DNA from: Candidatus Poribacteria bacterium
GTDB lineage: Bacteria; Poribacteria; WGA-4E; PCPOR2b
Length of the DNA stretch: 64,000 nt
Assembly (NCBI GenBank): GCA_965215015.1
Contig: OZ244042.1
Coordinates: 768,001-832,000 of the forward strand
Reading direction: 5' to 3'
This document shows, one piece after another, positions 1 through 64,000 of this stretch. The notes beneath the pieces were generated by a model. It did not search any database. It was not told the origin of the DNA and worked only from the letters and a program-made list of their open reading frames with translations. How positions within the stretch are numbered: position 1 is the first letter of the stretch; each line of letters opens with the position of its first letter. The position numbers and the translations under genes are program-made.

Positions 1-226
1 CCGGGTATGAAGTGTAGGCGAGATGGTCTGGCAATTCGAGATCGTGAATGGCGGCTTTGAGGCGTTGTGCATCAATATCGACCAAGCCGACCAATTCAAA
101 CCTGTCAGGTCGCGCCAGAAAGCTGCGTGCGTGTGACTTTCCTCTGCCGCTGCCCACGACAATCATGCACAGCGGTTTCTCCGTTCCAACGTGGTTTTCT
201 GTCGCTTTGATTGATTCCCTGTTCAC
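1..226 (-). CDS. Gfo/Idh/MocA family oxidoreductase, N-terminal part (runs off the left edge)
   Basis: Manual translation from GTG at 226 (GGAGG RBS upstream) gives MNRESIKATENHVGTEKPLCMIVVGSGRGKSHARSFLARPDRFELVGLVDID..., a Rossmann GxGxxG start typical of this family. Not in the ORF track. Confidence 0.7.
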   Translation of the reverse strand, partial: MNRESIKATENHVGTEKPLCMIVVGSGRGKSHARSFLARPDRFELVGLVDIDAQRLKAAIHDLELPDHLAYTSYP

Positions 227-435
227 AGTAATCCCTCCAATATCTGGCTCGATAAGTCTTGGGAGGGTTTCGTGGGGTGAGGCCTCTGTCCCAACGACTC
301 CTCCGCTACAACCTGGATGCTTGCACACGGAAAGACAGCAACCTGCGCGTTTTGAGGCAGCTTTTCCGCAAGCATATTGACAAACATATCCCACTCACGG
401 AAGAGAACATTGTTGGAGCACTTCCTGTAAAACTT
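223..435 (-). pseudogene. 3' fragment of a truncated gene, resembling the C-terminus of lactate-racemase (LarA)-domain proteins
   Basis: Open frame KFYRKCSNNVLFREWDMFVNMLAEKLPQNAQVAVFPCASIQVV...EGLL*. Its TGA overlaps the GTG start of the next gene (GTGA coupling), and the frame begins exactly at the repeat end at 436. The family call is from motif memory only. Confidence 0.4.
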
Positions 436-453
436 TAGGACTTACGCAGTTGA
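436..453 (+). mobile_element. Orphan terminal inverted repeat, family 1 (TAGGACTTACGCAGTTGA)
   Basis: The same end sequence occurs at 2461, 4526 (rc), 42291, 42666 (rc), 59932 and 60132 (rc). Confidence 0.6.
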
Positions 454-503
454 GCCCTTACTCGCGTTACCTATTATTCGTTATTCTTCTCGATTATATT
501 GAG

Positions 504-2126
504 TTAGTCAGCGGGATCTCCTTGCTGCCGTTGATAGTGTAAGGCAGCGCGGATAAAGTCACGGAACAGTGGATGGGGCTCAAGCGGTTTGGATTGAAAT
601 TCGGGATGGAATTGCGAGCCGACCATCCACGGATGGTCAACAACCTCGGTGATTTCAACCAGATTCTCGTCGGGTGATACCCCGCTAAAACACAATCCTT
701 CAGATTCAAGGGCTTCCCGATAACAGTTGTTCAACTCATATCGATGGCGGTGTCGTTCTAAGATGATCGGTTGTTGATAAGCTTGATAGCTTTTTGTGTT
801 TTCCTTGAGAACACACGGATAGAGTCCAAGTCGCATTGTGCCGCCGAGGTTGGTATTTTTTCGTTGATCTAACATCAAATCAATTACTGGATGGGGCGTG
901 TCTTCGTCAAACTCGGAACTGTTTGCGCTTTTCAGTTTTGCGAGGTGCCGTGCAACGTCAATTACCATGCACTGCATACCGAGACATAGCCCAAAGTAGG
1001 GAATCTTCTGTTCTCGCGCGTAGCGTGAGGCGATAATCATCCCTTCAATGCCGCGGTAGCCAAAGCCCCCGGGAACGAGAATCCCGTCAACCCCCTCAAA
1101 CTGCCCAGCCAAGTTTTGGTTGTTCCCCAGCATTTCAGATTCGATCCATTTGATGTCTATGGATGCGTCGTTGGCAATTCCACCGTGCTTGAGTGCTTCC
1201 TTCACACTGAGGTAGGTATCAGAACCCTGAACATATTTACCGACAATCGCTATCTGGGTCCGATATTTGGGGTGTTTCAGTTTATCAACCATCTTTGCCC
1301 ACTCAACATCATTCGACGGACGCTCTTCCAACCCAAGGCGCTTGATCACTAGATGTGCCATGCCTTGCCGCTCAAAGTTGAGTGGAATCTCATCAACCAA
1401 ATCGGTGTCAAGGCCTTCAACGATGTACTCCTCCTGAAGCCCACAGAGAAGCGAGATCTTCTGCCGTATCCCCTCTTCCATCGGTTGACTTGTGCGGCAA
1501 ATCAAGAGATCGGGCTGGATGCCATACTCCTGTAGCGTACGGATGCTATGTTGGGTCGGTTTGCTCTTGCTTTCTCCGTTGGGAAGGGTATAGATTAGCG
1601 AAACATGAATAAACAAGGTATTTTCGCGGCCAGCCTCCACTGCCATTTGTCGAATTGCCTCTACAAATGGGGGTGTCTCAAAATCTCCAATGGTCCCGCC
1701 AATCTCCGTAATCACTATTTCGGCATCGCTATCGCGACCCAGTTGGTAGATACGCTCTTTGATCTCATCGGTGACGTGCGGAATGAGTTGCACAGTCCCA
1801 CCCAAATAATCTCCGCGCCGCTCTTTGGCAATGACCGCACTGTATACCGAACCTGTTGTGAAGTTTGAATATTGATTGAGGTCAATTCCTGTAAATCGCT
1901 CATAATTGCCGAGATCGAGATCGGTTTCCGCGCCGTCCCGCGTCACAAACACCTCACCGTGTTGAAATGGGTTCATCGTGCCAGCATCCGAGTTGAGGTA
2001 TGGGTCAATTTTCACCACCATAACCTTGAACCCACGATTGATGAGCAAGCGACCGAGCGATGCTGTTGTTATTCCCTTTCCGATACCAGAGATTACACCG
2101 CCAGTTACGAAGATGTACTTTGTCAT
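504..2126 (-). CDS. pyrG: CTP synthase
   Basis: MTKYIFVTGGVISGIGKG, DPYLN, GTMNPFQHGEVFV, GLCLGMQ (catalytic Cys), ERHRHRYE and QFHPE motifs; 540 aa. Confidence 0.98.
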   Translation of the reverse strand: MTKYIFVTGGVISGIGKGITTASLGRLLINRGFKVMVVKIDPYLNSDAGTMNPFQHGEVFVTRDGAETDLDLGNYERFTGIDLNQYSNFTTGSVYSAVIAKERRGDYLGGTVQLIPHVTDEIKERIYQLGRDSDAEIVITEIGGTIGDFETPPFVEAIRQMAVEAGRENTLFIHVSLIYTLPNGESKSKPTQHSIRTLQEYGIQPDLLICRTSQPMEEGIRQKISLLCGLQEEYIVEGLDTDLVDEIPLNFERQGMAHLVIKRLGLEERPSNDVEWAKMVDKLKHPKYRTQIAIVGKYVQGSDTYLSVKEALKHGGIANDASIDIKWIESEMLGNNQNLAGQFEGVDGILVPGGFGYRGIEGMIIASRYAREQKIPYFGLCLGMQCMVIDVARHLAKLKSANSSEFDEDTPHPVIDLMLDQRKNTNLGGTMRLGLYPCVLKENTKSYQAYQQPIILERHRHRYELNNCYREALESEGLCFSGVSPDENLVEITEVVDHPWMVGSQFHPEFQSKPLEPHPLFRDFIRAALHYQRQQGDPAD

Positions 2127-2160
2127 CTCGATAGCAACTCCTTCTATCTGTTAAGTATGT

Positions 2161-2400
2161 GAAGGGTGCTCATAAAAGTAGTCGGTACACTCCGTCGTGC
2201 CGTAGACTCCACAATCGTTACCGCATATGGCTTGGCTGACACCCAACTGCCATTAAACTCCCAACCATATATGGGGAAAAACAAAATATTCCCAACCCCG
2301 TAGGTTGAGACATCTTGCCCCATCTACCGCCTGAGATTCCTATCTGTATCCGTGCAATCTGCTGCAGCCGCGATTCAGACAATTATTATGAGCACCCCTC
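2161..2400. mobile_element. 240-bp MITE, family 2 (ends GA[A/G]GGGTGCTCATAA), with an 8-bp target-site duplication
   Basis: Left end GAAGGGTGCTCATAA and right end TTATGAGCACCCCTC. AAGTATGT directly flanks both sides (2153-2160, 2401-2408). Carries GTAG REP-like modules internally. Confidence 0.8.
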
Positions 2401-2460
2401 AAGTATGTGGACCGCGTCTAGCATATTCCGCATTGTGTAAAACGCAAAGTGAGAAATCAT

Positions 2461-2909
2461 TAGGGCTTACGCAGTTGAAACGTTCAAACCCTCGTAGTTC
2501 GGTATTGTCTGAATCACGGATTCAACTGATGAAGCGGAGGGCACGGACTCTCGCGCAATGTCCTGGGTGAATTGAGCCAGGATAGTATTGGTATCTACCC
2601 TAGCGTAATGTTGTTGACATCTTCAGGATTCAAAGCCATCTGAATCAGGATTTTCAGGATAAAAGGATTCACAGGATTAGATAACTCACGTTCACATCTA
2701 AACGACCAGATAGGTCTGAGGAAGGGGGCTTCTTATTGTCTGAATAGCGAATTAAACAGATGATACCGAAAACACGGATTGGGCACCCTCCGGGACATCC
2801 AAGAATCGGTGTGAATCTGCGATACACAGATGTTCTAAGGCTGCCAACTTCTGAGAAATGGCCCCCTCCGGTGGCACGATTTCACGAATTAGATTTATGA
2901 GCACTCCTC
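2461..2909. repeat. Stacked intergenic repeats: a family-1 end, three TCTGAAT/GGATT-type periodic repeats and an orphan family-2 end
   Basis: TAGGGCTTACGCAGTTGA at 2461; (TTG)TCTGAAT heads near 2506, 2639 and 2737, followed by ~9-nt-period GGATT units; TTATGAGCACTCCTC at 2895-2909. Confidence 0.65.
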
Positions 2910-2921
2910 AACTAACTTGCG

Positions 2922-3659
2922 TTATCTCCGTGATTTTAAGATTTCAAGCACTCGCTCCAAATCGGCGGGCACATCAACCCCAATCAAGGAATGCTCTGTT
3001 TCAACGACACAGATGTGGATGCCGTGCTCAAGGAAGCGCAACTGCTCAAGTCCTTCGGCACTCTCGTAAGGCGTTCTCTCCCATTGGGTAAACTCAAGGA
3101 GTCGCTCTCGGCGATAAGCGTACAGCCCTACATGCCGATAGTTCGGGTGGGTTTGTCGCCAATGATTCGAGAGATTGCCGGGGATTGAAGCTCTCGAAAA
3201 ATACAAGGCGAAGCCTTGGAGGTCAGTCACAACTTTAACGACGTTGGGATCTCGATAATCCGCTTCATTTTCGACCTGTTGTTTCAACGTACTGACTTCC
3301 ACACTGGGGTCATCAAGAAACGGTTGAATCATCTGATCAATGACCACCGGCTCCAGCAACGGTTCATCGCCCTGAATGTTTGCCACGACATCGCAATCGA
3401 GTGTTTCCGCAACAATCGCAACCCTTTCGGTGCCTGTGGGACAATCCGGCGATGTCATGACCACCTGTCCACCGAAGCTGATAACCGCATCGTGAATTCG
3501 CCGGTCATCGGTTGCAACGATGACAGCCTCCAGCGTTTGGGCACAGACCGCTCGCTCGTAGACGTGTTGCACCATTGGTTTGCCGAGGATATCTACCAAC
3601 GCCTTGCCCTGAAACCGACTTGACGCATATCGAGCGGGGATAATTCCTACGATTTTCAC
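2922..3659 (-). CDS. kdsB: 3-deoxy-manno-octulosonate cytidylyltransferase (CMP-Kdo synthetase)
   Basis: IIPARYASSRFQGKAL, TGTER, NIQGDEP, ALYFSR and EGLEQLR motifs. Start placed at GTG 3659 after an AAGGAG RBS; the ORF track extends it to 3740. Confidence 0.95.
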   Translation of the reverse strand: MKIVGIIPARYASSRFQGKALVDILGKPMVQHVYERAVCAQTLEAVIVATDDRRIHDAVISFGGQVVMTSPDCPTGTERVAIVAETLDCDVVANIQGDEPLLEPVVIDQMIQPFLDDPSVEVSTLKQQVENEADYRDPNVVKVVTDLQGFALYFSRASIPGNLSNHWRQTHPNYRHVGLYAYRRERLLEFTQWERTPYESAEGLEQLRFLEHGIHICVVETEHSLIGVDVPADLERVLEILKSRR

Positions 3660-3793
3660 GACTTTGAACTCTCCTTGGCGTTTACGTGCTTCAGGGGCTA
3701 CCACTACAGGCTCATCTCTAACCTGATAAAACTTTATCACAGGTTGGCTATTTGTGCAACGAAAAATATTAGAAATTTCAGGCGAGAGAAACC

Positions 3794-3822
3794 TTTACCG
3801 CGGATGACGAATATGCTATAAT
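3794..3822 (+). promoter_or_regulatory. Sigma70-type promoter with extended -10
   Basis: TTTACC-N17-TATAAT with TGn before the -10. Confidence 0.5.
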
Positions 3823-3885
3823 ACAGTAATCAATTATGACTCATCTTAAAAGAAGGAATGTTTTGTGTAGCAGCCCCGGATAGAA

Positions 3886-4071
3886 TTATCTGCGCCGTCG
3901 GTGGCGAGGGCTGCGTATTCCCAGGTTCCTGTCAAAAGAATCTTGAATGTGCTTTTGGGTGGGTGGTTTGAGATTATCATACCGATTTCCGTCAGGTTTC
4001 GTCCGTAAATGAGGTCTGACGAGGGTGCCATTTTTACGCGAGTCAGACTTAAGGCGTTGTAGGCGTGGCAT
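3886..4071 (-). CDS. Small, very basic hypothetical protein (61 aa)
   Basis: Strong AAGGAGG RBS before ATG 4071. Contains RKNGTLVRPHLRTKPDGNRYDN, resembling a widespread small-protein motif (R-K-N/D-G-T-x-V-x-P-H-x-R-T-x-P-D), and ends RHRRRR. An alternative in-frame start lies at 4158-4161. Confidence 0.45.
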   Translation of the reverse strand: MPRLQRLKSDSRKNGTLVRPHLRTKPDGNRYDNLKPPTQKHIQDSFDRNLGIRSPRHRRRR

Positions 4072-4470
4072 AAAGGCGCCCCTCCTTTTGCCATGTAGAT
4101 GGTGAGTCAGAAATTTTGCCATGCACAGCGAAACTGTGTTGTACAACAGGTTAGACATCAAATGTCTCCTATAGGTAAGACGCCTTAGGATTGCAATGAA
4201 TTATTCACAACGATTGGCAAGTTCACTCATAGAATATCACAAAAAAAATAGCAAACACAATAGATTGTTAAGTCTAAAACTATTAAATGCGTATTGATAA
4301 TATAACTACTCCATGGACTCACATCAAAAACCGAATCATCAATCATTTTATAGGTTGAATACTTAATAGGATAGGCTATAATAAATATTTCGACCTGACT
4401 TGCAAATGATAAAAGATCGTTAGGACGATAAGCCTCCCCAACATAATCCGGTAAATCTCCTAACGGTATC

Positions 4471-4526
4471 CAGCGGCGATAAATCGCCGAACGACAAGGC
4501 TTTGAGCCTTCACTGCGTAAGTCCTA
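4471..4526 (-). mobile_element. Family-1 element end with adjacent GGCGATAAATCGCC hairpin
   Basis: The reverse complement reads TAGGACTTACGCAGTGAAGGCTCAAAGCCTTGTCGTTCGGCGAT, matching the left end at 59932 over about 45 nt. Confidence 0.6.
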
Positions 4527-4607
4527 AACTAAATCGGTTTCTGTTGCACCATTTCTTAACATGAGCCTCAATGATTAATCTCGAAATTCCTGTCAGAAAG
4601 GTTAGCT

Positions 4608-4916
4608 ATGGGCATACAGTTTTTCATTGTTTTCGTACTTTCAATCGCTTTTTTATCAATGGGTGTCACAGGCTGGCAGGGCTTTGTTTCAGTTTCGTGG
4701 GAGGACGGGATCCCTAAATTAGATTTTACGGTGAACTACTTCGCTATCTTTCAATGCTTCGTTGGCTTTTCATTATTTTTAATTAGCTTATATCTGATGG
4801 GTTTTTTTCTTTATCTCGAAGAGCGTGAAAGCGGTCGGATTATGAAAAATATTAAAAGCTTCGTAAAACTCAGGGAATATCTTGAATTGAGGGGACGCGA
4901 GGATAAGTCCAATTAG
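4608..4916 (+). CDS. Hypothetical membrane protein (2 predicted TM helices)
   Basis: 102 aa with two hydrophobic stretches; AT-rich; directly upstream of hemE. Confidence 0.55.
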   Translation: MGIQFFIVFVLSIAFLSMGVTGWQGFVSVSWEDGIPKLDFTVNYFAIFQCFVGFSLFLISLYLMGFFLYLEERESGRIMKNIKSFVKLREYLELRGREDKSN

Positions 4917-4938
4917 CCCCGAAAGAGTAGAGGATGCT

Positions 4939-6015
4939 ATGCTTAAGAATGATCTCCTCCTCCGTGCCGCACGGCGACTGCCGGTAGAACGAGTTCCGGT
5001 GTGGCTGATGCGCCAAGCCGGTCGTTCAGACCCGGCATATCGCGCATTAAAAGAAAAAATCAATCTCCCACTAGAACGGTTATTTCGGACGATGCCAAGC
5101 CCATTCAGCGATCAAGAGATTGAATGGGCGATTGAAATTTCTCTCTTACCCAAACGCATCGGGGTTGATGCAATCATTGTGTACAAGGACATTCTGACAC
5201 CACTCTGTCCGATGGGTGTGCACTTCCGATTTGCGCCCGGTCCCATTTTAGACTCACCCATTCGGACTCGAAACCAGATTGAGGCACTACACCCTCTCGA
5301 TGACCCCGCTTCACAGATGGCGTTTACCGGGAAGATTATCAGCGGGCTACGTCAGGCATTGGGGGGAGAATTACCGCTAATCGGTTTTGCGGGATCGCCG
5401 TTGACTCTAGCTTTTTTTATGGTCGCAGGAACTAGCCCGATGGCAGCCGGTGGGGGGATTTCAAACGCGGCGCACACTGTTTTTCAAATAATGGACGAAG
5501 AACCAGGGATATTTCACGAACTGCTTCAACGTTTGACGCAGATGACGATTAATTATCTCAACTACCAAATTTCGGCGGGTGCACAGATTGTGCAACTATT
5601 TGAATCCATCGCTGATCAGATTGATCTACCAAGATATCAAACCTTTGTCCAACCGTATCACGAACAAATCTTTGCGGCGTTAAATCCAAATACACCTTCT
5701 ATTCTATTTGCCAAAGAGTGCTCCTACCTCTCGCTGATGTTGGAAAGTGGTGCTAACGTTTTGAGCGTCGGAAAGTGTGTCGATCTGTCGATAGCACAGA
5801 GAGAGGCAAAAGGCAGAGTTGCCTTTCAGGGGAATGTAGATAATGCTATCCTGCGAGATGGAACCTGTGATGATATTACCGCCGCTGTCAATAACTGTTT
5901 ACAAGCTGGTAGAAAGGTCGGACATATCCTCAACCTCAGTCATGGACTCCACCGAGACACACCATTTGAAAATGTGAAGCACTTTGTGAAAGTTGCAAAA
6001 GAAGCACCGAATTAG
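4939..6015 (+). CDS. hemE: Uroporphyrinogen decarboxylase
   Basis: PVWLMRQAGR, PLIGFAGSP, QGNVD and ILNLSHG motifs. Confidence 0.95.
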   Translation: MLKNDLLLRAARRLPVERVPVWLMRQAGRSDPAYRALKEKINLPLERLFRTMPSPFSDQEIEWAIEISLLPKRIGVDAIIVYKDILTPLCPMGVHFRFAPGPILDSPIRTRNQIEALHPLDDPASQMAFTGKIISGLRQALGGELPLIGFAGSPLTLAFFMVAGTSPMAAGGGISNAAHTVFQIMDEEPGIFHELLQRLTQMTINYLNYQISAGAQIVQLFESIADQIDLPRYQTFVQPYHEQIFAALNPNTPSILFAKECSYLSLMLESGANVLSVGKCVDLSIAQREAKGRVAFQGNVDNAILRDGTCDDITAAVNNCLQAGRKVGHILNLSHGLHRDTPFENVKHFVKVAKEAPN

Positions 6016-6025
6016 GGAGTAAAAA

Positions 6026-7024
6026 TTGTTGAAGAAGGATAAAAATCCTGAATGGGACTCGAGGAAAAGCGCGTATGATAGCATCCTGCTCGTCGGGTTC
6101 GGGGGACCAACCCCCGGTTGCTGTCGGCAATACGATCTATGTCCTGGGGAAGCTTACTGTTTCGTCGAGGGGATCGTCGGGAGTGCGCCATTGAATACTG
6201 ACCGTGTGGAAGAGGTCGTGAGCCACTATGTCAAACTCGGCGGATTTTCGCCCTTTAACGAATTGACATTTAAGCAGGCAGACGCGCTTGGAAGTGCACT
6301 CAGGAAACGAGACGTTGATTTGCCTATCTATGTGGGGATGCGCAATTGGACGCCATATCTCTATGAAACGATAGCGAGGATCTCCGAACAAGGACATCAC
6401 AACATCCTTGCTATCATCATGTCCGCCTATCGGTCTAAAGCCAGTTGGGAGCGTTATCAGAACGATGTTATTGCTGCGGTCAAAACGGTAGGGGACCAAA
6501 CGCTAAGTATCCGTTATTTAGAAGATTCGTGGCATCTACACCCTGGCTTTATCAACGCCATCGCTGAGCGTATCCGGACCGCATGCAACGGCATTGTTAA
6601 GTCGCGTTTTGCTAAGGCTGCCCTGATCTTTACCGCTCACGCAATTCCCCAAGTCGCTGCAAAGACCTCCCCGTACCCCGAACAGTTTCGTCAAACCGCT
6701 TCAGCTGTGGCGGAGGCCCTTGGGACAGATTTTGATATTGCTTATCAGAGTGCGCCCGATAACCCAACCGTGCCGTGGACGGGGCCTGATATTAATGACC
6801 TAATCCCAAAGAAAAGGGAGGCGGGGGTTCAAGAGGTCATTGTATCGCCGATCGGTTTCCTCTGTGACCATGTCGAAGTGCTTTACGATCTCGATTTGGA
6901 AGCTAGGACAACCGCCGAGGCGTGTGGTATGAATTTTATCCGTGCTAGCACTGTTGGCGAGCATCCCGAATTCATCAATATGTTGGCAAACCTCGTATGT
7001 GAGGAATTTCAAACGGTGAGATAA
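6026..7024 (+). CDS. hemH: Ferrochelatase
   Basis: LLVGFGGP, GGFSP, GMRNWTPY, FTAHAIP, AYQS, WTGPD and PIGFLCDHVEVLYDLD motifs; follows hemE. Confidence 0.93.
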   Translation: MLKKDKNPEWDSRKSAYDSILLVGFGGPTPGCCRQYDLCPGEAYCFVEGIVGSAPLNTDRVEEVVSHYVKLGGFSPFNELTFKQADALGSALRKRDVDLPIYVGMRNWTPYLYETIARISEQGHHNILAIIMSAYRSKASWERYQNDVIAAVKTVGDQTLSIRYLEDSWHLHPGFINAIAERIRTACNGIVKSRFAKAALIFTAHAIPQVAAKTSPYPEQFRQTASAVAEALGTDFDIAYQSAPDNPTVPWTGPDINDLIPKKREAGVQEVIVSPIGFLCDHVEVLYDLDLEARTTAEACGMNFIRASTVGEHPEFINMLANLVCEEFQTVR

Positions 7025-7075
7025 ACACCAAACCGATATGCGCCGTACGCGAAAATAACAAAGTAGGAGCACAAA

Positions 7076-7774
7076 ATGTCATCGTTCACAGAAACCATCA
7101 AAGGCGATAACCACGATATGGAACTTTACGTCTCTATACCCGATGGCGCGGGCCCTTTTCCCGCCGTGGTGGTCGCTCAGCACGCTGGCGGCGTTGACAC
7201 ATTCATCTGCACAATGGCGGATCGACTGGCGGAAGCCGGCTATGTCGCCGCCGCCCCAGATCTGTACCATCGATTGGGGCCCGATGACCCACGAAGCCCA
7301 CGGGAGCTCATAGACGCGGAGATGATTGCAGACGTTCAAGCGACCGTAGCATTCTTGCAGAACCACAGTGCGGTCGATAGCGAGACACTGGGCATCACCG
7401 GCTTCTGCATGGGAGGCAGAGTGGCATACCTGATGGCGGCGGCTCTCCCACAGTTCAAAGCCGTTGAAGCTTACTACGGCGGTAACACTATGGTGGCTTG
7501 GGGAGAAGGAGGCGCGTCGCCGTTTGAGCGTACCAGCGAAATTAATTGTCCACTACTGTTCCACTTTGGCGAGGAGGATGCCAACCCATCCCCGGAAGAT
7601 ATGCAGAAACTTAACGCTGAATTAACGCGTCATAACAAGACACACGAGTTCTATATGTATCCCAACGCAGGACACGCCTTTATGGATTTCTCCGGCGAGC
7701 GTTACCGAGAGGCGGCGGCGATAGCTGCCTGGCCGCGGACGTTGGATTTTTTCGCCCGGCATCTGGGTAACTAG
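7076..7774 (+). CDS. Dienelactone hydrolase family protein
   Basis: GFCMGG nucleophile motif, APDLY, YPNAGHAF. Confidence 0.9.
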   Translation: MSSFTETIKGDNHDMELYVSIPDGAGPFPAVVVAQHAGGVDTFICTMADRLAEAGYVAAAPDLYHRLGPDDPRSPRELIDAEMIADVQATVAFLQNHSAVDSETLGITGFCMGGRVAYLMAAALPQFKAVEAYYGGNTMVAWGEGGASPFERTSEINCPLLFHFGEEDANPSPEDMQKLNAELTRHNKTHEFYMYPNAGHAFMDFSGERYREAAAIAAWPRTLDFFARHLGN

Positions 7775-7805
7775 AATAAAAATATGCAATCGGGTAGCAG
7801 AATTT

Positions 7806-7860
7806 AACGCCAGGGCGCGAGGGAGCAAAGTTTTTTATTGTGTCTTCGCGCCCTGGTGTT
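7806..7860. repeat. 15-bp-arm inverted repeat (hairpin, possible terminator)
   Basis: AACGCCAGGGCGCGA...TCGCGCCCTGGTGTT downstream of the hemE-hemH-DLH run. Confidence 0.5.
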
Positions 7861-7948
7861 CTACTTTCTTCCCCGTATTCTCTAAGGTAAAATTTATTGA
7901 CCCCCTCGTTGCTTTGCAGATCTATAACAGGACAAAAGGAACATTGAT

Positions 7949-8758
7949 ATGGATTTTGTGAAACTCACAGCGGCGCAACGCCAATTTTTTGATGAAAACG
8001 GCTATCTGGTCGTTCCAGATGTGTTATCGTCGGAGATAATTGACAAACTCACTCAGGTCAGCGACCGGTTAATCGAATCGTTTGATGCAGACGATGCTTA
8101 TGTTCAAAGGCGTCCCGGTATCGTCCAAGAACCAGATTTTCATCCCTTGGTGACCCAGTCACCGACGGTCCCCTTAGTTGCCCAACTGTTATCTCCTAAT
8201 ATTCAGCTGCATACAACAGCGATTATTTATAAGTTCCCAGAGCCGGCGGACGAAGAAACCGTTAACCAGCGAGGCTGGCATCGTGACAGCGGTCTTGCGG
8301 AGGATCTGAGTCATAGTAACCTGCCGCGTGTTAGTATCAAAGTCGGATACTGCTTGACAGATTTTAAGCAACCGCGTTCCGGCTTTACGCTCTTCGCACA
8401 GGGATCGCATCTGATAGATACCCCGTTACCTATCCCGAAAGGAGAGGTAGATCCCGCCAGAATGGTTGAACTCCGGCTCAACCCTGGAGATGCTTTCCTT
8501 TTTGAAAATCGTCTTTTCCATACTTCTGCCCCGAACCTGACCGATCGTGTCTCAAAGATGGTGATTTTTGGCTATGCTTACCGTTGGATGGGTGGGGCGC
8601 ACAGAGCAATGAGCCTTGTCCAACCTGATGAGACTGTCTTAGCGCAGGTTGACGATGTTGCCAAACAGTTGCTGGGAGCGACAAGCGATGGCTTAATTGA
8701 TTGGGCAAAACAACACGATATTTTCCCGGAGCCTACCCCGTGGGTGATGGAGGTCTGA
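7949..8758 (+). CDS. Phytanoyl-CoA dioxygenase (PhyH) family Fe(II)/2OG dioxygenase
   Basis: FFDENGYLVV, WHRD, GSH, LFHT. Confidence 0.88.
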   Translation: MDFVKLTAAQRQFFDENGYLVVPDVLSSEIIDKLTQVSDRLIESFDADDAYVQRRPGIVQEPDFHPLVTQSPTVPLVAQLLSPNIQLHTTAIIYKFPEPADEETVNQRGWHRDSGLAEDLSHSNLPRVSIKVGYCLTDFKQPRSGFTLFAQGSHLIDTPLPIPKGEVDPARMVELRLNPGDAFLFENRLFHTSAPNLTDRVSKMVIFGYAYRWMGGAHRAMSLVQPDETVLAQVDDVAKQLLGATSDGLIDWAKQHDIFPEPTPWVMEV

Positions 8759-8797
8759 TATTAGACTGTAGACTGCTGACGATTACGAGGTGAAGTT

Positions 8798-9622
8798 ATG
8801 TCCACAAAACTGACCGATACACATCTTGAAGAACTGGAAGTGAAAGGCTACGTTATCGTTCCGGGCTATTATACAGGCGAAACGTTGCGTGAAATGCAAG
8901 CCGCACAGCGAAGGGCACTCCCCACATGGGATGCAGTGAAGGCAGATCCACCGCAGAACCGGGCGATTCTCACCGATTTCCCACCGCCAGAGATAGCACT
9001 ACTGCGAGGCATCGTTGACCATCAGGCATGGACGTTTGCCAGAAAGTGGCTCAAGACAGAACATATCCATTTTCGCGCCGGTTGCATGATCGCCCGCTAT
9101 CCCGGTTTCAAGGGGGGTGGCGTAGGCAGTGACGCTGCTGGTTTACATATCGATAACGGAAATAACTCCTTGCTGCCTCCCTCTGACACATTGCGCGAAT
9201 TTGGTCAACTTGTCTTTTGGATGCATCTCGAAGATGTTGATGAAGACCAAGCCCCACTGCGGCTGCTTGCCAAGGAACACGGGCGCGACACGACCAAGTA
9301 CGAGCCCTTAATCTGCAAAGGTGGAACGCTGTGTGTGTTCACCAATTACACCTTGCACTCTGCGAGCGATTATCTCCGTGCGGACGGTCAACGCTTCACA
9401 TGGGGATTTGGGATTGGCAGAGCCGACAACTATTGGGAAGGGTTTAGACACTATACAGACAAGGGGAGGCACGCGGTGTTTAGTCAGTTCATCGGAACGC
9501 TGACGGCGAAAGAGCGTGAAGTTTTCCGCTTTCCACCGGCAGGGCATCCATACTACACACCACAAACCTTGGAGGCCTTGGAGGAACAGTACCCCGGCTG
9601 GAATGCAAACGGCGAGTATTAA
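8798..9622 (+). CDS. PhyH family Fe(II)/2OG dioxygenase
   Basis: KGYVIVP, LHIDN, TLHSA facial-triad pattern. Confidence 0.8.
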   Translation: MSTKLTDTHLEELEVKGYVIVPGYYTGETLREMQAAQRRALPTWDAVKADPPQNRAILTDFPPPEIALLRGIVDHQAWTFARKWLKTEHIHFRAGCMIARYPGFKGGGVGSDAAGLHIDNGNNSLLPPSDTLREFGQLVFWMHLEDVDEDQAPLRLLAKEHGRDTTKYEPLICKGGTLCVFTNYTLHSASDYLRADGQRFTWGFGIGRADNYWEGFRHYTDKGRHAVFSQFIGTLTAKEREVFRFPPAGHPYYTPQTLEALEEQYPGWNANGEY

Positions 9623-10141
9623 ACAGCAACTCAAGGATTGGATTCGCAGATCAATTGCCTCATCCACCTTTCATAGAGGATGGAATCTGGCCTATTTCCC
9701 TGGCGGATATGGGTCAAACTAATGAGAATTACCGCCGAATTAATCATAATCATTGGAAGTTTGATGCTTGGCAGGGGGTTTTCGGTGCAGGAGGCATTGT
9801 ATGTGCGGCAGAACAGGAACATCCGATGGTGCAATGGAGCCGTTTCGGGTAGAAATGTAATTTTGGGAATAGTTCTTGCTGCCGCTAATGTTGCTAATCT
9901 AAACCAGAGCAGAGATAATCCTGCTTGGTTCGGTTTAAAGCTGGCGGTATCAGATGCAGAGAAGTAGATAACGCTTTGGGGGCGGATGAAACGGAAGCCC
10001 ATTTTAGTATTTTCAGATTGAATCGTTGCACCGTGAAACAGAATAGTGGACAGAATATGAACAGTGTCAACGTCGTGGACCAAAATTCACATTTCTATTT
10101 TGGCAAAATGACCGACGACATCCTAATACAAGGAGAACAGA

Positions 10142-11080
10142 ATGAACCAAACTGAGAGAATACCTCTCGATCAATATCGTACAGTAGTCACGCGGCCCGC
10201 TGACTTCGATGCGTTTTGGGACGACCTACTAGCACAGTCAGCGGAGATTCCACTGAACGCAACGGTGGAGTTGGTGCCATTACGCTGTACGCCAGAGGTC
10301 GAAGTTTATGACGTGCACTACGATAGTCTTGACGGTGTACGCATCGCTGGCTGGTATGCCCTGCCGCGTGAACGGTCCGGGAAGCTGCCCACCATCGTGC
10401 AGATGCCGGGCTACCTTCAGGACCCACCCATCCCGCGGTCGTGGGCACAGGATGGTTACGCTGCTTTCTCTGCCGCCCCGCGTGGGAAGATTCGCAGTAA
10501 CCAACAGTTTGACCCCGGTTATCCGGGCTTGCTGACGCATAACATGGTTGACCGCAACACCTATACCTATCGTGGCTTTTATATTGATGCAGCCCGGACG
10601 ATTGATTTCTTGCTTTCGCGTGATGAGGTTGATAGTGAGCGGATTGGCGTTACCGGCAGCAGTCAAGGCGGTGGATTAACGATTTCCACGGCAGCGTTGC
10701 GTCCCGAAATCCGTGCCGCAGCAGCAGGCGCACCGTATCTTTGCGGATATATGGATTCAATAGAACTGACATACACCTATCCATACCAAGAAATCCGTGA
10801 CTATCTACGGCTCTATCCTGAGCAGAGAGAGGCGGTACGCGACACGCTGGCGTACTTCGATGGTATCAATTTTGGACCTCGGATTACTTGTCCCATCATG
10901 GTCTACATCGGTTTGCAGGACAACGTTTGTCCGCCAGAAACAGGCTACGCTGTCTTTAACACTCTAGCCTCCGAAGATAAGCAGATTTATCCTTACGACG
11001 GACATGGTCACGATGCTGGCGCGGTTCATCACGGGCCAATCCTAAAGGATTTCTTCAAAAATCACCTACACAACTGCTGA
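10142..11080 (+). CDS. Acetyl xylan esterase / cephalosporin-C deacetylase (CE7-like)
   Basis: RPADFDAFW N-terminus, GSSQGG nucleophile elbow, GLQDNVCPP (Asp), HGH (His). Confidence 0.9.
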   Translation: MNQTERIPLDQYRTVVTRPADFDAFWDDLLAQSAEIPLNATVELVPLRCTPEVEVYDVHYDSLDGVRIAGWYALPRERSGKLPTIVQMPGYLQDPPIPRSWAQDGYAAFSAAPRGKIRSNQQFDPGYPGLLTHNMVDRNTYTYRGFYIDAARTIDFLLSRDEVDSERIGVTGSSQGGGLTISTAALRPEIRAAAAGAPYLCGYMDSIELTYTYPYQEIRDYLRLYPEQREAVRDTLAYFDGINFGPRITCPIMVYIGLQDNVCPPETGYAVFNTLASEDKQIYPYDGHGHDAGAVHHGPILKDFFKNHLHNC

Positions 11081-11117
11081 TTTATCCCTCATCAACCCCA
11101 GCCCTAAGGAGTCAATT

Positions 11118-11987
11118 ATGTCTAATACATCTCGACCAAAAGATTTTGATGCGTATTGGCAGCGGGTTTGTCGTGAACTGAAAGCCACCCCTATCGCTGC
11201 CGAAGAGGAACATCTGCCGATTCGATCAACGGAGTTCTGCGAATGCTATGCGGTGCGTTTCACCGGCATCGGACCCTATCAATTGTTTGGCTATTTAAGT
11301 GTTCCACATGGGGACGGACCGTTCCCGACTCTGCTGCTTGGTCCGGCATATCGCAGTGTCGTGGATCCGTTGCCCCAGGGGGATGCCAACGAAAAACGGG
11401 GACGCTTCCTTGTTTTTTCAACCGCCGGGCGTGGACAGCGCAATGCCGACAAACCGTATGCGGGATTATTTCCCGGTATGATGACTGAGGGAATTGATAC
11501 GCCTGAAACCTCTATTTTTCGTGGATTTGTTGCGGATTGGTTGCGGGCTGTCGACTATTTGCTGACACGCCCAGAAGTGGACCGCTCCCGCATTGCAGCG
11601 ATTAAGAAGGAAGGTATGCCGCTATTGACAGCAGCACTTCGACCTGAAGTGACCCATGTCGTCGCTTCGCCGGGAGATTTTTACAATACTCGCCATCAAG
11701 TACCGGGAGAGGTTGAAGACTACCTTCGTTTGTATCCAGAGAAGGAGGCACAGGTCAGACGAACACTCTCCTATTTCGATCCACTTTTCTTCGCGCCGGA
11801 CGTGCGTGCGCGGACATTGCTCTGGGGAAACCCAGAGGCGGTCGCGCCACTGACCGAAGCGTTCGCCGGCGAGATTGACGTCCAACCGACCGAGCATTCT
11901 TCGTATAAAGACGGGCTTTTTCAGGAACGGTGGATCGCCGATCAATTTGGCTTTGAGGACATCATTATTCCCGCACACTGGCAATAG
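11118..11987 (+). CDS. CE7-like esterase paralogue lacking the GxSxG nucleophile motif
   Basis: RPKDFDAYW, AVDYLLTRPEVDRSRI and TLSYFD align with the upstream gene, but the Ser elbow is replaced by AAIKKEG. Confidence 0.8.
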   Translation: MSNTSRPKDFDAYWQRVCRELKATPIAAEEEHLPIRSTEFCECYAVRFTGIGPYQLFGYLSVPHGDGPFPTLLLGPAYRSVVDPLPQGDANEKRGRFLVFSTAGRGQRNADKPYAGLFPGMMTEGIDTPETSIFRGFVADWLRAVDYLLTRPEVDRSRIAAIKKEGMPLLTAALRPEVTHVVASPGDFYNTRHQVPGEVEDYLRLYPEKEAQVRRTLSYFDPLFFAPDVRARTLLWGNPEAVAPLTEAFAGEIDVQPTEHSSYKDGLFQERWIADQFGFEDIIIPAHWQ

Positions 11988-12069
11988 TAAAAGTGAGAAA
12001 GAGATCCGCTCTTTGGAAGATGTCGAATCTTCCGAGGTTTTAGGTGCGTGCTGCCTAAGGAGAAAAAGG

Positions 12070-13061
12070 ATGAAATACCCGAAATGCAGTCGTCTCCCTC
12101 AAACTACATATACATTCAGGGGGTATCTCGCCGATTATCTCAGCGGCGTTACGGAACAGTGGCTGAAGGCAACACCATTGGCAAATCCGGGGATGTTAGA
12201 AATTTTTCGAGATCGAGATCGGCAGCGCCCAACTCGGTTACTGGCCTGCATTCGCACACCGGACACTGGGTGACTTACAACACACCGATGGACGGTGTAC
12301 GCCGCGCTAGTGCCCATGACATCGTGTTTCAGGCACGAGAAGACAGTCCCGAACTGAACTGTTGTAGTGTCAATGGTCCACGCGGGTTGGGTATAGTCAG
12401 CACCTGGGTATTGATGCGCTGCAGAGGCGGACTGATACTTAACAGGTATGGCTCATCCACCATGAAGGCTCAGTTATCATCAGAGGTAACGATTGAGTTA
12501 GTGCAGAAAACGGAGTATCCCCGTACAGGGAAGATTGCAATCAATGTCTCACCCTCACGTCCTACGCAGCTCGTCTTGAAATTACGCATCCCCTACTGGT
12601 CTTCCAAAACGAGGATCAAACTGAACGGTGAGCGTGTGAAATCGGTGCCGCCGGCAACCTACCTTGTAATGGATAGGGAATGGAAGGTTGGGGATAAAAT
12701 CGAACTTGAACTGGACATGTCGCTCCACGACTGGATTGGTGAGAAAGAGTGCGAAGGGAAGGCTTCCATTTACCGCGGTCCCATCCTGTTAACCTATGAT
12801 CGACGTCTCAACACGATGGGCCGCGATAAGATTCCCACGCTCAACGCCACGGCGATGAAAGAGCGGTTGATAGACAACAAAGATAACCTGCCAACTGTTG
12901 TGCTCATAGAGTATACTGCTCCAGATGGGCGCAAGTTGTGGCTCTGCGACTTTGGTAGTGCAGGCGAAAGTGGCTCTCCATATCGCTCATGGCTGCCGGT
13001 AGAGCAGATCAAAAAGACCCATTTTGCTTCAGATAATCCGCTACGTAGTGGACGCTCCTAA
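12070..13061 (+). pseudogene. GH127 (beta-L-arabinofuranosidase-like) glycoside hydrolase with an internal deletion and frameshift
   Basis: The N-terminus MKYPKC...NPGMLEIFRDRDRQ (ATG 12070 with RBS) is in one frame. After ~12230 another frame carries VTYNTPMDG, ELNCCSVNGPRG, TEYP, LRIPYW, REWKVGD and YRGPILL, typical of the GH127 C-terminal half. Confidence 0.7.
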
Positions 13062-13088
13062 TAGCAACCGGACACTATTACAAACTCC

Positions 13089-14390
13089 ATGAGAATTCCC
13101 AATGTTTTGCGACGCACCCCTCAAGTTAAAAAGAATACAGTCGTTTCAACCCCCAACTCTGTAGACATTCCGAAACCAAGCCCAACAAAACCGAAGAAAT
13201 ATCTATGGTGGTGCAGTCTGCTTCACATCATCAACGACGGTTACATCTCCAGTCTATCCATTCTGCTTCCGTTCATCGCAGTAGATCTGAATCTCACCTA
13301 CACCCAATCCGGTCTCCTTAAAACTGCTAGTCATGGAGCGATAAGCGCGACCCAGATACCCGCCGGGATTCTGGCAGAACGACTCGGAGATATATTGATC
13401 CTAGGCATAGGCACAACGTGGTTTAGCCTGAGTTATATGGGGTTGATTCTGGCGTTCAGCTATCCTTTAGCATTGATACTGATCTTTGCGTCCGGGGTAG
13501 GTGGTGGGGTATATCATCCGGTGGGGACCGCCCTCGTCTCAAATGTTTATCCACCCGAAAAGGTGGGGCCTGCAATCAGCACCTTGAACTTTTTTGGCGA
13601 TGTTGGAAAGGTGCTCTTCCCAGCCTTAGCGGGAATCCTGGTCATCAGGATTGGCTGGGGAGCGAGCTGCGCGGTGTTGGGAACGATTGGGCTCGCAGCT
13701 TCTGTCTTGTATATCTTCTTTTTTAAAGCGGACATGGGTAGAAAAAGGAACCAAACCACACAGAAGATGGAAGAACAGACAGATGGTCGTGCAAAGTGGA
13801 GGACGTTTCAGGGTTGGGGCATAGTACAACCGACCCAGTTTACACTCTACTCTATCCTTGGACTTTTGGATAACGGTATTCGAGCCGCTGTTACGACGTT
13901 TCTGGCATTTTTGATCAAAATCCGTGTTGAGGCGGGTGCTGTAGGTGGGTTGATGTCCCTGACGTTTTTCGGAGGGGCTTTGGGGAAACTGTTGTGCGGA
14001 ATGCCGATTCAGAAATTGGGCATCAAAAAGATTATTTTGATCACAGAGTTATTGATGATACTTGGCTGCCTCGCCCTGCCTTCAGTGCCGTCGGGATGGG
14101 TTATTGTGCTGTTCCTACCATTGTTTGGGTTTATGTTAAATGGAACCTCCTCTGTCATCTATGTTGGAACAGCCCCGACGCTCAATTCGGAGTTTCGTAG
14201 CCGAGGTTATGCGTTGCACTATACCCTGAGTTTCATCGCTTCTGCAACCGCGCCATACCTTGCCGGCTTCGTTGGAGACACCTATGGCCTGAAAGCCATC
14301 TTCTACGTAAACGGTACGGTGATGCTATTTGCGCTGCCACTGGTGATATTTTTGAAAAACGGGGTACCTTCTGACGAAGCGTCCCACTAA
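13089..14390 (+). CDS. MFS transporter
   Basis: About 12 hydrophobic segments; HIINDGY, GILAERLG (motif A) and GGVYHPVG (FSR-like). Confidence 0.9.
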   Translation: MRIPNVLRRTPQVKKNTVVSTPNSVDIPKPSPTKPKKYLWWCSLLHIINDGYISSLSILLPFIAVDLNLTYTQSGLLKTASHGAISATQIPAGILAERLGDILILGIGTTWFSLSYMGLILAFSYPLALILIFASGVGGGVYHPVGTALVSNVYPPEKVGPAISTLNFFGDVGKVLFPALAGILVIRIGWGASCAVLGTIGLAASVLYIFFFKADMGRKRNQTTQKMEEQTDGRAKWRTFQGWGIVQPTQFTLYSILGLLDNGIRAAVTTFLAFLIKIRVEAGAVGGLMSLTFFGGALGKLLCGMPIQKLGIKKIILITELLMILGCLALPSVPSGWVIVLFLPLFGFMLNGTSSVIYVGTAPTLNSEFRSRGYALHYTLSFIASATAPYLAGFVGDTYGLKAIFYVNGTVMLFALPLVIFLKNGVPSDEASH

Positions 14391-15784
14391 TGGAAGCGCA
14401 ACGAAAACAGGTCTGCATCCTTCATCGCAAAACGCAGACGAATCGGGGTTCCAGCCAGCTTGCTGACATTGCTGCCACCCTCCCAACGAACGATCCGCTC
14501 CAATTCATCGCCGATAATCTCTGGACATTCGTCAAGGGTATAACCCGTAACGGGCACCCCACTCGCCTCCTGAATTTCGATGCGAAGACCTCCGGCGGCA
14601 CTGGTGGAATAATTAATCTCCAATTCCTCACCCGAAAACGTAAATGGTTTGGTCACCATTTCACCACCTATGTAGGGCGCACAGACCGAAGCGAAACCGT
14701 CAATTCGGAGCGTCATACGCTCCAGGTGTGCCGTTTGCTGGTCGTAATCCCGTTGGACATACAGGGACATCTCACTCGCCCCGGTTTGCACGACTCCAAG
14801 CGCGGGATAGTTTGTCCGCGAGGTCCAGTTGTTGTAACCGATTCCCGGACGGATGAAACTCTCCTTGAACGTGAAGTTGTAGTGGGTTGTGCCCGCCCGT
14901 GTAGTCAGCAGGACCCCATCCGAGATGTCTATCCCACCGCCGCTGACTGGATTCGGGCAGACCGCCGCTGACTGTGTTTCCGTCAACGCGGGTCTGTTGA
15001 AGTGGATGCGGCCGGGGAGTGAGATGTAGATGTGCGGAGCGCGAAAGTAGGGATGCATCTGGTTGGTGTACAAATGCTGCGAGGGGGTTGTGCTGCCGGT
15101 ATCGCTGAAGGTCATCGGGGTTTGCTCTGTCCAGTTGAGAAAATCTGTTGACGTTGCCCGTGCCGTCGATCGAATACGGGCACCGCTAACCATGTGACGG
15201 GCGTAGAGGACGTAACAGCCCTCAACTTCCGACCAGAACATCACATTCTGAGAATCAAAGTTGTTTTCCAAAGCTATTGGGACAATGGGTTCATCGCGTA
15301 ACTTAGTCCAGTGGATGCCGTCGGTAGACGTATAACCCACCAGACTGCTGGGCTGCTGCTGATCGCGTGCGTTCGCTTTATATCGCTCGGCTTCGGGGAC
15401 GCCTGGCCGTGTGTCGACAAATGCACAGAACTGACCGTTATGCGGTAGAATGGCATTATTCTTTGTTGACCCGTTAATCTTAACGAGACCGAGGTCCGGT
15501 TTTGTCCAGTGGATACCATCCCCGCTTTCCGCATAACAAGTTGGGTGCGGTCTCTGTCCCATGAGGCTGCCCCGATAGTACATGCGGTATATATCATTGT
15601 CCTTGAGAACCGTTGTGTAAAAAGCCAGACGGTCTTCCCATGGTTGATCGTATCGGATAGCAATCCCCGCCGGCTGTGGATGATGCAGCTTGAGGCTTGT
15701 CCTATCAAGCCTGTCAATGAGATAGCAATCAACGAACAACTCGCGTTGCGAACTGATGTCGCGGATTTCTGCGGTTTGAGGCAT
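14387..15784 (-). CDS. Uncharacterised glycosidase-like five-bladed beta-propeller (GH32/GH43-like fold)
   Basis: RELFVD, YRMYYRG, SGDGIHW/STDGIHW Asp-box repeats, FDSQN, LRIDGF, IRLRFAMKDADLFSLRF. Confidence 0.7.
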   Translation of the reverse strand: MPQTAEIRDISSQRELFVDCYLIDRLDRTSLKLHHPQPAGIAIRYDQPWEDRLAFYTTVLKDNDIYRMYYRGSLMGQRPHPTCYAESGDGIHWTKPDLGLVKINGSTKNNAILPHNGQFCAFVDTRPGVPEAERYKANARDQQQPSSLVGYTSTDGIHWTKLRDEPIVPIALENNFDSQNVMFWSEVEGCYVLYARHMVSGARIRSTARATSTDFLNWTEQTPMTFSDTGSTTPSQHLYTNQMHPYFRAPHIYISLPGRIHFNRPALTETQSAAVCPNPVSGGGIDISDGVLLTTRAGTTHYNFTFKESFIRPGIGYNNWTSRTNYPALGVVQTGASEMSLYVQRDYDQQTAHLERMTLRIDGFASVCAPYIGGEMVTKPFTFSGEELEINYSTSAAGGLRIEIQEASGVPVTGYTLDECPEIIGDELERIVRWEGGSNVSKLAGTPIRLRFAMKDADLFSLRFH

Positions 15785-15890
15785 TGGATTTGGCTCCTTT
15801 CATATCAATTGGGTGATTCCTATCAGTCGGAAAAAGGTTACTACAACCTACCCAAAAACACAAACAAAAAATCTTAGGAAAAAGATCTGT

Positions 15891-15919
15891 TTGACGCGCA
15901 ACCGAATATTTGCTAAACT
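15891..15919 (+). promoter_or_regulatory. Sigma70-type promoter, candidate for the Omp85-fusion gene
   Basis: TTGACG-N17-TAAACT with TGn extension; implies a ~250-nt leader. Confidence 0.45.
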
Positions 15920-16170
15920 TTTGAGTGCCGGACACTTTTCTGGAGATCTTTCAGATTCTCGGAAATATCTGTTGGAATTCGGTGTGCTGAATCCTCATTG
16001 ACGAAAATGAGAATCTCTCGTACAAAAACATTCGAGCTAAGCCAACCCCGATAAGGTCGAGATTCAAAGCCATTTGAAATCGCTCCCAGTTTCAACGTCT
16101 TGACAAACCTCCCAGTCCAATGCTGTAAGGCATTGGAAATATCATTTTTCAACTTAAGGTGGCTCCGGGA

Positions 16171-19100
16171 ATGCGTACCATCACAAATCTTGTTCTCATC
16201 TTTTATATCTGCCTGTTCTATAACCTTATTCATGCGAGGACGGGGAACGCACAGGGTTTGTCACAATCCATTGGGGTTAGCTTTGCGGACTCTCAAAACG
16301 GAACCGTACCTACCAATGTCCCACAGGCTGAAGTCTCCCTATCAAGGCATGGGGACAACAAAACCGGAACTGAAGAAGCAGTTACACAAACTACCTCTGA
16401 GGGGAATCCCCTCCAGTACCGTTCTACCTCTGAACAACAGACTAGCTATGACGATGTTTATGGGCTTGAACTGGCGTTACCCGTCGCGGGGAGCGTGAAA
16501 GTGCAGGCGGCAGCAAAGGAAGCCATCATTGTCAAACTTGAAAAGCATGGGACAGGTAGCAACGAAGAAATCGTCCAAACCTACCTCGACACGGTGGAAC
16601 TAGAAATTTCCACAAAGGATGATATCTTACTGCTGACCCCGCGCCTCCCAAAATCTCCGGATTCAGACGCTAAGTTGACTCGTCTAAACTGCTCTATCGA
16701 AGCCCCTCCCGATCTAACCCTCAGAATCAAGACAACATCTGGAAATATTAGCGTACACCGTATCCGCGGCGACATGGTTTTGACAACGATGGTCGGCAAT
16801 GTTCATCTCGATGAAGTGATGGGAGCATATCAGGTTAGCCTTCAAGAAGGACAAATCTACGGAAAGATTCTCTTGACCGGCGGTGCCAACACATTTGAGA
16901 CGCAAGTCGGTTCAATAAATCTTGTGGTTATGGACGAGATTGCGGCAAAAATGACCCTCAAGACGCACGATGGCACAATTTCGTTGCGCTTGCCAGAAAG
17001 CTATCCAGCGGATCTCGAGATACAGGTCGAAAGCACAGATCAACGCGCCATTACCATTGACCTGCCGGTGGAGCTTGAAACCGCTTATGTGGGAGATGTC
17101 ATCCAAGGCTGGATCAACGATGGCGGACCTCTGATTCAAATGACCGCAAGCCAAGGAATCACCATTCTGCCTTCCCAATCTGTTTCCACTGAATCCGAAA
17201 CGGATGATAGTGAGGTGGAAGCCAACGATCCTTACACCGAAGCCGATCTGACTCCTCCGCCAACGGTTAACATCCCTCACGCGTTTGTACAGCCGGTAAT
17301 TGATGGCGATCTATTCGAGAAAGCTTGGGCAAACTCAGTGCCACTTTCCCCCTTCTATAAAGCAGATGCAACCACGCAGCCCGACGAACAGACACAGGGG
17401 TTTCTCCTTTGGGATGAACAGTACCTCTATATCGGTGCCAGAATATATGATTCGCAGATGAAGCGGCTTCCAATCACACAAACCAATCCCGATTCACCGG
17501 TTTGGCTTGATGACACCCTAGAAATTCTAGTGGATCCGAATCCGAAAACTCCGACTTATCACCACCTCATTATCAACCCAATTGGTACAGTTTTCGATCA
17601 GCGCATCGAAGCGGATTATTCGTTGGATTCCAATCTTAAAGCTGCTTATGAAAGAATAGCAAAACCCGATTGGGATTCTCGCGTCCAAGTTAAAACGCAG
17701 ATTGCTTCGACTTTTTGGAGCGTGGAGGTTGCGTTGCCCCGTAATGTACTTGAATCTCCCACCTCCGAAAGCTGGCGATTCAACCTACATCGCAAAATGC
17801 AGGGTCATTCCACCGAATCCGCATCGAAGCTGGCTGGGGAGTACAGCTACTGGTCACCGACTTATGACAAAGTTCGACCCTGGTGGCCCCATTGGCCCGA
17901 TCGGTTGGGTGTCATACACTTGGCCGAGACGAAAGATTCTGAACCTTCACAGAGCTTTGAATTCGTGGAGCAGTTCGCGCTTGCCGCCATTAAGGTTGAG
18001 GGAAACGGTGATATCCCGACATCGGAACTCCTTGAGAAGATCCCCTTCCAGCCGGGTGATATTATTTCCATTGACGAACTGTCATGGCTCAACCGTGAAC
18101 TTGAAGCACTCGACTGGTTTCGCGATGTGCACATAGAAACAAGCGAGGTCGCTAAAGAGACCGTTGAAAAACCGGGCGGATTGTCCGTCAGGGGAGAACC
18201 CAACTTACCAGTCACTGTCGCGCCGCGTGCCGGGGACTCTGGCGATGAGCCGCCTCCAATCCCTATCTTCAGGGTGAAGTTACGTATCCATGTGACCGAA
18301 GCACCAACAGTTACTGTGGATCGGCTCGATCTGGATCAAAATAGGTATTTTATATCTCCATTCCTTCGCAGAGCATTCGGGTTGAAGCCAGGACGTACTT
18401 CAGTTGAAGGACTAGAGATGAAATGTCAACTGATTGAAAACCTTTATAGGCACCACGGTTATGACCTTGTGCGGGTCCTCCATCAATTTTCCGGCACGCA
18501 TCTGTTGGTTGAGGTTGACGAAGGGCATTTAGACGACATCCGTTTTTCTGGGAACCGCCGAATTAAGCACACGGAGTTGATTGACGCGCTCGGTTTCAAG
18601 CAGGGAGACGCCTATAGCAAGCGGATCGGTACGGCGCGCCTCAATCAGATGCGAGCGAGGCTCAATAAAAATAACCTCTACTTCAAGAGAATCAAAAACT
18701 GGGAAGTGAAGCGGGAAGGGGACCAGAACGTACTTGCCATTGAGGTTGAGGAGCGGCCGCGAATCAACGTGAACTGGCGACCAGTCTTCGACTTTAACCG
18801 TGTACACGGTTTAATTTTAGGCGGAGGTGGGGCACTTTCAACGATAGAGGCGAACGCGCAAATCTATGGGGAGGTCAGCAACGGACTGTCAAGCAAAATT
18901 TGGAATTATCAACTGGGGGCTGAAAAGACCTGGTTTGACCGCCATGCCCTGAGTATTGGCGGAAGCGTTTACAAGCGGGCGGATACCAACGCCTATACTG
19001 GATTGTCCGAAGGTAAAGAATTCCTTTCTGCCCTCCTCTTTGGTGACACCTTTTTGGATTATTATAAGCGCGAGGGATATCAGGCCCGGGTGAAGGGGAA

Positions 19101-19890
19101 TTTCACCTCATCAATGCACATCACGTTGGAATTCACTGATGAAGACCACGGAATCTTATCTAAGTCAACCGATTGGAGTATGTTTAATAAAAGCGTTCCA
19201 AAACGGAGTAATTTGCGAATTGACGAAGGTCATTTGCGTAGCGTAACTTTGAGTTATCATTTTGATAGCCGGAAGGGCCTTGCACATCAAATACGGGATT
19301 TCCCGAGTTTCCCGATACTCGATTCCCCTACCAGGTCCGGCTGGCAGGGGAATTTTTCCGTCGAATCCGCGGATAAACGGCTTAAAAGCGACTTTGATTT
19401 TAACCTCTATCGTTTTACGATTGTGCGCGACAATCAACTGTTGAGCAACCACTATCTGGACTTTCGTCTGGAGGGGGGCTTCTCTGATGGGCCGCTTCCC
19501 AGGCAACGCCTTCTTCCTCTGGGCGGAATTGGTTTACGCGGCTACGATTTCAAAGAATTCATTGGGAATAATATGCTCCTTTTCAATGTAGAATACCGGG
19601 TTCACTTTGGAAAAATCACATATCTGGATGAAAACGAAGGGCCACTAGGCGCGGTGAAGGCTTTCTTGGATACAGGATATACCTGGTTTGATGATGAAAG
19701 CCTCGCGCTCAATCGCTTTAATACATCAGTTGGGGTCGGATTGTCTTTCTTCATCCATCCGTCTTTTACCTTTCAGCTTGAAATCGCGCGTGCCTGGCAG
19801 AAAGGGCGTGCCATTACACCCTTCTTACGTCTGGCAGGGCGGAAGGAACATTACATTACTTCCCTCTTACGTCTGGCACGAATTTTTTGA
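16171..19890 (+). CDS. Omp85-superfamily outer membrane protein with N-terminal DUF4097-like and CBM9-like domains and three POTRA domains
   Basis: Signal peptide; beta-repeat region (IKTTSGNISV, LKTHDGTISLRLP); CBM9-like motifs (PVIDGDL, LLWDEQYLYIG, DDTLEILVDP, WSVEVALP, WRFNLHR); POTRA starts (IKVEGN, LDLDQN, IRFSGN); barrel with LRGY motif and C-terminal Phe. Confidence 0.8.
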   Translation: MRTITNLVLIFYICLFYNLIHARTGNAQGLSQSIGVSFADSQNGTVPTNVPQAEVSLSRHGDNKTGTEEAVTQTTSEGNPLQYRSTSEQQTSYDDVYGLELALPVAGSVKVQAAAKEAIIVKLEKHGTGSNEEIVQTYLDTVELEISTKDDILLLTPRLPKSPDSDAKLTRLNCSIEAPPDLTLRIKTTSGNISVHRIRGDMVLTTMVGNVHLDEVMGAYQVSLQEGQIYGKILLTGGANTFETQVGSINLVVMDEIAAKMTLKTHDGTISLRLPESYPADLEIQVESTDQRAITIDLPVELETAYVGDVIQGWINDGGPLIQMTASQGITILPSQSVSTESETDDSEVEANDPYTEADLTPPPTVNIPHAFVQPVIDGDLFEKAWANSVPLSPFYKADATTQPDEQTQGFLLWDEQYLYIGARIYDSQMKRLPITQTNPDSPVWLDDTLEILVDPNPKTPTYHHLIINPIGTVFDQRIEADYSLDSNLKAAYERIAKPDWDSRVQVKTQIASTFWSVEVALPRNVLESPTSESWRFNLHRKMQGHSTESASKLAGEYSYWSPTYDKVRPWWPHWPDRLGVIHLAETKDSEPSQSFEFVEQFALAAIKVEGNGDIPTSELLEKIPFQPGDIISIDELSWLNRELEALDWFRDVHIETSEVAKETVEKPGGLSVRGEPNLPVTVAPRAGDSGDEPPPIPIFRVKLRIHVTEAPTVTVDRLDLDQNRYFISPFLRRAFGLKPGRTSVEGLEMKCQLIENLYRHHGYDLVRVLHQFSGTHLLVEVDEGHLDDIRFSGNRRIKHTELIDALGFKQGDAYSKRIGTARLNQMRARLNKNNLYFKRIKNWEVKREGDQNVLAIEVEERPRINVNWRPVFDFNRVHGLILGGGGALSTIEANAQIYGEVSNGLSSKIWNYQLGAEKTWFDRHALSIGGSVYKRADTNAYTGLSEGKEFLSALLFGDTFLDYYKREGYQARVKGNFTSSMHITLEFTDEDHGILSKSTDWSMFNKSVPKRSNLRIDEGHLRSVTLSYHFDSRKGLAHQIRDFPSFPILDSPTRSGWQGNFSVESADKRLKSDFDFNLYRFTIVRDNQLLSNHYLDFRLEGGFSDGPLPRQRLLPLGGIGLRGYDFKEFIGNNMLLFNVEYRVHFGKITYLDENEGPLGAVKAFLDTGYTWFDDESLALNRFNTSVGVGLSFFIHPSFTFQLEIARAWQKGRAITPFLRLAGRKEHYITSLLRLARIF

Positions 19891-19964
19891 AAAACCATCA
19901 GCGTCGTGTCTAATCTCGCTTTTAGGAAAGATAATTCGTAGAATCCCGAACTGGAGCACGAGTC

Positions 19965-22151
19965 TCACGGCTTTGAGAGTTTTACCGCCTTAATGCGACT
20001 ATTGTAGTGATCGCAAATCAACAGTATGTCTTTCCCGTAGAAACAGAGTCCGTGCGGTTCGTTCAGACTGGCTTCGGTGGCGGGGCCTCTATCCCCTGCG
20101 TCGCCCGGCGTATCGCTGCCGGCAACCGTTTGAAGCGTCCCATCGGCGGCGACCCGGCGGACCCGGTTGTTGCGCGAATCGGAAACGTATACACTCCCGT
20201 CCCCGGTGACCGCTAATCCCAACGGCTTGTGAAGCCGTGCCTCTAGGGCAGGCCTGCCATCGGGGGAAAACCCCGCCTCACCACAACCGACAACAGTCAT
20301 GATAATACCGTCGGTGTCCACCCTGCGCACAACATGGTGAGTGAGGTCGGAAAAATAAAGATTTCCCTTTGCATCAAACCGGAGTGCCGATGGGCTCCCG
20401 ATGCGCGCCGCTGTTGCGGGCCCTCCGTCCCCGGTGTAGCCTTGGACACCAACCCCTGCCACTGTGCTGATGTGCCCCATATCAGCGTCAATCCTGCGAA
20501 TCCGACCGGCAGCGTCTCCCAGATAGATATCCCCATCGGGTCCGTGTGTAACCGACCAAACAACCGTCAATCCAGCTCCTGAAGCCGGCCCGCCATCACC
20601 CTGATCTGCACCTTCGCCTGTTCCCGCCACAGTATGGATCACGCCATTCTTATCCACCCGTCGTACCCGCCCATTCAGTGTATCGGCTATTACAATACGG
20701 CCGCTCCTGTCTACCGATACATCGTAGGGATTCAAAAAGTACGCTTCAGTCGCAGGGGCATTGTCCCCTCCATAAGCTCTGCCGCCGCAGCCGACAACGG
20801 TTTGGATAATTCCGGTGACCGGATCAATTGCTCGTATTCGATCGTTCTGCATATCCGCAAAATAGATATGTCCGTCCGGACCGACACAAATCCCCCTTGG
20901 ACAAGAGAGGAACGCCTCGGTAGATGGACCCCCATCACGGATGTTGTCGCCCCCCAAAACAGTCGTTACGACGCCGGTTTGGGGGTCAACCCGGCGTAAA
21001 CGCCCTGAAGAATCACTGTAGAAAACAGTGCCATCGGGATCAGCCCAGATGCCGGACTCGATGGGATTGCATTTCGTTTTAGGCCCGGGCACCCCCTCTT
21101 CACCCCAACCGGGGATGCCGGTCCCCGCGAGCGTCGTCACAATACCGGTTTGGGCATCCACTTTACGCACTCTGAGACCACCGACCTCACCAACATACAG
21201 ATTGTCGTGAACATCAATGAAGATAGCGTCCGGCGTATGTGTGCTTGCCTCAACGGCAGGGCAACCATCGCCGTTGGACGCCGCTTGACCTGTGCCGAAA
21301 ACGGTTGTAATTGTTCCTGTCTGCATATTAATCTTGCGAACCCGATTGTTGCCGTTATCGCAGACATAGAGATCGCCTTTGGAGTCGAATGCTAGATGTT
21401 CAGGGAATCCGAAGGCTGCCTCCGACGCTGGCCCGCCATCGCCATGAAACCCGGCGAAGGTGTAGTTGGCACCGCTGTAGGGTCGGCTGATTCCCTGCTC
21501 CAACGGATAGTGACGGGTATTCTGACCTGCGAAGGTTTCAATGATACCGGTCTTTGCATCGACTCGCCGCACATTGCTATCCCATTTACCACACACAAAG
21601 ATATTTCCCTCGGTATCAACCGCCACGCCGGTTGTCGTGTCAAACTCAGCACCGAGTGCAGGGCCTCCATCTCCGCCCCGTCCCATCGCCCCCGAACCAA
21701 CCACGCGGGTGATGATACCGGTCTTATAATCGATACGCCGGACTGTATTCGGGCCTTCGTCGGGGCCTCTCGCGCCCAGTTGAGAAAAGAAAAGGTTACC
21801 CTCTTTGTCCAGGCAAAAGTCGTGAGGCGTGTACACCCGCGCATCAATGGCGGGGCCACCATCGCCAGAAACCCCTGGCACACCGTCTCCGGCGAAGGTA
21901 TGCAACATACCGTCCTGATCGATGCGCCAGATACGGTGGGTACGGATGTCGGCGACGATTAGGTCCCCATCAGGGCGTCGTACTACGCCCATGGGCCAGC
22001 CGATATCTGCGTCCTTAGCGGGTATGCCATCGCAGTAGCCGACCCCTGCAATACTGACGATGGTATTGGTTTGCAGTATCTCGAGAAGTTTAGGTTGATT
22101 CAATGTTGTTAGCTCCCCATCTGATAAGGGCGCGGACAGGTTGTTACACAC
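19965..22151 (-). CDS. NHL-repeat (beta-propeller) protein
   Basis: About 12 repeats of GDGGPA..A....P.....D..G.LY..D..N.RVR.VD..G.I.TVAG; no clear signal peptide. Confidence 0.88.
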   Translation of the reverse strand: MCNNLSAPLSDGELTTLNQPKLLEILQTNTIVSIAGVGYCDGIPAKDADIGWPMGVVRRPDGDLIVADIRTHRIWRIDQDGMLHTFAGDGVPGVSGDGGPAIDARVYTPHDFCLDKEGNLFFSQLGARGPDEGPNTVRRIDYKTGIITRVVGSGAMGRGGDGGPALGAEFDTTTGVAVDTEGNIFVCGKWDSNVRRVDAKTGIIETFAGQNTRHYPLEQGISRPYSGANYTFAGFHGDGGPASEAAFGFPEHLAFDSKGDLYVCDNGNNRVRKINMQTGTITTVFGTGQAASNGDGCPAVEASTHTPDAIFIDVHDNLYVGEVGGLRVRKVDAQTGIVTTLAGTGIPGWGEEGVPGPKTKCNPIESGIWADPDGTVFYSDSSGRLRRVDPQTGVVTTVLGGDNIRDGGPSTEAFLSCPRGICVGPDGHIYFADMQNDRIRAIDPVTGIIQTVVGCGGRAYGGDNAPATEAYFLNPYDVSVDRSGRIVIADTLNGRVRRVDKNGVIHTVAGTGEGADQGDGGPASGAGLTVVWSVTHGPDGDIYLGDAAGRIRRIDADMGHISTVAGVGVQGYTGDGGPATAARIGSPSALRFDAKGNLYFSDLTHHVVRRVDTDGIIMTVVGCGEAGFSPDGRPALEARLHKPLGLAVTGDGSVYVSDSRNNRVRRVAADGTLQTVAGSDTPGDAGDRGPATEASLNEPHGLCFYGKDILLICDHYNSRIKAVKLSKP

Positions 22152-22172
22152 GCCAAAACTTTCCTGAAAGTG

Positions 22173-22961
22173 TTACCTATCCAAAAAGTAGAAATGATTG
22201 GTGGGGCCGTGTCCCCCCCCGATGTCAAGGGAATAACGGATAGCGTTAGTGATGTAATGTTTCGCGGCCTGAACGGCAGCTACAAGATCTTTTCCGAGTC
22301 CAAGGTGCGTGGCGATTGCTGCGGAGTAGGTGCAGCCCGTTCCATGTGTATTTTTCGTCTCAATCCGCTCCGCTTCAAAGAGGGTAAAAGTTCCATCCGT
22401 GTACAGAACATCGGTTGATTTTTCTCCTGAGAGATGCCCTCCTTTGACTAATACACCTTGGCATCCATATCTTTGAATCATCTCCGCTGCGGCCTTCGCA
22501 TCATCAATTGTTTGGATTTCGCATTTGGCGAGTAGTTTGGCTTCATCAACATTGGGCATGACGACCGTTGCAAGCGGTAGCAGCTCCGCTTGCAAACGCT
22601 CAATGGCATCTGGTTTGAGTAAGGGGTACTTACTTTTGGAGAACGTTACGGGATCGATTACGATATGTTTTGGCGAATATTCACGCAACTTCTCCGCAAC
22701 AGTTCCCACGATTTCCGCTGACGAGAGCATCCCCGTTTTGAGGGCTGCGATGTCAAAGTCGGAGAAGATAGCATCGATCTGGGCATCAATGAGATCGGTT
22801 GGTAGGTCAAAGGCGCGAGTTACTTCACGTGTATTCTGTGCCGTAACTGACGTGATGACGGAGAGCCCAAAACCACCGTTGGCGTGGATGGATTTGAGGT
22901 CGGCTTGAATTCCTGCGCCGCCTCCTGAGTCTGAGCCAGCAATTGTCAAGATCTGTTTCAT
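22173..22961 (-). CDS. thiD: Hydroxymethylpyrimidine/phosphomethylpyrimidine kinase
   Basis: ILTIAGSDSGGGAGIQADLK, TAQNT, KTGML, KGGH, NTHGTGCT. Confidence 0.96.
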   Translation of the reverse strand: MKQILTIAGSDSGGGAGIQADLKSIHANGGFGLSVITSVTAQNTREVTRAFDLPTDLIDAQIDAIFSDFDIAALKTGMLSSAEIVGTVAEKLREYSPKHIVIDPVTFSKSKYPLLKPDAIERLQAELLPLATVVMPNVDEAKLLAKCEIQTIDDAKAAAEMIQRYGCQGVLVKGGHLSGEKSTDVLYTDGTFTLFEAERIETKNTHGTGCTYSAAIATHLGLGKDLVAAVQAAKHYITNAIRYSLDIGGGHGPTNHFYFLDR

Positions 22962-22977
22962 GTGGGGCCTCTTGTCG

Positions 22978-23646
22978 TTATTCCAGCAGCTGTCGTAGAT
23001 ACACCCTCGCCTGCTGTGCACCGTTTTCCGGTGACATCACCCCGGACATCACCGCCACCCCATAGGCACCGGCATCGAGGCATTCTGAAACCCGTTCAGG
23101 CGTTATTCCACCCAACGCAAAGACAGGTATGTTGATCTCTTCTGTAACTGTTCGCAGACCGTCCAACCCAACGGCGGGACCGTAACCCGGCTTACTGAGC
23201 GTCGGATAAATTGGACTATAGGTGATAAAATTCGCGCCTTCCATTTCCCGCTGCTTCGCTTCGGTTAGTGAGTGGACAGACCCGCCGATGATAAAGCGGT
23301 GCCTCGTTTCCTCAATCACCTTTCGCACGGACGCTGAATTTCCCGGCAGATGGAGACCATCTGCACCGATGCTCATAGCTATCTTGATACGTGAGTTAAT
23401 GAACAGTTGGCCGGAATAGGCGTGACAGAGCTTGCAGAGGGGTTCAGCCAATTTGATATACTCAGCGTCGTTCAGGTCTTTTTCCCTGAGTTGGATCGCG
23501 GACACCCCTACATCTAAGAGGTCATGGATGGTATCGTACAGGGTCCGTGGCGCGCAGAGTTGTCGATTGGTGATAACGTAGAGATTGAAACGAAGTGGAT
23601 GGGGGGGCGAAGGGTTTGTAGTAGCTTCCACTGTTTGGCGGTGCAC
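22978..23646 (-). CDS. thiE: Thiamine-phosphate synthase (ThiE/TenI family)
   Basis: IQLREKDL, ADGLHL, SVHS, PIYPTLSKP, VFALGGI, GVAVMS; adjacent to thiD. Confidence 0.85.
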   Translation of the reverse strand: MHRQTVEATTNPSPPHPLRFNLYVITNRQLCAPRTLYDTIHDLLDVGVSAIQLREKDLNDAEYIKLAEPLCKLCHAYSGQLFINSRIKIAMSIGADGLHLPGNSASVRKVIEETRHRFIIGGSVHSLTEAKQREMEGANFITYSPIYPTLSKPGYGPAVGLDGLRTVTEEINIPVFALGGITPERVSECLDAGAYGVAVMSGVMSPENGAQQARVYLRQLLE

Positions 23647-23680
23647 TGTCTTTTTTGATATTTTCTATGTTCTCTTCCGA

Positions 23681-24742
23681 TTACTCCAGAGGTTCATTTT
23701 GTTTAACAACCACCGCAGGTTCAACGGCTTGAAGCGTCACCTGAGCACCCACTTGGAGTGGACAGCAGTAGTCGGTTTGCACGACATAATCCTCTGTCCC
23801 AATCTTCACCCGATAGGTCAGATCATGCCCTTTGAACTCACGCATGACAATTTCGCCGACGCCGTTACAGCGAGCTTTTGTCTCCGGTTGAGCCATGACT
23901 AGATGTTCGGGCCGAATCGAGAGGAGTACTTTGCCACGCGCTGATGGCGCGATCTGGAATCTGCCCAAGGGTGTCTCAGCATAGTCTCCTTCCGCTTCAC
24001 CGGCGATCAGATTGGTTACGCCTAGAAAGTCTGCTACGAATGATGTTTGTGGACGGTGGTAAACTGTCTCAGGCGTACCAATTTGTTCAATACGTCCGTC
24101 CTGCATGACCGCCAACCGGTCTGCGAAGCAGAGGGCTTCCTCCTGATCATGCGTGACAAACACCGCGCTCATCCCCGCATCCTTCAAGAGGGCTCGAATC
24201 TCCTCGCGTGTGGCGTGCCGCCTCCCGGCATCAAGGTTAGAAAATGGTTCATCTAGTAGGATGAGTTTGGGACTAGGGGCAATTGAGCGAGCCAGTGCCA
24301 CCCGCTGCTGCTGGCCTCCGGAAAGTTCGTGTGGTTTCCGATCTTTGAAGGCGGTCATTCCCACCATCCCTAACACTGTCATGACACGCTCATCGCGTAA
24401 TTTTGGGGGCAGCTTTTTTAGCCCGAAAGCGACATTCTGCGCCACATTGAGGTGTGGAAAGAGCGCGTACTCTTGGAAAACAATCCCAACCCCTCGGGCT
24501 TCGGGCGGCAGGTGGGTCTTGAATCCTTCAAAGCATTGCCCATCTACGCAAATCTCTCCCGCATCAGCACGCTCGAATCCGGCAATCAGGCGTAGCGTTG
24601 TTGTCTTTCCGCAGCCACTCGGTCCCAGAAGGGCAAAGATTTCGCTAGCGTAAACATCGAAACAGAGGTTCTCGACCACTGGGGGCAGGTTATGAGCGAA
24701 TCGTTTGGTGATGTTGCGGATATTAAGCAGAGGCTGCATCAT
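23681..24742 (-). CDS. Fe3+ ABC transporter ATP-binding subunit (FbpC-like)
   Basis: GPSGCGKT, LSGGQQQR, LLDEPF and a TOBE-like C-terminus. Confidence 0.92.
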   Translation of the reverse strand: MMQPLLNIRNITKRFAHNLPPVVENLCFDVYASEIFALLGPSGCGKTTTLRLIAGFERADAGEICVDGQCFEGFKTHLPPEARGVGIVFQEYALFPHLNVAQNVAFGLKKLPPKLRDERVMTVLGMVGMTAFKDRKPHELSGGQQQRVALARSIAPSPKLILLDEPFSNLDAGRRHATREEIRALLKDAGMSAVFVTHDQEEALCFADRLAVMQDGRIEQIGTPETVYHRPQTSFVADFLGVTNLIAGEAEGDYAETPLGRFQIAPSARGKVLLSIRPEHLVMAQPETKARCNGVGEIVMREFKGHDLTYRVKIGTEDYVVQTDYCCPLQVGAQVTLQAVEPAVVVKQNEPLE

Positions 24743-24871
24743 AACTCCTTCAATACCGTGTTAGGCGGGTAAGGGGCCATCCACTCAACACACCAGGTGC
24801 AACGCAAGATGTAATACGTGAATGACTCATTGAAGTCTTGAACTTCTTGGCTCTCATTCCGTCTATTTGCT

Positions 24872-25083
24872 GGTTCTGTTGACATTTGGGTGTCGAGATA
24901 TGAATCTCGACCGCCAGGCTATCTGCCGGTATTAGACAGATCGGGAGGGTCGGGCATCTTGCCCGACCTATGGGTATAGTGTTAGGTTTCACTTTTGTGT
25001 TTGATACGGATTCGCTTTTACCGTTCAATCCAACTCCCTTCCGAGAGGCTCCGATCGACGTACTGTCAAATGTCAATACGCCC
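24872..25083 (-). mobile_element. 212-bp MITE, family 3 (ends GGGCGTATTGACATTTG / GGTTCTGTTGACATTTG)
   Basis: Inverted ends; the first ~60 nt are homologous to the element at 33028; internal hairpin GGTCGGGCA-TCT-TGCCCGACC. Sits just after the permease stop codon. Confidence 0.75.
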
Positions 25084-25086
25084 TAG

Positions 25087-26679
25087 TTATGTGGGTGCTT
25101 TTGGATATTCATACGATGTTCTTGCATCCTGCATTAACAACAACCCCACAAACAGTGCCGAGCAGAGCACAATTGCAAGCGCATACCGCGCGCCTTCAGC
25201 GAACATCGCTTCCGTTGTGTAACTCCAGACGTTCACCGCCAAGGTCTCATACCCTGCAGGCGAAAGCAGGAAGGTCAGCGGAAGCTCCTTCATTCCTGCG
25301 AGAAAAACGAAAGCGATACTGACAATGAACCCGCCGCGCAGCAGTGGAAAGGTGGATTTGAAAAACGCCTTGAGAGGTCGATAGCCGAGCGATCTGGCGG
25401 CTTCCTCCAAACGGGGTGAGGCTTGGTAGAGCGCGCTGCGGACGGGACCGATCGCCTCTGCGAGAAAATGCATGGTATAGGCATAGATCAAGATCCAAAG
25501 CGTCTGATAAACCGCCGGTACTCCTCGAAAAAAGAAGATGAGCGCAAGTGCAAACGCCAGCGGTGGTGTCGCATAACCGATATACGCCCCGCGTTCCAGT
25601 GTACGACAGATCGAAGATGAATATCGCACACCTAAGTAAGCCAAAGGAAGGGCGAGCGCACCGGTGAGGAAGGCCGCGGGCGTTGATACCAAAAGAGAAC
25701 CAGAGAGTGCTTGAAGGAAATCCTGCATATATGAATCGTCAACCCCCTTGAGGGTCCAGAAGCCAATCGTTACAATGGGGGCGACCACACTAGCAAGCGT
25801 CAAAGTACCGAGATAAATGTAGGTGGGTATCTTCCAAATCCCCAGAGAGATTGGGTTGGCTTGATGTGATGTGCCGCTGCCTATGCGGTGAAACTGGCTT
25901 CCGCGCAACAATCGCCCTTCGAGATAGAGTAAGCTGCCCGTGAGCGCGAGAAGCATCAGCGCAAGCCACGCAGCGTAGGTGCGGTCGAAAGCGGCGGTAT
26001 ATTGCGTGTAAAGGGCAAAGCTAAAGGTCTCGTATCGCATCAGAGATACCACTCCGAAGTCCCCGAGCACGTGCAATCCAACGAGGAGTCCACCGGCATA
26101 GAGAGCGGGGCGAAGTTGCGGCAAAATTGCGCGGAGGAATACCTCCCGAGATTTGCTGCCGAGGCTATAAGCAGATTCTTCAATCGCAGGATCTAACCCC
26201 AATAGTGCTGTCCGGAGGTTTAACAAGAGGTAAGGGGCGGTGTAAAAACTGAGAGCGATGAGGGCACCCCAGTATCCTCGTAGATTTGGAAAACTCGGTC
26301 CAAACAGATTTGCAAAAGTGCCGTGGGGGCCGCTTAAACCCAGCAAAGCATAAGCCATCACATAGCCGGGGATTGCCAGCGGCAACACCCCAAGCAACGT
26401 AAAAATCCGCTTGCCTTTAAGATCCGTCCGTGTTGTTACCCATGCGAGCGGTGCTACCAGCAGTATACCGGTTCCGACAACCCCGATGACGAGGAGGAGG
26501 GTATTCCCCAGAAGGTGCACGGTCCGGGCGCGAAAGACGATTTGGATTAACTCCCCCGTTTCCGCCTCAAACGCTCTAACGAGGAGGTAAATCAACGGCA
26601 GCAGCACTCCGGTCCCAACGGCAACTCCGGGGACGAGAAAATACCATGGTGGAAAAGGACGTGTCTCAGAAAAAATCAC
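25087..26679 (-). CDS. Fe3+ ABC transporter permease (FbpB-like)
   Basis: Duplicated permease domains with EESAYSLG and EEAARSLG (EAA) motifs. Confidence 0.92.
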   Translation of the reverse strand: MIFSETRPFPPWYFLVPGVAVGTGVLLPLIYLLVRAFEAETGELIQIVFRARTVHLLGNTLLLVIGVVGTGILLVAPLAWVTTRTDLKGKRIFTLLGVLPLAIPGYVMAYALLGLSGPHGTFANLFGPSFPNLRGYWGALIALSFYTAPYLLLNLRTALLGLDPAIEESAYSLGSKSREVFLRAILPQLRPALYAGGLLVGLHVLGDFGVVSLMRYETFSFALYTQYTAAFDRTYAAWLALMLLALTGSLLYLEGRLLRGSQFHRIGSGTSHQANPISLGIWKIPTYIYLGTLTLASVVAPIVTIGFWTLKGVDDSYMQDFLQALSGSLLVSTPAAFLTGALALPLAYLGVRYSSSICRTLERGAYIGYATPPLAFALALIFFFRGVPAVYQTLWILIYAYTMHFLAEAIGPVRSALYQASPRLEEAARSLGYRPLKAFFKSTFPLLRGGFIVSIAFVFLAGMKELPLTFLLSPAGYETLAVNVWSYTTEAMFAEGARYALAIVLCSALFVGLLLMQDARTSYEYPKAPT

Positions 26680-27674
26680 AGAATCTCCGCCTTGCGCAGA
26701 AGTTTCAAGGTGCCTTCTAGGTCGTCCAACTTTTCTAGGTTGAGTTCGGGCGTAAGTTTCAAGAGTTCATCCAGTGGCAGCAATTTGTCGCTAGGAATGA
26801 CTGCATCCGTGATGGGGTACTCAAAGACCTCGCTGATGAAGAACTGCTGCACTGTTGAGGATAACAGGAATTGAACGAAGCTGTCGACCTCTTCCGCGTG
26901 ACTACTGCTTTTCAGGATGCCAATTCCAGCGACATTGACAAGATTTCCTGCATCGCCGGACGTAAAGAAAGTTTGCTCAACGGGAAATTGGGAATCACTC
27001 TTTTTGAAGCGCATCAAGTAATAGTGGTTGGGCAAACCGAGGTCAATTTCCCCAGCGGCAAGTGCCCGAATAATAGGTGTATTCTTCGGGTAGCTTTTCG
27101 CACCGTTTGCCTTCATGCCTCGCAGCCATTCCTCCGCTTTTCCCTCCCCTTCAAGGACGCGCATCGCTGTTACGAAGGCTTGAAATGATGCGTTCTGTGG
27201 GGCCCAACCGACTCGTCCCCTCCACTTTGCATCGGTCAAATCAAAGATGCTGTTGGGCAATTCCTCCGCCTTGACGCGTTCAGGCGCATACGCGAGGACA
27301 CGCGCGCGACCACTTGTCGCAATCCACGTCCCTTCGGAATTGCGAAACTTGTCGGGAACTTTCGAGGTGGTAGATTCGGGTAATGTCTGAAACAACCCTT
27401 GCTTGCTAACTGCACCGAGTGCTCCTGCATCTTGCGCCCAGAAAAGATCGGCGGGGCTTTTGGCTCCCTCCTCTAACAAAGCCACCGCAAGTTGAGCGGT
27501 ATTGCCGTAGCGCACCTTGACCGTGATGCCGGTCTCCTTCTCGAACTGCTTGATGATAGGGTGAACCAACCCCTTGCTCCGTCCTGAATAGACGACCAAT
27601 TCTCTGGTATCGGTTGCATTGACCGTCCACACAGTTAGGAATAGCCCTAGAATTCCAACCAGATATCTTAGCAT
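26676..27674 (-). CDS. Fe3+ ABC transporter substrate-binding protein (FbpA/FutA-like)
   Basis: Signal peptide, LVVYSGR, SPADLF, and NHYY with tandem Tyr iron ligands. Confidence 0.9.
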   Translation of the reverse strand: MLRYLVGILGLFLTVWTVNATDTRELVVYSGRSKGLVHPIIKQFEKETGITVKVRYGNTAQLAVALLEEGAKSPADLFWAQDAGALGAVSKQGLFQTLPESTTSKVPDKFRNSEGTWIATSGRARVLAYAPERVKAEELPNSIFDLTDAKWRGRVGWAPQNASFQAFVTAMRVLEGEGKAEEWLRGMKANGAKSYPKNTPIIRALAAGEIDLGLPNHYYLMRFKKSDSQFPVEQTFFTSGDAGNLVNVAGIGILKSSSHAEEVDSFVQFLLSSTVQQFFISEVFEYPITDAVIPSDKLLPLDELLKLTPELNLEKLDDLEGTLKLLRKAEIL

Positions 27675-27717
27675 TGTAACCTCCGAAAATTATACAGTTG
27701 TTTTATACCGTGCTATT

Positions 27718-27736
27718 GATATTGAGATTCAGTTTC
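27718..27736. promoter_or_regulatory. Fur-box-like operator
   Basis: GATATTGAGATTCAGTTTC matches the consensus GATAATGATAATCATTATC at 14/19; lies between the promoter and the start of the iron-binding protein gene. Confidence 0.7.
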
Positions 27737-27751
27737 AACAAAACGATTATA

Positions 27752-27780
27752 ATTATACCCTGTATTAATCGGTTTGTCAA
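27752..27780 (-). promoter_or_regulatory. Consensus sigma70 promoter of the iron ABC operon
   Basis: Exact TTGACA-N17-TATAAT on the minus strand. Confidence 0.8.
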
Positions 27781-27856
27781 AGAATATCTGATCTGCATCA
27801 GAAATTTTTTGCTACCCTATTACTGTGACACACCTTGCGGCAGTGGGTTTCCCAAT

Positions 27857-28840
27857 TCAATCCTTATAAACCGATTCACGCAACCCTTTAATATAACCGA
27901 TGGCAAACAACCGTCCAAGTGATGAATATCCAGCGTGTTCGTTGCTATCGCCCTCCATTGTTGGCACATGGTCGGGACGCAGTACGCCGTTGAACCCAAT
28001 CTCCCGATACGCCTCCAAACACGCTAGCATATCGGTTTTGCCATCGTCGTGGAAGGTCTCCTTGAATCGCTCCGGTGTCCCTCTTACATCACGTAGATGC
28101 ACGAAAAAGATTTTGTCCTGCTCCCCGAAATGACGGATGACCGACGGAAGATTGTCTGTCATCAGTGTAAAGTTGCCCTGACAGAGCGTGATTCCGTTCA
28201 CCGGACTCGGCACCAGATCAATCAGACGCTGATAGTTCTCAACGCTCCGCATAATCCGCCCAATCCCCCGGATGGGAGAAAGCGGCGGGTCATCGGGATG
28301 CATCGCCAATTTGACGTTTGCCTTTTCAGCTACCGGCACAACGCGCTCAAGGAAGTATTTCAGGTTATCCCACAATTGCTCCTCAGTAACAACGCCGTAT
28401 TCGGTGTTTGGCTCGTCACGCATCTGCTCATTGTCGTAACCTGTTACTAGTGCGCCACCGCGCGAGGGTATTTCTGTGGAGGTACGCATCCAGTTGAACA
28501 CCGCCATCCACTCATAACACCAGACAGGAAGCCCCAACCTTCCCATATTACGGATGAGTTCGCAGGCGGTCTCGATTTCTTCGTCCTGTCCGGGCAATCC
28601 GAGCTTGGCTTTGTTCAACGGTGGACGACTCTCAATGACAGCGAGTTCAAATCCCCCGTCCTCGTAAGCCTTCTTGACCCGTGAGAGCGAATTATACCCC
28701 CACGGACGTTCCTCTAGCGGCAAATTTTCTGTATCGTTCTGGAAGTCCATCGCGCCGACGGCATAATCAACTCCGCACTGCTTGACCATTTTCCACAACG
28801 GTGAGGGTTGCGGACCGAGCATCTCTGCAATTTGAATCAT
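27857..28840 (-). CDS. uxuA: Mannonate dehydratase (UxuA family)
   Basis: [65 protein letters not shown]. Confidence 0.85.
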
Positions 28841-28878
28841 ATACCTTTTCCTTTCTTAAATCAGTGAACCAATATGTT

Positions 28879-30417
28879 CTAGATGTCCGTGAATGGGGAA
28901 CGCTCGAAACGACAACCCGGCTCAACGACCCGCGGATCTTCCTGTTCTATCAGAACGCTCATGAGTTGATCCGAGAGTTGTTGTCGAACTGCGCTGTAGC
29001 TAGCCTCCTCCGCCACGTTATTCAGGTAGTGTGGATCCGCCCGCAAGTCATAGAGTTCCTCCGCTGGGAATTTCCCAAATCCCATCTCGAATAGCTTGCG
29101 TACCTGTGTCTCCGCACGGTGGTGAATCATCCACGCCTTTGTTGGACTCGCATCCATGTCGGGATAGACGATTCGTGTGTCATTGCAAAGCTCATCGAAC
29201 GATGGGGGCTCCATGGTGGGATCGTCCAAACCCTTCGGATTACCCATGGGCCAACGGTCGGGAGCGAAGTTGCGGATGTACAGGAAATCCTTCGTGCGGA
29301 TGGCGCGTTGCGGGTAAGGCAGATTTCCCTCCCGTGCTGTGCCAACGTGTCGTTCTCGACCGGTAACAACGAACGTCCGTTCTGAATCTACTTGCTCGTT
29401 CTGCGATGAGGTTAGCACATTTAGCAGACTCCGAGCCGTCATGTCGCTGTGGGGTTCAAGGCCAGCAGCTTCCATGAAGGTTGGGGCTAAATCCATGAGG
29501 TTCACAAAGTCGTTTACCGTTCTGCCTGCGGGGACATGTCCGGGCCAACGCGCTGCCAGTGCAACCTCGCAGCCAAGGTTGTATAGGTTGCATTTGCCGC
29601 GGGGGAAGCCCGGAATGCCGTGGTCACCGCTCACGACAATTAGCGTATTATCCAGCTCCCCCAATTCTTCTAGGCGATCCAGCAGCAAGCCGAGCCCGGC
29701 ATCCACAGCGAGGCATTCACCCAAGTAATCGCAGACATCTTCCCGCACATCGTGCACGTCCGGCAGAAAAGCGGGCAAACGCCCCTTCAGGTCGTCCGGG
29801 TTTAATCCCCAGAGCACCTTGCCAGACCCACGCTGCCATTTGCGATGTGTGTTTGTGGGTCCCCACCAGTAGCAGAACGGTGCATCCGGTGAACGCGCCT
29901 CCAGAAAGGCGTCGAAGTTTTGGCAAGATTCGTCGTAAAGAATCTGTTTCGCACCCTCGACACCATGTTCAGGAACGTTTTCTGTGGCAACGAACGAAAA
30001 CTCACCGAATTTTGTTCCTGCGGGTGCGTAGCGTGTCCGATCTCCGCCGTAGGGTGCATCGCGTGGCGTCCCTGGCGACCATGCCTTGTAGGTGTAGCCG
30101 ATATGGTAGCCTGCTTCTTCCAACAGCAAGGGATATGAGGGGATGGATGCATCCCAGACCGCTCCTTGGAGGATTGCGCCACGCCCCGTCTGCCAGAAGT
30201 AGCGTCCCGTGAGCAAAGAACTCCGGCACGGCGTGCAGGAAGGCGCAGGAACAAAAGCGTTGGTGAACAGGGCACCTTCGCGCGCGACGCGGTCAAAGTT
30301 TGGCGTATCCAGTAGGGCGTTAGGCGTATTATTCCCTTCAACCTGTCGATACGCGCTGGCGTACCTTCCCCAGTCGTCGGCGAAAGCGAATAGGATGTTC
30401 GGGCGTTTATCGGTCAT
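28879..30417 (-). CDS. Sulfatase (formylglycine type; sulfamidase-like)
   Basis: [23 protein letters not shown] (CxPxR), [20 protein letters not shown]; no signal peptide. Confidence 0.92.
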
Positions 30418-30449
30418 TCTAAGTCTCCTTTGTCTAAGTGCTTGTTATA

Positions 30450-30753
30450 AAGTTTACCTCTTTCTTGTCTGGAGAAAATTTTCGTTATATTCGTTTCAGC
30501 CCCTTCTTCTAAAGTTAAGCCTAACTCTGTGCACATTTGTGTTAAGCACCAGAGCACATCATCCAATTCGTTTTTTATTTTTTGTCCTCTTCTGTGATTT
30601 GACTGTTCTAATCCGTGAAGATCTTCTTTATTTTATTCCAGACTTCTCCCGCTTCATTTGCTAAACCTATTATCGGATATACAATTGGGTAATTCATTGG
30701 GATAATACCCGAGTTTTTCTGGATTCAGTTTGATATGTGTTAAAATCCTTCAT
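30450..30753 (-). pseudogene. MazG-like nucleoside triphosphate pyrophosphohydrolase, decayed
   Basis: Across frameshifts and stops: MKDFNTYQTESRKT / IVYPIIGLANEAGEV..KKIF / NELDDVLWCLTQMCTELGLTLEEGAETNITKIFSRQERGKL, with the ExxE...ExxD metal motifs of the all-alpha NTP-PPase family. Not in the ORF track. Confidence 0.75.
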
Positions 30754-30819
30754 GCCCATAATACCTTTCCATGGTATCCATAGGCCAAGAAGTTTAATTG
30801 TCGTTGGTTAGGGATTTCC

Positions 30820-30847
30820 GTGGGGAACGCAGATCTGTGTTCCCTAC
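30820..30847. repeat. REP-like palindrome
   Basis: GTGGGGAACGCAGATCTGTGTTCCCTAC (GTAG/CTAC-type ends). Confidence 0.6.
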
Positions 30848-31043
30848 ACAAGTTTACATCTACCAATCCCAAAGGACAAGTAGCAACTTGCATTATCTTA
30901 GTCTAACAGCGTGGGTAAGTCAAGAAACAATTTCAGCAGAGGTGTAGCAAAAGAACCGGCTTCTAAAAAAGTCAAGCAATCAAAAAAAGTCGCTGACATT
31001 TTTGATTGTTTGGGCACATAATATAAGGAAGGGGGGTAACACA

Positions 31044-33038
31044 TTGAAGCAAGATGATGTACAAATCGTTCACGCCATTCGAGGTGGGGATTCCGCAGCC
31101 TTTACCGCACTTGTGGAAAAATACAAAAAGATAGTGTACAGTGTCATTTTACCGAAGGTACGGGACTTCCATCAAGCCGAAGATCTGACCTCGGAAACGT
31201 TCATCAGAGCGTATCTATCGATCGAATCCCTCGACGCACCGGAAAAAGTCGGTATGTGGCTGTGTGGGATCGCGCGGAACCTCGCCAACAAGTGGCTCTA
31301 CCGGGAGAAGCGAGACGATTTGAGCGTTGAGAGGTTACTCGAAAACACTTCCGAATCAGCGCATAAAGCCCAGCTACTACACGTCAGTGCAGCCGAAAAA
31401 ATGCCGGACGAAACCGTCGAACGCGCAGAGCTGCGTCAACTACTGTGGCGTTGCCTCATTTCGTTACCTGACCTCTCTTCTGAAGTCCTGATCCTATCCT
31501 ACATCCGCGAAATGAAGTCCTCTGAGATTGCGAAATTTCTGGGAATTTCACAGACAGCGGTTACCACACGATTGTCAGACGCGCGCAAACGATTGAAGAA
31601 GGAGATGATTCGTATGGCCGAAAGCACAATTGAGAGCCAACCGTTAGCCGAAGACTTCACCGAACAGGTTGTCGCAGAAGCGATAAAACGGGGCGATCGG
31701 TATCTTGCCGATGGGCACTGGAAAAGTGCCCGTGAACAGTTTCAACGCGCCGCAGATATTCAAGCGGACTACGCACCCGCATATCGGGGCCTCGGTATGG
31801 TCGCACGGGGGATGATTGAGGAGCAACTTTCTCTCCCGCATGGAATGGTTGATATCACGTTGATTGAAGAAGCGTGTACCGAACTCGCCCGCGCCTATCG
31901 GCTCGGTGCACGGGGGGCCGATACAGTCCGGACACTGGCACATCTGTACCATCAGTTTCAGCGGTGTGAAGAATATGTGGACCTGCTTTGGAACTTTGCC
32001 ATGACGACGGACGATTTCAACGCTGGTTTTGACGCCGGGTGCAGGAGTCTTGCCGAGATGCAGGAGCCGTGCGTCGCCGACCACAAGCGAGCAGTAGGTG
32101 CCCACGAAATGCTGCTGAAGCGGTTTGATGGTCAAGCCACCCGTACCGATCAACTCGATTCATATTTCCATGTCTTTGATGCGTACCGCAAGGTCGGACG
32201 CGCCGCCGATTGGTTGGAGCAAACCGAAGATATAGTCGAGCAAATCGGTGATGAAATGACACTGATGCATCGCGCACTCTACACACGTGAACGCGGTAAA
32301 ACGTTGCGAGAATGGAGGCACCATCAAGAAGCGGCTGATACCTTTGAAACGTTCATCGACTGGCTCAAAAATACGGAGATAAGGGACCCGGAAAAGCAGG
32401 CACTTCTCATTGGGGCACAGGGTGACCATCTCCATCTCGCACCGACCTATTATCGGCTCGGTGAACATCAAAAGGTGAAAGTGCTGCTTGCAGAAGCCGA
32501 AGCCAACCTTGAGAGTTATCTTGTTGAGCGAGATGCCGTATTGGCAAGTATCACCGATCAAAGCGAGACAACGCGCAAACGGCTGGAGCGAATTTACCAA
32601 AGGGCGGGAGATTATCCCACGGGAGGGAGTGTGGCGGATATCCGTCACTGGCTTAATCGGAAGTATTTCATAGGAATCCACATCGCCACGACTTGTCTCG
32701 CTCTGGGCTGCTCAGAGATAGGGGAGGGAGAGGCTGCTATCCGCCTATTGAATCGCGCGGCGCAACATTGGGAGCAGCACCGAGATTATATCGAGGAAAA
32801 GGGCATGGTGTGGTCGTCCGGGGGAAGAATCATGGCGTGGTTAGCAGCGATGGCGCTAAAATTCCGCAACGACCGCGAAGCAAGTCTTGAATATCTCAAG
32901 CGAGCTCACGAGGATCGGCGACGTGCAGCACGTGGTTCAATTAAGCGTTTTTTTGAGACTGACGACGCCTTCGAGCCCGTGCGGCATGACCCCGAGTTTC
33001 TTGCGGTTGTGAATGCTCCGGTGGTTAGGGGGTGTTGA
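31044..33038 (+). CDS. ECF RNA polymerase sigma factor with a long C-terminal TPR-like extension
   Basis: GDSAAFTALVEKY, AEDLTSETF, WLCGIARN, region 4 EIAKFLGIS..AVTTRLSDARKRL, helical repeats, and the terminal DDAFEPVRHDPEF motif. Start placed at TTG 31044. Confidence 0.88.
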   Translation: MKQDDVQIVHAIRGGDSAAFTALVEKYKKIVYSVILPKVRDFHQAEDLTSETFIRAYLSIESLDAPEKVGMWLCGIARNLANKWLYREKRDDLSVERLLENTSESAHKAQLLHVSAAEKMPDETVERAELRQLLWRCLISLPDLSSEVLILSYIREMKSSEIAKFLGISQTAVTTRLSDARKRLKKEMIRMAESTIESQPLAEDFTEQVVAEAIKRGDRYLADGHWKSAREQFQRAADIQADYAPAYRGLGMVARGMIEEQLSLPHGMVDITLIEEACTELARAYRLGARGADTVRTLAHLYHQFQRCEEYVDLLWNFAMTTDDFNAGFDAGCRSLAEMQEPCVADHKRAVGAHEMLLKRFDGQATRTDQLDSYFHVFDAYRKVGRAADWLEQTEDIVEQIGDEMTLMHRALYTRERGKTLREWRHHQEAADTFETFIDWLKNTEIRDPEKQALLIGAQGDHLHLAPTYYRLGEHQKVKVLLAEAEANLESYLVERDAVLASITDQSETTRKRLERIYQRAGDYPTGGSVADIRHWLNRKYFIGIHIATTCLALGCSEIGEGEAAIRLLNRAAQHWEQHRDYIEEKGMVWSSGGRIMAWLAAMALKFRNDREASLEYLKRAHEDRRRAARGSIKRFFETDDAFEPVRHDPEFLAVVNAPVVRGC

Positions 33039-33331
33039 CATTTGAGGACAGCACGTCGGTCCAAGACTCTCGGAACGGAGTTGGGTTGAACGGGAACCTG
33101 AAACCCAATCCAAAGGAAGTGGAAAACAGTAGTAGGCATACACCGTATACCTACTACTGGCAACTTACCTTATCATCGTCCAAGTTGCTAGATAGCCCGT
33201 AGGTCGAGTTGCCATACTCGACATCTACTAGAAACAACTTATAGACGGAACACCAACCCGCCGGGCGAGGGAGCCAAGACCTTACCTATCGACGAATTAC
33301 AGACACGACTCACATAAATGTCAACAGAACC
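33028..33331 (+). mobile_element. 304-bp MITE, family 3, flanked by TA
   Basis: TA|GGGGGTGTTGACATTT...AAATGTCAACAGAACC|TA; contains the palindrome CAGTAGTAGGCATAC-ACC-GTATACCTACTACTG (33127-33159). Confidence 0.8.
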
Positions 33332-33370
33332 TAACCGGTAACTTTCATTGTTTGAAATTCGCACAAGAGA

Positions 33371-34825
33371 TCATTCAAAAGCAACGGAGAAGAGTTCTGC
33401 AGAGCGCAGTTTCACGTGCAAGACAATCGGTTTCCCCTCTGGCACATTGATATCGGACTCGCCGTTCCATGTTACAATCTTGTTCGACCAATCGCCGGTG
33501 AGTGGATCGCAGTCGGCCATAGAACGTCCCACCATCCCCTCAATCCCAATGCCAACCTTACCCGCCATCGGTGCACGGAAATTCAGTCGAATCTGCCGAC
33601 CTGAAGGGAGAATCGGAACAGTCCAAAATTCGCCCTCGTTGTCGGTGGTCACCGCACAGAGCCGGTCTTTCTGCCACCATGCCCACCCCATGTCCGCTGC
33701 AGCAAAAATCGCGGGCCAGCGTGGAAACTTGTGCGGGTACATCGTCCCGGAGTAGGGAATGGCAATCTTGTCCGCACCGAGGGACTGGAGGTCTTTCCCT
33801 GTACCGATAAATTCGCAATCCCATTTCCCTAATTCGCCGGGCGTCAGAATGGGACCACCGGGGATCTGATTCCACGCGATACCATCCTCGCTTGAATAGA
33901 GCCGCACCTCGCTACGTTCAGTGTACCGGTGATAGAGCATTGGAAGCATCAACTGATACTCCGGAAGTTCGGGATAGGAGCTATAACCGTTGAGATAGAA
34001 ATCATAGTCCGGCGGATCTTCAAGGCGGGGCCAAATAATAGGCACCACAGGCGTCCAGTGCATAAAGTCCTCCGCTTCTGCCCGTCCGATCCAACGTCGT
34101 CCGTTGCGAAACATACGGGTGTACATCACGTACCGTTCCAGCGTTTCGTTCCACAATACGGTGGTGTCCGTATCGCTCGGATGCAACATAAACGGTTCAG
34201 GTAAGACGGTCCAGTTGCTCCCGTCGGGCGAAACGGCGGCGAACATTCCGAATCGTCGCTCCCCTGATATCCGGTCATCCCGATGGCGCGGTTGACGGTT
34301 GAAATACGCTGTAAGCTGTGGCTGAAACATGCCTTCCTCGAATTGGGCGCAATAGATAAACTTGTAACGCTGGGATTCGGGGGCATGTGGATCAATGAAA
34401 AAGGTCATCCCGTCGAAGCCACGCTGTCCTGGCACATTGATTTCGTCCCACGTCGGTTCACTCCAGTGAAAGCCATCCAGCGATTCAATCCCACAGATGG
34501 CGACAGAGGTGATGGTGTCGGTATGTGCCACTGATCCTGAGCCCAACATTGAAATCCCGTTGACCTCAATATACCAAGTGCGATACCGCTCCCCATCGAA
34601 GATGACTCTGCCCCAACCTCTGTAACCTTCCATTTTCCCCGCTTTACGCGCCGGTTGTGCCTGCAATCGGATGCCACGTGGGACCAACCGAGGCTCAGCA
34701 CGCATGGGGACCTGTGGTCCGGGAGGCGTGCCGACCCGATAATGCTCCCCCTCCGCTGTCAACCAAGCAACCGCTCCACACTGTATATCCCGCCAATCTG
34801 TAAACAGAATTTTCTTTCTTCTCAC
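33371..34825 (-). CDS. Uncharacterised glycosidase-like beta-propeller, related to 14387-15784
   Basis: SLDGFHW/SPDGSNW/SEDGIAW Asp boxes, SDTD, RYVMYTR, and the C-terminus PIVLHVKLRSAELFSVAF. Confidence 0.7.
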   Translation of the reverse strand: MRRKKILFTDWRDIQCGAVAWLTAEGEHYRVGTPPGPQVPMRAEPRLVPRGIRLQAQPARKAGKMEGYRGWGRVIFDGERYRTWYIEVNGISMLGSGSVAHTDTITSVAICGIESLDGFHWSEPTWDEINVPGQRGFDGMTFFIDPHAPESQRYKFIYCAQFEEGMFQPQLTAYFNRQPRHRDDRISGERRFGMFAAVSPDGSNWTVLPEPFMLHPSDTDTTVLWNETLERYVMYTRMFRNGRRWIGRAEAEDFMHWTPVVPIIWPRLEDPPDYDFYLNGYSSYPELPEYQLMLPMLYHRYTERSEVRLYSSEDGIAWNQIPGGPILTPGELGKWDCEFIGTGKDLQSLGADKIAIPYSGTMYPHKFPRWPAIFAAADMGWAWWQKDRLCAVTTDNEGEFWTVPILPSGRQIRLNFRAPMAGKVGIGIEGMVGRSMADCDPLTGDWSNKIVTWNGESDINVPEGKPIVLHVKLRSAELFSVAFE

Positions 34826-34875
34826 CCCTACCTCCTCAACACATAAGCTGTAGCGAATTAAAAAGGACTAGTGAA

Positions 34876-36039
34876 TCACGCACTAACTCGAATCGGGGCC
34901 CCCAACCCCCACGCTAAGAACCGGCGGGCTTCTGATTCAATCACCTCTATCCCCAACCCTGGGGCTGTCGGGACTGTGATATGGCTATTTACCTGATCAA
35001 AGATTGGATCCGTGAGGTTCTCACGAATGGGATGAGGCGTCCGATCAAACTCCATAACGGATTGATTAATGTAGGGTTCGGGACAGTCGGAGGGTGGGTT
35101 TGACGGCAGACAAGCGACCACATGCAGTGTCGCCGATAGGCTGATGCCGGTGCCCCAAAAATGCGGATTGAAATGCACGCCAAAAGCGTTTGCCATATGA
35201 CCGAGTTTGAACATCTCTGACACCCCACCGGCGTTGACGATGTCCGGCTGAATAATGTCAAACATACGGCTGGCAAGGCGTTCGGCAAATTCATATCGGG
35301 ACTTCAGACTTTCTCCGCCGGCGATTGGCATCAGACCCAACTGTTGCACAAGCAGGTTGCCCCCATCATCGTAAGATCCACACGGCTCTTCAAACCACAT
35401 CAGATCTGCGTCAGCAAGCTTTTGAGCCATCCTAACAGCCATTGTCGGGCTATAAGCCTCGTTTGCGTCTACCATGAGATGCGCTTGCGGACCAAGCACC
35501 TTACGAAGATGATACACCCGCTCAATATCCTCGCCGACTGGCTTGCCACCAATCTTCATTTTCATCCCGGTAAAACCTGCCTGAGCGTATCCAAGTGCTT
35601 CTTCGGTCAAGGCATCGGGAAAATCGTCCTCCGTGTAGTAAAGTCCGGTGGCGTATACAGGGATGCGGTCACGCACACTGCCGCCTAGCAACTCACACAC
35701 CGGCAACCCGGCGGCTTTTCCGGCAATATCCCACAGTGCCATATCGAACGCACTCATGGCGAGCATCTGCGATCCGGCAAACCCGTGACCTTGATACCTA
35801 AGTGTATATAGCATCTGCCAAATCGCTTCTGTGCGTCGGGGGTCTTTGCCGATAAGCAGTGGAGCAAGCATCTCCATTGTTCGGGCATCGCCACTTTCAC
35901 CCCAGCCATACGTCCCGTCATCAGCGATGATTTTCACCGCGGTTGTCATCCGTTCGTCTGTCCATCGCTGAGACCAACCGAACGGTTTCGATAGTTTTGA
36001 TTGAAGCGGATATATCTCGATTTGTTCTATTTTCATCAA
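34876..36039 (-). CDS. Mandelate racemase/muconate lactonizing enzyme family protein
   Basis: GWGE, DMALWDIAGK, KMKIG, MVDAN, WFEEP, GES, QPD, PGLG. Confidence 0.92.
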   Translation of the reverse strand: MMKIEQIEIYPLQSKLSKPFGWSQRWTDERMTTAVKIIADDGTYGWGESGDARTMEMLAPLLIGKDPRRTEAIWQMLYTLRYQGHGFAGSQMLAMSAFDMALWDIAGKAAGLPVCELLGGSVRDRIPVYATGLYYTEDDFPDALTEEALGYAQAGFTGMKMKIGGKPVGEDIERVYHLRKVLGPQAHLMVDANEAYSPTMAVRMAQKLADADLMWFEEPCGSYDDGGNLLVQQLGLMPIAGGESLKSRYEFAERLASRMFDIIQPDIVNAGGVSEMFKLGHMANAFGVHFNPHFWGTGISLSATLHVVACLPSNPPSDCPEPYINQSVMEFDRTPHPIRENLTDPIFDQVNSHITVPTAPGLGIEVIESEARRFLAWGLGAPIRVSA

Positions 36040-36085
36040 TTTTCCTTCCGTTGTGGAGAAATCTACTCGCTAAAAAAAGGGGAAA

Positions 36086-37252
36086 TTACCTTCGTCCGAG
36101 TCGCTGATCTTCCGCCGCTAGCCACTCGGTATAGTCGCGGGGCATCGGTTCAGGTGGTGCTAAGCCCTGCTCACGTCGCCAACGGAGCAGTGGATGTTCA
36201 AGGCATTTTTGGGGCAGATCAATCCGTTTTCCATACGCCGCCGACTCAAAAATTCCCATCATAATACCCACGATGTGATGCCCTGCCGCACCGCTGCACT
36301 CGTGATCGCGATCCTGGTCTAAGGCAGAAACGTACTCTTCAACGAACCAGTAATCATCCAATTTGGCTGGACTTGAGCGGTCATAGTGTTCCGGGTAGAC
36401 TGGCTCCAGCGACTCCCATTGATCCGGTTTCCCCTCTGGAATGTAGACAGGCTGCGACAAATGCCATGCGCCGCCTTTGATGAGCAGACATGCCGATCCG
36501 AATAGTTTGCCTTCAGTGCCGACAATCTCCATCACCGGATTTGTGCCAGCTGGGAAGCGGTGTTGTAGAAGATTGGCGGTGACACCGTTGTCAAAGTGCA
36601 GCGTTGCGGTGATAGACTCGCCGGCAATCGTTCCCATGCCGAGCGGGGATGGGACAACATCCTCGGGTGTGATGGGACGACAATCGGTCAGCGCAACGGC
36701 GGAAACACTGCGACAATGACCCGCAAACTTCAGCATATTGTTCAGTTGATGGGTGCCGATGTTCATCAACCCCAACCCGCCGTAGTAGGCTTTGCCACGG
36801 CTGTTGATGTAACGGAGTTCGCCAATCGTCCCTTTTGTGAACGCCTTGTACATCGCCCGCATGAGCGCACCAACGCGCCCTTGGTGATGTACCGCCACCC
36901 GAACCCCCTTCTCCTTTGCCTTCGCTATCACCGCACTCGTGCCTTCGAGGTCAACGCACATCGGCTTTTCAACTTCAATATGGACGCTGTGTTCCAACAC
37001 CCTCATGCAGAGCGGGTAATGGAACTCTGTCCCTGTCGGGATAGCCACGATGTCGGGTTGAGTCTGGACAATCATCTCGTCCAAGTCAGTAAATCGGGCA
37101 ACGACACCCAACTCGTCGCCGAGGGTGTCGAGTCGTTCCTGGATCAGATCACACAATGCGACAACTTCAATGCGTGGATGGGCGTGATAGGCGCGCCCCG
37201 CGGCGGTCCCTCGTCCACGACATCCTAAAATTGCGACGCGATAGGTTTTCAT
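36086..37252 (-). CDS. Gfo/Idh/MocA family oxidoreductase
   Basis: YRVAILGCRGRG, PDIVAI, EKP, LMNIGTH; GGAGG RBS before ATG 37252. Confidence 0.9.
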   Translation of the reverse strand: MKTYRVAILGCRGRGTAAGRAYHAHPRIEVVALCDLIQERLDTLGDELGVVARFTDLDEMIVQTQPDIVAIPTGTEFHYPLCMRVLEHSVHIEVEKPMCVDLEGTSAVIAKAKEKGVRVAVHHQGRVGALMRAMYKAFTKGTIGELRYINSRGKAYYGGLGLMNIGTHQLNNMLKFAGHCRSVSAVALTDCRPITPEDVVPSPLGMGTIAGESITATLHFDNGVTANLLQHRFPAGTNPVMEIVGTEGKLFGSACLLIKGGAWHLSQPVYIPEGKPDQWESLEPVYPEHYDRSSPAKLDDYWFVEEYVSALDQDRDHECSGAAGHHIVGIMMGIFESAAYGKRIDLPQKCLEHPLLRWRREQGLAPPEPMPRDYTEWLAAEDQRLGRR

Positions 37253-37268
37253 ATGACCTCCTAAGTCC

Positions 37269-37344
37269 AATCAGGATTTTCAACCAAGAATCTCTTATCT
37301 TATTCTTTGATTCTGTTAATCCTTTAATCTGGTAAATCCTGATT
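37269..37344. repeat. GGATT/AATCC periodic inverted-repeat element
   Basis: Perfect 11-bp arms AATCAGGATTT / AAATCCTGATT; the right side has 9-nt-like AATC units. Same family as 2640-2680 and 45335. Confidence 0.55.
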
Positions 37345-37355
37345 CGCTTTCGTGC

Positions 37356-37384
37356 TTGACGTTGCTTGCAGACAATGGTATAGT
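37356..37384 (+). promoter_or_regulatory. Sigma70-type promoter
   Basis: TTGACG-N17-TATAGT with TGn extension. Confidence 0.55.
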
Positions 37385-37467
37385 AGATTGTGTATTTTAT
37401 TGTATAAGGTTTTGGACATTAATTCAACCGGATTATCATCCGATTTCCTGCACGCATCTAATTCCCT

Positions 37468-39099
37468 TTGCCATCAATAAAACTTCGACTCTCTAAAAGG
37501 CAGCTTATTATCCTTTGTGCAATCGTCATCCTCCTGCTCCTGATTATGCTGGTTTATCATCAGACCTCTCTCTGGGAGCCGGGTCAGAGTCTCTTTACTT
37601 TCCTCCCCGATGCACCAATCTGCTATGTAAGTGTGAAGGACCTTGGAAGCTTCATCGAGACCTTTCAACGGAGTGAATTTGGGGTGCAAACGGCCCAGAT
37701 GCCCATCCTTGCAGAGATTCGTAGGGAATTCTGGTGGCGGCGGCTCATGTATCAGAAGCAGCGGTGGGAGTTGGAAATGGGTGGGAAACTCGACCTCAAC
37801 CGGCTGCGAGGATACTTGGGTGAAGAAGCGATCTTGAGTATCTATAAGCGGAACGGTAAAATTTCATTTCTGCTCATCACCGCCCTCGGAGCGCAGCAAA
37901 AACTGGAAATTGTCACACTCACTGCGACAGCATCCATCAACCCTAAATACAAACGGTTGAAAGAGAATTATAGAAAACTGGAAATCAATACTATCACAGG
38001 CTATCCACAAGATTTCAGCTATGCCTTTATTGGCAAGATTGGTCTGTTAGCAACAGATAAATCCTTGATCCAGGATACGGTTGACATCTACGCTGAACAG
38101 AAGCAGAGCTTTACCGCGCTAGCGGCTACGGGAGACTATCTGGGCAAACAGTATGAAACCGCTCGTAACACCATCTATATTAATCCCGCCAAATTTACTG
38201 AAGTTTTTAAGTTTGCCCCATCCCTCAAATCATTATTACAGGGAATCGATGTGTGGACGTTCAGCAATCGCTACGAGGATGGCGTTATCTACTCACAACA
38301 CCGAATGATTAGGAACACCGATTCGCAATCCCGACAATCCCCACGTTTGATAGACGAAAAACTGTTTTCGATGCTTCCCGCAACAACCGCATTTCTGATT
38401 GCAAATAATGATGCAAACTTCACAGGGTTGTGGCAACAGGCGAAAACAAATTTGCCCTTGAAATATCAGGGAAATGAGATTGATTTATCGCGTCATCTTG
38501 AAGCTAGAACTGCGCTGGCATTGTTCCCTCCCCCGGCAGGTGTCCCCGCGTTAGTGCCTTCGGTGCTCCTGATTTGCCCAATTCAGGACCGAGCGAACTT
38601 AGAAGCGGCTTTAACAAAATTTAAGCGGACCAAGATTTCTATCAACGGTAAACCGATCCGATTTCCACCTCCGGTAAAGCATCGAGACATTGAGCTACAA
38701 CCGATACAACTTCAACTTGGTCTCATCTTCGCCCTAAAGGGAGGATATGCGCTTCTCGATAACTACTGGGTCGTCGGCACAACGCTCGGCGGAGTGAAGT
38801 CTGCTATCAACGCCTCCACTGGGCAAGAGGTTGCGCTGGCTGATACGAAAATGCCGGATTACTTACAGCGTCCAAGCCACAGTCATATCCGGATTCAACC
38901 GAGCCTTTTGGTTCCGGAATTGAAACGTCTGCTTCCGATCGCCAGTTTGATGTTTCCACAACAGATTGAGGCAAAACTGATTCGGCGCATAATGGATAAC
39001 CTATCCCCATTGGAAGCACTCGGATTGGTCACCGCCGGCATCAATTTCAACGATGATTTTGTGGAGGCCGAAGTTCAGATCACTTTGGAAGGACAGTAA
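37468..39099 (+). CDS. Membrane-anchored hypothetical protein (DUF3352-like)
   Basis: N-terminal TM anchor followed by two repeats beginning FLPDAP / MLPATT, a pattern seen in DUF3352 proteins. The family call is tentative. Confidence 0.6.
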   Translation: MPSIKLRLSKRQLIILCAIVILLLLIMLVYHQTSLWEPGQSLFTFLPDAPICYVSVKDLGSFIETFQRSEFGVQTAQMPILAEIRREFWWRRLMYQKQRWELEMGGKLDLNRLRGYLGEEAILSIYKRNGKISFLLITALGAQQKLEIVTLTATASINPKYKRLKENYRKLEINTITGYPQDFSYAFIGKIGLLATDKSLIQDTVDIYAEQKQSFTALAATGDYLGKQYETARNTIYINPAKFTEVFKFAPSLKSLLQGIDVWTFSNRYEDGVIYSQHRMIRNTDSQSRQSPRLIDEKLFSMLPATTAFLIANNDANFTGLWQQAKTNLPLKYQGNEIDLSRHLEARTALALFPPPAGVPALVPSVLLICPIQDRANLEAALTKFKRTKISINGKPIRFPPPVKHRDIELQPIQLQLGLIFALKGGYALLDNYWVVGTTLGGVKSAINASTGQEVALADTKMPDYLQRPSHSHIRIQPSLLVPELKRLLPIASLMFPQQIEAKLIRRIMDNLSPLEALGLVTAGINFNDDFVEAEVQITLEGQ

Positions 39100-39115
39100 C
39101 TGATACAAGCTGAGG

Positions 39116-39282
39116 GGGGAGTGGGCATAATTGGAGACGCATTATAGCAGAATTCAGAGGAGGGGACCTGGGTCAATCGTAGAGGCTTGGTTCCTACGCC
39201 TGATGGGTTGGGAGACCCAACCCCTACGCATTGAGAGGTATTAAGAGATAAACACATCAAAACCTATTTATGAGCACCCCTC
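39116..39282. mobile_element. 167-bp MITE, family 2 (degenerate left end)
   Basis: Right end TTATGAGCACCCCTC; left end GGGGAGTGGGCATAA (11/15). Flanks AGCTGAGG / AGCTAAGA (6/8, decayed TSD). Internal GTAG...CTAC REP-like unit at 39179-39227. Confidence 0.65.
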
Positions 39283-39323
39283 AGCTAAGAGATCTGTCCC
39301 TTGAATTTGACTCAGGAGTTGCT

Positions 39324-40469
39324 ATGGAAAATCAAGAAATCAAAATTATACATGTCGAAAGTGAACTCTACCAATGGGATAAACCACCAATCTGGAACGG
39401 TCTGCATATCTATGACACAGGTAGACTTCATCTGGTGCGAGTGCGGGCGATAAGTGGGGCAGAGGAGGTTGTCGGCTACGGCTTCAATGGAGGCACAGCA
39501 GCGACGCGACCGCTTCAGATGTTCCCAATGTATGTCGACCAGTTCAGACCACAGCTGATAGGAAGATCCCCCATAGATACCGCGTATGTGTCTCAATTGG
39601 CGGATAATTTTAAGATATACGGTCCAGGGGGCTATCACACACAGGTACTGGCTGCAATCAATCAGGCATGTTGGGATATCAAGGGGAAAGTCGCGGGAAA
39701 GTCGGTTCACCAGTTACTAGATGGTCAACAGCGACGGATTCGAGCGTATATTGCGGGTGGATACTACGGTAAAGATAAAGGGCTCGATGAGTTGAGAGAA
39801 GAGATGGATCGTAATGTCAACGAGTTTTTTGCAACCGCCGTCAAGATGAAGATCGGGGACAGAGACGCGGGCCTAGACAATGACATCAAACGGATAGAGG
39901 CGGCGCGGCAGCAGGTTGGACCCGATATTACCTTGATGGTAGATGCCAACTGTGCACTGAGCCTTGAGGGAGCGATGGCTTATCTCCCTGTGCTGAAAGC
40001 AAACGATATCTTCTGGTTTGAAGAGCCGATTCCCAGTCACGATTACCGAGGGCATAAAGAATTGGCTGCAATTGCTAAAGATTACGATGTCCTAATCGCA
40101 ACGGGTGAAAACGGCTACGGGGCTCATCACTTTCAAACGTTGATCGATTATCAGGGAGCAGATGTTTTTAATATTGATGTCGCGATCTTAGCCGGTTACG
40201 AACCTGCCTTAGCGGTGGTGGAAGAATCTGCAACCCATCAGAAGTTGATTGCGCCCCATGGGGCGCAGGAACTTCAGGTGCATATCGCAGCGGCGCGCCA
40301 AAACGGTTTGATGCTTGAATACTATCCGCCTGCCGTGGATCCGCTGAGGGGTGAAATCTTTCTGCCGCAAATGTCATTGGAAAAGGATGGATACGTAACG
40401 GTGCCACAGAAACCGGGAATCGGTTTTGAACCGAACATGGCTCTCCTTGAGCAGCATCGTATCGGATGA
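39324..40469 (+). CDS. Mandelate racemase/muconate lactonizing enzyme family protein
   Basis: ACWDIKGK, AYIAGGYY, KMKIG, MVDAN, WFEEP, TGEN, PGIG; AGGAG RBS before ATG 39324. Confidence 0.9.
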   Translation: MENQEIKIIHVESELYQWDKPPIWNGLHIYDTGRLHLVRVRAISGAEEVVGYGFNGGTAATRPLQMFPMYVDQFRPQLIGRSPIDTAYVSQLADNFKIYGPGGYHTQVLAAINQACWDIKGKVAGKSVHQLLDGQQRRIRAYIAGGYYGKDKGLDELREEMDRNVNEFFATAVKMKIGDRDAGLDNDIKRIEAARQQVGPDITLMVDANCALSLEGAMAYLPVLKANDIFWFEEPIPSHDYRGHKELAAIAKDYDVLIATGENGYGAHHFQTLIDYQGADVFNIDVAILAGYEPALAVVEESATHQKLIAPHGAQELQVHIAAARQNGLMLEYYPPAVDPLRGEIFLPQMSLEKDGYVTVPQKPGIGFEPNMALLEQHRIG

Positions 40470-40606
40470 GATTTAAGATAACAATTCAAAGAGTTGATTT
40501 TATCAATCGTTCGCAATACAATGCGGTGCTTGTGCCGGCAGATAAAGCGTCCGGGCAACTTGTTAAATCAGCAGGAATGGAAATCTAATGATATAAGGAG
40601 GCTAAG

Positions 40607-41371
40607 ATGAGTTTAACAAATACACAAAAAGTGGATTATGAACGTGATGGATTTGTGATTTATGGGCCCATGCTATCAGAGGACAGGTTAGAAGTCCTGC
40701 GTGAGCGTGTGGATGCCTTGGCAGACGGTTCGCATCCCAATGCGGAGAAGGCAGGAGTGAGGCTGGAAGCTGCTGCTCAGAGAGGTGAACTTGAGGACGT
40801 GCTCCGTCGTGACAAGGTTTGGCAACTTTTAGACCCCCACCGTTACGATGAAGTGATTTTTGATCATGCCCGTAACCCGAAAATCCTAGACATCGTTTCG
40901 GAGCTGCTTGGTACGGAGGATATCAAACTATTCCACACCCAAACCTTGATGAAGCCTGCTTTCCATGGTTCAATTGTTTCTTGGCATCAGGATTCGGCTT
41001 ACTGGACTTCCGTGGATCCGCCGACACTTGTGAGTTGCTGGACAGCGTTGGACGATGCGACGGAAGAGAACGGTTGTGTGCGGTTGCTACCCGGCAGTTA
41101 CAAAAAGGGACTTTGGCCCCATGAACGACGAGATTTCCTGCACGCTCAAGGCATAGACGAATCAACGGCGGTTCCAGTGGTGTTGAAGGCTGGTGGATGT
41201 AGTTTTCATCACAGTTTGACCATTCACGGCAGTGGCGAAAATCGCACGCCACATCGCCGTCGGGGACTTGCGACCAGTTACATGCGAGCGGATTCTAAGT
41301 GGGTTGGCGATCCAGATCAAAAACGGGATTTCCCACTCTTGCGAGGCAGGGAATACCCTGGCCGTGTTTGA
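40607..41371 (+). CDS. PhyH family Fe(II)/2OG dioxygenase
   Basis: YERDGF, MKPA, WHQD, WTALDDATEENGC, TIHGSGEN..RRR. Confidence 0.92.
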   Translation: MSLTNTQKVDYERDGFVIYGPMLSEDRLEVLRERVDALADGSHPNAEKAGVRLEAAAQRGELEDVLRRDKVWQLLDPHRYDEVIFDHARNPKILDIVSELLGTEDIKLFHTQTLMKPAFHGSIVSWHQDSAYWTSVDPPTLVSCWTALDDATEENGCVRLLPGSYKKGLWPHERRDFLHAQGIDESTAVPVVLKAGGCSFHHSLTIHGSGENRTPHRRRGLATSYMRADSKWVGDPDQKRDFPLLRGREYPGRV

Positions 41372-41376
41372 ACGGA

Positions 41377-42279
41377 TTAAATAGTAAACGAAGCAGTGTG
41401 GATGCAAAAGCCAAGACTTTCATATAGATTCACCGCTGCGGTGCGATAAAATTGGGTGCCAACTTCCGTCGCGGCGATGCCCCGGTCGTGCAGATAATTC
41501 AGAGAACTAACCATCAGTGCTCTGCCGAGGCCGACACCTCTGTGGTCTTCATGGACGCCTGTCCAACCGATGCCGCCGGGGAACGTTCCGCTAATCTTTT
41601 TCCGATCATGGAGAACGATACCCGCACAGATGCCGACAGGCTCTCCGTCCTTTTCGGCAAAGAAGAATCCCTCCGGGGCAAAGTCCAATCGCTTGTTGAC
41701 ACCCAAGAAGGTTTGGGTCCAGAACTCCTCTGATGTCGATGAACTGCCAAACACTGCATTCTTGACTTCCGCCCAGGTTTGCTCATCGTTCTCTCGAAAT
41801 GTTCGCAGATTATACCCCCCTTGAATTGGGGGCGGCTGCGGCGTGTAGTCTCGCATGTTGAGACGCAGGATAAGCTGGTCGTGTTCAACTTCAATGCTCT
41901 CTCGCTCAAAATAGCTCAACATCTGACGATAAGGGGCGTCCAGCCAATTCGCTATGCCAATCCGTTTCGCACCCTTATCCTTTAGGAAGTTGATACATGC
42001 CCGCATCGGGGGAAGGCTGCGGCACTCGCCCCGGAAGTCGTCGGGTACACCCGTCCAACGGATTTCTCCCAACCCCTCCTCTACCATAGAGCTATATGCG
42101 AAACTGATCAGCTCGCCATCCATAGAACCGAGCGCGAAGATACCCGATTGTTCCAGTGCGCTCAAATCAGCCGCCGTGAGCGGCTGGAATCCGTGCACAT
42201 CGTCATAAGTATCATTTATCAAGGAGAGCACCGTGTTTCGATTTTTTGCGTTTAGTTTTTCGATGGTCAGGTGATCCAT
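41377..42279 (-). CDS. Tandem GNAT acetyltransferase (MshD-like architecture)
   Basis: GVHEDHRGVGLGRAL (motif A), AVNLYESLGF and a degenerate N-terminal GNAT domain. Confidence 0.85.
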   Translation of the reverse strand: MDHLTIEKLNAKNRNTVLSLINDTYDDVHGFQPLTAADLSALEQSGIFALGSMDGELISFAYSSMVEEGLGEIRWTGVPDDFRGECRSLPPMRACINFLKDKGAKRIGIANWLDAPYRQMLSYFERESIEVEHDQLILRLNMRDYTPQPPPIQGGYNLRTFRENDEQTWAEVKNAVFGSSSTSEEFWTQTFLGVNKRLDFAPEGFFFAEKDGEPVGICAGIVLHDRKKISGTFPGGIGWTGVHEDHRGVGLGRALMVSSLNYLHDRGIAATEVGTQFYRTAAVNLYESLGFCIHTASFTI

Positions 42280-42290
42280 TTTTTATCCTT

Positions 42291-42666
42291 TAGGACTTAC
42301 GCAGTTGAACCTTCAAAGGAAACACCAAACACTACTGCGCGACTGTCCAGGTAGGTTGAGCCAGGATTATGGCGCAATGGTCATGGTATCTTTCGGTGAC
42401 TCATCACCGGACAATACACTTCACGATGCCCGATGAATCGGGCAGCTCCAGTTCAGCAGACAGGAGTCGGCACACTCCACGTGCCCTCCCCCTGCTTGCG
42501 GGGGGATAGAGGGGGGTAATCCCGAATACCCACACAGTTCTCTTCCCCCTGCTTGCGAGGGGCTAAGGGGGAACACCCCGCCGGGTATTTAGCGGGGAAG
42601 GGGGTTATATGCCGTATGCATACTACTCTCGGGCGATTTATCGTCAAATCAAGTGCGTAACTCCTA
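42291..42666 (+). mobile_element. 376-bp composite MITE, family 1
   Basis: TAGGACTTACGCAGTTGA...TCAAGTGCGTAACTCCTA inverted ends. Contains GCCCGATGAATCGGGC, GGAGTCGGCACACTCC and two CCCCCTGCTTGCG(G/A)GGGG hairpins. Confidence 0.78.
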
Positions 42667-42692
42667 AAGACAAGAGAATAAGACACCCATTT

Positions 42693-44816
42693 TCATACTC
42701 CCATCTCAATGACGATATTCCTCCATTCATCCCGCCGCGCCTTACAGTGTGGTGGAACTAGAATTGTCGTGTCATACTCCTCGACGATGAACGGTCCATC
42801 TTCAGACTCCCTTCCCAGTCCTTCACGAGATAACACCGGCACCTCCAGCCAACCCGTCTCCCTACCAAAGTAACAACGGCGGTTTGGGGGTAAGGTTTGA
42901 GAGCTTGGAGGTTGGAGATATGAGAACGGGGACTTGGCTGTTGGGATGATAGCGGTCAGGCGTAGGTTGACAACCTCTATTGGGTCATCGGGTGCGCGGT
43001 GTCCGTAGGTACGCTCGTGGTCGGCGGCAAACCGCTCGCCCAATATGTGGAAAAACTGCGGCTGTCCGATCCGAACTTGTCGGAATCCTGACCTATCGGG
43101 ATCTAAGTCAACGATGGGCAGCGTCAATTCGGACGATTGTCCTGCATAGCGGAGGTCTACGGCACGCTGCAGGATAAGTTGTGTCGCGGTTTCGCCTTCT
43201 GCCATCAACCCTTCCCGTGCCGAGGCTTCCAGGCGTTCCAGTGTCTCCTTGAACTCGCCTGCGTTAAGCTCAGTGAGTAAACGCTTGTAGGTTTGGACTA
43301 GGTGATAGGCGATGTCCGCGTAAAGTAACCCGAAGGCACTGAAAAGTCCGGGGGAGGGGGGAATGAGGATTCGCTTTATGCCGAGCGATTCTGCCAACTC
43401 TGTCGCGTGTAGGGGACCGTTGCCGCCGAAAGCACACAGTACGAACTCGCGTGGATCGCGTCCGCGCTCCAATGACACCGCTCGTGCCGCCCGCGCCATG
43501 TTCGCTGCGGCGATACGATAGACCCCATGAGCGGCGTCGGATACCTCCAAGTTGAGTGGAGTCGCAATTTTGTCGTGTAAGGTTTGATATGCTTTCTCTG
43601 CGTTCAGCGGCAGCGCGCCCCCTGCGAGGTGCTCTGGATTGAGATAGCCGAGCACTACATTGGCGTCGGTGAGCGTCGGTTCTTCTCCACCCAACGCATA
43701 ACAGGCAGGGCCAGGCACCGCCCCCGCGCTTTGCGGACCAACCCGTAATGCCCCACCCGTGTCTAGATATACGATACTCCCACCACCAGCACCGACCTCA
43801 GCGATGTCAATTGCGGGTACACGTAATGGATAACCACCCCCTTTGCTCAAACGGGTGCCAACCGAAACCCCGCCACCAACTTGGTATTCCGGCGAGTGCG
43901 TGATCTGGCCATCTTCGATTAGCGATGCCTTTGCCGTAGTACCACCCATGTCGAGCGTCAAAACGTTAGTTAAACCAACACGCTCAGCAAGCGTGAGCGA
44001 GGCGATGACCCCCGCCGCTGGTCCCGATTCGATGATATGAATGGGTATCTCAGCAGCGGATTCAGCGGACATGACCCCGCCGTTGGATTGCATGACATAG
44101 AGTGGGAGAGCGTTATCTGTGCGGGTCAATTGTTGGTTCAGTCGGTCGGACAGCGAGTGCAGGTAGTGGCTGACGACGGGTTGTAGGTAAGCGTTGATAA
44201 CAGTCGTGCTCGTTCGCTCATACTCTTTGATTTCGGGTAGGACATCACAAGACAGGGAAACGGGTAGGTCGGGTGCCAGTTCGTGGATGAGTTCACCCAA
44301 CTGCCGCTCGTGGGCGGGATTGATGTAGGCGTTGATGAGGCAAACTGCGAGAGATTCAATATTTTGCGCTAGCATCCATCGAATGACCTCCCGTGCCCCG
44401 TCAACATCCAACGGCTGCACAATCTCACCGTTCGCACCGACACGCTCCTCAACCTCCCGTCGTAAACGTCTCAACGCCAATGGGAGCGGCTTCTCCCACG
44501 TCAAGTCGTACAAGCGAGGGTAGCGTAGTCGTCCAATCTCAAGTACGTCCCGGAAGCCGTTCGTTGTGATCAACCCGGTCAAAGCACCTTTGCGCTCTAG
44601 AATCGTGTTGGTCGCCACCGTTGTGCCGTGCACTACCTCGCTAATTTGACAAGGCAGCAGCGGTGCCAAGCCCGCAACTATGCCTTGTGCGTAATTGTCT
44701 GGCGTGGAGGGTACCTTTTGTGTCAGCACCGTACCATCATCCCCGATCAGCACAATGTCGGTGAAGGTGCCACCGATGTCAATGCCAAGGCGGTGTGTCT
44801 TTTGAGTCAAATTCAT
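42693..44816 (-). CDS. Hydantoinase A / 5-oxoprolinase family, ATP-binding subunit
   Basis: GIDIGGTFTD, HGTTVATN, EYERTSTT, SGPAAG, DMGGTT, GAGGGS, FGGNG. Confidence 0.93.
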   Translation of the reverse strand: MNLTQKTHRLGIDIGGTFTDIVLIGDDGTVLTQKVPSTPDNYAQGIVAGLAPLLPCQISEVVHGTTVATNTILERKGALTGLITTNGFRDVLEIGRLRYPRLYDLTWEKPLPLALRRLRREVEERVGANGEIVQPLDVDGAREVIRWMLAQNIESLAVCLINAYINPAHERQLGELIHELAPDLPVSLSCDVLPEIKEYERTSTTVINAYLQPVVSHYLHSLSDRLNQQLTRTDNALPLYVMQSNGGVMSAESAAEIPIHIIESGPAAGVIASLTLAERVGLTNVLTLDMGGTTAKASLIEDGQITHSPEYQVGGGVSVGTRLSKGGGYPLRVPAIDIAEVGAGGGSIVYLDTGGALRVGPQSAGAVPGPACYALGGEEPTLTDANVVLGYLNPEHLAGGALPLNAEKAYQTLHDKIATPLNLEVSDAAHGVYRIAAANMARAARAVSLERGRDPREFVLCAFGGNGPLHATELAESLGIKRILIPPSPGLFSAFGLLYADIAYHLVQTYKRLLTELNAGEFKETLERLEASAREGLMAEGETATQLILQRAVDLRYAGQSSELTLPIVDLDPDRSGFRQVRIGQPQFFHILGERFAADHERTYGHRAPDDPIEVVNLRLTAIIPTAKSPFSYLQPPSSQTLPPNRRCYFGRETGWLEVPVLSREGLGRESEDGPFIVEEYDTTILVPPHCKARRDEWRNIVIEMGV

Positions 44817-44886
44817 CTTACGGTTCCTCGTTCATTAGCGGTATTCCTTCTGAAACGGCTCTGGACTCATCTGCGTTGGTACCCAC

Positions 44887-45285
44887 ATGGCTGCCAAACT
44901 AACGGTCAATCAAGCCGCTCAAAAATTGAATCTTTCATCTAAGAACGTCAAGTGCTGGCTCAAGGATGGCAAGCTAAACGGTAAAAAGGTAAAGGGGAAA
45001 TGGCGTGTTCAAGCTGATAGCACATTTGAACACTACCTAAATGCCGGTGGCACCCAGATGGATATCCATCTATCCATTGATCAACTGAAGGCTGAAACGA
45101 AACATTTGCGCGAGTTATTGGCGAACAGGGACGAACAAATTGAATCCATGAGTCAGCAGATAGAACGTCTCTCTCAACTGTTGGCTGTCTCCCATAGGTC
45201 GCTCCAACAGGTTACGGATCAGTATCACCTATTGATAGAAGATAATCGAAAGCGGTCTTTCTGGAAACGTCTGTTCGGCGGTTAA
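44887..45285 (+). CDS. Helix-turn-helix (excisionase/MerR-like) protein with coiled coil and amphipathic C-terminal helix
   Basis: LTVNQAAQKLNLSSKNVKCWLKDGKL..KKVKGKWRV, a heptad-rich middle region, and the terminus KRSFWKRLFGG. Confidence 0.75.
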   Translation: MAAKLTVNQAAQKLNLSSKNVKCWLKDGKLNGKKVKGKWRVQADSTFEHYLNAGGTQMDIHLSIDQLKAETKHLRELLANRDEQIESMSQQIERLSQLLAVSHRSLQQVTDQYHLLIEDNRKRSFWKRLFGG

Positions 45286-45334
45286 TTATCGGTTCTTCTT
45301 TGAATCGCCTACATTGGTCAGTGGAGCATCGCAT

Positions 45335-45544
45335 TTGTCTGAATCTGGATTGACAAGATTTCAGGATTTGGGGACATGTCTTTTCTTATCCCTATATCAC
45401 TTGGATAGCCATATCCAAGCTTTTCCTTGTTCTCCCAGATGAACACTTTCAGATTAATTCCTCTATCTTTTGCCAAAAGTAGCAGAAGTTGGGCGATTTG
45501 TTCGTTTCTACATTCATGTGTAGGGCGATGCATTCTGCCCCTGC
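45335..45544. repeat. TTGTCTGAATC/GGATT repeat (45335-45369) and a REP-like palindrome (45520-45544)
   Basis: TTGTCTGAATCTGGATTGACAAGATTTCAGGATT; GTAGGGCGATGCATTCTGCCCCTGC. Confidence 0.55.
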
Positions 45545-45579
45545 TGATTTTTCCCTGCCAACCGATCTCCAACCATCCT

Positions 45580-46408
45580 TATCGATTTGGTCTATCCCCG
45601 GAATCTTATCGGCGATTCCTTCTAGAATCGCCTTGAAACGTTCTGGATGCTCATGTTCCATAAATTGCATGACATTACTGAGGTTATCGCCATGGATATT
45701 GAGATGTTGCTGGGGGCCCACCAGTGGGCGGGCTGCGTGCAGCGTCTGGAGTAAAGTAACTCAGATGCCAACTTTCGATGAAGCGGCGAAAAGCAGAAAT
45801 TTTCGGGTGTTGTTTTTAAGCACCGAGTGTGGCAATGCCGAGCTTGCGTCGATCTTCCAACTCGATAATCTCGATCTCGTCAGATTCTTCTGCTGTTATT
45901 AATTTTATAAGTTCAAAGAAATTGGGTAGTTCCACTTCTTCGTCAATCTGGCATCCTTCCTCTTCCTCCCTCCACGCCAGCCCCTTCCCATCATCGAGAA
46001 ATCAAAAGAAAAACGGGCGACCGTATCTCTGGCCTTTTCGTCCCCGTCTGAGACGTTCTCGCAGGAGGTAGGGGTGTCCAGACTCGTCTGTCGCTATGTC
46101 AAGCTGATATGTAGTGGGGCGTGCATTCCTATGTTCCGGGTAATACACATCGAATCCGATGGGCCCGTCTCACCTTGCGTCCGTATTTTCTCAAAGCCGC
46201 CGCGCCCTCGCGCATCGCAAGCTTCCTCAACGCCGGATTTAAGAGCGTCAGCAAGGAACCCAAAGGCATCGCATAGGACAGTTTTCCCAACCCCATCTTT
46301 GCCAATAACTACTGTCATAGGGGTGAGTGGTTGTTTTTTTCGTTAGTGCCACAAGCGGCCCAATGTCACATCCTTGAGTACTTCTCTGAATCCTCCTATC
46401 CTTGCCAT
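45580..46408 (-). pseudogene. AAA/ABC-like ATPase (AAA_21/AbiEii-type), decayed and 3'-truncated
   Basis: Fragments in different frames: MARIGGFR, VVIGKDGVGKT (Walker A), DAFGFLADAL..RGRGGFEKIR, WHLSYFTPDAARS, HLNIHGDNLSNV..KIPGIDQID. No signature or Walker B half is present. Confidence 0.72.
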
Positions 46409-46434
46409 TTTGCAGCCCTCATTTAATATACACG

Positions 46435-47265
46435 CTAAATGCTAGTCTTAATATTATTTGCATCCTGCGATACATCCAACCGTTGCCTATTATGCTGCAC
46501 TGCATCGGGGAAATTCCCTTTCAGATGGTCAAGAACCTCCTCAATAGGGCATTCGCACCGCAAATTAGCAAACGGAAATTCCCCCGTTTTCCGGAATAGC
46601 GCATCGTTCCGGGCGTGGAAATCTCCCAGACGGCTTGTGAACTGTCCCCAGTGCCCCATGGTATATCGAACTTCAGCTCTCGGCACTGCACTCTGTTTCC
46701 AACGCTCTGGAAACAGTTTCTGAAATGGTGGAACGGAATTAAGCCAACTCCCGCAACGGACGATTTCGACCTCGGGACGCCTGACCTGAGAATCCTCCAA
46801 CAACCGGATGAGGGAGGCGGCAAACGGAACCCACATATCGCTCAGAGGCGATCGGGGTTGATAGACGTTCAGGATGTGGATGTTAAGCTGATCTGCCCCG
46901 TAGTCGTAACTCCAGCACTCGTAGGGCCGTGTCTCCGGTGATGGGAGCGCATCCGGGCATTTCCTCAGGTATGGCGACAATAGGTCTAACCCCGCTGCTT
47001 CAAGCTGCTCGGTGGAGGGTTCATCTATATAATGGTCGAAAATCGTCCGCAGTCCTTCCAGAATCTCTTTCCACTTCGGACCGACCTCCTCACTGGATGG
47101 GTGGTGTTTGCCATCGTAAAGCCACGTGTTCCGGTAAATATTTACCTGACCGCTCACCAACCCTTCAAAGTCACTTTCCCCTTCGCAAAAACGTTTATGG
47201 ACAAACCAGAGACTGAGTTTGGTAAATTCTCTCACATAGTTGATGTGTATCGAGTCATGTTGCAA
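46435..47265 (-). CDS. Hypothetical protein, possibly with a GNAT-like C-terminal domain
   Basis: Long ORF with an AGGAGG RBS before TTG 47265. The LNIHI...CGSWLN pattern is reminiscent of GNAT-like C-terminal domains (tentative). Confidence 0.65.
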   Translation of the reverse strand: MQHDSIHINYVREFTKLSLWFVHKRFCEGESDFEGLVSGQVNIYRNTWLYDGKHHPSSEEVGPKWKEILEGLRTIFDHYIDEPSTEQLEAAGLDLLSPYLRKCPDALPSPETRPYECWSYDYGADQLNIHILNVYQPRSPLSDMWVPFAASLIRLLEDSQVRRPEVEIVRCGSWLNSVPPFQKLFPERWKQSAVPRAEVRYTMGHWGQFTSRLGDFHARNDALFRKTGEFPFANLRCECPIEEVLDHLKGNFPDAVQHNRQRLDVSQDANNIKTSI

Positions 47266-47318
47266 GGTGCACTTCCTCCTGCTGATAATTGTTCTGTTCA
47301 CTGCATGACGCGGGTAGG

Positions 47319-48752
47319 TTATTTTTTTGCATCCCGCTTTGAGGCGCGTTGAATTGACCAGAGTGTCTTGAAAAGGATTTTGATGTCAAAGCCAATTGAC
47401 CAGTTTTCAATGTAGTACAGATCATAACGGATACGTTCCTCGAGCGAGGTATTCCCCCGGAGTCCGTTGATCTGTGCCCAGCCGGTGAGTCCGCATTTGA
47501 CACGGTGCCGGTCTAAGTAATGTGGGATCGATTTGCTGAAGCCGTCAATTAGTCCTGACATCTCCGGACGAGGCCCTACCAAACTCATATCTCCCTTGAG
47601 GACATTGAAGAATTGGGGAAGTTCATCTAAACACCAACGCCTTAGAAACCTACCGAGCCATGTCTGCCGTGGGTCGTCTTTTGAAGCCCAGACGTGTCCA
47701 ACGCCCACTTCCGCATCTTGTCGCATCGATCTGAACTTATAAATATAGAAAGGGTTACCATCTCGCCCCACCCGTTCCTGTCGAAAAATTACCTTCCCCG
47801 GCGACGAGAGCTTCACAGCGATAGCGATGACGAGCATCAATGGACTGCAAACAATCAGCGCGACGCCACTTAACAGGATGTCCATTCCACGTTTAATCAT
47901 TCGGCACCAGCCTTGGAGTGGCAGTTCCTTTAACTTGACGACTGGAATACCATCAAAATCCGCTACCTGTGTGTGGCCGATCATCACCTCATAGAGGTCT
48001 GGAAGCAGATGCAGTCGCACGGATAGTCCTTCGCACACATCCACAATTTGCAGAATCTCTGTGTGGGAAATCGCCGGTGAGGTGATGAACAGTTCATCAA
48101 TCCGATACTTCTGGATGAGACTCCGAACCTCCGTGAACTCACCAAGAATACGGTGAGTAATTGGTTGTGAGGGAGGCAGCTCACCGAGTAGGACGCCAAC
48201 AAATTGGTAACCGTTGCCCGTTTTCTCCTGGAGCGTGTGAATCAGTTGCTGTGTCGTCCTGTTAAAACCGACAACCGCAACACGACTGATACCCACGCCC
48301 AGCTGTTGGATCGCCGCTTTGAAACGCTGGATTGCTAGCCGATTGAAACACAGGAGAAGGACACTCAGTCCACACGACAAGATCATTACCCAGCGTGAAT
48401 ATTGGTGATTGTGATAGATGAAGAAAATTGCGCTGAGCGTGGCGATTGACGCAATCAACCCTGCTTTTGACAGGGACACTATTATTTCGAGGGTGACATG
48501 CCCCTCGATCCGGTAGAGTCCGCCCCCCCGGAGTACGAGGAGCCAGATGAATCCCATCAGCGGGATGAGTTGGAAATAGTAATCGAGCGGCGGCGGTGCT
48601 CCCTTATGGATGGCAACCCCGTCTAGCCACCCCGATTCAAAGCGGAGCCAGTATGCGATAAAAACCGATGTGCTGATGAAGCAGACATCTAGGAGAAGAG
48701 TTAAGATAATGAGGAATTGATCAAGGGTTTTGTTTGACATTGTTATATTCAA
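47319..48752 (-). CDS. Undecaprenyl-phosphate glucose phosphotransferase (WcaJ-type priming glycosyltransferase)
   Basis: Four N-terminal TM helices and a CoA-binding-like domain, then KRGMDI, FRQERVG, YKFRSM, LDELPQ, GDMSLVGPRP and GLTGWAQING. Confidence 0.93.
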   Translation of the reverse strand: MNITMSNKTLDQFLIILTLLLDVCFISTSVFIAYWLRFESGWLDGVAIHKGAPPPLDYYFQLIPLMGFIWLLVLRGGGLYRIEGHVTLEIIVSLSKAGLIASIATLSAIFFIYHNHQYSRWVMILSCGLSVLLLCFNRLAIQRFKAAIQQLGVGISRVAVVGFNRTTQQLIHTLQEKTGNGYQFVGVLLGELPPSQPITHRILGEFTEVRSLIQKYRIDELFITSPAISHTEILQIVDVCEGLSVRLHLLPDLYEVMIGHTQVADFDGIPVVKLKELPLQGWCRMIKRGMDILLSGVALIVCSPLMLVIAIAVKLSSPGKVIFRQERVGRDGNPFYIYKFRSMRQDAEVGVGHVWASKDDPRQTWLGRFLRRWCLDELPQFFNVLKGDMSLVGPRPEMSGLIDGFSKSIPHYLDRHRVKCGLTGWAQINGLRGNTSLEERIRYDLYYIENWSIGFDIKILFKTLWSIQRASKRDAKK

Positions 48753-48919
48753 TTTCAGTGCACCTATTCGGATTGATGGAATTGTATCAAAAACAGCTGC
48801 AATTTATCAATGCTAATTTGTATGGGGTGACGGAACTATTTTCGTTGCAGCAGTAATCGTTCAAACGGAGGTAACATTCGTAAGATGGGTGGGTCACAAA
48901 GGCCAACCTAATTTTAGCA

Positions 48920-48949
48920 TTGCGACTGCGCTAGTGGGTATGCTATAAT
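48920..48949 (+). promoter_or_regulatory. Sigma70-type promoter
   Basis: TTGCGA-N18-TATAAT with TGn extension. Confidence 0.5.
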
Positions 48950-49042
48950 CGGAAATCGGACTCTCAGTTGCTTGGCTTAGATCCGGTATTCCCCTACATG
49001 AAGATTTGGGCTGCGTATCCGATTATAAGAAGGAAGAACTGT

Positions 49043-49912
49043 ATGAGAAATTCCTTACCATTCCGATGGAATCGGGCTTCAAAGCAACTTGCAACCCCGA
49101 TTGTATTGAGATTCACAGTAATTTGTGTGATTGCTATCTTTTTAGCAATTCCATCGGCGGTTCTCGCACGCGCCACTGTATCCATCCAACCGTCAGAGAT
49201 GAAGTCTCCAACCGTCGGAAAGGAATTTTCTGTGGCTGTGGCTATCAACAATGGCGCAAATGTTGCCGCGTATCAAGTCACCGTGGAGTTCAATCCAAGG
49301 ACGCTTGCATTTGTAGACACAAAGAATGCCGACTACTTGCCGGTGGGTGCCTTTGTGGTGCCACCGCTTATTGCTGACAATAACGTAACATTGGCGGCGG
49401 CCTCTCTGGCTGGTACATCCAATGGAGACGGCATCCTCGCAACCATTACTTTTGCTGTAATCGAGGCGAATCCTTCCATAATCGGATTTACGGTGGTTCT
49501 CCTGTCAGACTCAGATGCTAACCGGCTGGACGTAATCACGACAAACGGTCAAATTACAGGCCCTGCAGAGGTTAATGAATTTCCTGTCGCCATCATCAAC
49601 GCCGTACCGACGAAAGTTTTCACGGGCCAAACGGTTTCATTGAGCGGTGCAGGTTCGCTAGACGACAGCGGGATTAGACATTACGTTTGGCATTTTGGCG
49701 ACGGTTCGAGTGCCGAACAGAAAGAAACGGTCACGCATGTTTATAAGCAATCCGGTAATTATACCGTTACACTCACGGTTACCGATGATGGGATTCCCCC
49801 ACTGACAGATCAAGCGATTTTAATACTCACGGTTACTGATAAAAATTTGCCTGTCCATCAACGGAGAAAACAGATAACATCATGGGGGCGGCTTAAAAAA
49901 ATCACAAGATAA
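49043..49912 (+). CDS. Secreted cohesin-like + PKD domain protein with C-terminal TSWGRLK tail
   Basis: Signal peptide ending AVLA; cohesin-like VGKEFSVAVAI..YQVTVEFNP..NGDGILATITF; PKD YVWHFGDG..HVYKQSGNYTVTLTVTD. Confidence 0.82.
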   Translation: MRNSLPFRWNRASKQLATPIVLRFTVICVIAIFLAIPSAVLARATVSIQPSEMKSPTVGKEFSVAVAINNGANVAAYQVTVEFNPRTLAFVDTKNADYLPVGAFVVPPLIADNNVTLAAASLAGTSNGDGILATITFAVIEANPSIIGFTVVLLSDSDANRLDVITTNGQITGPAEVNEFPVAIINAVPTKVFTGQTVSLSGAGSLDDSGIRHYVWHFGDGSSAEQKETVTHVYKQSGNYTVTLTVTDDGIPPLTDQAILILTVTDKNLPVHQRRKQITSWGRLKKITR

Positions 49913-49949
49913 AGGATAAACAGGGAATCCTTGATAAGGAGATAGGAAG

Positions 49950-50984
49950 ATGAGATTGATTCAATTTCAGTTGCCAGAAAAAGGAAGGCGGGTCGGATAT
50001 ATTGATGGCGATCAGGTTATCGACCTGACCAGCGTCAATACGGAGTGGACATGGATCTATAATCTCTTCTTTGAGGCTCGCAGACGGAAAAAAACTATCG
50101 GTGCGTATATTGCAGCGACTCCCACTGAGGCCGCAGACCGAGTGTTGTATAATCAGCTGTTAACCGGGCGACCGGGGGATGCAAGCGGATGGATCTTACC
50201 CCCACTCGATCATCCGGACCCAGCCCACTGCACAGTTTCCGGGACAGGGCTAACGCATCTCGGGAGTATGGAAGCACGGGACCAGATGCACACAATCGCT
50301 GACACCAATGAGGCAACGAAGACAGATTCGCAGAAGATGTTTGAGATGGGGTTGAAAGGTGGTAAACCCGCGCCCGGTGAGCGTGGAATACAGCCCGAAT
50401 GGTTCTATAAAGGGAACGGGACAATTCTCCGGGGCCACAACGACTTTCTGGATATTCCCGACTTTACAAAAGATGGCGGAGAGGAACCGGAAATTGTGGG
50501 TTGCTACGTCATTGACGCCGATGGGATTCCCTGCCGGCTCGGTTTTACAATCGGCAACGAATGGGCAGACCATCCTATGGAGCGCGTGAATTACCTGTGG
50601 CTTGCTCTCTCGAAAATGCGCGTTTGTGCTGTAGGGCCTGAATTAGTAACCGACGAGTCATTTGCGGATCTTCGAGGCAGCTGCCGTATCGTACGGGAAT
50701 CGGAGGAAATCTATCATTCCGGCGATCTCCTCACGGGCGAAGCGCACATGAGCCACACCCTTGCCAATCTCGAAGACCATCACTTTAAGTATCCCCACTT
50801 TCGGATCCCCGGCGATGTGCACATGCACTACTTTGGAACCATGAAACTCTCTTTCCCAGACAGACCGACCTATGAAACCGGGGATAAGATTGAAATCCAC
50901 TTTAATGGGATGGGGGCAACGCTCGTCAACTATGTCCGTCAGATTCCGGTGTCGAAGACACAGGTTGGGGTGGAGAAGGGATAG
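49950..50984 (+). CDS. AraD1/GguC-like fumarylacetoacetate hydrolase superfamily protein
   Basis: MRLIQF, DHPDPAH, GTGLTHLGS, QPEWFYKGNG, DGGEEPEI, NLEDHHFKY. Confidence 0.85.
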   Translation: MRLIQFQLPEKGRRVGYIDGDQVIDLTSVNTEWTWIYNLFFEARRRKKTIGAYIAATPTEAADRVLYNQLLTGRPGDASGWILPPLDHPDPAHCTVSGTGLTHLGSMEARDQMHTIADTNEATKTDSQKMFEMGLKGGKPAPGERGIQPEWFYKGNGTILRGHNDFLDIPDFTKDGGEEPEIVGCYVIDADGIPCRLGFTIGNEWADHPMERVNYLWLALSKMRVCAVGPELVTDESFADLRGSCRIVRESEEIYHSGDLLTGEAHMSHTLANLEDHHFKYPHFRIPGDVHMHYFGTMKLSFPDRPTYETGDKIEIHFNGMGATLVNYVRQIPVSKTQVGVEKG

Positions 50985-51043
50985 AACGTCAATTTATCGG
51001 GCTGCTGATTCGTGCATTGATTTCGATGGAATTGGGAAACCGG

Positions 51044-51958
51044 TTATCGAGCGATGCGAAACCCAATCACAAACTCCGTGTACTCCTTACTGAAGAAGTC
51101 ATAGCTTGTGCAGGTGCTGTAATCGTGGTTGTAGTACCACGCCCCACCCCTGACCACGCGAAAGTGTGGGTCGTCTTCGTCGTACCATGTGCTTGTCCAT
51201 TCCCACACGTTCCCTAGCATATCGTAGCAACCGAAGGGGCTAATCCCGTCTGGGAAAGCACCCACAGGGGTTGTGCCGCCCGCCCCAAGTTCTACGGTGT
51301 TGCAGCGCGGTTTGTCGATTTCATCTCCCCACGGAAATAGGCGTTCATCATCGCCGCGAACAGTCCGCTCCCATTCCTCGAAGGCGGGCAATCGGGAACC
51401 TACCCACCCTGCATACGCTTCCGCCTCCTCACAACTCACCTCCACGACCGGGTGATCGCCCTTTTTTTGGGGGTATGCTCCGTCCTCCCAAGATTGTGGC
51501 TGCTGATGCCCTGTTGCCTGAATGAACCGCTGGTACTGTGCGTTCGTCACCGGGTAGCGAGCCATCTGGAATCTTTCCACCCAGAGCGGGGTCAACTCCT
51601 CACCGATCAACACTTTCCCGGAGGGGATGTCAACCATGTTATCCAATACCTGAAAAGCAGCATCACGGATGCTTTGATCCGCGTAATCAAGGGCATGACC
51701 GAGCGGTGAAATAACCTCTCCTATTGGCGGCGTTGTGAGCGGGCACATCTGCTCCCAACCCAGATTCGTCGCTAACAGTAGACGAGCAGCTTCCGCTAAG
51801 GATTCCTCAAAGTGCCATGTCCAGTACTGCTTGAGCAGTTGCTGCAACGCCTCCGGATCATCACTCTGTGTGAGCGTAACCCTCGCTTTCCGCGAATCTG
51901 TCCCGCTTTGTTCACTCAGCGTCTTCAGACTTATCAATTCTGCCAATGTACTTCCCAC
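51044..51958 (-). CDS. FGE-sulfatase (SUMF1-like) domain protein
   Basis: YPVTNAQY, HPVVEVS, RLP..EEWE, FPWG, SPFGCYDMLGNVWEW, RGGAW, GFR; lacks the FGE catalytic Cys pair. Confidence 0.85.
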   Translation of the reverse strand: MGSTLAELISLKTLSEQSGTDSRKARVTLTQSDDPEALQQLLKQYWTWHFEESLAEAARLLLATNLGWEQMCPLTTPPIGEVISPLGHALDYADQSIRDAAFQVLDNMVDIPSGKVLIGEELTPLWVERFQMARYPVTNAQYQRFIQATGHQQPQSWEDGAYPQKKGDHPVVEVSCEEAEAYAGWVGSRLPAFEEWERTVRGDDERLFPWGDEIDKPRCNTVELGAGGTTPVGAFPDGISPFGCYDMLGNVWEWTSTWYDEDDPHFRVVRGGAWYYNHDYSTCTSYDFFSKEYTEFVIGFRIAR

Positions 51959-51980
51959 CTTCTTAGGACTCGAATGCGTA

Positions 51981-53117
51981 TCACTCCAACGTCGATATAT
52001 CCTCCACTAGTTGCTTCAACCGTCCTAGGAACTGTGCTGCGATTACACCATCAACAACCCGATGGTCACACGACAGCGTCAGTGCTATTCGCACCCCGGG
52101 CACTATCTGTCCATCTTTGACCACAGGCTTCTCCACAATCGCCCCAACAGCGAGGATGGCCGCTTCCGGGGCGTGGATAATAGCATGAAAGGTCTCAATG
52201 TCGTACATGCCCAAGTTCGTGATGCTGAACCCTGCGCCGGATACTTTATCCGCCGACAGTTTTCCAGACCGCGCTCCATCAACCAGCGAACGCACGGTTT
52301 CAGCAATCTCGATGAGTGCCTGCTGATTGGCATCGCGTATCACAGGCACAACCAGTCCGCCCTCCACTGCGGTGATTAGCCCGACGTTCACGGTGTGAGG
52401 AATGGCGAACGCATCGCCCTCAACACTTGCCCGCATTTGTGGATATTCGTGAAGTGCCAATCCGGCCGCCTTGACCAAACAGTGGGTGACTGAGATGCCT
52501 TCTGGACGATCATTCAAAAGTGACGCTGCATCTGCCTCCAGCGTAAGGTAGAAGTGCGGGGCATTCTGGAAGCTCTCTTGGGTCATCTGAGCAATGGCAC
52601 GACGCATTGAACTCATTGGCACTCGATCGACATCAGAGGATGCCCGGCTGGCTTCTATGGCATGTTCCACATCCCCGGTTGTTATCGCACCGCCGGGGCC
52701 GCTGCCTGACAGCCCTGCCAGATCAATTCCATGCTCCGTTGCGAGTTTTCGGGCAGCGGGGGAGGCTCGTACCCGACCTGTTGCCGCGCGACGCGGACGC
52801 GCAGACGGGCTTGGGGTTGTGCTAGTCTGCGTTGCTTCAGGAGTTGGGGAAGGAACCTCCTCAACTTCGGGGAGGGGTTCATCTGCCTCGCCGATAAAAC
52901 CCATCGTCACACCCACGGGTCGTGTCTCCCCTTCGCGGATAAATATCTTGCGTAGGAGTCCCGACGCGGGTGCAGTAATCTCAATGGTTGTCTTTTCAGT
53001 CTCTACCTCGCACAGAAGCTGTCCCTCCTCAACGCGGTCTCCCTCTGCTACACTCCACCCGATAACCGTTGACGCCTCGCTGGTAAAACCCGATTTGGGG
53101 AGCACAATCGGTGTCAT
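51981..53117 (-). CDS. 2-oxoacid/acetoin dehydrogenase E2 (dihydrolipoamide acyltransferase)
   Basis: Lipoyl domain EVETEK, subunit-binding domain ASPAARKLA, catalytic DHRVVDG. Confidence 0.92.
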   Translation of the reverse strand: MTPIVLPKSGFTSEASTVIGWSVAEGDRVEEGQLLCEVETEKTTIEITAPASGLLRKIFIREGETRPVGVTMGFIGEADEPLPEVEEVPSPTPEATQTSTTPSPSARPRRAATGRVRASPAARKLATEHGIDLAGLSGSGPGGAITTGDVEHAIEASRASSDVDRVPMSSMRRAIAQMTQESFQNAPHFYLTLEADAASLLNDRPEGISVTHCLVKAAGLALHEYPQMRASVEGDAFAIPHTVNVGLITAVEGGLVVPVIRDANQQALIEIAETVRSLVDGARSGKLSADKVSGAGFSITNLGMYDIETFHAIIHAPEAAILAVGAIVEKPVVKDGQIVPGVRIALTLSCDHRVVDGVIAAQFLGRLKQLVEDISTLE

Positions 53118-54136
53118 ACAGACATCACCTCCTGGATTGTCTCCACAACCCGCTCTTGCGAGGGGATGTAGGCATTTTCTAACGTTGGACTAAAGGGCAC
53201 GGGTGTGTGGGGTGCGGTGATACGCTTGATTGGTGCCTCAAGGCTATAGAACGCCTCGTCCGCTGCTAACGCCGCGATGTCCGTAGCAAGACTGCACCGC
53301 GGGGTGTCCTCATCGACAATCACGAGGCGACCTGTTTTCTCCACCGAATCCAGAATGGTTCCACCGTCCAACGGGCTAAGTGTTCGTGGATCTATGACCT
53401 CAACACTGACCCCCTCAGCTGCAAGCGTCTCCGCTGCAGATAGTGCTACGTTGACCATCTTTGCAATGGCGACGATGGTCACATCGCTGCCTCCGCGTCT
53501 AATTTCTGCTTTGCCCAAGGGTACGGTGTACGGGTCTTCGGGCACGGGTCCCTTTTCACCCAGCAGCGTCTTGTGTTCAAGGAAAAACACGGGGTCGTCA
53601 TCCCGAATGGCGGCAATCATCAGTCCCTTGGCATCGTAGGGTGTGGTGGGGATTACCACCTTTAAGCCGGGAATGTGGGTGAAAATGGAGTAGAGGCTCT
53701 GAGAGTGCTGTGCCGCTGCGTTCACCCCTGCCCCAATCAGCGCACGGATGACCATCGGGACCTTCGCCTTGCCGCCGAACATGTAACGCAGTTTCGCGCC
53801 TTGATTGTAAATCTGATCCATCGGGATACCAAAGAAATCAATGAACATCAACGCAGCGATGGGTCGCAAGCCTGTTGCCGCCGCACCAACGGCTGCGCCA
53901 ATAAAACCAGCCTCGCTGATCGGCGTGTCGCGCACTCGATTGCGTCCAAATTTGCTTACCAGTCCTCGGGTGATGCCCATCGGGCCTCCCCAAGAATCCT
54001 CTGCACCCGGCTCGTCCGATCCAGCACCACCAACGATATCCTCACCCATCATAATGACCGTGGAGTCGCGCTCCATCTCTTGATGGAGCGCCTCACGGAT
54101 AGCCAGCCCAAGCGTCATTGTACGTTCTTCGCCCAT
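53114..54136 (-). CDS. acoB: Acetoin/pyruvate dehydrogenase E1 beta subunit (AcoB-like)
   Basis: MGEDI, DSWGG..G.TRGL insert typical of AcoB, DTPISE, AAQHSQ, IDPRTLSP. Confidence 0.8.
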   Translation of the reverse strand: MGEERTMTLGLAIREALHQEMERDSTVIMMGEDIVGGAGSDEPGAEDSWGGPMGITRGLVSKFGRNRVRDTPISEAGFIGAAVGAAATGLRPIAALMFIDFFGIPMDQIYNQGAKLRYMFGGKAKVPMVIRALIGAGVNAAAQHSQSLYSIFTHIPGLKVVIPTTPYDAKGLMIAAIRDDDPVFFLEHKTLLGEKGPVPEDPYTVPLGKAEIRRGGSDVTIVAIAKMVNVALSAAETLAAEGVSVEVIDPRTLSPLDGGTILDSVEKTGRLVIVDEDTPRCSLATDIAALAADEAFYSLEAPIKRITAPHTPVPFSPTLENAYIPSQERVVETIQEVMSV

Positions 54137-55116
54137 TATATTGCCTCCTCATAATTAACGTAAACGTCTGTCGTTACCTCGCTTGCATCAGGGAAGGGGC
54201 TGTTTGCTGCAAATTTGACAGCCGCCTCAATTGCGTCAGCGACCTGTGCATCAATTGCGTCCAGTTCGTCCTCCCCTAACAATCCTTGTTCAGTAACACG
54301 GTCACGGAACCGTTGGAGGGCACAATGTTTGGTCCGATACTCCTCAATTTCCTCCCTTGACCGATACCCCTGCGTATCGCCTTCGTAGTGACCATAAAAG
54401 CGGTAGGTCTGGCACTCTAACAGTGTGGGACCGTCTCCCGCCCGCGCCCTGTCAATGGCCGCACCTGTTGTCTCATAAACGTCGAAGAGATCTAAGCCAT
54501 CAACAGTAACGCCGGGGATGCCGTAGGCTTGGGCACGTGCGGCGATGTCCCCGCCGGCAGAGGCGTACTTCACGCTCGTGGATTGGGCGTAACGGTTGTT
54601 TTCTACAACAAATATCGCGGGAAGTTTCCAGATAGCTGCCAAGTTCAAGCCCTCGTGGAAGGTGCCTTCGTTCGCACCACCATCTCCAAAAAAACTGACA
54701 GCAACTGCTCCGCTGCCCTGTACCTGTGCTGTGAGTGCTGCCCCGCAAGCCAGCGGAACACCGCCGCCGACAATACCGTTAGCACCGAGCATGCCCCGGT
54801 CAATATCAGCAATGTGCATGGAGCCGCCCTTACCTTTGCAGGCACCGGTAGCGCGTCCATACAACTCAGCCATCATCTCGTTGACACCGACACCTTTGGC
54901 AATGCAGTGGCCGTGACCGCGGTGGGTGCTGGTGATGCTGTCCGCATCGGACAGGTGAGCACAGACGCCGACCGCCACCGCCTCCTCCCCCGCGTAAAGG
55001 TGGACGAAGCCCGGAATTCGGCCGGCGGCGTATTCGTCGTGCACCCGATCCTCGAACTTGCGGATGGTGACCATCCGCTCATAGATTTCAAGTAGTTTGT
55101 CCCTTGGCATGTCCAT
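54136..55116 (-). CDS. acoA: Acetoin/pyruvate dehydrogenase E1 alpha subunit (AcoA-like)
   Basis: IPGFVHLYAGEEA, STHRGHGH, GKGGSMH, TPP motif GDG...ENN, RFYGHYEGD. Confidence 0.8.
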   Translation of the reverse strand: MDMPRDKLLEIYERMVTIRKFEDRVHDEYAAGRIPGFVHLYAGEEAVAVGVCAHLSDADSITSTHRGHGHCIAKGVGVNEMMAELYGRATGACKGKGGSMHIADIDRGMLGANGIVGGGVPLACGAALTAQVQGSGAVAVSFFGDGGANEGTFHEGLNLAAIWKLPAIFVVENNRYAQSTSVKYASAGGDIAARAQAYGIPGVTVDGLDLFDVYETTGAAIDRARAGDGPTLLECQTYRFYGHYEGDTQGYRSREEIEEYRTKHCALQRFRDRVTEQGLLGEDELDAIDAQVADAIEAAVKFAANSPFPDASEVTTDVYVNYEEAI

Positions 55117-55139
55117 ACGATTCTCCTTAATTTATGTTG

Positions 55140-55991
55140 TCAGCTCATAGATGAACCACCGGCGACATTAATAGCGAGGCCGGTGAGATAATCAGATTCA
55201 GATGAAGCGAGAAAAGCCGTCGTTTTCGCCACATCTTCTCCTACGGCAACCCGCCCCAAGGGAACTCTCGAATCGCGTTGCTTCATTGCCTCAGCGTGCC
55301 GTCCACTCGCCCGCCACTCTTCGCCGGATATATCCTCCGACGATAGAGCAGCCGCTATGTAACTCCACCGTTCCGTATCAACAACACCGGGACAGATGGC
55401 GTTCACGTTAATATGGTAGGGTGCTAATTCTTGTGCCAAGGCTTGCGTGAAGCCGATTACTCCGAATTTAGAGGAGGCATAAGCTGCGAAACGTGCCGAA
55501 CCGCTTTTGCCCGATACGGAGGACATGGTAATGATTTTTCCACCCCCGCCGCGGTCTATCATATGCCGAGCAACAGCTCTACAGCAGAGAAAGGTCCCTT
55601 TGAGGTTAATTCTGTGCACGGTATCCCACGCCCCTTCCTCTAGTTCAACCACCGGCACACGATCTGGACCAGGACGTGAGCCAGCATTGCTCACCAAGAT
55701 GTCAATATGCCCGAACCGCTCAACGCCCTCATTCACCAGCGCGTCCACCTGATCGGCGTCAGATACATCTGCTAAGATAGTCACTGCCTGCCGCCCCAAT
55801 GTCTCAATTTCACGGACAACGGAAGGAGCTCCCTCCCAATCGTTTGAATCATAGGCATAAGGATTATCGACAATGTCATTGACAATGACATCGGCCCCCT
55901 CCTTGGCAAGGCGTGTGGCAATCGCACGACCAATGCCGTATTCACCACCCGCGCCTGTTACTAGGGCAACTTTTCCGTTAAGATTGTACAT
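55140..55991 (-). CDS. Short-chain dehydrogenase/reductase
   Basis: TGAGGEYGIG, SNAG, YASSK, NAICPG. Confidence 0.92.
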   Translation of the reverse strand: MYNLNGKVALVTGAGGEYGIGRAIATRLAKEGADVIVNDIVDNPYAYDSNDWEGAPSVVREIETLGRQAVTILADVSDADQVDALVNEGVERFGHIDILVSNAGSRPGPDRVPVVELEEGAWDTVHRINLKGTFLCCRAVARHMIDRGGGGKIITMSSVSGKSGSARFAAYASSKFGVIGFTQALAQELAPYHINVNAICPGVVDTERWSYIAAALSSEDISGEEWRASGRHAEAMKQRDSRVPLGRVAVGEDVAKTTAFLASSESDYLTGLAINVAGGSSMS

Positions 55992-56093
55992 ATAATTTCC
56001 CTTCTGCTGACCGGCTTTGTATGAGCCCCTCGAACGGAAACAGATTCGTTTCTGCTGGCTAAGTTTTGATCCTCGACTAACCAGCCAAGAGAC

Positions 56094-56960
56094 TCACTCT
56101 CCTTCCCGGCGGGGTCTCACTAGTGTGGTGCCATCCGCCTCAATCAGCGGGCGATGGTAAATGTACGGCGGCTCCAGCACTGCTTGCTGGGCTTCAGTCA
56201 GTTCAGAGAGCCACTCCGGCATATTTGCTTCGTAATAGCCCCCGTGATAGTGGAGGTACTTGGGAGTATAGCGGTAGAGGGCTGTGCGTCTCTCACCCTT
56301 TCCCTTCCAAGGGAGGGTGCCGTGGGTGGTGGCTTCGTTGAAGATGACCAAATCACCAGCCGAAAGGGGGATATGATAGACAATCTCCCGGTCGGTTTCC
56401 CATAACAGGATGTCTTCGGGACAGGGGTAGTTGGCTTTGTGGCTGCCCGGTATGACACACAGACCACCATCGCCGGGATTCACATCCGTCATGTAAAACT
56501 GGCAGTTGATTAGACCGCAGCGCATTCTACCGTTTTGGTAGGCGTAGAAGCGGGATCCGTTGAAAGTGACGTTGCCATCGCCATGAAGACGCAGCCCCTC
56601 GGCACCGGCTGTGGAGGTTAGTATATCGGGCGCGTGGTCCAGTTTCCAACCGCGACCCAGCAAGGTATTGAGGTAAGGGATGAGCTTGGGATGGGCTAAC
56701 AAATCGCGAAAAGGCTGACACCAAGGATGCTCCCAAGTTAGCATACCGCTGATATGACCGCGGAGGTGTGTTCCCTCCAACTGGGCCCCAACTGCGCGAC
56801 TGGTGTGTTCGCCATGTTTATCTAGGTTGGCGTCGACAGCTTCGTTCAGGTGTTTCACCTCGGCGGTCGAGAGCAAACCTCTGACGACGAGAAAGCCCTG
56901 CAGATCGAACAGGTATTTTTCTCGCTCGCTCATTGTGGGGAACTGTTCTGCTTCGTACAT
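56094..56960 (-). CDS. PhyH family Fe(II)/2OG dioxygenase
   Basis: YLFDLQGF, LHGD, IPGSHK, TTHGTLPW; GGAGG RBS before ATG 56960. Confidence 0.88.
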   Translation of the reverse strand: MYEAEQFPTMSEREKYLFDLQGFLVVRGLLSTAEVKHLNEAVDANLDKHGEHTSRAVGAQLEGTHLRGHISGMLTWEHPWCQPFRDLLAHPKLIPYLNTLLGRGWKLDHAPDILTSTAGAEGLRLHGDGNVTFNGSRFYAYQNGRMRCGLINCQFYMTDVNPGDGGLCVIPGSHKANYPCPEDILLWETDREIVYHIPLSAGDLVIFNEATTHGTLPWKGKGERRTALYRYTPKYLHYHGGYYEANMPEWLSELTEAQQAVLEPPYIYHRPLIEADGTTLVRPRREGE

Positions 56961-57100
56961 AATTGCCACCTCCCGTTTGGCGTGTGAATTAATGATACCC
57001 AAGCGCGGGGTCGAGGACACCAATCGGTGCCCTTATTACCAAAGGGTAATTACTATACCACCGCCCCCCAATCGAGTCAAGCGAAAACCGATCACGACAA

Positions 57101-57225
57101 TAGGGGATTGCATCTGTTATAGAAATTACACAGCAGGGATCACAGGCTAGGAAACCTATGGCTACGAGTACATTTCCATTGTCGTATGCTCAAGTCCCAT
57201 ACACTGTTTACATGCAATTACCCTA
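57101..57225. mobile_element. 125-bp MITE, family 4, with a 10-bp target-site duplication
   Basis: Ends TAGGGGATTGCATCT / rc TAGGGTAATTGCATGT. Flanks ATCACGACAA (57091-57100) and ATCACGATAA (57226-57235). Confidence 0.75.
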
Positions 57226-57244
57226 ATCACGATAACGTTTTCTG

Positions 57245-57273
57245 TTGACGCTATAGAACAATCGTGATATAAA
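57245..57273 (+). promoter_or_regulatory. Sigma70-type promoter
   Basis: TTGACG-N17-TATAAA with TGn extension. Confidence 0.45.
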
Positions 57274-57383
57274 AATAGGGGTGATACGTTATTATTTCCT
57301 CAACTCAAGAGACTAGTAGGCTATCCTACCGGCGACAGAATCAACCTAGTCAGGATTGCGCCTAAACGCAAGGAGGCTTTCTC

Positions 57384-58451
57384 ATGAAACTCGGTTTCTT
57401 CACAATGCCACTGCATCCGCCGGGCGCGGATTTCACGAAGACCTTGGATCACGACATGGAGCAAGTGGTGACACTGGACAAGTTGGGCTACACGGAGGCG
57501 TGGATTGGTGAGCACTTCACTTTTGAATGGGAAAATATTCCATCCCCTGAGCTCTTCATCGCAAATGCTTTGGGGTTGACCAAAAACATCGTCTTCGGCA
57601 CGGGTGTCACATGTATGCCCATCCACAACCCGGCTGCCGTTGCCCATCGGATCGCTCAACTTGACCATCTCGCGCACGGACGTTTCTATTGGGGCGTCGG
57701 TTCTAGTGCCATACCGGGGGACTGCGAGATGTTTGGATTCGCCGCGGACGGTGACCGGCGAAAGGCAACACGAGAAGGGATCGAGGCGGTGCTACAAATT
57801 TGGGAGGACCCCAAACCGGGCCTATATGAAACCGAGTACTGGCGTTATAAGATTCCTGAACCGGTGGAAGATATCGGCTTAAAGGTTCACATCAAGCCGT
57901 ATCAGAAGCCGCACCCGCCTATCGCGATGGGAGGCGTTTCACCCAGATCGGATACGCTGATATTGGCAGGCGAGCGGGGTTGGATTCCGATGAGCCTCAA
58001 TCTGATACCTGTAGAGGTCATCCAGACACACTGGGAAGCTGTGGAAGAAGGCGCGCAGAAAGCGGGGCGTACTCCAGATCGGTCAATATGGCGTATCGCC
58101 CGAGAGATTTATATCGCAGACACCACCGAGCAGGCACGTCAGGAGGCACTAGCGGGAGTCCTCGCACGCGACTTCAATGAATACTGGTTCAAACTCCTAC
58201 CTAAAGAACGATTCAAGAGAGATCCCAATATGCCCAACGATGCAGTAACAGTCGAGTGGCTACTCGACAACCTCTGGATTGTCGGAAGTCCCGACGATGT
58301 CGCCAATCAATTGCGTCAATTATACGAGGACGTGGGGGGGTTTGGCGTACTCTTGGCGATGGGGCACGAATGGGACCCCAAGGAGAAGTGGATCAATTCT
58401 ATGACACTACTTATTAACGAGGTGATACCCAAATTGGCAGACCTGACATAG
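57384..58451 (+). CDS. LLM-class (luciferase-like) flavin-dependent oxidoreductase
   Basis: MKLGFFTMP, LGYTEAWIGEH, AQLDHLAHGRF, KPYQKPHPP, IVGSPDDV. Confidence 0.92.
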   Translation: MKLGFFTMPLHPPGADFTKTLDHDMEQVVTLDKLGYTEAWIGEHFTFEWENIPSPELFIANALGLTKNIVFGTGVTCMPIHNPAAVAHRIAQLDHLAHGRFYWGVGSSAIPGDCEMFGFAADGDRRKATREGIEAVLQIWEDPKPGLYETEYWRYKIPEPVEDIGLKVHIKPYQKPHPPIAMGGVSPRSDTLILAGERGWIPMSLNLIPVEVIQTHWEAVEEGAQKAGRTPDRSIWRIAREIYIADTTEQARQEALAGVLARDFNEYWFKLLPKERFKRDPNMPNDAVTVEWLLDNLWIVGSPDDVANQLRQLYEDVGGFGVLLAMGHEWDPKEKWINSMTLLINEVIPKLADLT

Positions 58452-58481
58452 GCCACGATCGGGGCTTTCAGGAGGTAGGAT

Positions 58482-59246
58482 ATGCGTTTAAAGGACAAAG
58501 TAGCACTGGTTACAGGTGGCGGTTCCGGCATTGGACACGCGACATCGGTGCTATTCGCTGGACAGGGAGCGAAAGTGATTGTCTCCGATTTGAACGAGGC
58601 GAACGCGCTCGAAACTGTTGCGAAAATAAAAGCTGGGGAAGGTGATGCCACCGCTCTCACGGGAGATGTATCGAAGAACACCGATGCTGAGGCGATGGTG
58701 AAAGGTGCGGTAGAGACTTATGGCAGTCTAGATGTTGTGGTCAACTGCGCCGGGGTTATCGCCGGTAAAGCACTCCCGAAAGGCGCGTCTCCTGAGGAGG
58801 TATGGGATCGTGTGATGGACGTTAACCTGAAGGGTACCTATTTGGTAACGTGGTATGCGGTGCGGACGATGGAACAATCTGATGGCGGTTCGATAATCAA
58901 CATTGCCTCCATCAACGGACTGGTAGGCTATCCGATTGGCCTCGGCGGCGGCTTCGACGCATATGTTCCCTCAAAGGGAGGCGTGGTTCAGTTCACCAAA
59001 AACTTGGCTATCGACTACGGCAAGAAGAACATCCGTGTGAATTGCATCTGCCCCGGGCACATAGACACCAATCTAATCCGCGAGTTTGTCCAAGAACAGC
59101 GTGAATGGTTGGAGCAGCGTTATCCAATGGGGCGGATTGGCCGTCCCGAAGAGATTGCTTACGCGGCACTCTTTCTAGCGTCGGATGAATCCTCTTTTGT
59201 GACGGGGGCTCCGCTTATTGTCGATGGCGGGTATACAGCGCAGTAG
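58482..59246 (+). CDS. Short-chain dehydrogenase/reductase
   Basis: TGGGSGIG, NCAG, YVPSK, NIRVNCICPG, VDGG. Confidence 0.93.
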   Translation: MRLKDKVALVTGGGSGIGHATSVLFAGQGAKVIVSDLNEANALETVAKIKAGEGDATALTGDVSKNTDAEAMVKGAVETYGSLDVVVNCAGVIAGKALPKGASPEEVWDRVMDVNLKGTYLVTWYAVRTMEQSDGGSIINIASINGLVGYPIGLGGGFDAYVPSKGGVVQFTKNLAIDYGKKNIRVNCICPGHIDTNLIREFVQEQREWLEQRYPMGRIGRPEEIAYAALFLASDESSFVTGAPLIVDGGYTAQ

Positions 59247-59401
59247 ATCGGACTTATCGATCGAGGAGATATAAGGGAAGACTTAGGAATGGGGAAATCT
59301 TTCTTAGGTAGATCCTTAATAGAGCCCGGCTTTTGTTGTCTTTTTTTTATTCATTCGTGATAGCATTTCCGCTAGCGTTGTGATTCGACTAAGAACTTTA
59401 G

Positions 59402-59744
59402 TTAGTAATCTCCCCAGCACTGAATCTTATTGCTTTCAGGATCTGAAATATCGAAACACCCTAATCCAGCCTCATTTTTTGACGGTTTCAACCGCAACCC
59501 CTTCGCTTTGAGAGCATCAGGAACGGCTTTTACGCTCTTGACGTGAAAGACAATCTTTTGTCTGCCGCCGTTAGGTTTGCCTGAACCATGAAGACAGAGT
59601 TTACACTGCCCTGTGTTAAAGCGGAAAAAGCTATCAACCGGAAACGGTTGTTTTCCGTCGGGATGTAAGCCGACAATATTCTTAATAAAATGCGGTAATA
59701 GCCTCCATGTCTTTGGCAAAGAGTATAATGCTTCCTATATCCAT
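59402..59744 (-). pseudogene. VOC/glyoxalase family protein with a single-base frameshift (or a sequencing error)
   Basis: RBS-preceded MDIGSIILFAKDMEAITAFY* continues, after removing one T near 59685, as KNIVGLHPDG...LCLH...KIVFHV...DPESNKIQ. Confidence 0.7.
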
Positions 59745-59931
59745 GAGATTGCTCCTATAATGTAACGTTAGTTGAAGTATATACGCGTAATTTAGGTGCG
59801 CGCCATGCTATAGCCGATGACTCACTTCATTGAAATCGGGGTTTTCAACTTAAAAGAAGATTAACATCAGCAAAACACGCTATAATACATCGAAAAACAC
59901 TTGTCAACAAAAAAGAGGCCCGATCCAAGTC

Positions 59932-60132
59932 AAGACTTACGCGGTTGAACGCTCGAAGCCTTGTAATTCGGCGATGAATCAGGCAGCTACAGTTAATCCC
60001 ATAGTAGTAGGCACACTCCGTCGTGCCATCCTCCCGCAAGCGGGGAGGGGGGGTTACGGCATACGCCGTATGCCTACTACCTTAAAGACGCGGGTTGAAT
60101 TGCGCGACTACAAACTCAAATGCGTAACTCCT
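59932..60132 (+). mobile_element. 201-bp composite MITE, family 1
   Basis: AAGACTTACGCG...TGCGTAACTCCT ends; internal GTAGTAGGCACACTCCGTCGTGCC...GGCATACGCCGTATGCCTACTAC (60004-60080). Confidence 0.75.
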
Positions 60133-60252
60133 CATTCACTTAAATTTTTTGATAACAATCCTTCCTTTGCTGATCAAGGAAGATTGATAAACTATGAGTA
60201 GCCATAGGTCAGCCGTTTGAAAAACAGATGGTAGACCAATAAGGAGAAACCA

Positions 60253-61074
60253 ATGACCGCGCGACCTGATTATGACCTCGATTTAAAACTTGCCGAATTG
60301 AAGATTAACGGTTACGTTACTTTTGAAGACTTGATACCTGTTGAGACAATCGATCGGATACGTAAAGCGTTTCTGCCCCTTCTGGAAGTGGTGAAGACTC
60401 ACAGCAATACGCAAGGCGAAGATGTCAAGGTACGTGGACATACCGATGATCGGCTTGTCGTGGAGGGGTGTCTACAGATTGTCAATCGTTACACAATGTA
60501 TGTTCCTTGGGAACAACCCTTCGCCGACTCCCAGATTTTCGAGAACCCGGTGCTGCTCGCCTTTCTCGACCGGTATTGGGGCACCAGCGACTATCATATT
60601 ACTTGCTACCATTCAAACAACCCGTATCCTGGCAGCGAGTACCAGCGGTGGCATCGAGATGCAGGGATTTCCAAACTAGTCCCTCACGTCGGTTTAGAAG
60701 TTTGTCCCCATTTTGGTATCAAGTTTCCATTGGTCGATACCTATGAAGAAAATGGGAGTTTTGAAATCTTGCCCGCCACCCAATACCTCGCTGATCCAGA
60801 GTTGGAAGATCGTTACGACGAATTGCTGACAAAAGGCGACTTCCCCACAGCACGCCGTCTCGACCTGAAGAAGGGAACGCTATGGATTCAAGACCCACGG
60901 ACACTCCACCGTGGGACCCCCAACCGCGCTGACCACCCCAGACCGGAGTTGGTGATCTGCTATTCCCTTCCTTGGTTCGCGATGCGTAAACCGATTGAGA
61001 TGACCCAGACAGAATTTGACAAACTTTCTAAACGAGGCAAGGAGATGCTCTCTCGGTGCGAGATAATTGAATAA
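60253..61074 (+). CDS. PhyH family Fe(II)/2OG dioxygenase
   Basis: INGYV, QRWHRD, PLVD..ENGSFE, TLHRGTPN..PRP. Confidence 0.88.
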   Translation: MTARPDYDLDLKLAELKINGYVTFEDLIPVETIDRIRKAFLPLLEVVKTHSNTQGEDVKVRGHTDDRLVVEGCLQIVNRYTMYVPWEQPFADSQIFENPVLLAFLDRYWGTSDYHITCYHSNNPYPGSEYQRWHRDAGISKLVPHVGLEVCPHFGIKFPLVDTYEENGSFEILPATQYLADPELEDRYDELLTKGDFPTARRLDLKKGTLWIQDPRTLHRGTPNRADHPRPELVICYSLPWFAMRKPIEMTQTEFDKLSKRGKEMLSRCEIIE

Positions 61075-61139
61075 CGGTGTCAAAGCCGCTTTGGGTGGAA
61101 CACACGTAGAAACTCAACAACCTTTAGGGAGGAAACACA

Positions 61140-61973
61140 ATGAAAACGCTCAACAGTTTAACCCGATTAACCGTGGGAGTCATCGGTCTTGTGCTGATCA
61201 GCAGTTTGATGATGATTGGTATTTATGCACAGGCAGACACAGCGAAAGAACAACTGGAGAAATCGCCGCGGCACGGAGAGTGGGTGAAAATTTCCACAGA
61301 GAGCGGCCGCGAGATCAGTGCCTTTATCGTTTTCCCTGAGATTAAGGAGAATGCGACCTCGGTGATTGTCATCCATGAGATTTTTGGTCTAACAGATTGG
61401 ATCAGGCAGGTCGGTGATGAACTTGCGAAAGCGGGCTTTGTCGCGATCTGTCCCGATTTCCTTTCCGGGATGGCGCCAAATGGAGGCGGCACCGACAGCT
61501 TCGGGGCTGGCGATAATGTCCGACGGGCGATTCGGGACCTAGACCCGGACCAAATCACAACCGACCTCAAAGCGGTGATGAAATACGTCCGTGATCTGCC
61601 CTCGACGACAGATGCAGTCGCTGTGAGTGGATTCTGTTGGGGTGGTAGGCAATCGTTCCGCTTTGCCACCAATGACAATTCATTAAAAGCTGCTTTCGTT
61701 TTCTATGGCAGCCCCCCGGATGCAACGACATTAGGGAAGATTACCTGTCCAGTCTACGGTTTTTACGGTGAGAGTGACAACCGAATCAACTCGACTATTG
61801 AATCAACAAAAGCAGCCGCAAAATCCGCCGGCATCATCTATGAACCATTGGTCTATTCCGGTGTAGGTCACGGTTTCTTGAGACGAGGCATGGCTGCAGA
61901 GGCGAGTGAAGTTCAGAAAACCGCAACCCGTGAAGCGTGGGAACGATGGGTGAATTTGCTAAATAAGCACTAA
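61140..61973 (+). CDS. Exported dienelactone hydrolase family protein
   Basis: Signal peptide, SPRHGEWV, IHEIFGL, GFCWGG, GHGF. Confidence 0.9.
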   Translation: MKTLNSLTRLTVGVIGLVLISSLMMIGIYAQADTAKEQLEKSPRHGEWVKISTESGREISAFIVFPEIKENATSVIVIHEIFGLTDWIRQVGDELAKAGFVAICPDFLSGMAPNGGGTDSFGAGDNVRRAIRDLDPDQITTDLKAVMKYVRDLPSTTDAVAVSGFCWGGRQSFRFATNDNSLKAAFVFYGSPPDATTLGKITCPVYGFYGESDNRINSTIESTKAAAKSAGIIYEPLVYSGVGHGFLRRGMAAEASEVQKTATREAWERWVNLLNKH

Positions 61974-62006
61974 AAAATACAACTTTAACACAGGAGAAAT
62001 TTTTCA

Positions 62007-63347
62007 ATGAAAAGGACAATAACCACCTTTATCTGTTTTTGTGTAATTTCAACTTTTTTGTGGGGGATGGACTCGCAGTCAGATTTCGAGAGATATTGGC
62101 ACCAGTGGCGGGGCCCTGAGGCTTCCGGCGTCGCACCACACGGGGATCCACCCATCGAGTGGAACGAAAACAAAAACATCCGGTGGAAAACTGAGATTCC
62201 GGGTCAAGGACACGCCACCCCAATTGTGTGGGGCGATACCGTTTTTGTTACAACCGCCATCAAGACCGACCAGCAGGTCAAACTAGAGCCGATCGAAGCA
62301 CCACAACAGCGCAGAGGTCGCCGAGGCCGCTCCGCAGCTCCATCATCTATCCACCAGTTTGTAATTTTCGCTATTAACCGTTCTGACGGTAGCATCCGTT
62401 GGCAGCGGACCACCCGTGAAGAAGTGCCGCATGAGGGAACACATCAGACCGGCAGCTGGGCGGCAAATTCCCCGGTCACCGACGGGGAGCATGTTTATGC
62501 CTACTTTGGTTCTCGCGGCCTCTACTGTTATAACATGGAGGGAAATCTCCAGTGGGAGAAAGACTTTGGGGATATGAGCATCAGACGCAGTTTCGGTGAA
62601 GGCAGTTCACCGGTGCTTTATGGTGATACCATCGTTCTTAACTGGGATCACGAAGGGAATTCGTTCATTATCGCGCTGGACAAGCGAACGGGTGAAGAAC
62701 TTTGGAAAGTGGACCGAGATGAAGTCACATCGTGGGCAACGCCAATCGTCGTTGAACACAATGGGAATCATCAAGTGATTATCAATGCAACGCACCGCAC
62801 ACGCGGCTATGATCTGGCGACAGGGGAAATGCTCTGGGAATGCGGTGGTATGACAACCAACACAATTCCATCGCCTGTGACAGCGAACGGCATTGTCTAC
62901 GTCACCAGCGGCTTCCGCGGCAACGCTTTGCAAGCGATTCGTCTCGCCGATGCGGAAGGAGACATTACCCGTACAGCAGCGATCGCCTGGGAGTATGATA
63001 GGGATACCCCGTACGTGCCCTCCCCGCTGCTCTATGACGATACACTCTATTTCCTGAAACACAACAGAGGAATGCTCTCCGCCTTCAACGCCAGTACCGG
63101 TGAGGCTTACTATGGCCCGGAGCGTCTAGAAGGCATATCGGATGTCTATGCCTCACCGGTTGGTGCGGGGAACCGTATCTACATCGCGGATAGAGACGGT
63201 GTTACGCTGGTAATCAAACACGGCTCCACCTTTGAGGTCCTTGCTGAAAATATTCTTGACGATGGTTTCAACGCCTCACCCGCAATCGTAGGCAAGGAGA
63301 TGTTCCTACGTGGGAACAAATCTCTCTACTGCATTGCGTCGGATTAA
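62007..63347 (+). CDS. Secreted PQQ-binding-like beta-propeller repeat protein
   Basis: Signal peptide, WHQWRGP, WKTEIPG, repeated Trp-docking motifs (TGEELW, TGEMLW), ASPAI..LYCI. Confidence 0.88.
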   Translation: MKRTITTFICFCVISTFLWGMDSQSDFERYWHQWRGPEASGVAPHGDPPIEWNENKNIRWKTEIPGQGHATPIVWGDTVFVTTAIKTDQQVKLEPIEAPQQRRGRRGRSAAPSSIHQFVIFAINRSDGSIRWQRTTREEVPHEGTHQTGSWAANSPVTDGEHVYAYFGSRGLYCYNMEGNLQWEKDFGDMSIRRSFGEGSSPVLYGDTIVLNWDHEGNSFIIALDKRTGEELWKVDRDEVTSWATPIVVEHNGNHQVIINATHRTRGYDLATGEMLWECGGMTTNTIPSPVTANGIVYVTSGFRGNALQAIRLADAEGDITRTAAIAWEYDRDTPYVPSPLLYDDTLYFLKHNRGMLSAFNASTGEAYYGPERLEGISDVYASPVGAGNRIYIADRDGVTLVIKHGSTFEVLAENILDDGFNASPAIVGKEMFLRGNKSLYCIASD

Positions 63348-63385
63348 CTTAGCACCCAATATGCTAGAAAGAAAACTAAATAAAA

Positions 63386-64000
63386 ATGTTCGATGATTAT
63401 CGTCCCAATCGATTTGGGCCAGGGCGATCCGCTGTCATGTGCAAACATGGCGCGGTCGCCACAAGTCAACCCCTCGCTGCACAAGCAGGCTTGCAGATCC
63501 TGCGCGATGGTGGAAATGCGATTGACGCTGCCGTTGCTACAGCTGCCATGCTCAACGTTGTTGAACCGATGTCTACGGGGATTGGTGGAGATGTGTTTGC
63601 GTTGGTATATCGTCCTCAAGATGGCGTTATCCGTGGGTTGAACGGAAGTGGACGTGCGCCGTATGCTGCGGACCTTGAATTCTTTACGAAGCAGGGGTTG
63701 ACTAGCATTCCAAGCACAGGGAACCTGTATCCGGTGACCGTTCCCGGCACGGTTGATGGGTGGGCAACAATCCTCGAAGCCTGCGGCACGATGACGTTGA
63801 GCGATGTCCTCAAGCCTGCTATTGAGCACGCAGAGAACGGATTTCCAGTCAGTCCACAGATCAGCCTGGCATGGCAAGAAGCCGTTGGGCTACTTTCGAG
63901 CACGCCTGACGCCGCGAAAACCTACCTGATAAATGGACGCGCTCCCAAACCGGGAGAGGGCTTCTACCAGCCTAATTTTGCAAACACCCTCCGTCTGATT
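63386..64000 (+). CDS. ggt: Gamma-glutamyltransferase, N-terminal part (runs off the right edge)
   Basis: Manual translation: VATSQPLAAQAGLQILRDGGNAIDAAVA, VVEPMSTGIGGD, LNGSGRAP, VTVPGTVDGW, AENGFPVS; the frame stays open to the window end. Confidence 0.92.
   Translation, partial: MFDDYRPNRFGPGRSAVMCKHGAVATSQPLAAQAGLQILRDGGNAIDAAVATAAMLNVVEPMSTGIGGDVFALVYRPQDGVIRGLNGSGRAPYAADLEFFTKQGLTSIPSTGNLYPVTVPGTVDGWATILEACGTMTLSDVLKPAIEHAENGFPVSPQISLAWQEAVGLLSSTPDAAKTYLINGRAPKPGEGFYQPNFANTLRLI

Follow-up and report, generated by a model that had tools for sequence, protein, structure and literature searches.

A Toastrack–CBM9–POTRA–Omp85 fusion protein of Poribacteria as a possible outer-membrane anchor for a putative glycan-binding site

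Gene organization and domain architecture

The stretch of DNA analyzed here (64 kb; henceforth, the window) carries on its forward strand a single open reading frame (16159/16171–19890) in which a Toastrack domain, a CBM9-like domain and three POTRA units precede an Omp85-type barrel (Table 1). Translation from the ATG at 16171, which corresponds to the start methionine of the homologues, yields 1239 residues. The gene is unpaired in the 64-kb window, its upstream neighbor being divergent and its downstream neighbor convergent, and a scan for promoters and terminators returned fewer sites than were found in shuffles. Ala22 of the signal peptide is almost invariant in homologues; no lipobox was seen by eye, and the cysteine present lies within the hydrophobic stretch and is not kept in homologues.

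Table 1. Coordinates of the Omp85 gene and its features in the window
Feature	Position	Strand	Basis or occurrence
Whole gene, 1239 aa, Toastrack-CBM9-3xPOTRA-Omp85 barrel	16171..19890	+	Pfam, AlphaFold2, fold searches
Sec-type signal peptide, residues 1-22	16171..16236	+	By eye
Variable low-complexity N-terminal segment, residues 23-85	16237..16425	+	
Toastrack (DUF4097) beta-helix, residues 86-334	16426..17172	+	Pfam; 3pet and 4qrk fold matches
Acidic low-confidence linker, Toastrack to CBM9	17173..17262	+	14-34 aa in 78 homologues
CBM9/DOMON-like domain, residues 365-585	17263..17925	+	Pfam, fold match, alignment
W445, aligned with clamp Trp71 of TmCBM9-2	17503-17505	+	
PWWPH motif with W571/W572	17881-17886	+	
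Short CBM9-to-POTRA1 linker	17926..17970	+	12-23 aa in 78/78 homologues
POTRA1, with variable low-confidence insert (6-56 aa in homologues)	17971..18300	+	AlphaFold2
POTRA2	18307..18519	+	Pfam, AlphaFold2
POTRA3	18526..18753	+	Pfam, AlphaFold2
16-strand Omp85-type barrel, clade-specific PxxxFNRVHG and STDWS..RxNxRI motifs	18763..19839	+	AlphaFold2, Foldseek
Loop-6 LRGY motif	19534..19545	+	R 67/78, H 11/78
Strand-13 FLDTG motif, lid-lock partner	19663..19677	+	D 77/78
42-nt tandem duplication, last strand repeated, 76% identical	19796..19878	+	
Terminal Phe codon	19885-19887	+	

The AlphaFold2 model of residues 85–1239 (mean pLDDT 77.7, pTM 0.48) contains a beta-helix domain, a beta-sandwich, three POTRA units and a barrel of 16 strands, as counted from the strand list. 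Together with Pfam and fold searches, it bears out the domains that a preliminary description had assigned (DUF4097, CBM9, POTRAs and barrel), including the two N-terminal regions, which do match DUF4097/Toastrack and CBM9; the LRGY motif and the terminal phenylalanine were likewise found where that description had placed them. It had overlooked the 42-nt duplication, which among the copies aligned is private to that of the window, being missing in the three relatives.

Toastrack domains are right-handed beta-helices whose N-terminal strands are intertwined. The first domain scores above the Pfam cut-off for DUF4097 (23.9 bits against 22.9). Its fold matches 3pet (Z 13.6, rmsd 3.8, 186 residues aligned), 4qrk (Z 12.5, rmsd 3.4, 154 aligned) and 3lyc (Z 12.5–13.6 for the three), with weak matches to TPS domains (Z 7.7–8.1). 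The N-terminus had earlier been called adhesin-like, a label that traces to the titles of structural-genomics entries; the paper describing Toastrack sees it instead as a protein-interaction scaffold (bioRxiv 10.1101/2020.09.24.301986).

The second domain is recognized by Pfam as CBM9_1 (40.6 bits; cut-off 23.4) and matches TmCBM9-2 (1i82) with Z 19.4 (rmsd 2.5, 173 aligned). In 78 homologues, the residues of the CBM9 site are kept almost throughout: W445 in 75, W571, W572 and R541 in 77 each, and H465, Q477, D378, E383 and D447 in all 78. W571/W572 fall in the region expected for clamp Trp175 of TmCBM9-2, a correspondence by region, not by residue. Over 37 rows, the share of columns at least 95% conserved is 17% for CBM9, 16% for the barrel, 9% for Toastrack and 4–12% for the POTRAs; the excess in CBM9 is modest, since mean pairwise identity is alike across all domains (0.43–0.54). 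Clamp residues decay in the deeper relatives P0152, P0157 and P0176, and the CBM9 fold need not mean sugar binding, as CBM9.1 illustrates (PMC8280721). Conservation in the family nonetheless suggests that the domain carries a conserved putative glycan-binding site. A heme-binding DOMON domain was also considered, prompted by matches to EbdC (Z 13.2) and NxrC (Z 12.7) and by conserved His and Met residues; it was set aside because the CBM9 matches are stronger (Z 19–20) and the Met position is Leu here and Phe or Leu in most of the deeper relatives aligned.

The POTRAs score well above the Pfam POTRA cut-off (60.2 bits against 21.3), whereas the ShlB-type model, POTRA_2, remains below its own. 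No conserved helix or cleavage motif was seen by eye in the linkers.

The barrel shows the hallmarks of the Omp85 superfamily: a 16-strand C-terminal barrel preceded by POTRAs, with the lid-lock motif (loop-6 (L/V)RG(F/Y) plus strand-13 FxDxG) defined in PMC11358297. The glycine of the loop-6 motif is kept in 78 of 78 homologues. Pfam Omp85 (PF01103) does not match the window copy and matches many homologues; NCBIfam Omp85_fam matches the window copy (E 5.8e-11), under its cut-off. Structure searches of the barrel (Foldseek, VIA-align) return BamA, TamA and Sam50, BamA being the best Foldseek match (E 1.7e-23), and TamA and BamA are among the best fold matches at Z 16–18. By profile, the barrel matches E. 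coli TamA with 87.6% probability and E. coli BamA with 2.4%, the latter giving no usable alignment. The dedicated models fail in both cases: BamA TIGR03303 gives 55.5 bits (cut-off 297.15) and TamA NF047950 gives 18.3 bits (cut-off 625). The most conserved parts are barrel segments with outer loops, where 19–23% of columns are at least 95% conserved. A glycine at position −4, the position of G807 in strand 16 of E. coli BamA, occurs in only seven of 76 loci; phenotypes of BamA G807 are reported in PMC10135246, and the title of a work cited in this connection links the strand-16 glycine to lateral gating.

Distribution of the fusion

The fusion is present in all 80 genome loci kept (35–76% identity), 76 of them titled Poribacteria, and most of the best 120 of 149 matches cover at least 90% of the query. 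A single ORF of more than 1100 aa is found in 78 of the 80 loci, L007 being split and L068 truncated. Split or frameshifted copies (L007, L015, P0081, P0082, P0092, P0093) possibly reflect sequencing errors, and 23 shorter matches to the POTRA3–barrel region (42–89% identical) are read as fragments of the same family. The fusion, which might have been an assembly artefact, is hence genuine. Neither a described Omp85 subfamily nor a paper combining Toastrack, CBM9, POTRAs and an Omp85 barrel was found in a literature search, and PF06452 and PF13349 appear nowhere in Table S2 of the Omp85 survey (PMC4104836), in agreement with the earlier statement that no such N-terminus had been described for the superfamily. 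The protein is an outer-membrane protein common to uncultured sponge-associated Poribacteria, with an architecture that we did not find described.

Beyond this family, members of the barrel clade carry other N-terminal modules: bactofilin-like, DUF4252, LamG, CotH or Toastrack alone. Some close relatives of the barrel have neither POTRAs nor CBM9 (P0148, P0151, P0162, P0221, P0289–P0291) and another has CotH instead (P0150); in POTRA-less relatives the module lies some 25–60 residues ahead of the barrel. The AU test rejects a grouping of the POTRA-less members into one clade (p-AU 6.3e-6, with groups named after a first tree was seen), and three changes fall on the tree; a tree of 73 rows was a quick reconstruction with long-branch outgroups. 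Loss or gain of POTRAs occurred more than once in the clade. The first barrel strands match DUF5686, under its cut-off, and the nearest Atlas clusters score 0.94–0.97.

Gene neighborhood

The loci fall into at least five unrelated gene neighborhoods. A functional link to the nearby esterase, glycosidase and MFS genes, proposed earlier, was rejected: of the 80 loci, only 15 have an esterase gene, 10 a glycosidase gene and 17 an MFS gene close to the Omp85 gene, an opposite-strand gene separates them from it in the window, and in the GH127 glycosidase gene there most of the catalytic domain is gone. Farther downstream, 46 of the 80 loci have a TatT gene and 45 a DctP gene, both belonging to a TRAP-type transporter, with a GcvT-family gene in between and spacing that ranges from overlap to 2 kb; they are missing in 34 loci, the window's group included. 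Bam-locus genes, tamB and TpsA are not among the common neighbor families, and E. coli RseP, Skp and LpxD, whose genes flank bamA in its typical neighborhood (rseP-bamA-skp-lpxD), and TamB (N-terminal 629 aa) gave no tblastn match in the 80 loci and the window, although such misses are weak with queries this distant. When a POTRA-less relative was compared with annotated plasmids, two weak matches came back, uninformative as to gene context.

Proposed role and alternatives

We favor, with about even confidence, a reading of the protein as an accessory (non-BamA) Omp85 barrel that serves as an outer-membrane anchor and holds the putative glycan-binding site in the periplasm. Along an established pathway, Sec would export the protein and the C-terminal signal would direct insertion of the barrel; the barrel retains the lid-lock and is probably not laterally gated, and the three POTRAs would serve as a spacer. 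CBM9, at the tip of this arm, may clamp a periplasmic glycan (cell-wall glycan, periplasmic glucan or incoming oligosaccharide), and the Toastrack beta-helix would offer a protein-docking surface. The likely role would be to tie the outer membrane to periplasmic glycan, or to monitor the latter, in envelope upkeep. Toastrack and CBM9 are most likely periplasmic, not surface-displayed: on geometric grounds, a linker of 12–23 residues is too short for CBM9 to travel back along three POTRAs and out via the barrel, and no POTRA is known outside the periplasm (PMC11116518). A periplasmic Omp85 passenger has precedent, because the patatin domain of PlpD stays there (PMC11116518), which together with the short linker leaves unsupported the type Vd analogy behind the earlier proposal of a type-V-like system. 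The accessory, non-insertase reading draws on the low TIGR03303 and TamA scores, the rarity of the strand-16 glycine, the absence of tblastn matches to E. coli RseP, Skp, LpxD or the N-terminal part of TamB in the 80 loci and the window, and the close barrel relatives that do without POTRAs and CBM9 or have CotH in their place.

TamA-type insertases, too, have lid-lock motifs and three POTRAs, which counts against a non-insertase reading, and a housekeeping role in assembly would account equally well for the occurrence of the protein throughout the phylum. An accessory OMP-assembly factor of TamA/BamA type, tethered to the cell wall by CBM9 and binding substrates or partners through Toastrack, is accordingly a possibility, if a rather unlikely one. 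Its fold and TamA-profile matches, the conservation in every locus kept and the likening of WD40-Omp85 to a BamA–BamB fusion agree with this role, and Heinz and Lithgow regard assembly as the most conservative assumption where a subfamily is unknown (PMC4104836); yet the strand-16 glycine is missing in 69 of 76 loci, the loop-6 Arg is His in 11 of 78, close relatives do without POTRAs, no tamB or bam-locus neighbor was found among common neighbor families or with the distant E. coli queries, and the scores lie far under the BamA and TamA cut-offs. Of the earlier suggestion of an assembly factor tethered to a periplasmic glycan, the tether fits better than a surface adhesin does, and the assembly factor is doubtful. 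The least probable reading takes the protein for the principal BamA of Poribacteria, to which extra domains have been fused: it is present across the phylum, true BamAs with fewer than five POTRAs exist (PMC4104836, Table S2) and one source automatically named the homologue P0044 BamA, but TIGR03303 failed, the neighborhoods are varied and hold no bam-locus genes that we found, and some copies are split or frameshifted, possibly through sequencing errors.

Self-display of type V kind, with the beta-helix and CBM9 crossing their own barrel to serve as a glycan adhesin on the cell surface or to be cleaved and released, is improbable. Known passengers of type V systems have a beta-helix fold, with the weak TPS matches noted above, and sister barrels carry LamG, CotH, CBM9 and beta-helices, modules that are often extracellular; POTRA-less relatives, moreover, place the module close to the barrel. 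Against this stand the short CBM9–POTRA1 linker, the periplasmic PlpD passenger, linkers devoid of a visible conserved helix or cleavage motif, poorly conserved sugar-enzyme neighbors, and conserved loops and lid-lock that would presumably cap the pore. A gated pore for oligosaccharide uptake, with CBM9 trapping the incoming sugar in the periplasm, would draw on the conserved outer-loop segments and the downstream TatT/DctP genes; we consider it very unlikely given the intervening GcvT-family gene, the variable spacing and the loci without TatT/DctP, and we know of no Omp85 solute importer.

Implications

For a long time, Omp85 proteins were credited with roles in assembly or translocation alone. 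PlpD showed that a periplasmic enzyme can be carried on the same scaffold, and the Poribacteria family would add a glycan-binding version conserved on a phylum-wide scale. It also draws attention to a wider barrel clade without a name, in which modules are exchanged and POTRAs were lost repeatedly. The members of that clade form a natural series in which to study the purpose of POTRAs and of the lateral gate, and to see whether a passenger is ever displayed by its own Omp85 barrel. A bolder extension, which we regard as unlikely, would make the barrel clade an undescribed Omp85 subfamily and a modular platform, neither insertase nor TpsB. In its boldest form, at least the POTRA-less members would thread their beta-helical module through the 16-strand barrel, an Omp85-based single-chain autotransporter in the place vacated by PlpD, and the Poribacteria protein would display a glycan-binding domain to the host. 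The CBM9 domain, once isolated, would give direct access to the glycans of the Poribacteria envelope.

Comparison with known systems

BamA shares the fold and the lid-lock motifs, but typically has five POTRAs to the three found here, and no bam-locus genes were found among the common neighbor families or with the distant E. coli queries. The resemblance to TamA, TamL and BamA-like proteins with one to three POTRAs is closer, comprising three POTRAs, 16 strands and the loop-6 and strand-13 motifs, and the POTRA count fits the BamA-like group of Heinz and Lithgow; the Poribacteria protein differs in some 500 additional N-terminal residues and in having no lipid anchor, no tamB that we found and no strand-16 glycine. 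TpsB (type Vb) has two ShlB-type POTRAs and a co-transcribed TpsA, whereas POTRA_2 is below its cut-off here and the flanking genes in the window lie on the opposite strand. The patatin-like type Vd proteins carry a patatin domain and one POTRA; our protein has no patatin match and three POTRAs.

Among its N-terminal modules, the Toastrack domain shares the right-handed beta-helix of described members (4qrk); for these (DUF4097/DUF2807/DUF2154), an intracellular location and a connection with Psp/Lia stress systems have been proposed, in a paper whose main text does not contain the word "barrel" (bioRxiv 10.1101/2020.09.24.301986), whereas the Poribacteria copy follows a signal peptide and is joined to an outer-membrane barrel. 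The CBM9 domain has in common with TmCBM9-2 (1i82), CkCBM9.3 (7nwn) and BACUNI_03838 (4jpq) the whole-domain fold (Z 19–20), a Trp at the first clamp position and conserved acidic residues, and differs in sitting on a membrane barrel instead of a xylanase and in its His-rich site and PWWPH motif. DUF5686 barrels and the unnamed Omp85 clusters of the Atlas, commonest in Gemmatimonadota, are all uncharacterized and have different N-terminal modules. The nearest architectural parallels are PlpD/FplA, WD40-Omp85 and Metallo-Omp85 (PMC4104836), which likewise combine, within a single polypeptide, one or more non-POTRA domains with an Omp85 barrel that follows them, PlpD also with a short linker to its POTRA; the Poribacteria protein is set apart from them by two non-catalytic modules, three POTRAs and a barrel of another clade.

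Results

The gene under study is a single open reading frame (ORF) encoding 1239 aa from its ATG, and its start methionine is the same as in aligned homologues. The product matches the Pfam models DUF4097 (23.9 bits; cut-off 22.9), CBM9_1 (40.6; 23.4) and POTRA (60.2; 21.3), and the initial strands of the barrel give a DUF5686 match under the cut-off. Residues 85-1239 were modelled with AlphaFold2 from 85 sequences (pLDDT 77.7); the model combines a beta-helix and a beta-sandwich with three POTRAs and a 16-strand barrel (strands counted by hand), although the relative placement of these domains is not fixed because pTM is 0.48; its top Foldseek match is BamA. In a separate model of the two N-terminal domains, used for fold comparison, CBM9 matches 1i82 (Z 19.4, rmsd 2.5, 173 aligned) and 4jpq (Z 20.4, rmsd 2.9, 196 aligned) across the whole domain, and the Toastrack (DUF4097) domain matches the Toastrack-type 3pet (Z 13.6, rmsd 3.8, 186 aligned). 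Pfam, model and fold matches thus bear out the preliminary description of an Omp85 barrel fused to DUF4097-like and CBM9-like domains. That description did not mention a diverged 42-nt tandem duplication that repeats the last barrel strand. The duplication is not present in the three relatives aligned, the model takes its first copy as strand 16, and it offers a natural test of which copy acts as the C-terminal insertion signal.

Its fold and its loop-6/strand-13 lid-lock, a motif defined in PMC11358297, place the protein in the Omp85 superfamily: among 78 homologues the loop-6 residue is R in 67 and H in 11, and the strand-13 residue is D in 77. The position matching G807 of E. coli BamA, a residue at which substitutions make cells more sensitive (PMC10135246) and which a title cited in that paper ties to gating, is Gly in 7/76 loci and in 10/134 wider relatives with a terminal Phe.

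The protein search identified 149 relatives among 7999 scored candidates, the best 120 being mostly full-length at 38-77% identity. A species-level genome set, searched with patterns derived from Poribacteria-like sequences, encoded a relative in 138 of 204 matched stretches; the 80 loci kept, on which taxon counts are based, comprise 76 titled Poribacteria and 4 titled 'uncultured bacterium'. A single ORF exceeding 1100 aa occurs in 78 of these 80 loci. The fused gene is therefore conserved in Ca. Poribacteria; the architecture search across genomes confirms the fusion as genuine. Identity of 66-77% to named records makes this phylum the very likely source of the window. Split or frameshifted copies, through sequencing error or real decay, occur at two loci (table) and in the protein matches P0081, P0082, P0092 and P0093.

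Opposite-strand genes flank the studied gene on both sides in the window. Across the 80 loci its commonest neighbours are GcvT-family (53), TatT (46) and DctP (45) genes, together with divergent kinase-like and xylose-isomerase-like genes (46 each). TatT and DctP (TRAP-type transporter) lie 2-3 genes downstream, behind the GcvT-family gene, in 45-46 loci. The proposed tie to neighbouring esterase, glycosidase and MFS genes did not hold: AXE1 (15/80), GH127 (10/80) and MFS (17/80) occur only among the window's close relatives, and the window's GH127 gene is broken: roughly the first 55 residues read in one frame and residues 340-614 in a second, and most of the catalytic domain is missing; the kept part is 84% identical to the copy at locus L015. 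E. coli RseP, Skp, LpxD and the N-terminal part of TamB gave no tblastn match in the 80 loci, a weak test with such distant queries. Five window ORFs without a Pfam match encode 288-543 aa.

Coordinates of the studied gene and of features in the window and at homologous loci
Feature	Location	Strand	Remark
Studied gene	16171-19890	+
Duplicated last barrel strand	19796-19878	+
Broken GH127 gene	12070-13061	+
NHL/teneurin-like beta-propeller repeat protein	19965-22151	-	728 aa; convergent with studied gene; 14/80 loci
ORF without Pfam match	14387-15784	-	kept beside studied gene in 15/80 loci
ORF without Pfam match	33371-34825	-
ORF without Pfam match	37468-39099	+
ORF without Pfam match	46435-47301	-
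ORF without Pfam match	49950-50984	+
Bacterial sugar transferase gene	47319-48752
Cohesin + PKD domain protein	48968-49912	+	adjoins sugar transferase gene
PhyH-family dioxygenase genes	7949-9622, 40607-41371, 56094-57023, 60253-61074		five in 64 kb
TatT/DctP transporter genes, examples	L038:15752-16657; L046:17303-18343
Split or frameshifted copies	L007:9854-13656; L015:9989-13486

A barrel-only profile search returned 213 representatives at E <=1e-30. A Pfam scan of 74 of the 150 listed, chosen with a preference for length and high score, found bactofilin-like matches in 16 and DUF4252 in 6 (several of both under the Pfam cut-off), LamG in 3, CotH and Toast_rack_N in 1 each, DUF4097 without POTRA or CBM9 in 4, and a POTRA match in 16. 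Custom profiles detected POTRAs in 23 of 149 sequences, an undercount because fragments are frequent among them and the profiles overlook divergent POTRAs. The full architecture recurs in five deeper relatives (P0147, P0149, P0152, P0157, P0160). Toastrack joined directly to the same barrel, without CBM9 or POTRA (P0148, P0151, P0162, P0221, P0289-P0291), recurs in 4 clusters with 194 member sequences and is possibly a second paralogue in Poribacteria. Related barrels carry a CotH kinase (P0150), LamG (P0211, P0224, P0229; two with HEAT repeats) or bactofilin-like and DUF4252 modules (P0164-P0284).

In a barrel tree of 29 rows (28 taken from a 73-row tree, with P0289 added and the E. coli outgroups removed), three Toastrack-plus-barrel forms join the Poribacteria clade (support 100/99), and P0148 and the CotH-bearing P0150 form a pair (100/100). 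A single POTRA-less clade was rejected (p-AU 6.3e-6, 3 changes on the tree; p-AU 0.012 with the test restricted to the five nearest rows), the AU groups having been defined after the first tree was seen. The barrel thus tolerates the exchange of modules as well as the loss or gain of its entire POTRA arm, and this module-swapping clade is the most interesting lead behind the Poribacteria architecture.

Discussion

We give an even chance to a predicted function as a periplasmic glycan-binding anchor, in which the barrel would hold CBM9 on the periplasmic side. In 78/78 homologues the linker between the last CBM9 strand and POTRA1 is only 12-23 residues long, and an attached, surface-displayed CBM9 would need a far longer tether; we therefore infer a periplasmic location. 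The same linker argues against the type-V-like surface display proposed initially and makes a self-displayed adhesin improbable; the 'adhesin-like' label on the N-terminus also fell away, the word 'adhesin' occurring only in structural-genomics titles. The paper on Toastrack (bioRxiv 10.1101/2020.09.24.301986) presents this domain as a beta-helical scaffold for interactions in envelope-stress systems and proposes an intracellular location for it. W445 of the CBM9 domain aligns with Trp71, a clamp residue of TmCBM9-2 (PMC8280721), and W571/W572 fall in the region expected for the second clamp residue, with no exact pairing. Retention of these Trp residues and of neighbouring His, Gln, Arg and Asp in 72-78 of 78 homologues argues that a ligand site is maintained, with no particular ligand implied.

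Counting against the anchor are near-equal conservation in all domains, decay of clamp residues in some deeper relatives, and the three POTRAs and lid-lock common to TamA-type proteins, a likeness that lends some plausibility to an accessory assembly factor, which we consider possible at perhaps half the weight of the anchor. Loss or gain of the POTRA arm and module swapping among barrel relatives are more in keeping with an anchor than with an essential insertase. A sugar pore seems very unlikely, and a role as main BamA slightly more so, the protein scoring far under the BamA model cut-off.

CBM9, DUF4097 and bactofilin architectures are absent from the complete Table S2 and from a term search of four supplements of a ten-subfamily Omp85 survey (PMC4104836), in which one CotH + Omp85 protein is present. 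Literature covering few subscription journals returned nothing joining Omp85 with Poribacteria or POTRA with CBM9, off-topic matches only, judged by their listings, for Poribacteria with BamA, and, among the matches listed, only Listeria work for Toastrack with outer membrane. An unnamed 59-member Atlas cluster combines POTRA, CBM9_1 and Omp85. The phylum-conserved architecture is real, and no description of it was found in the literature searched; within that literature and the survey material, the preliminary statement that no described Omp85 subfamily has such an N-terminus stands. The protein also scores far under the TamA model cut-off. Omp85 proteins with fused N-terminal domains are a known kind, to which it adds the combination of CBM9 and Toastrack.
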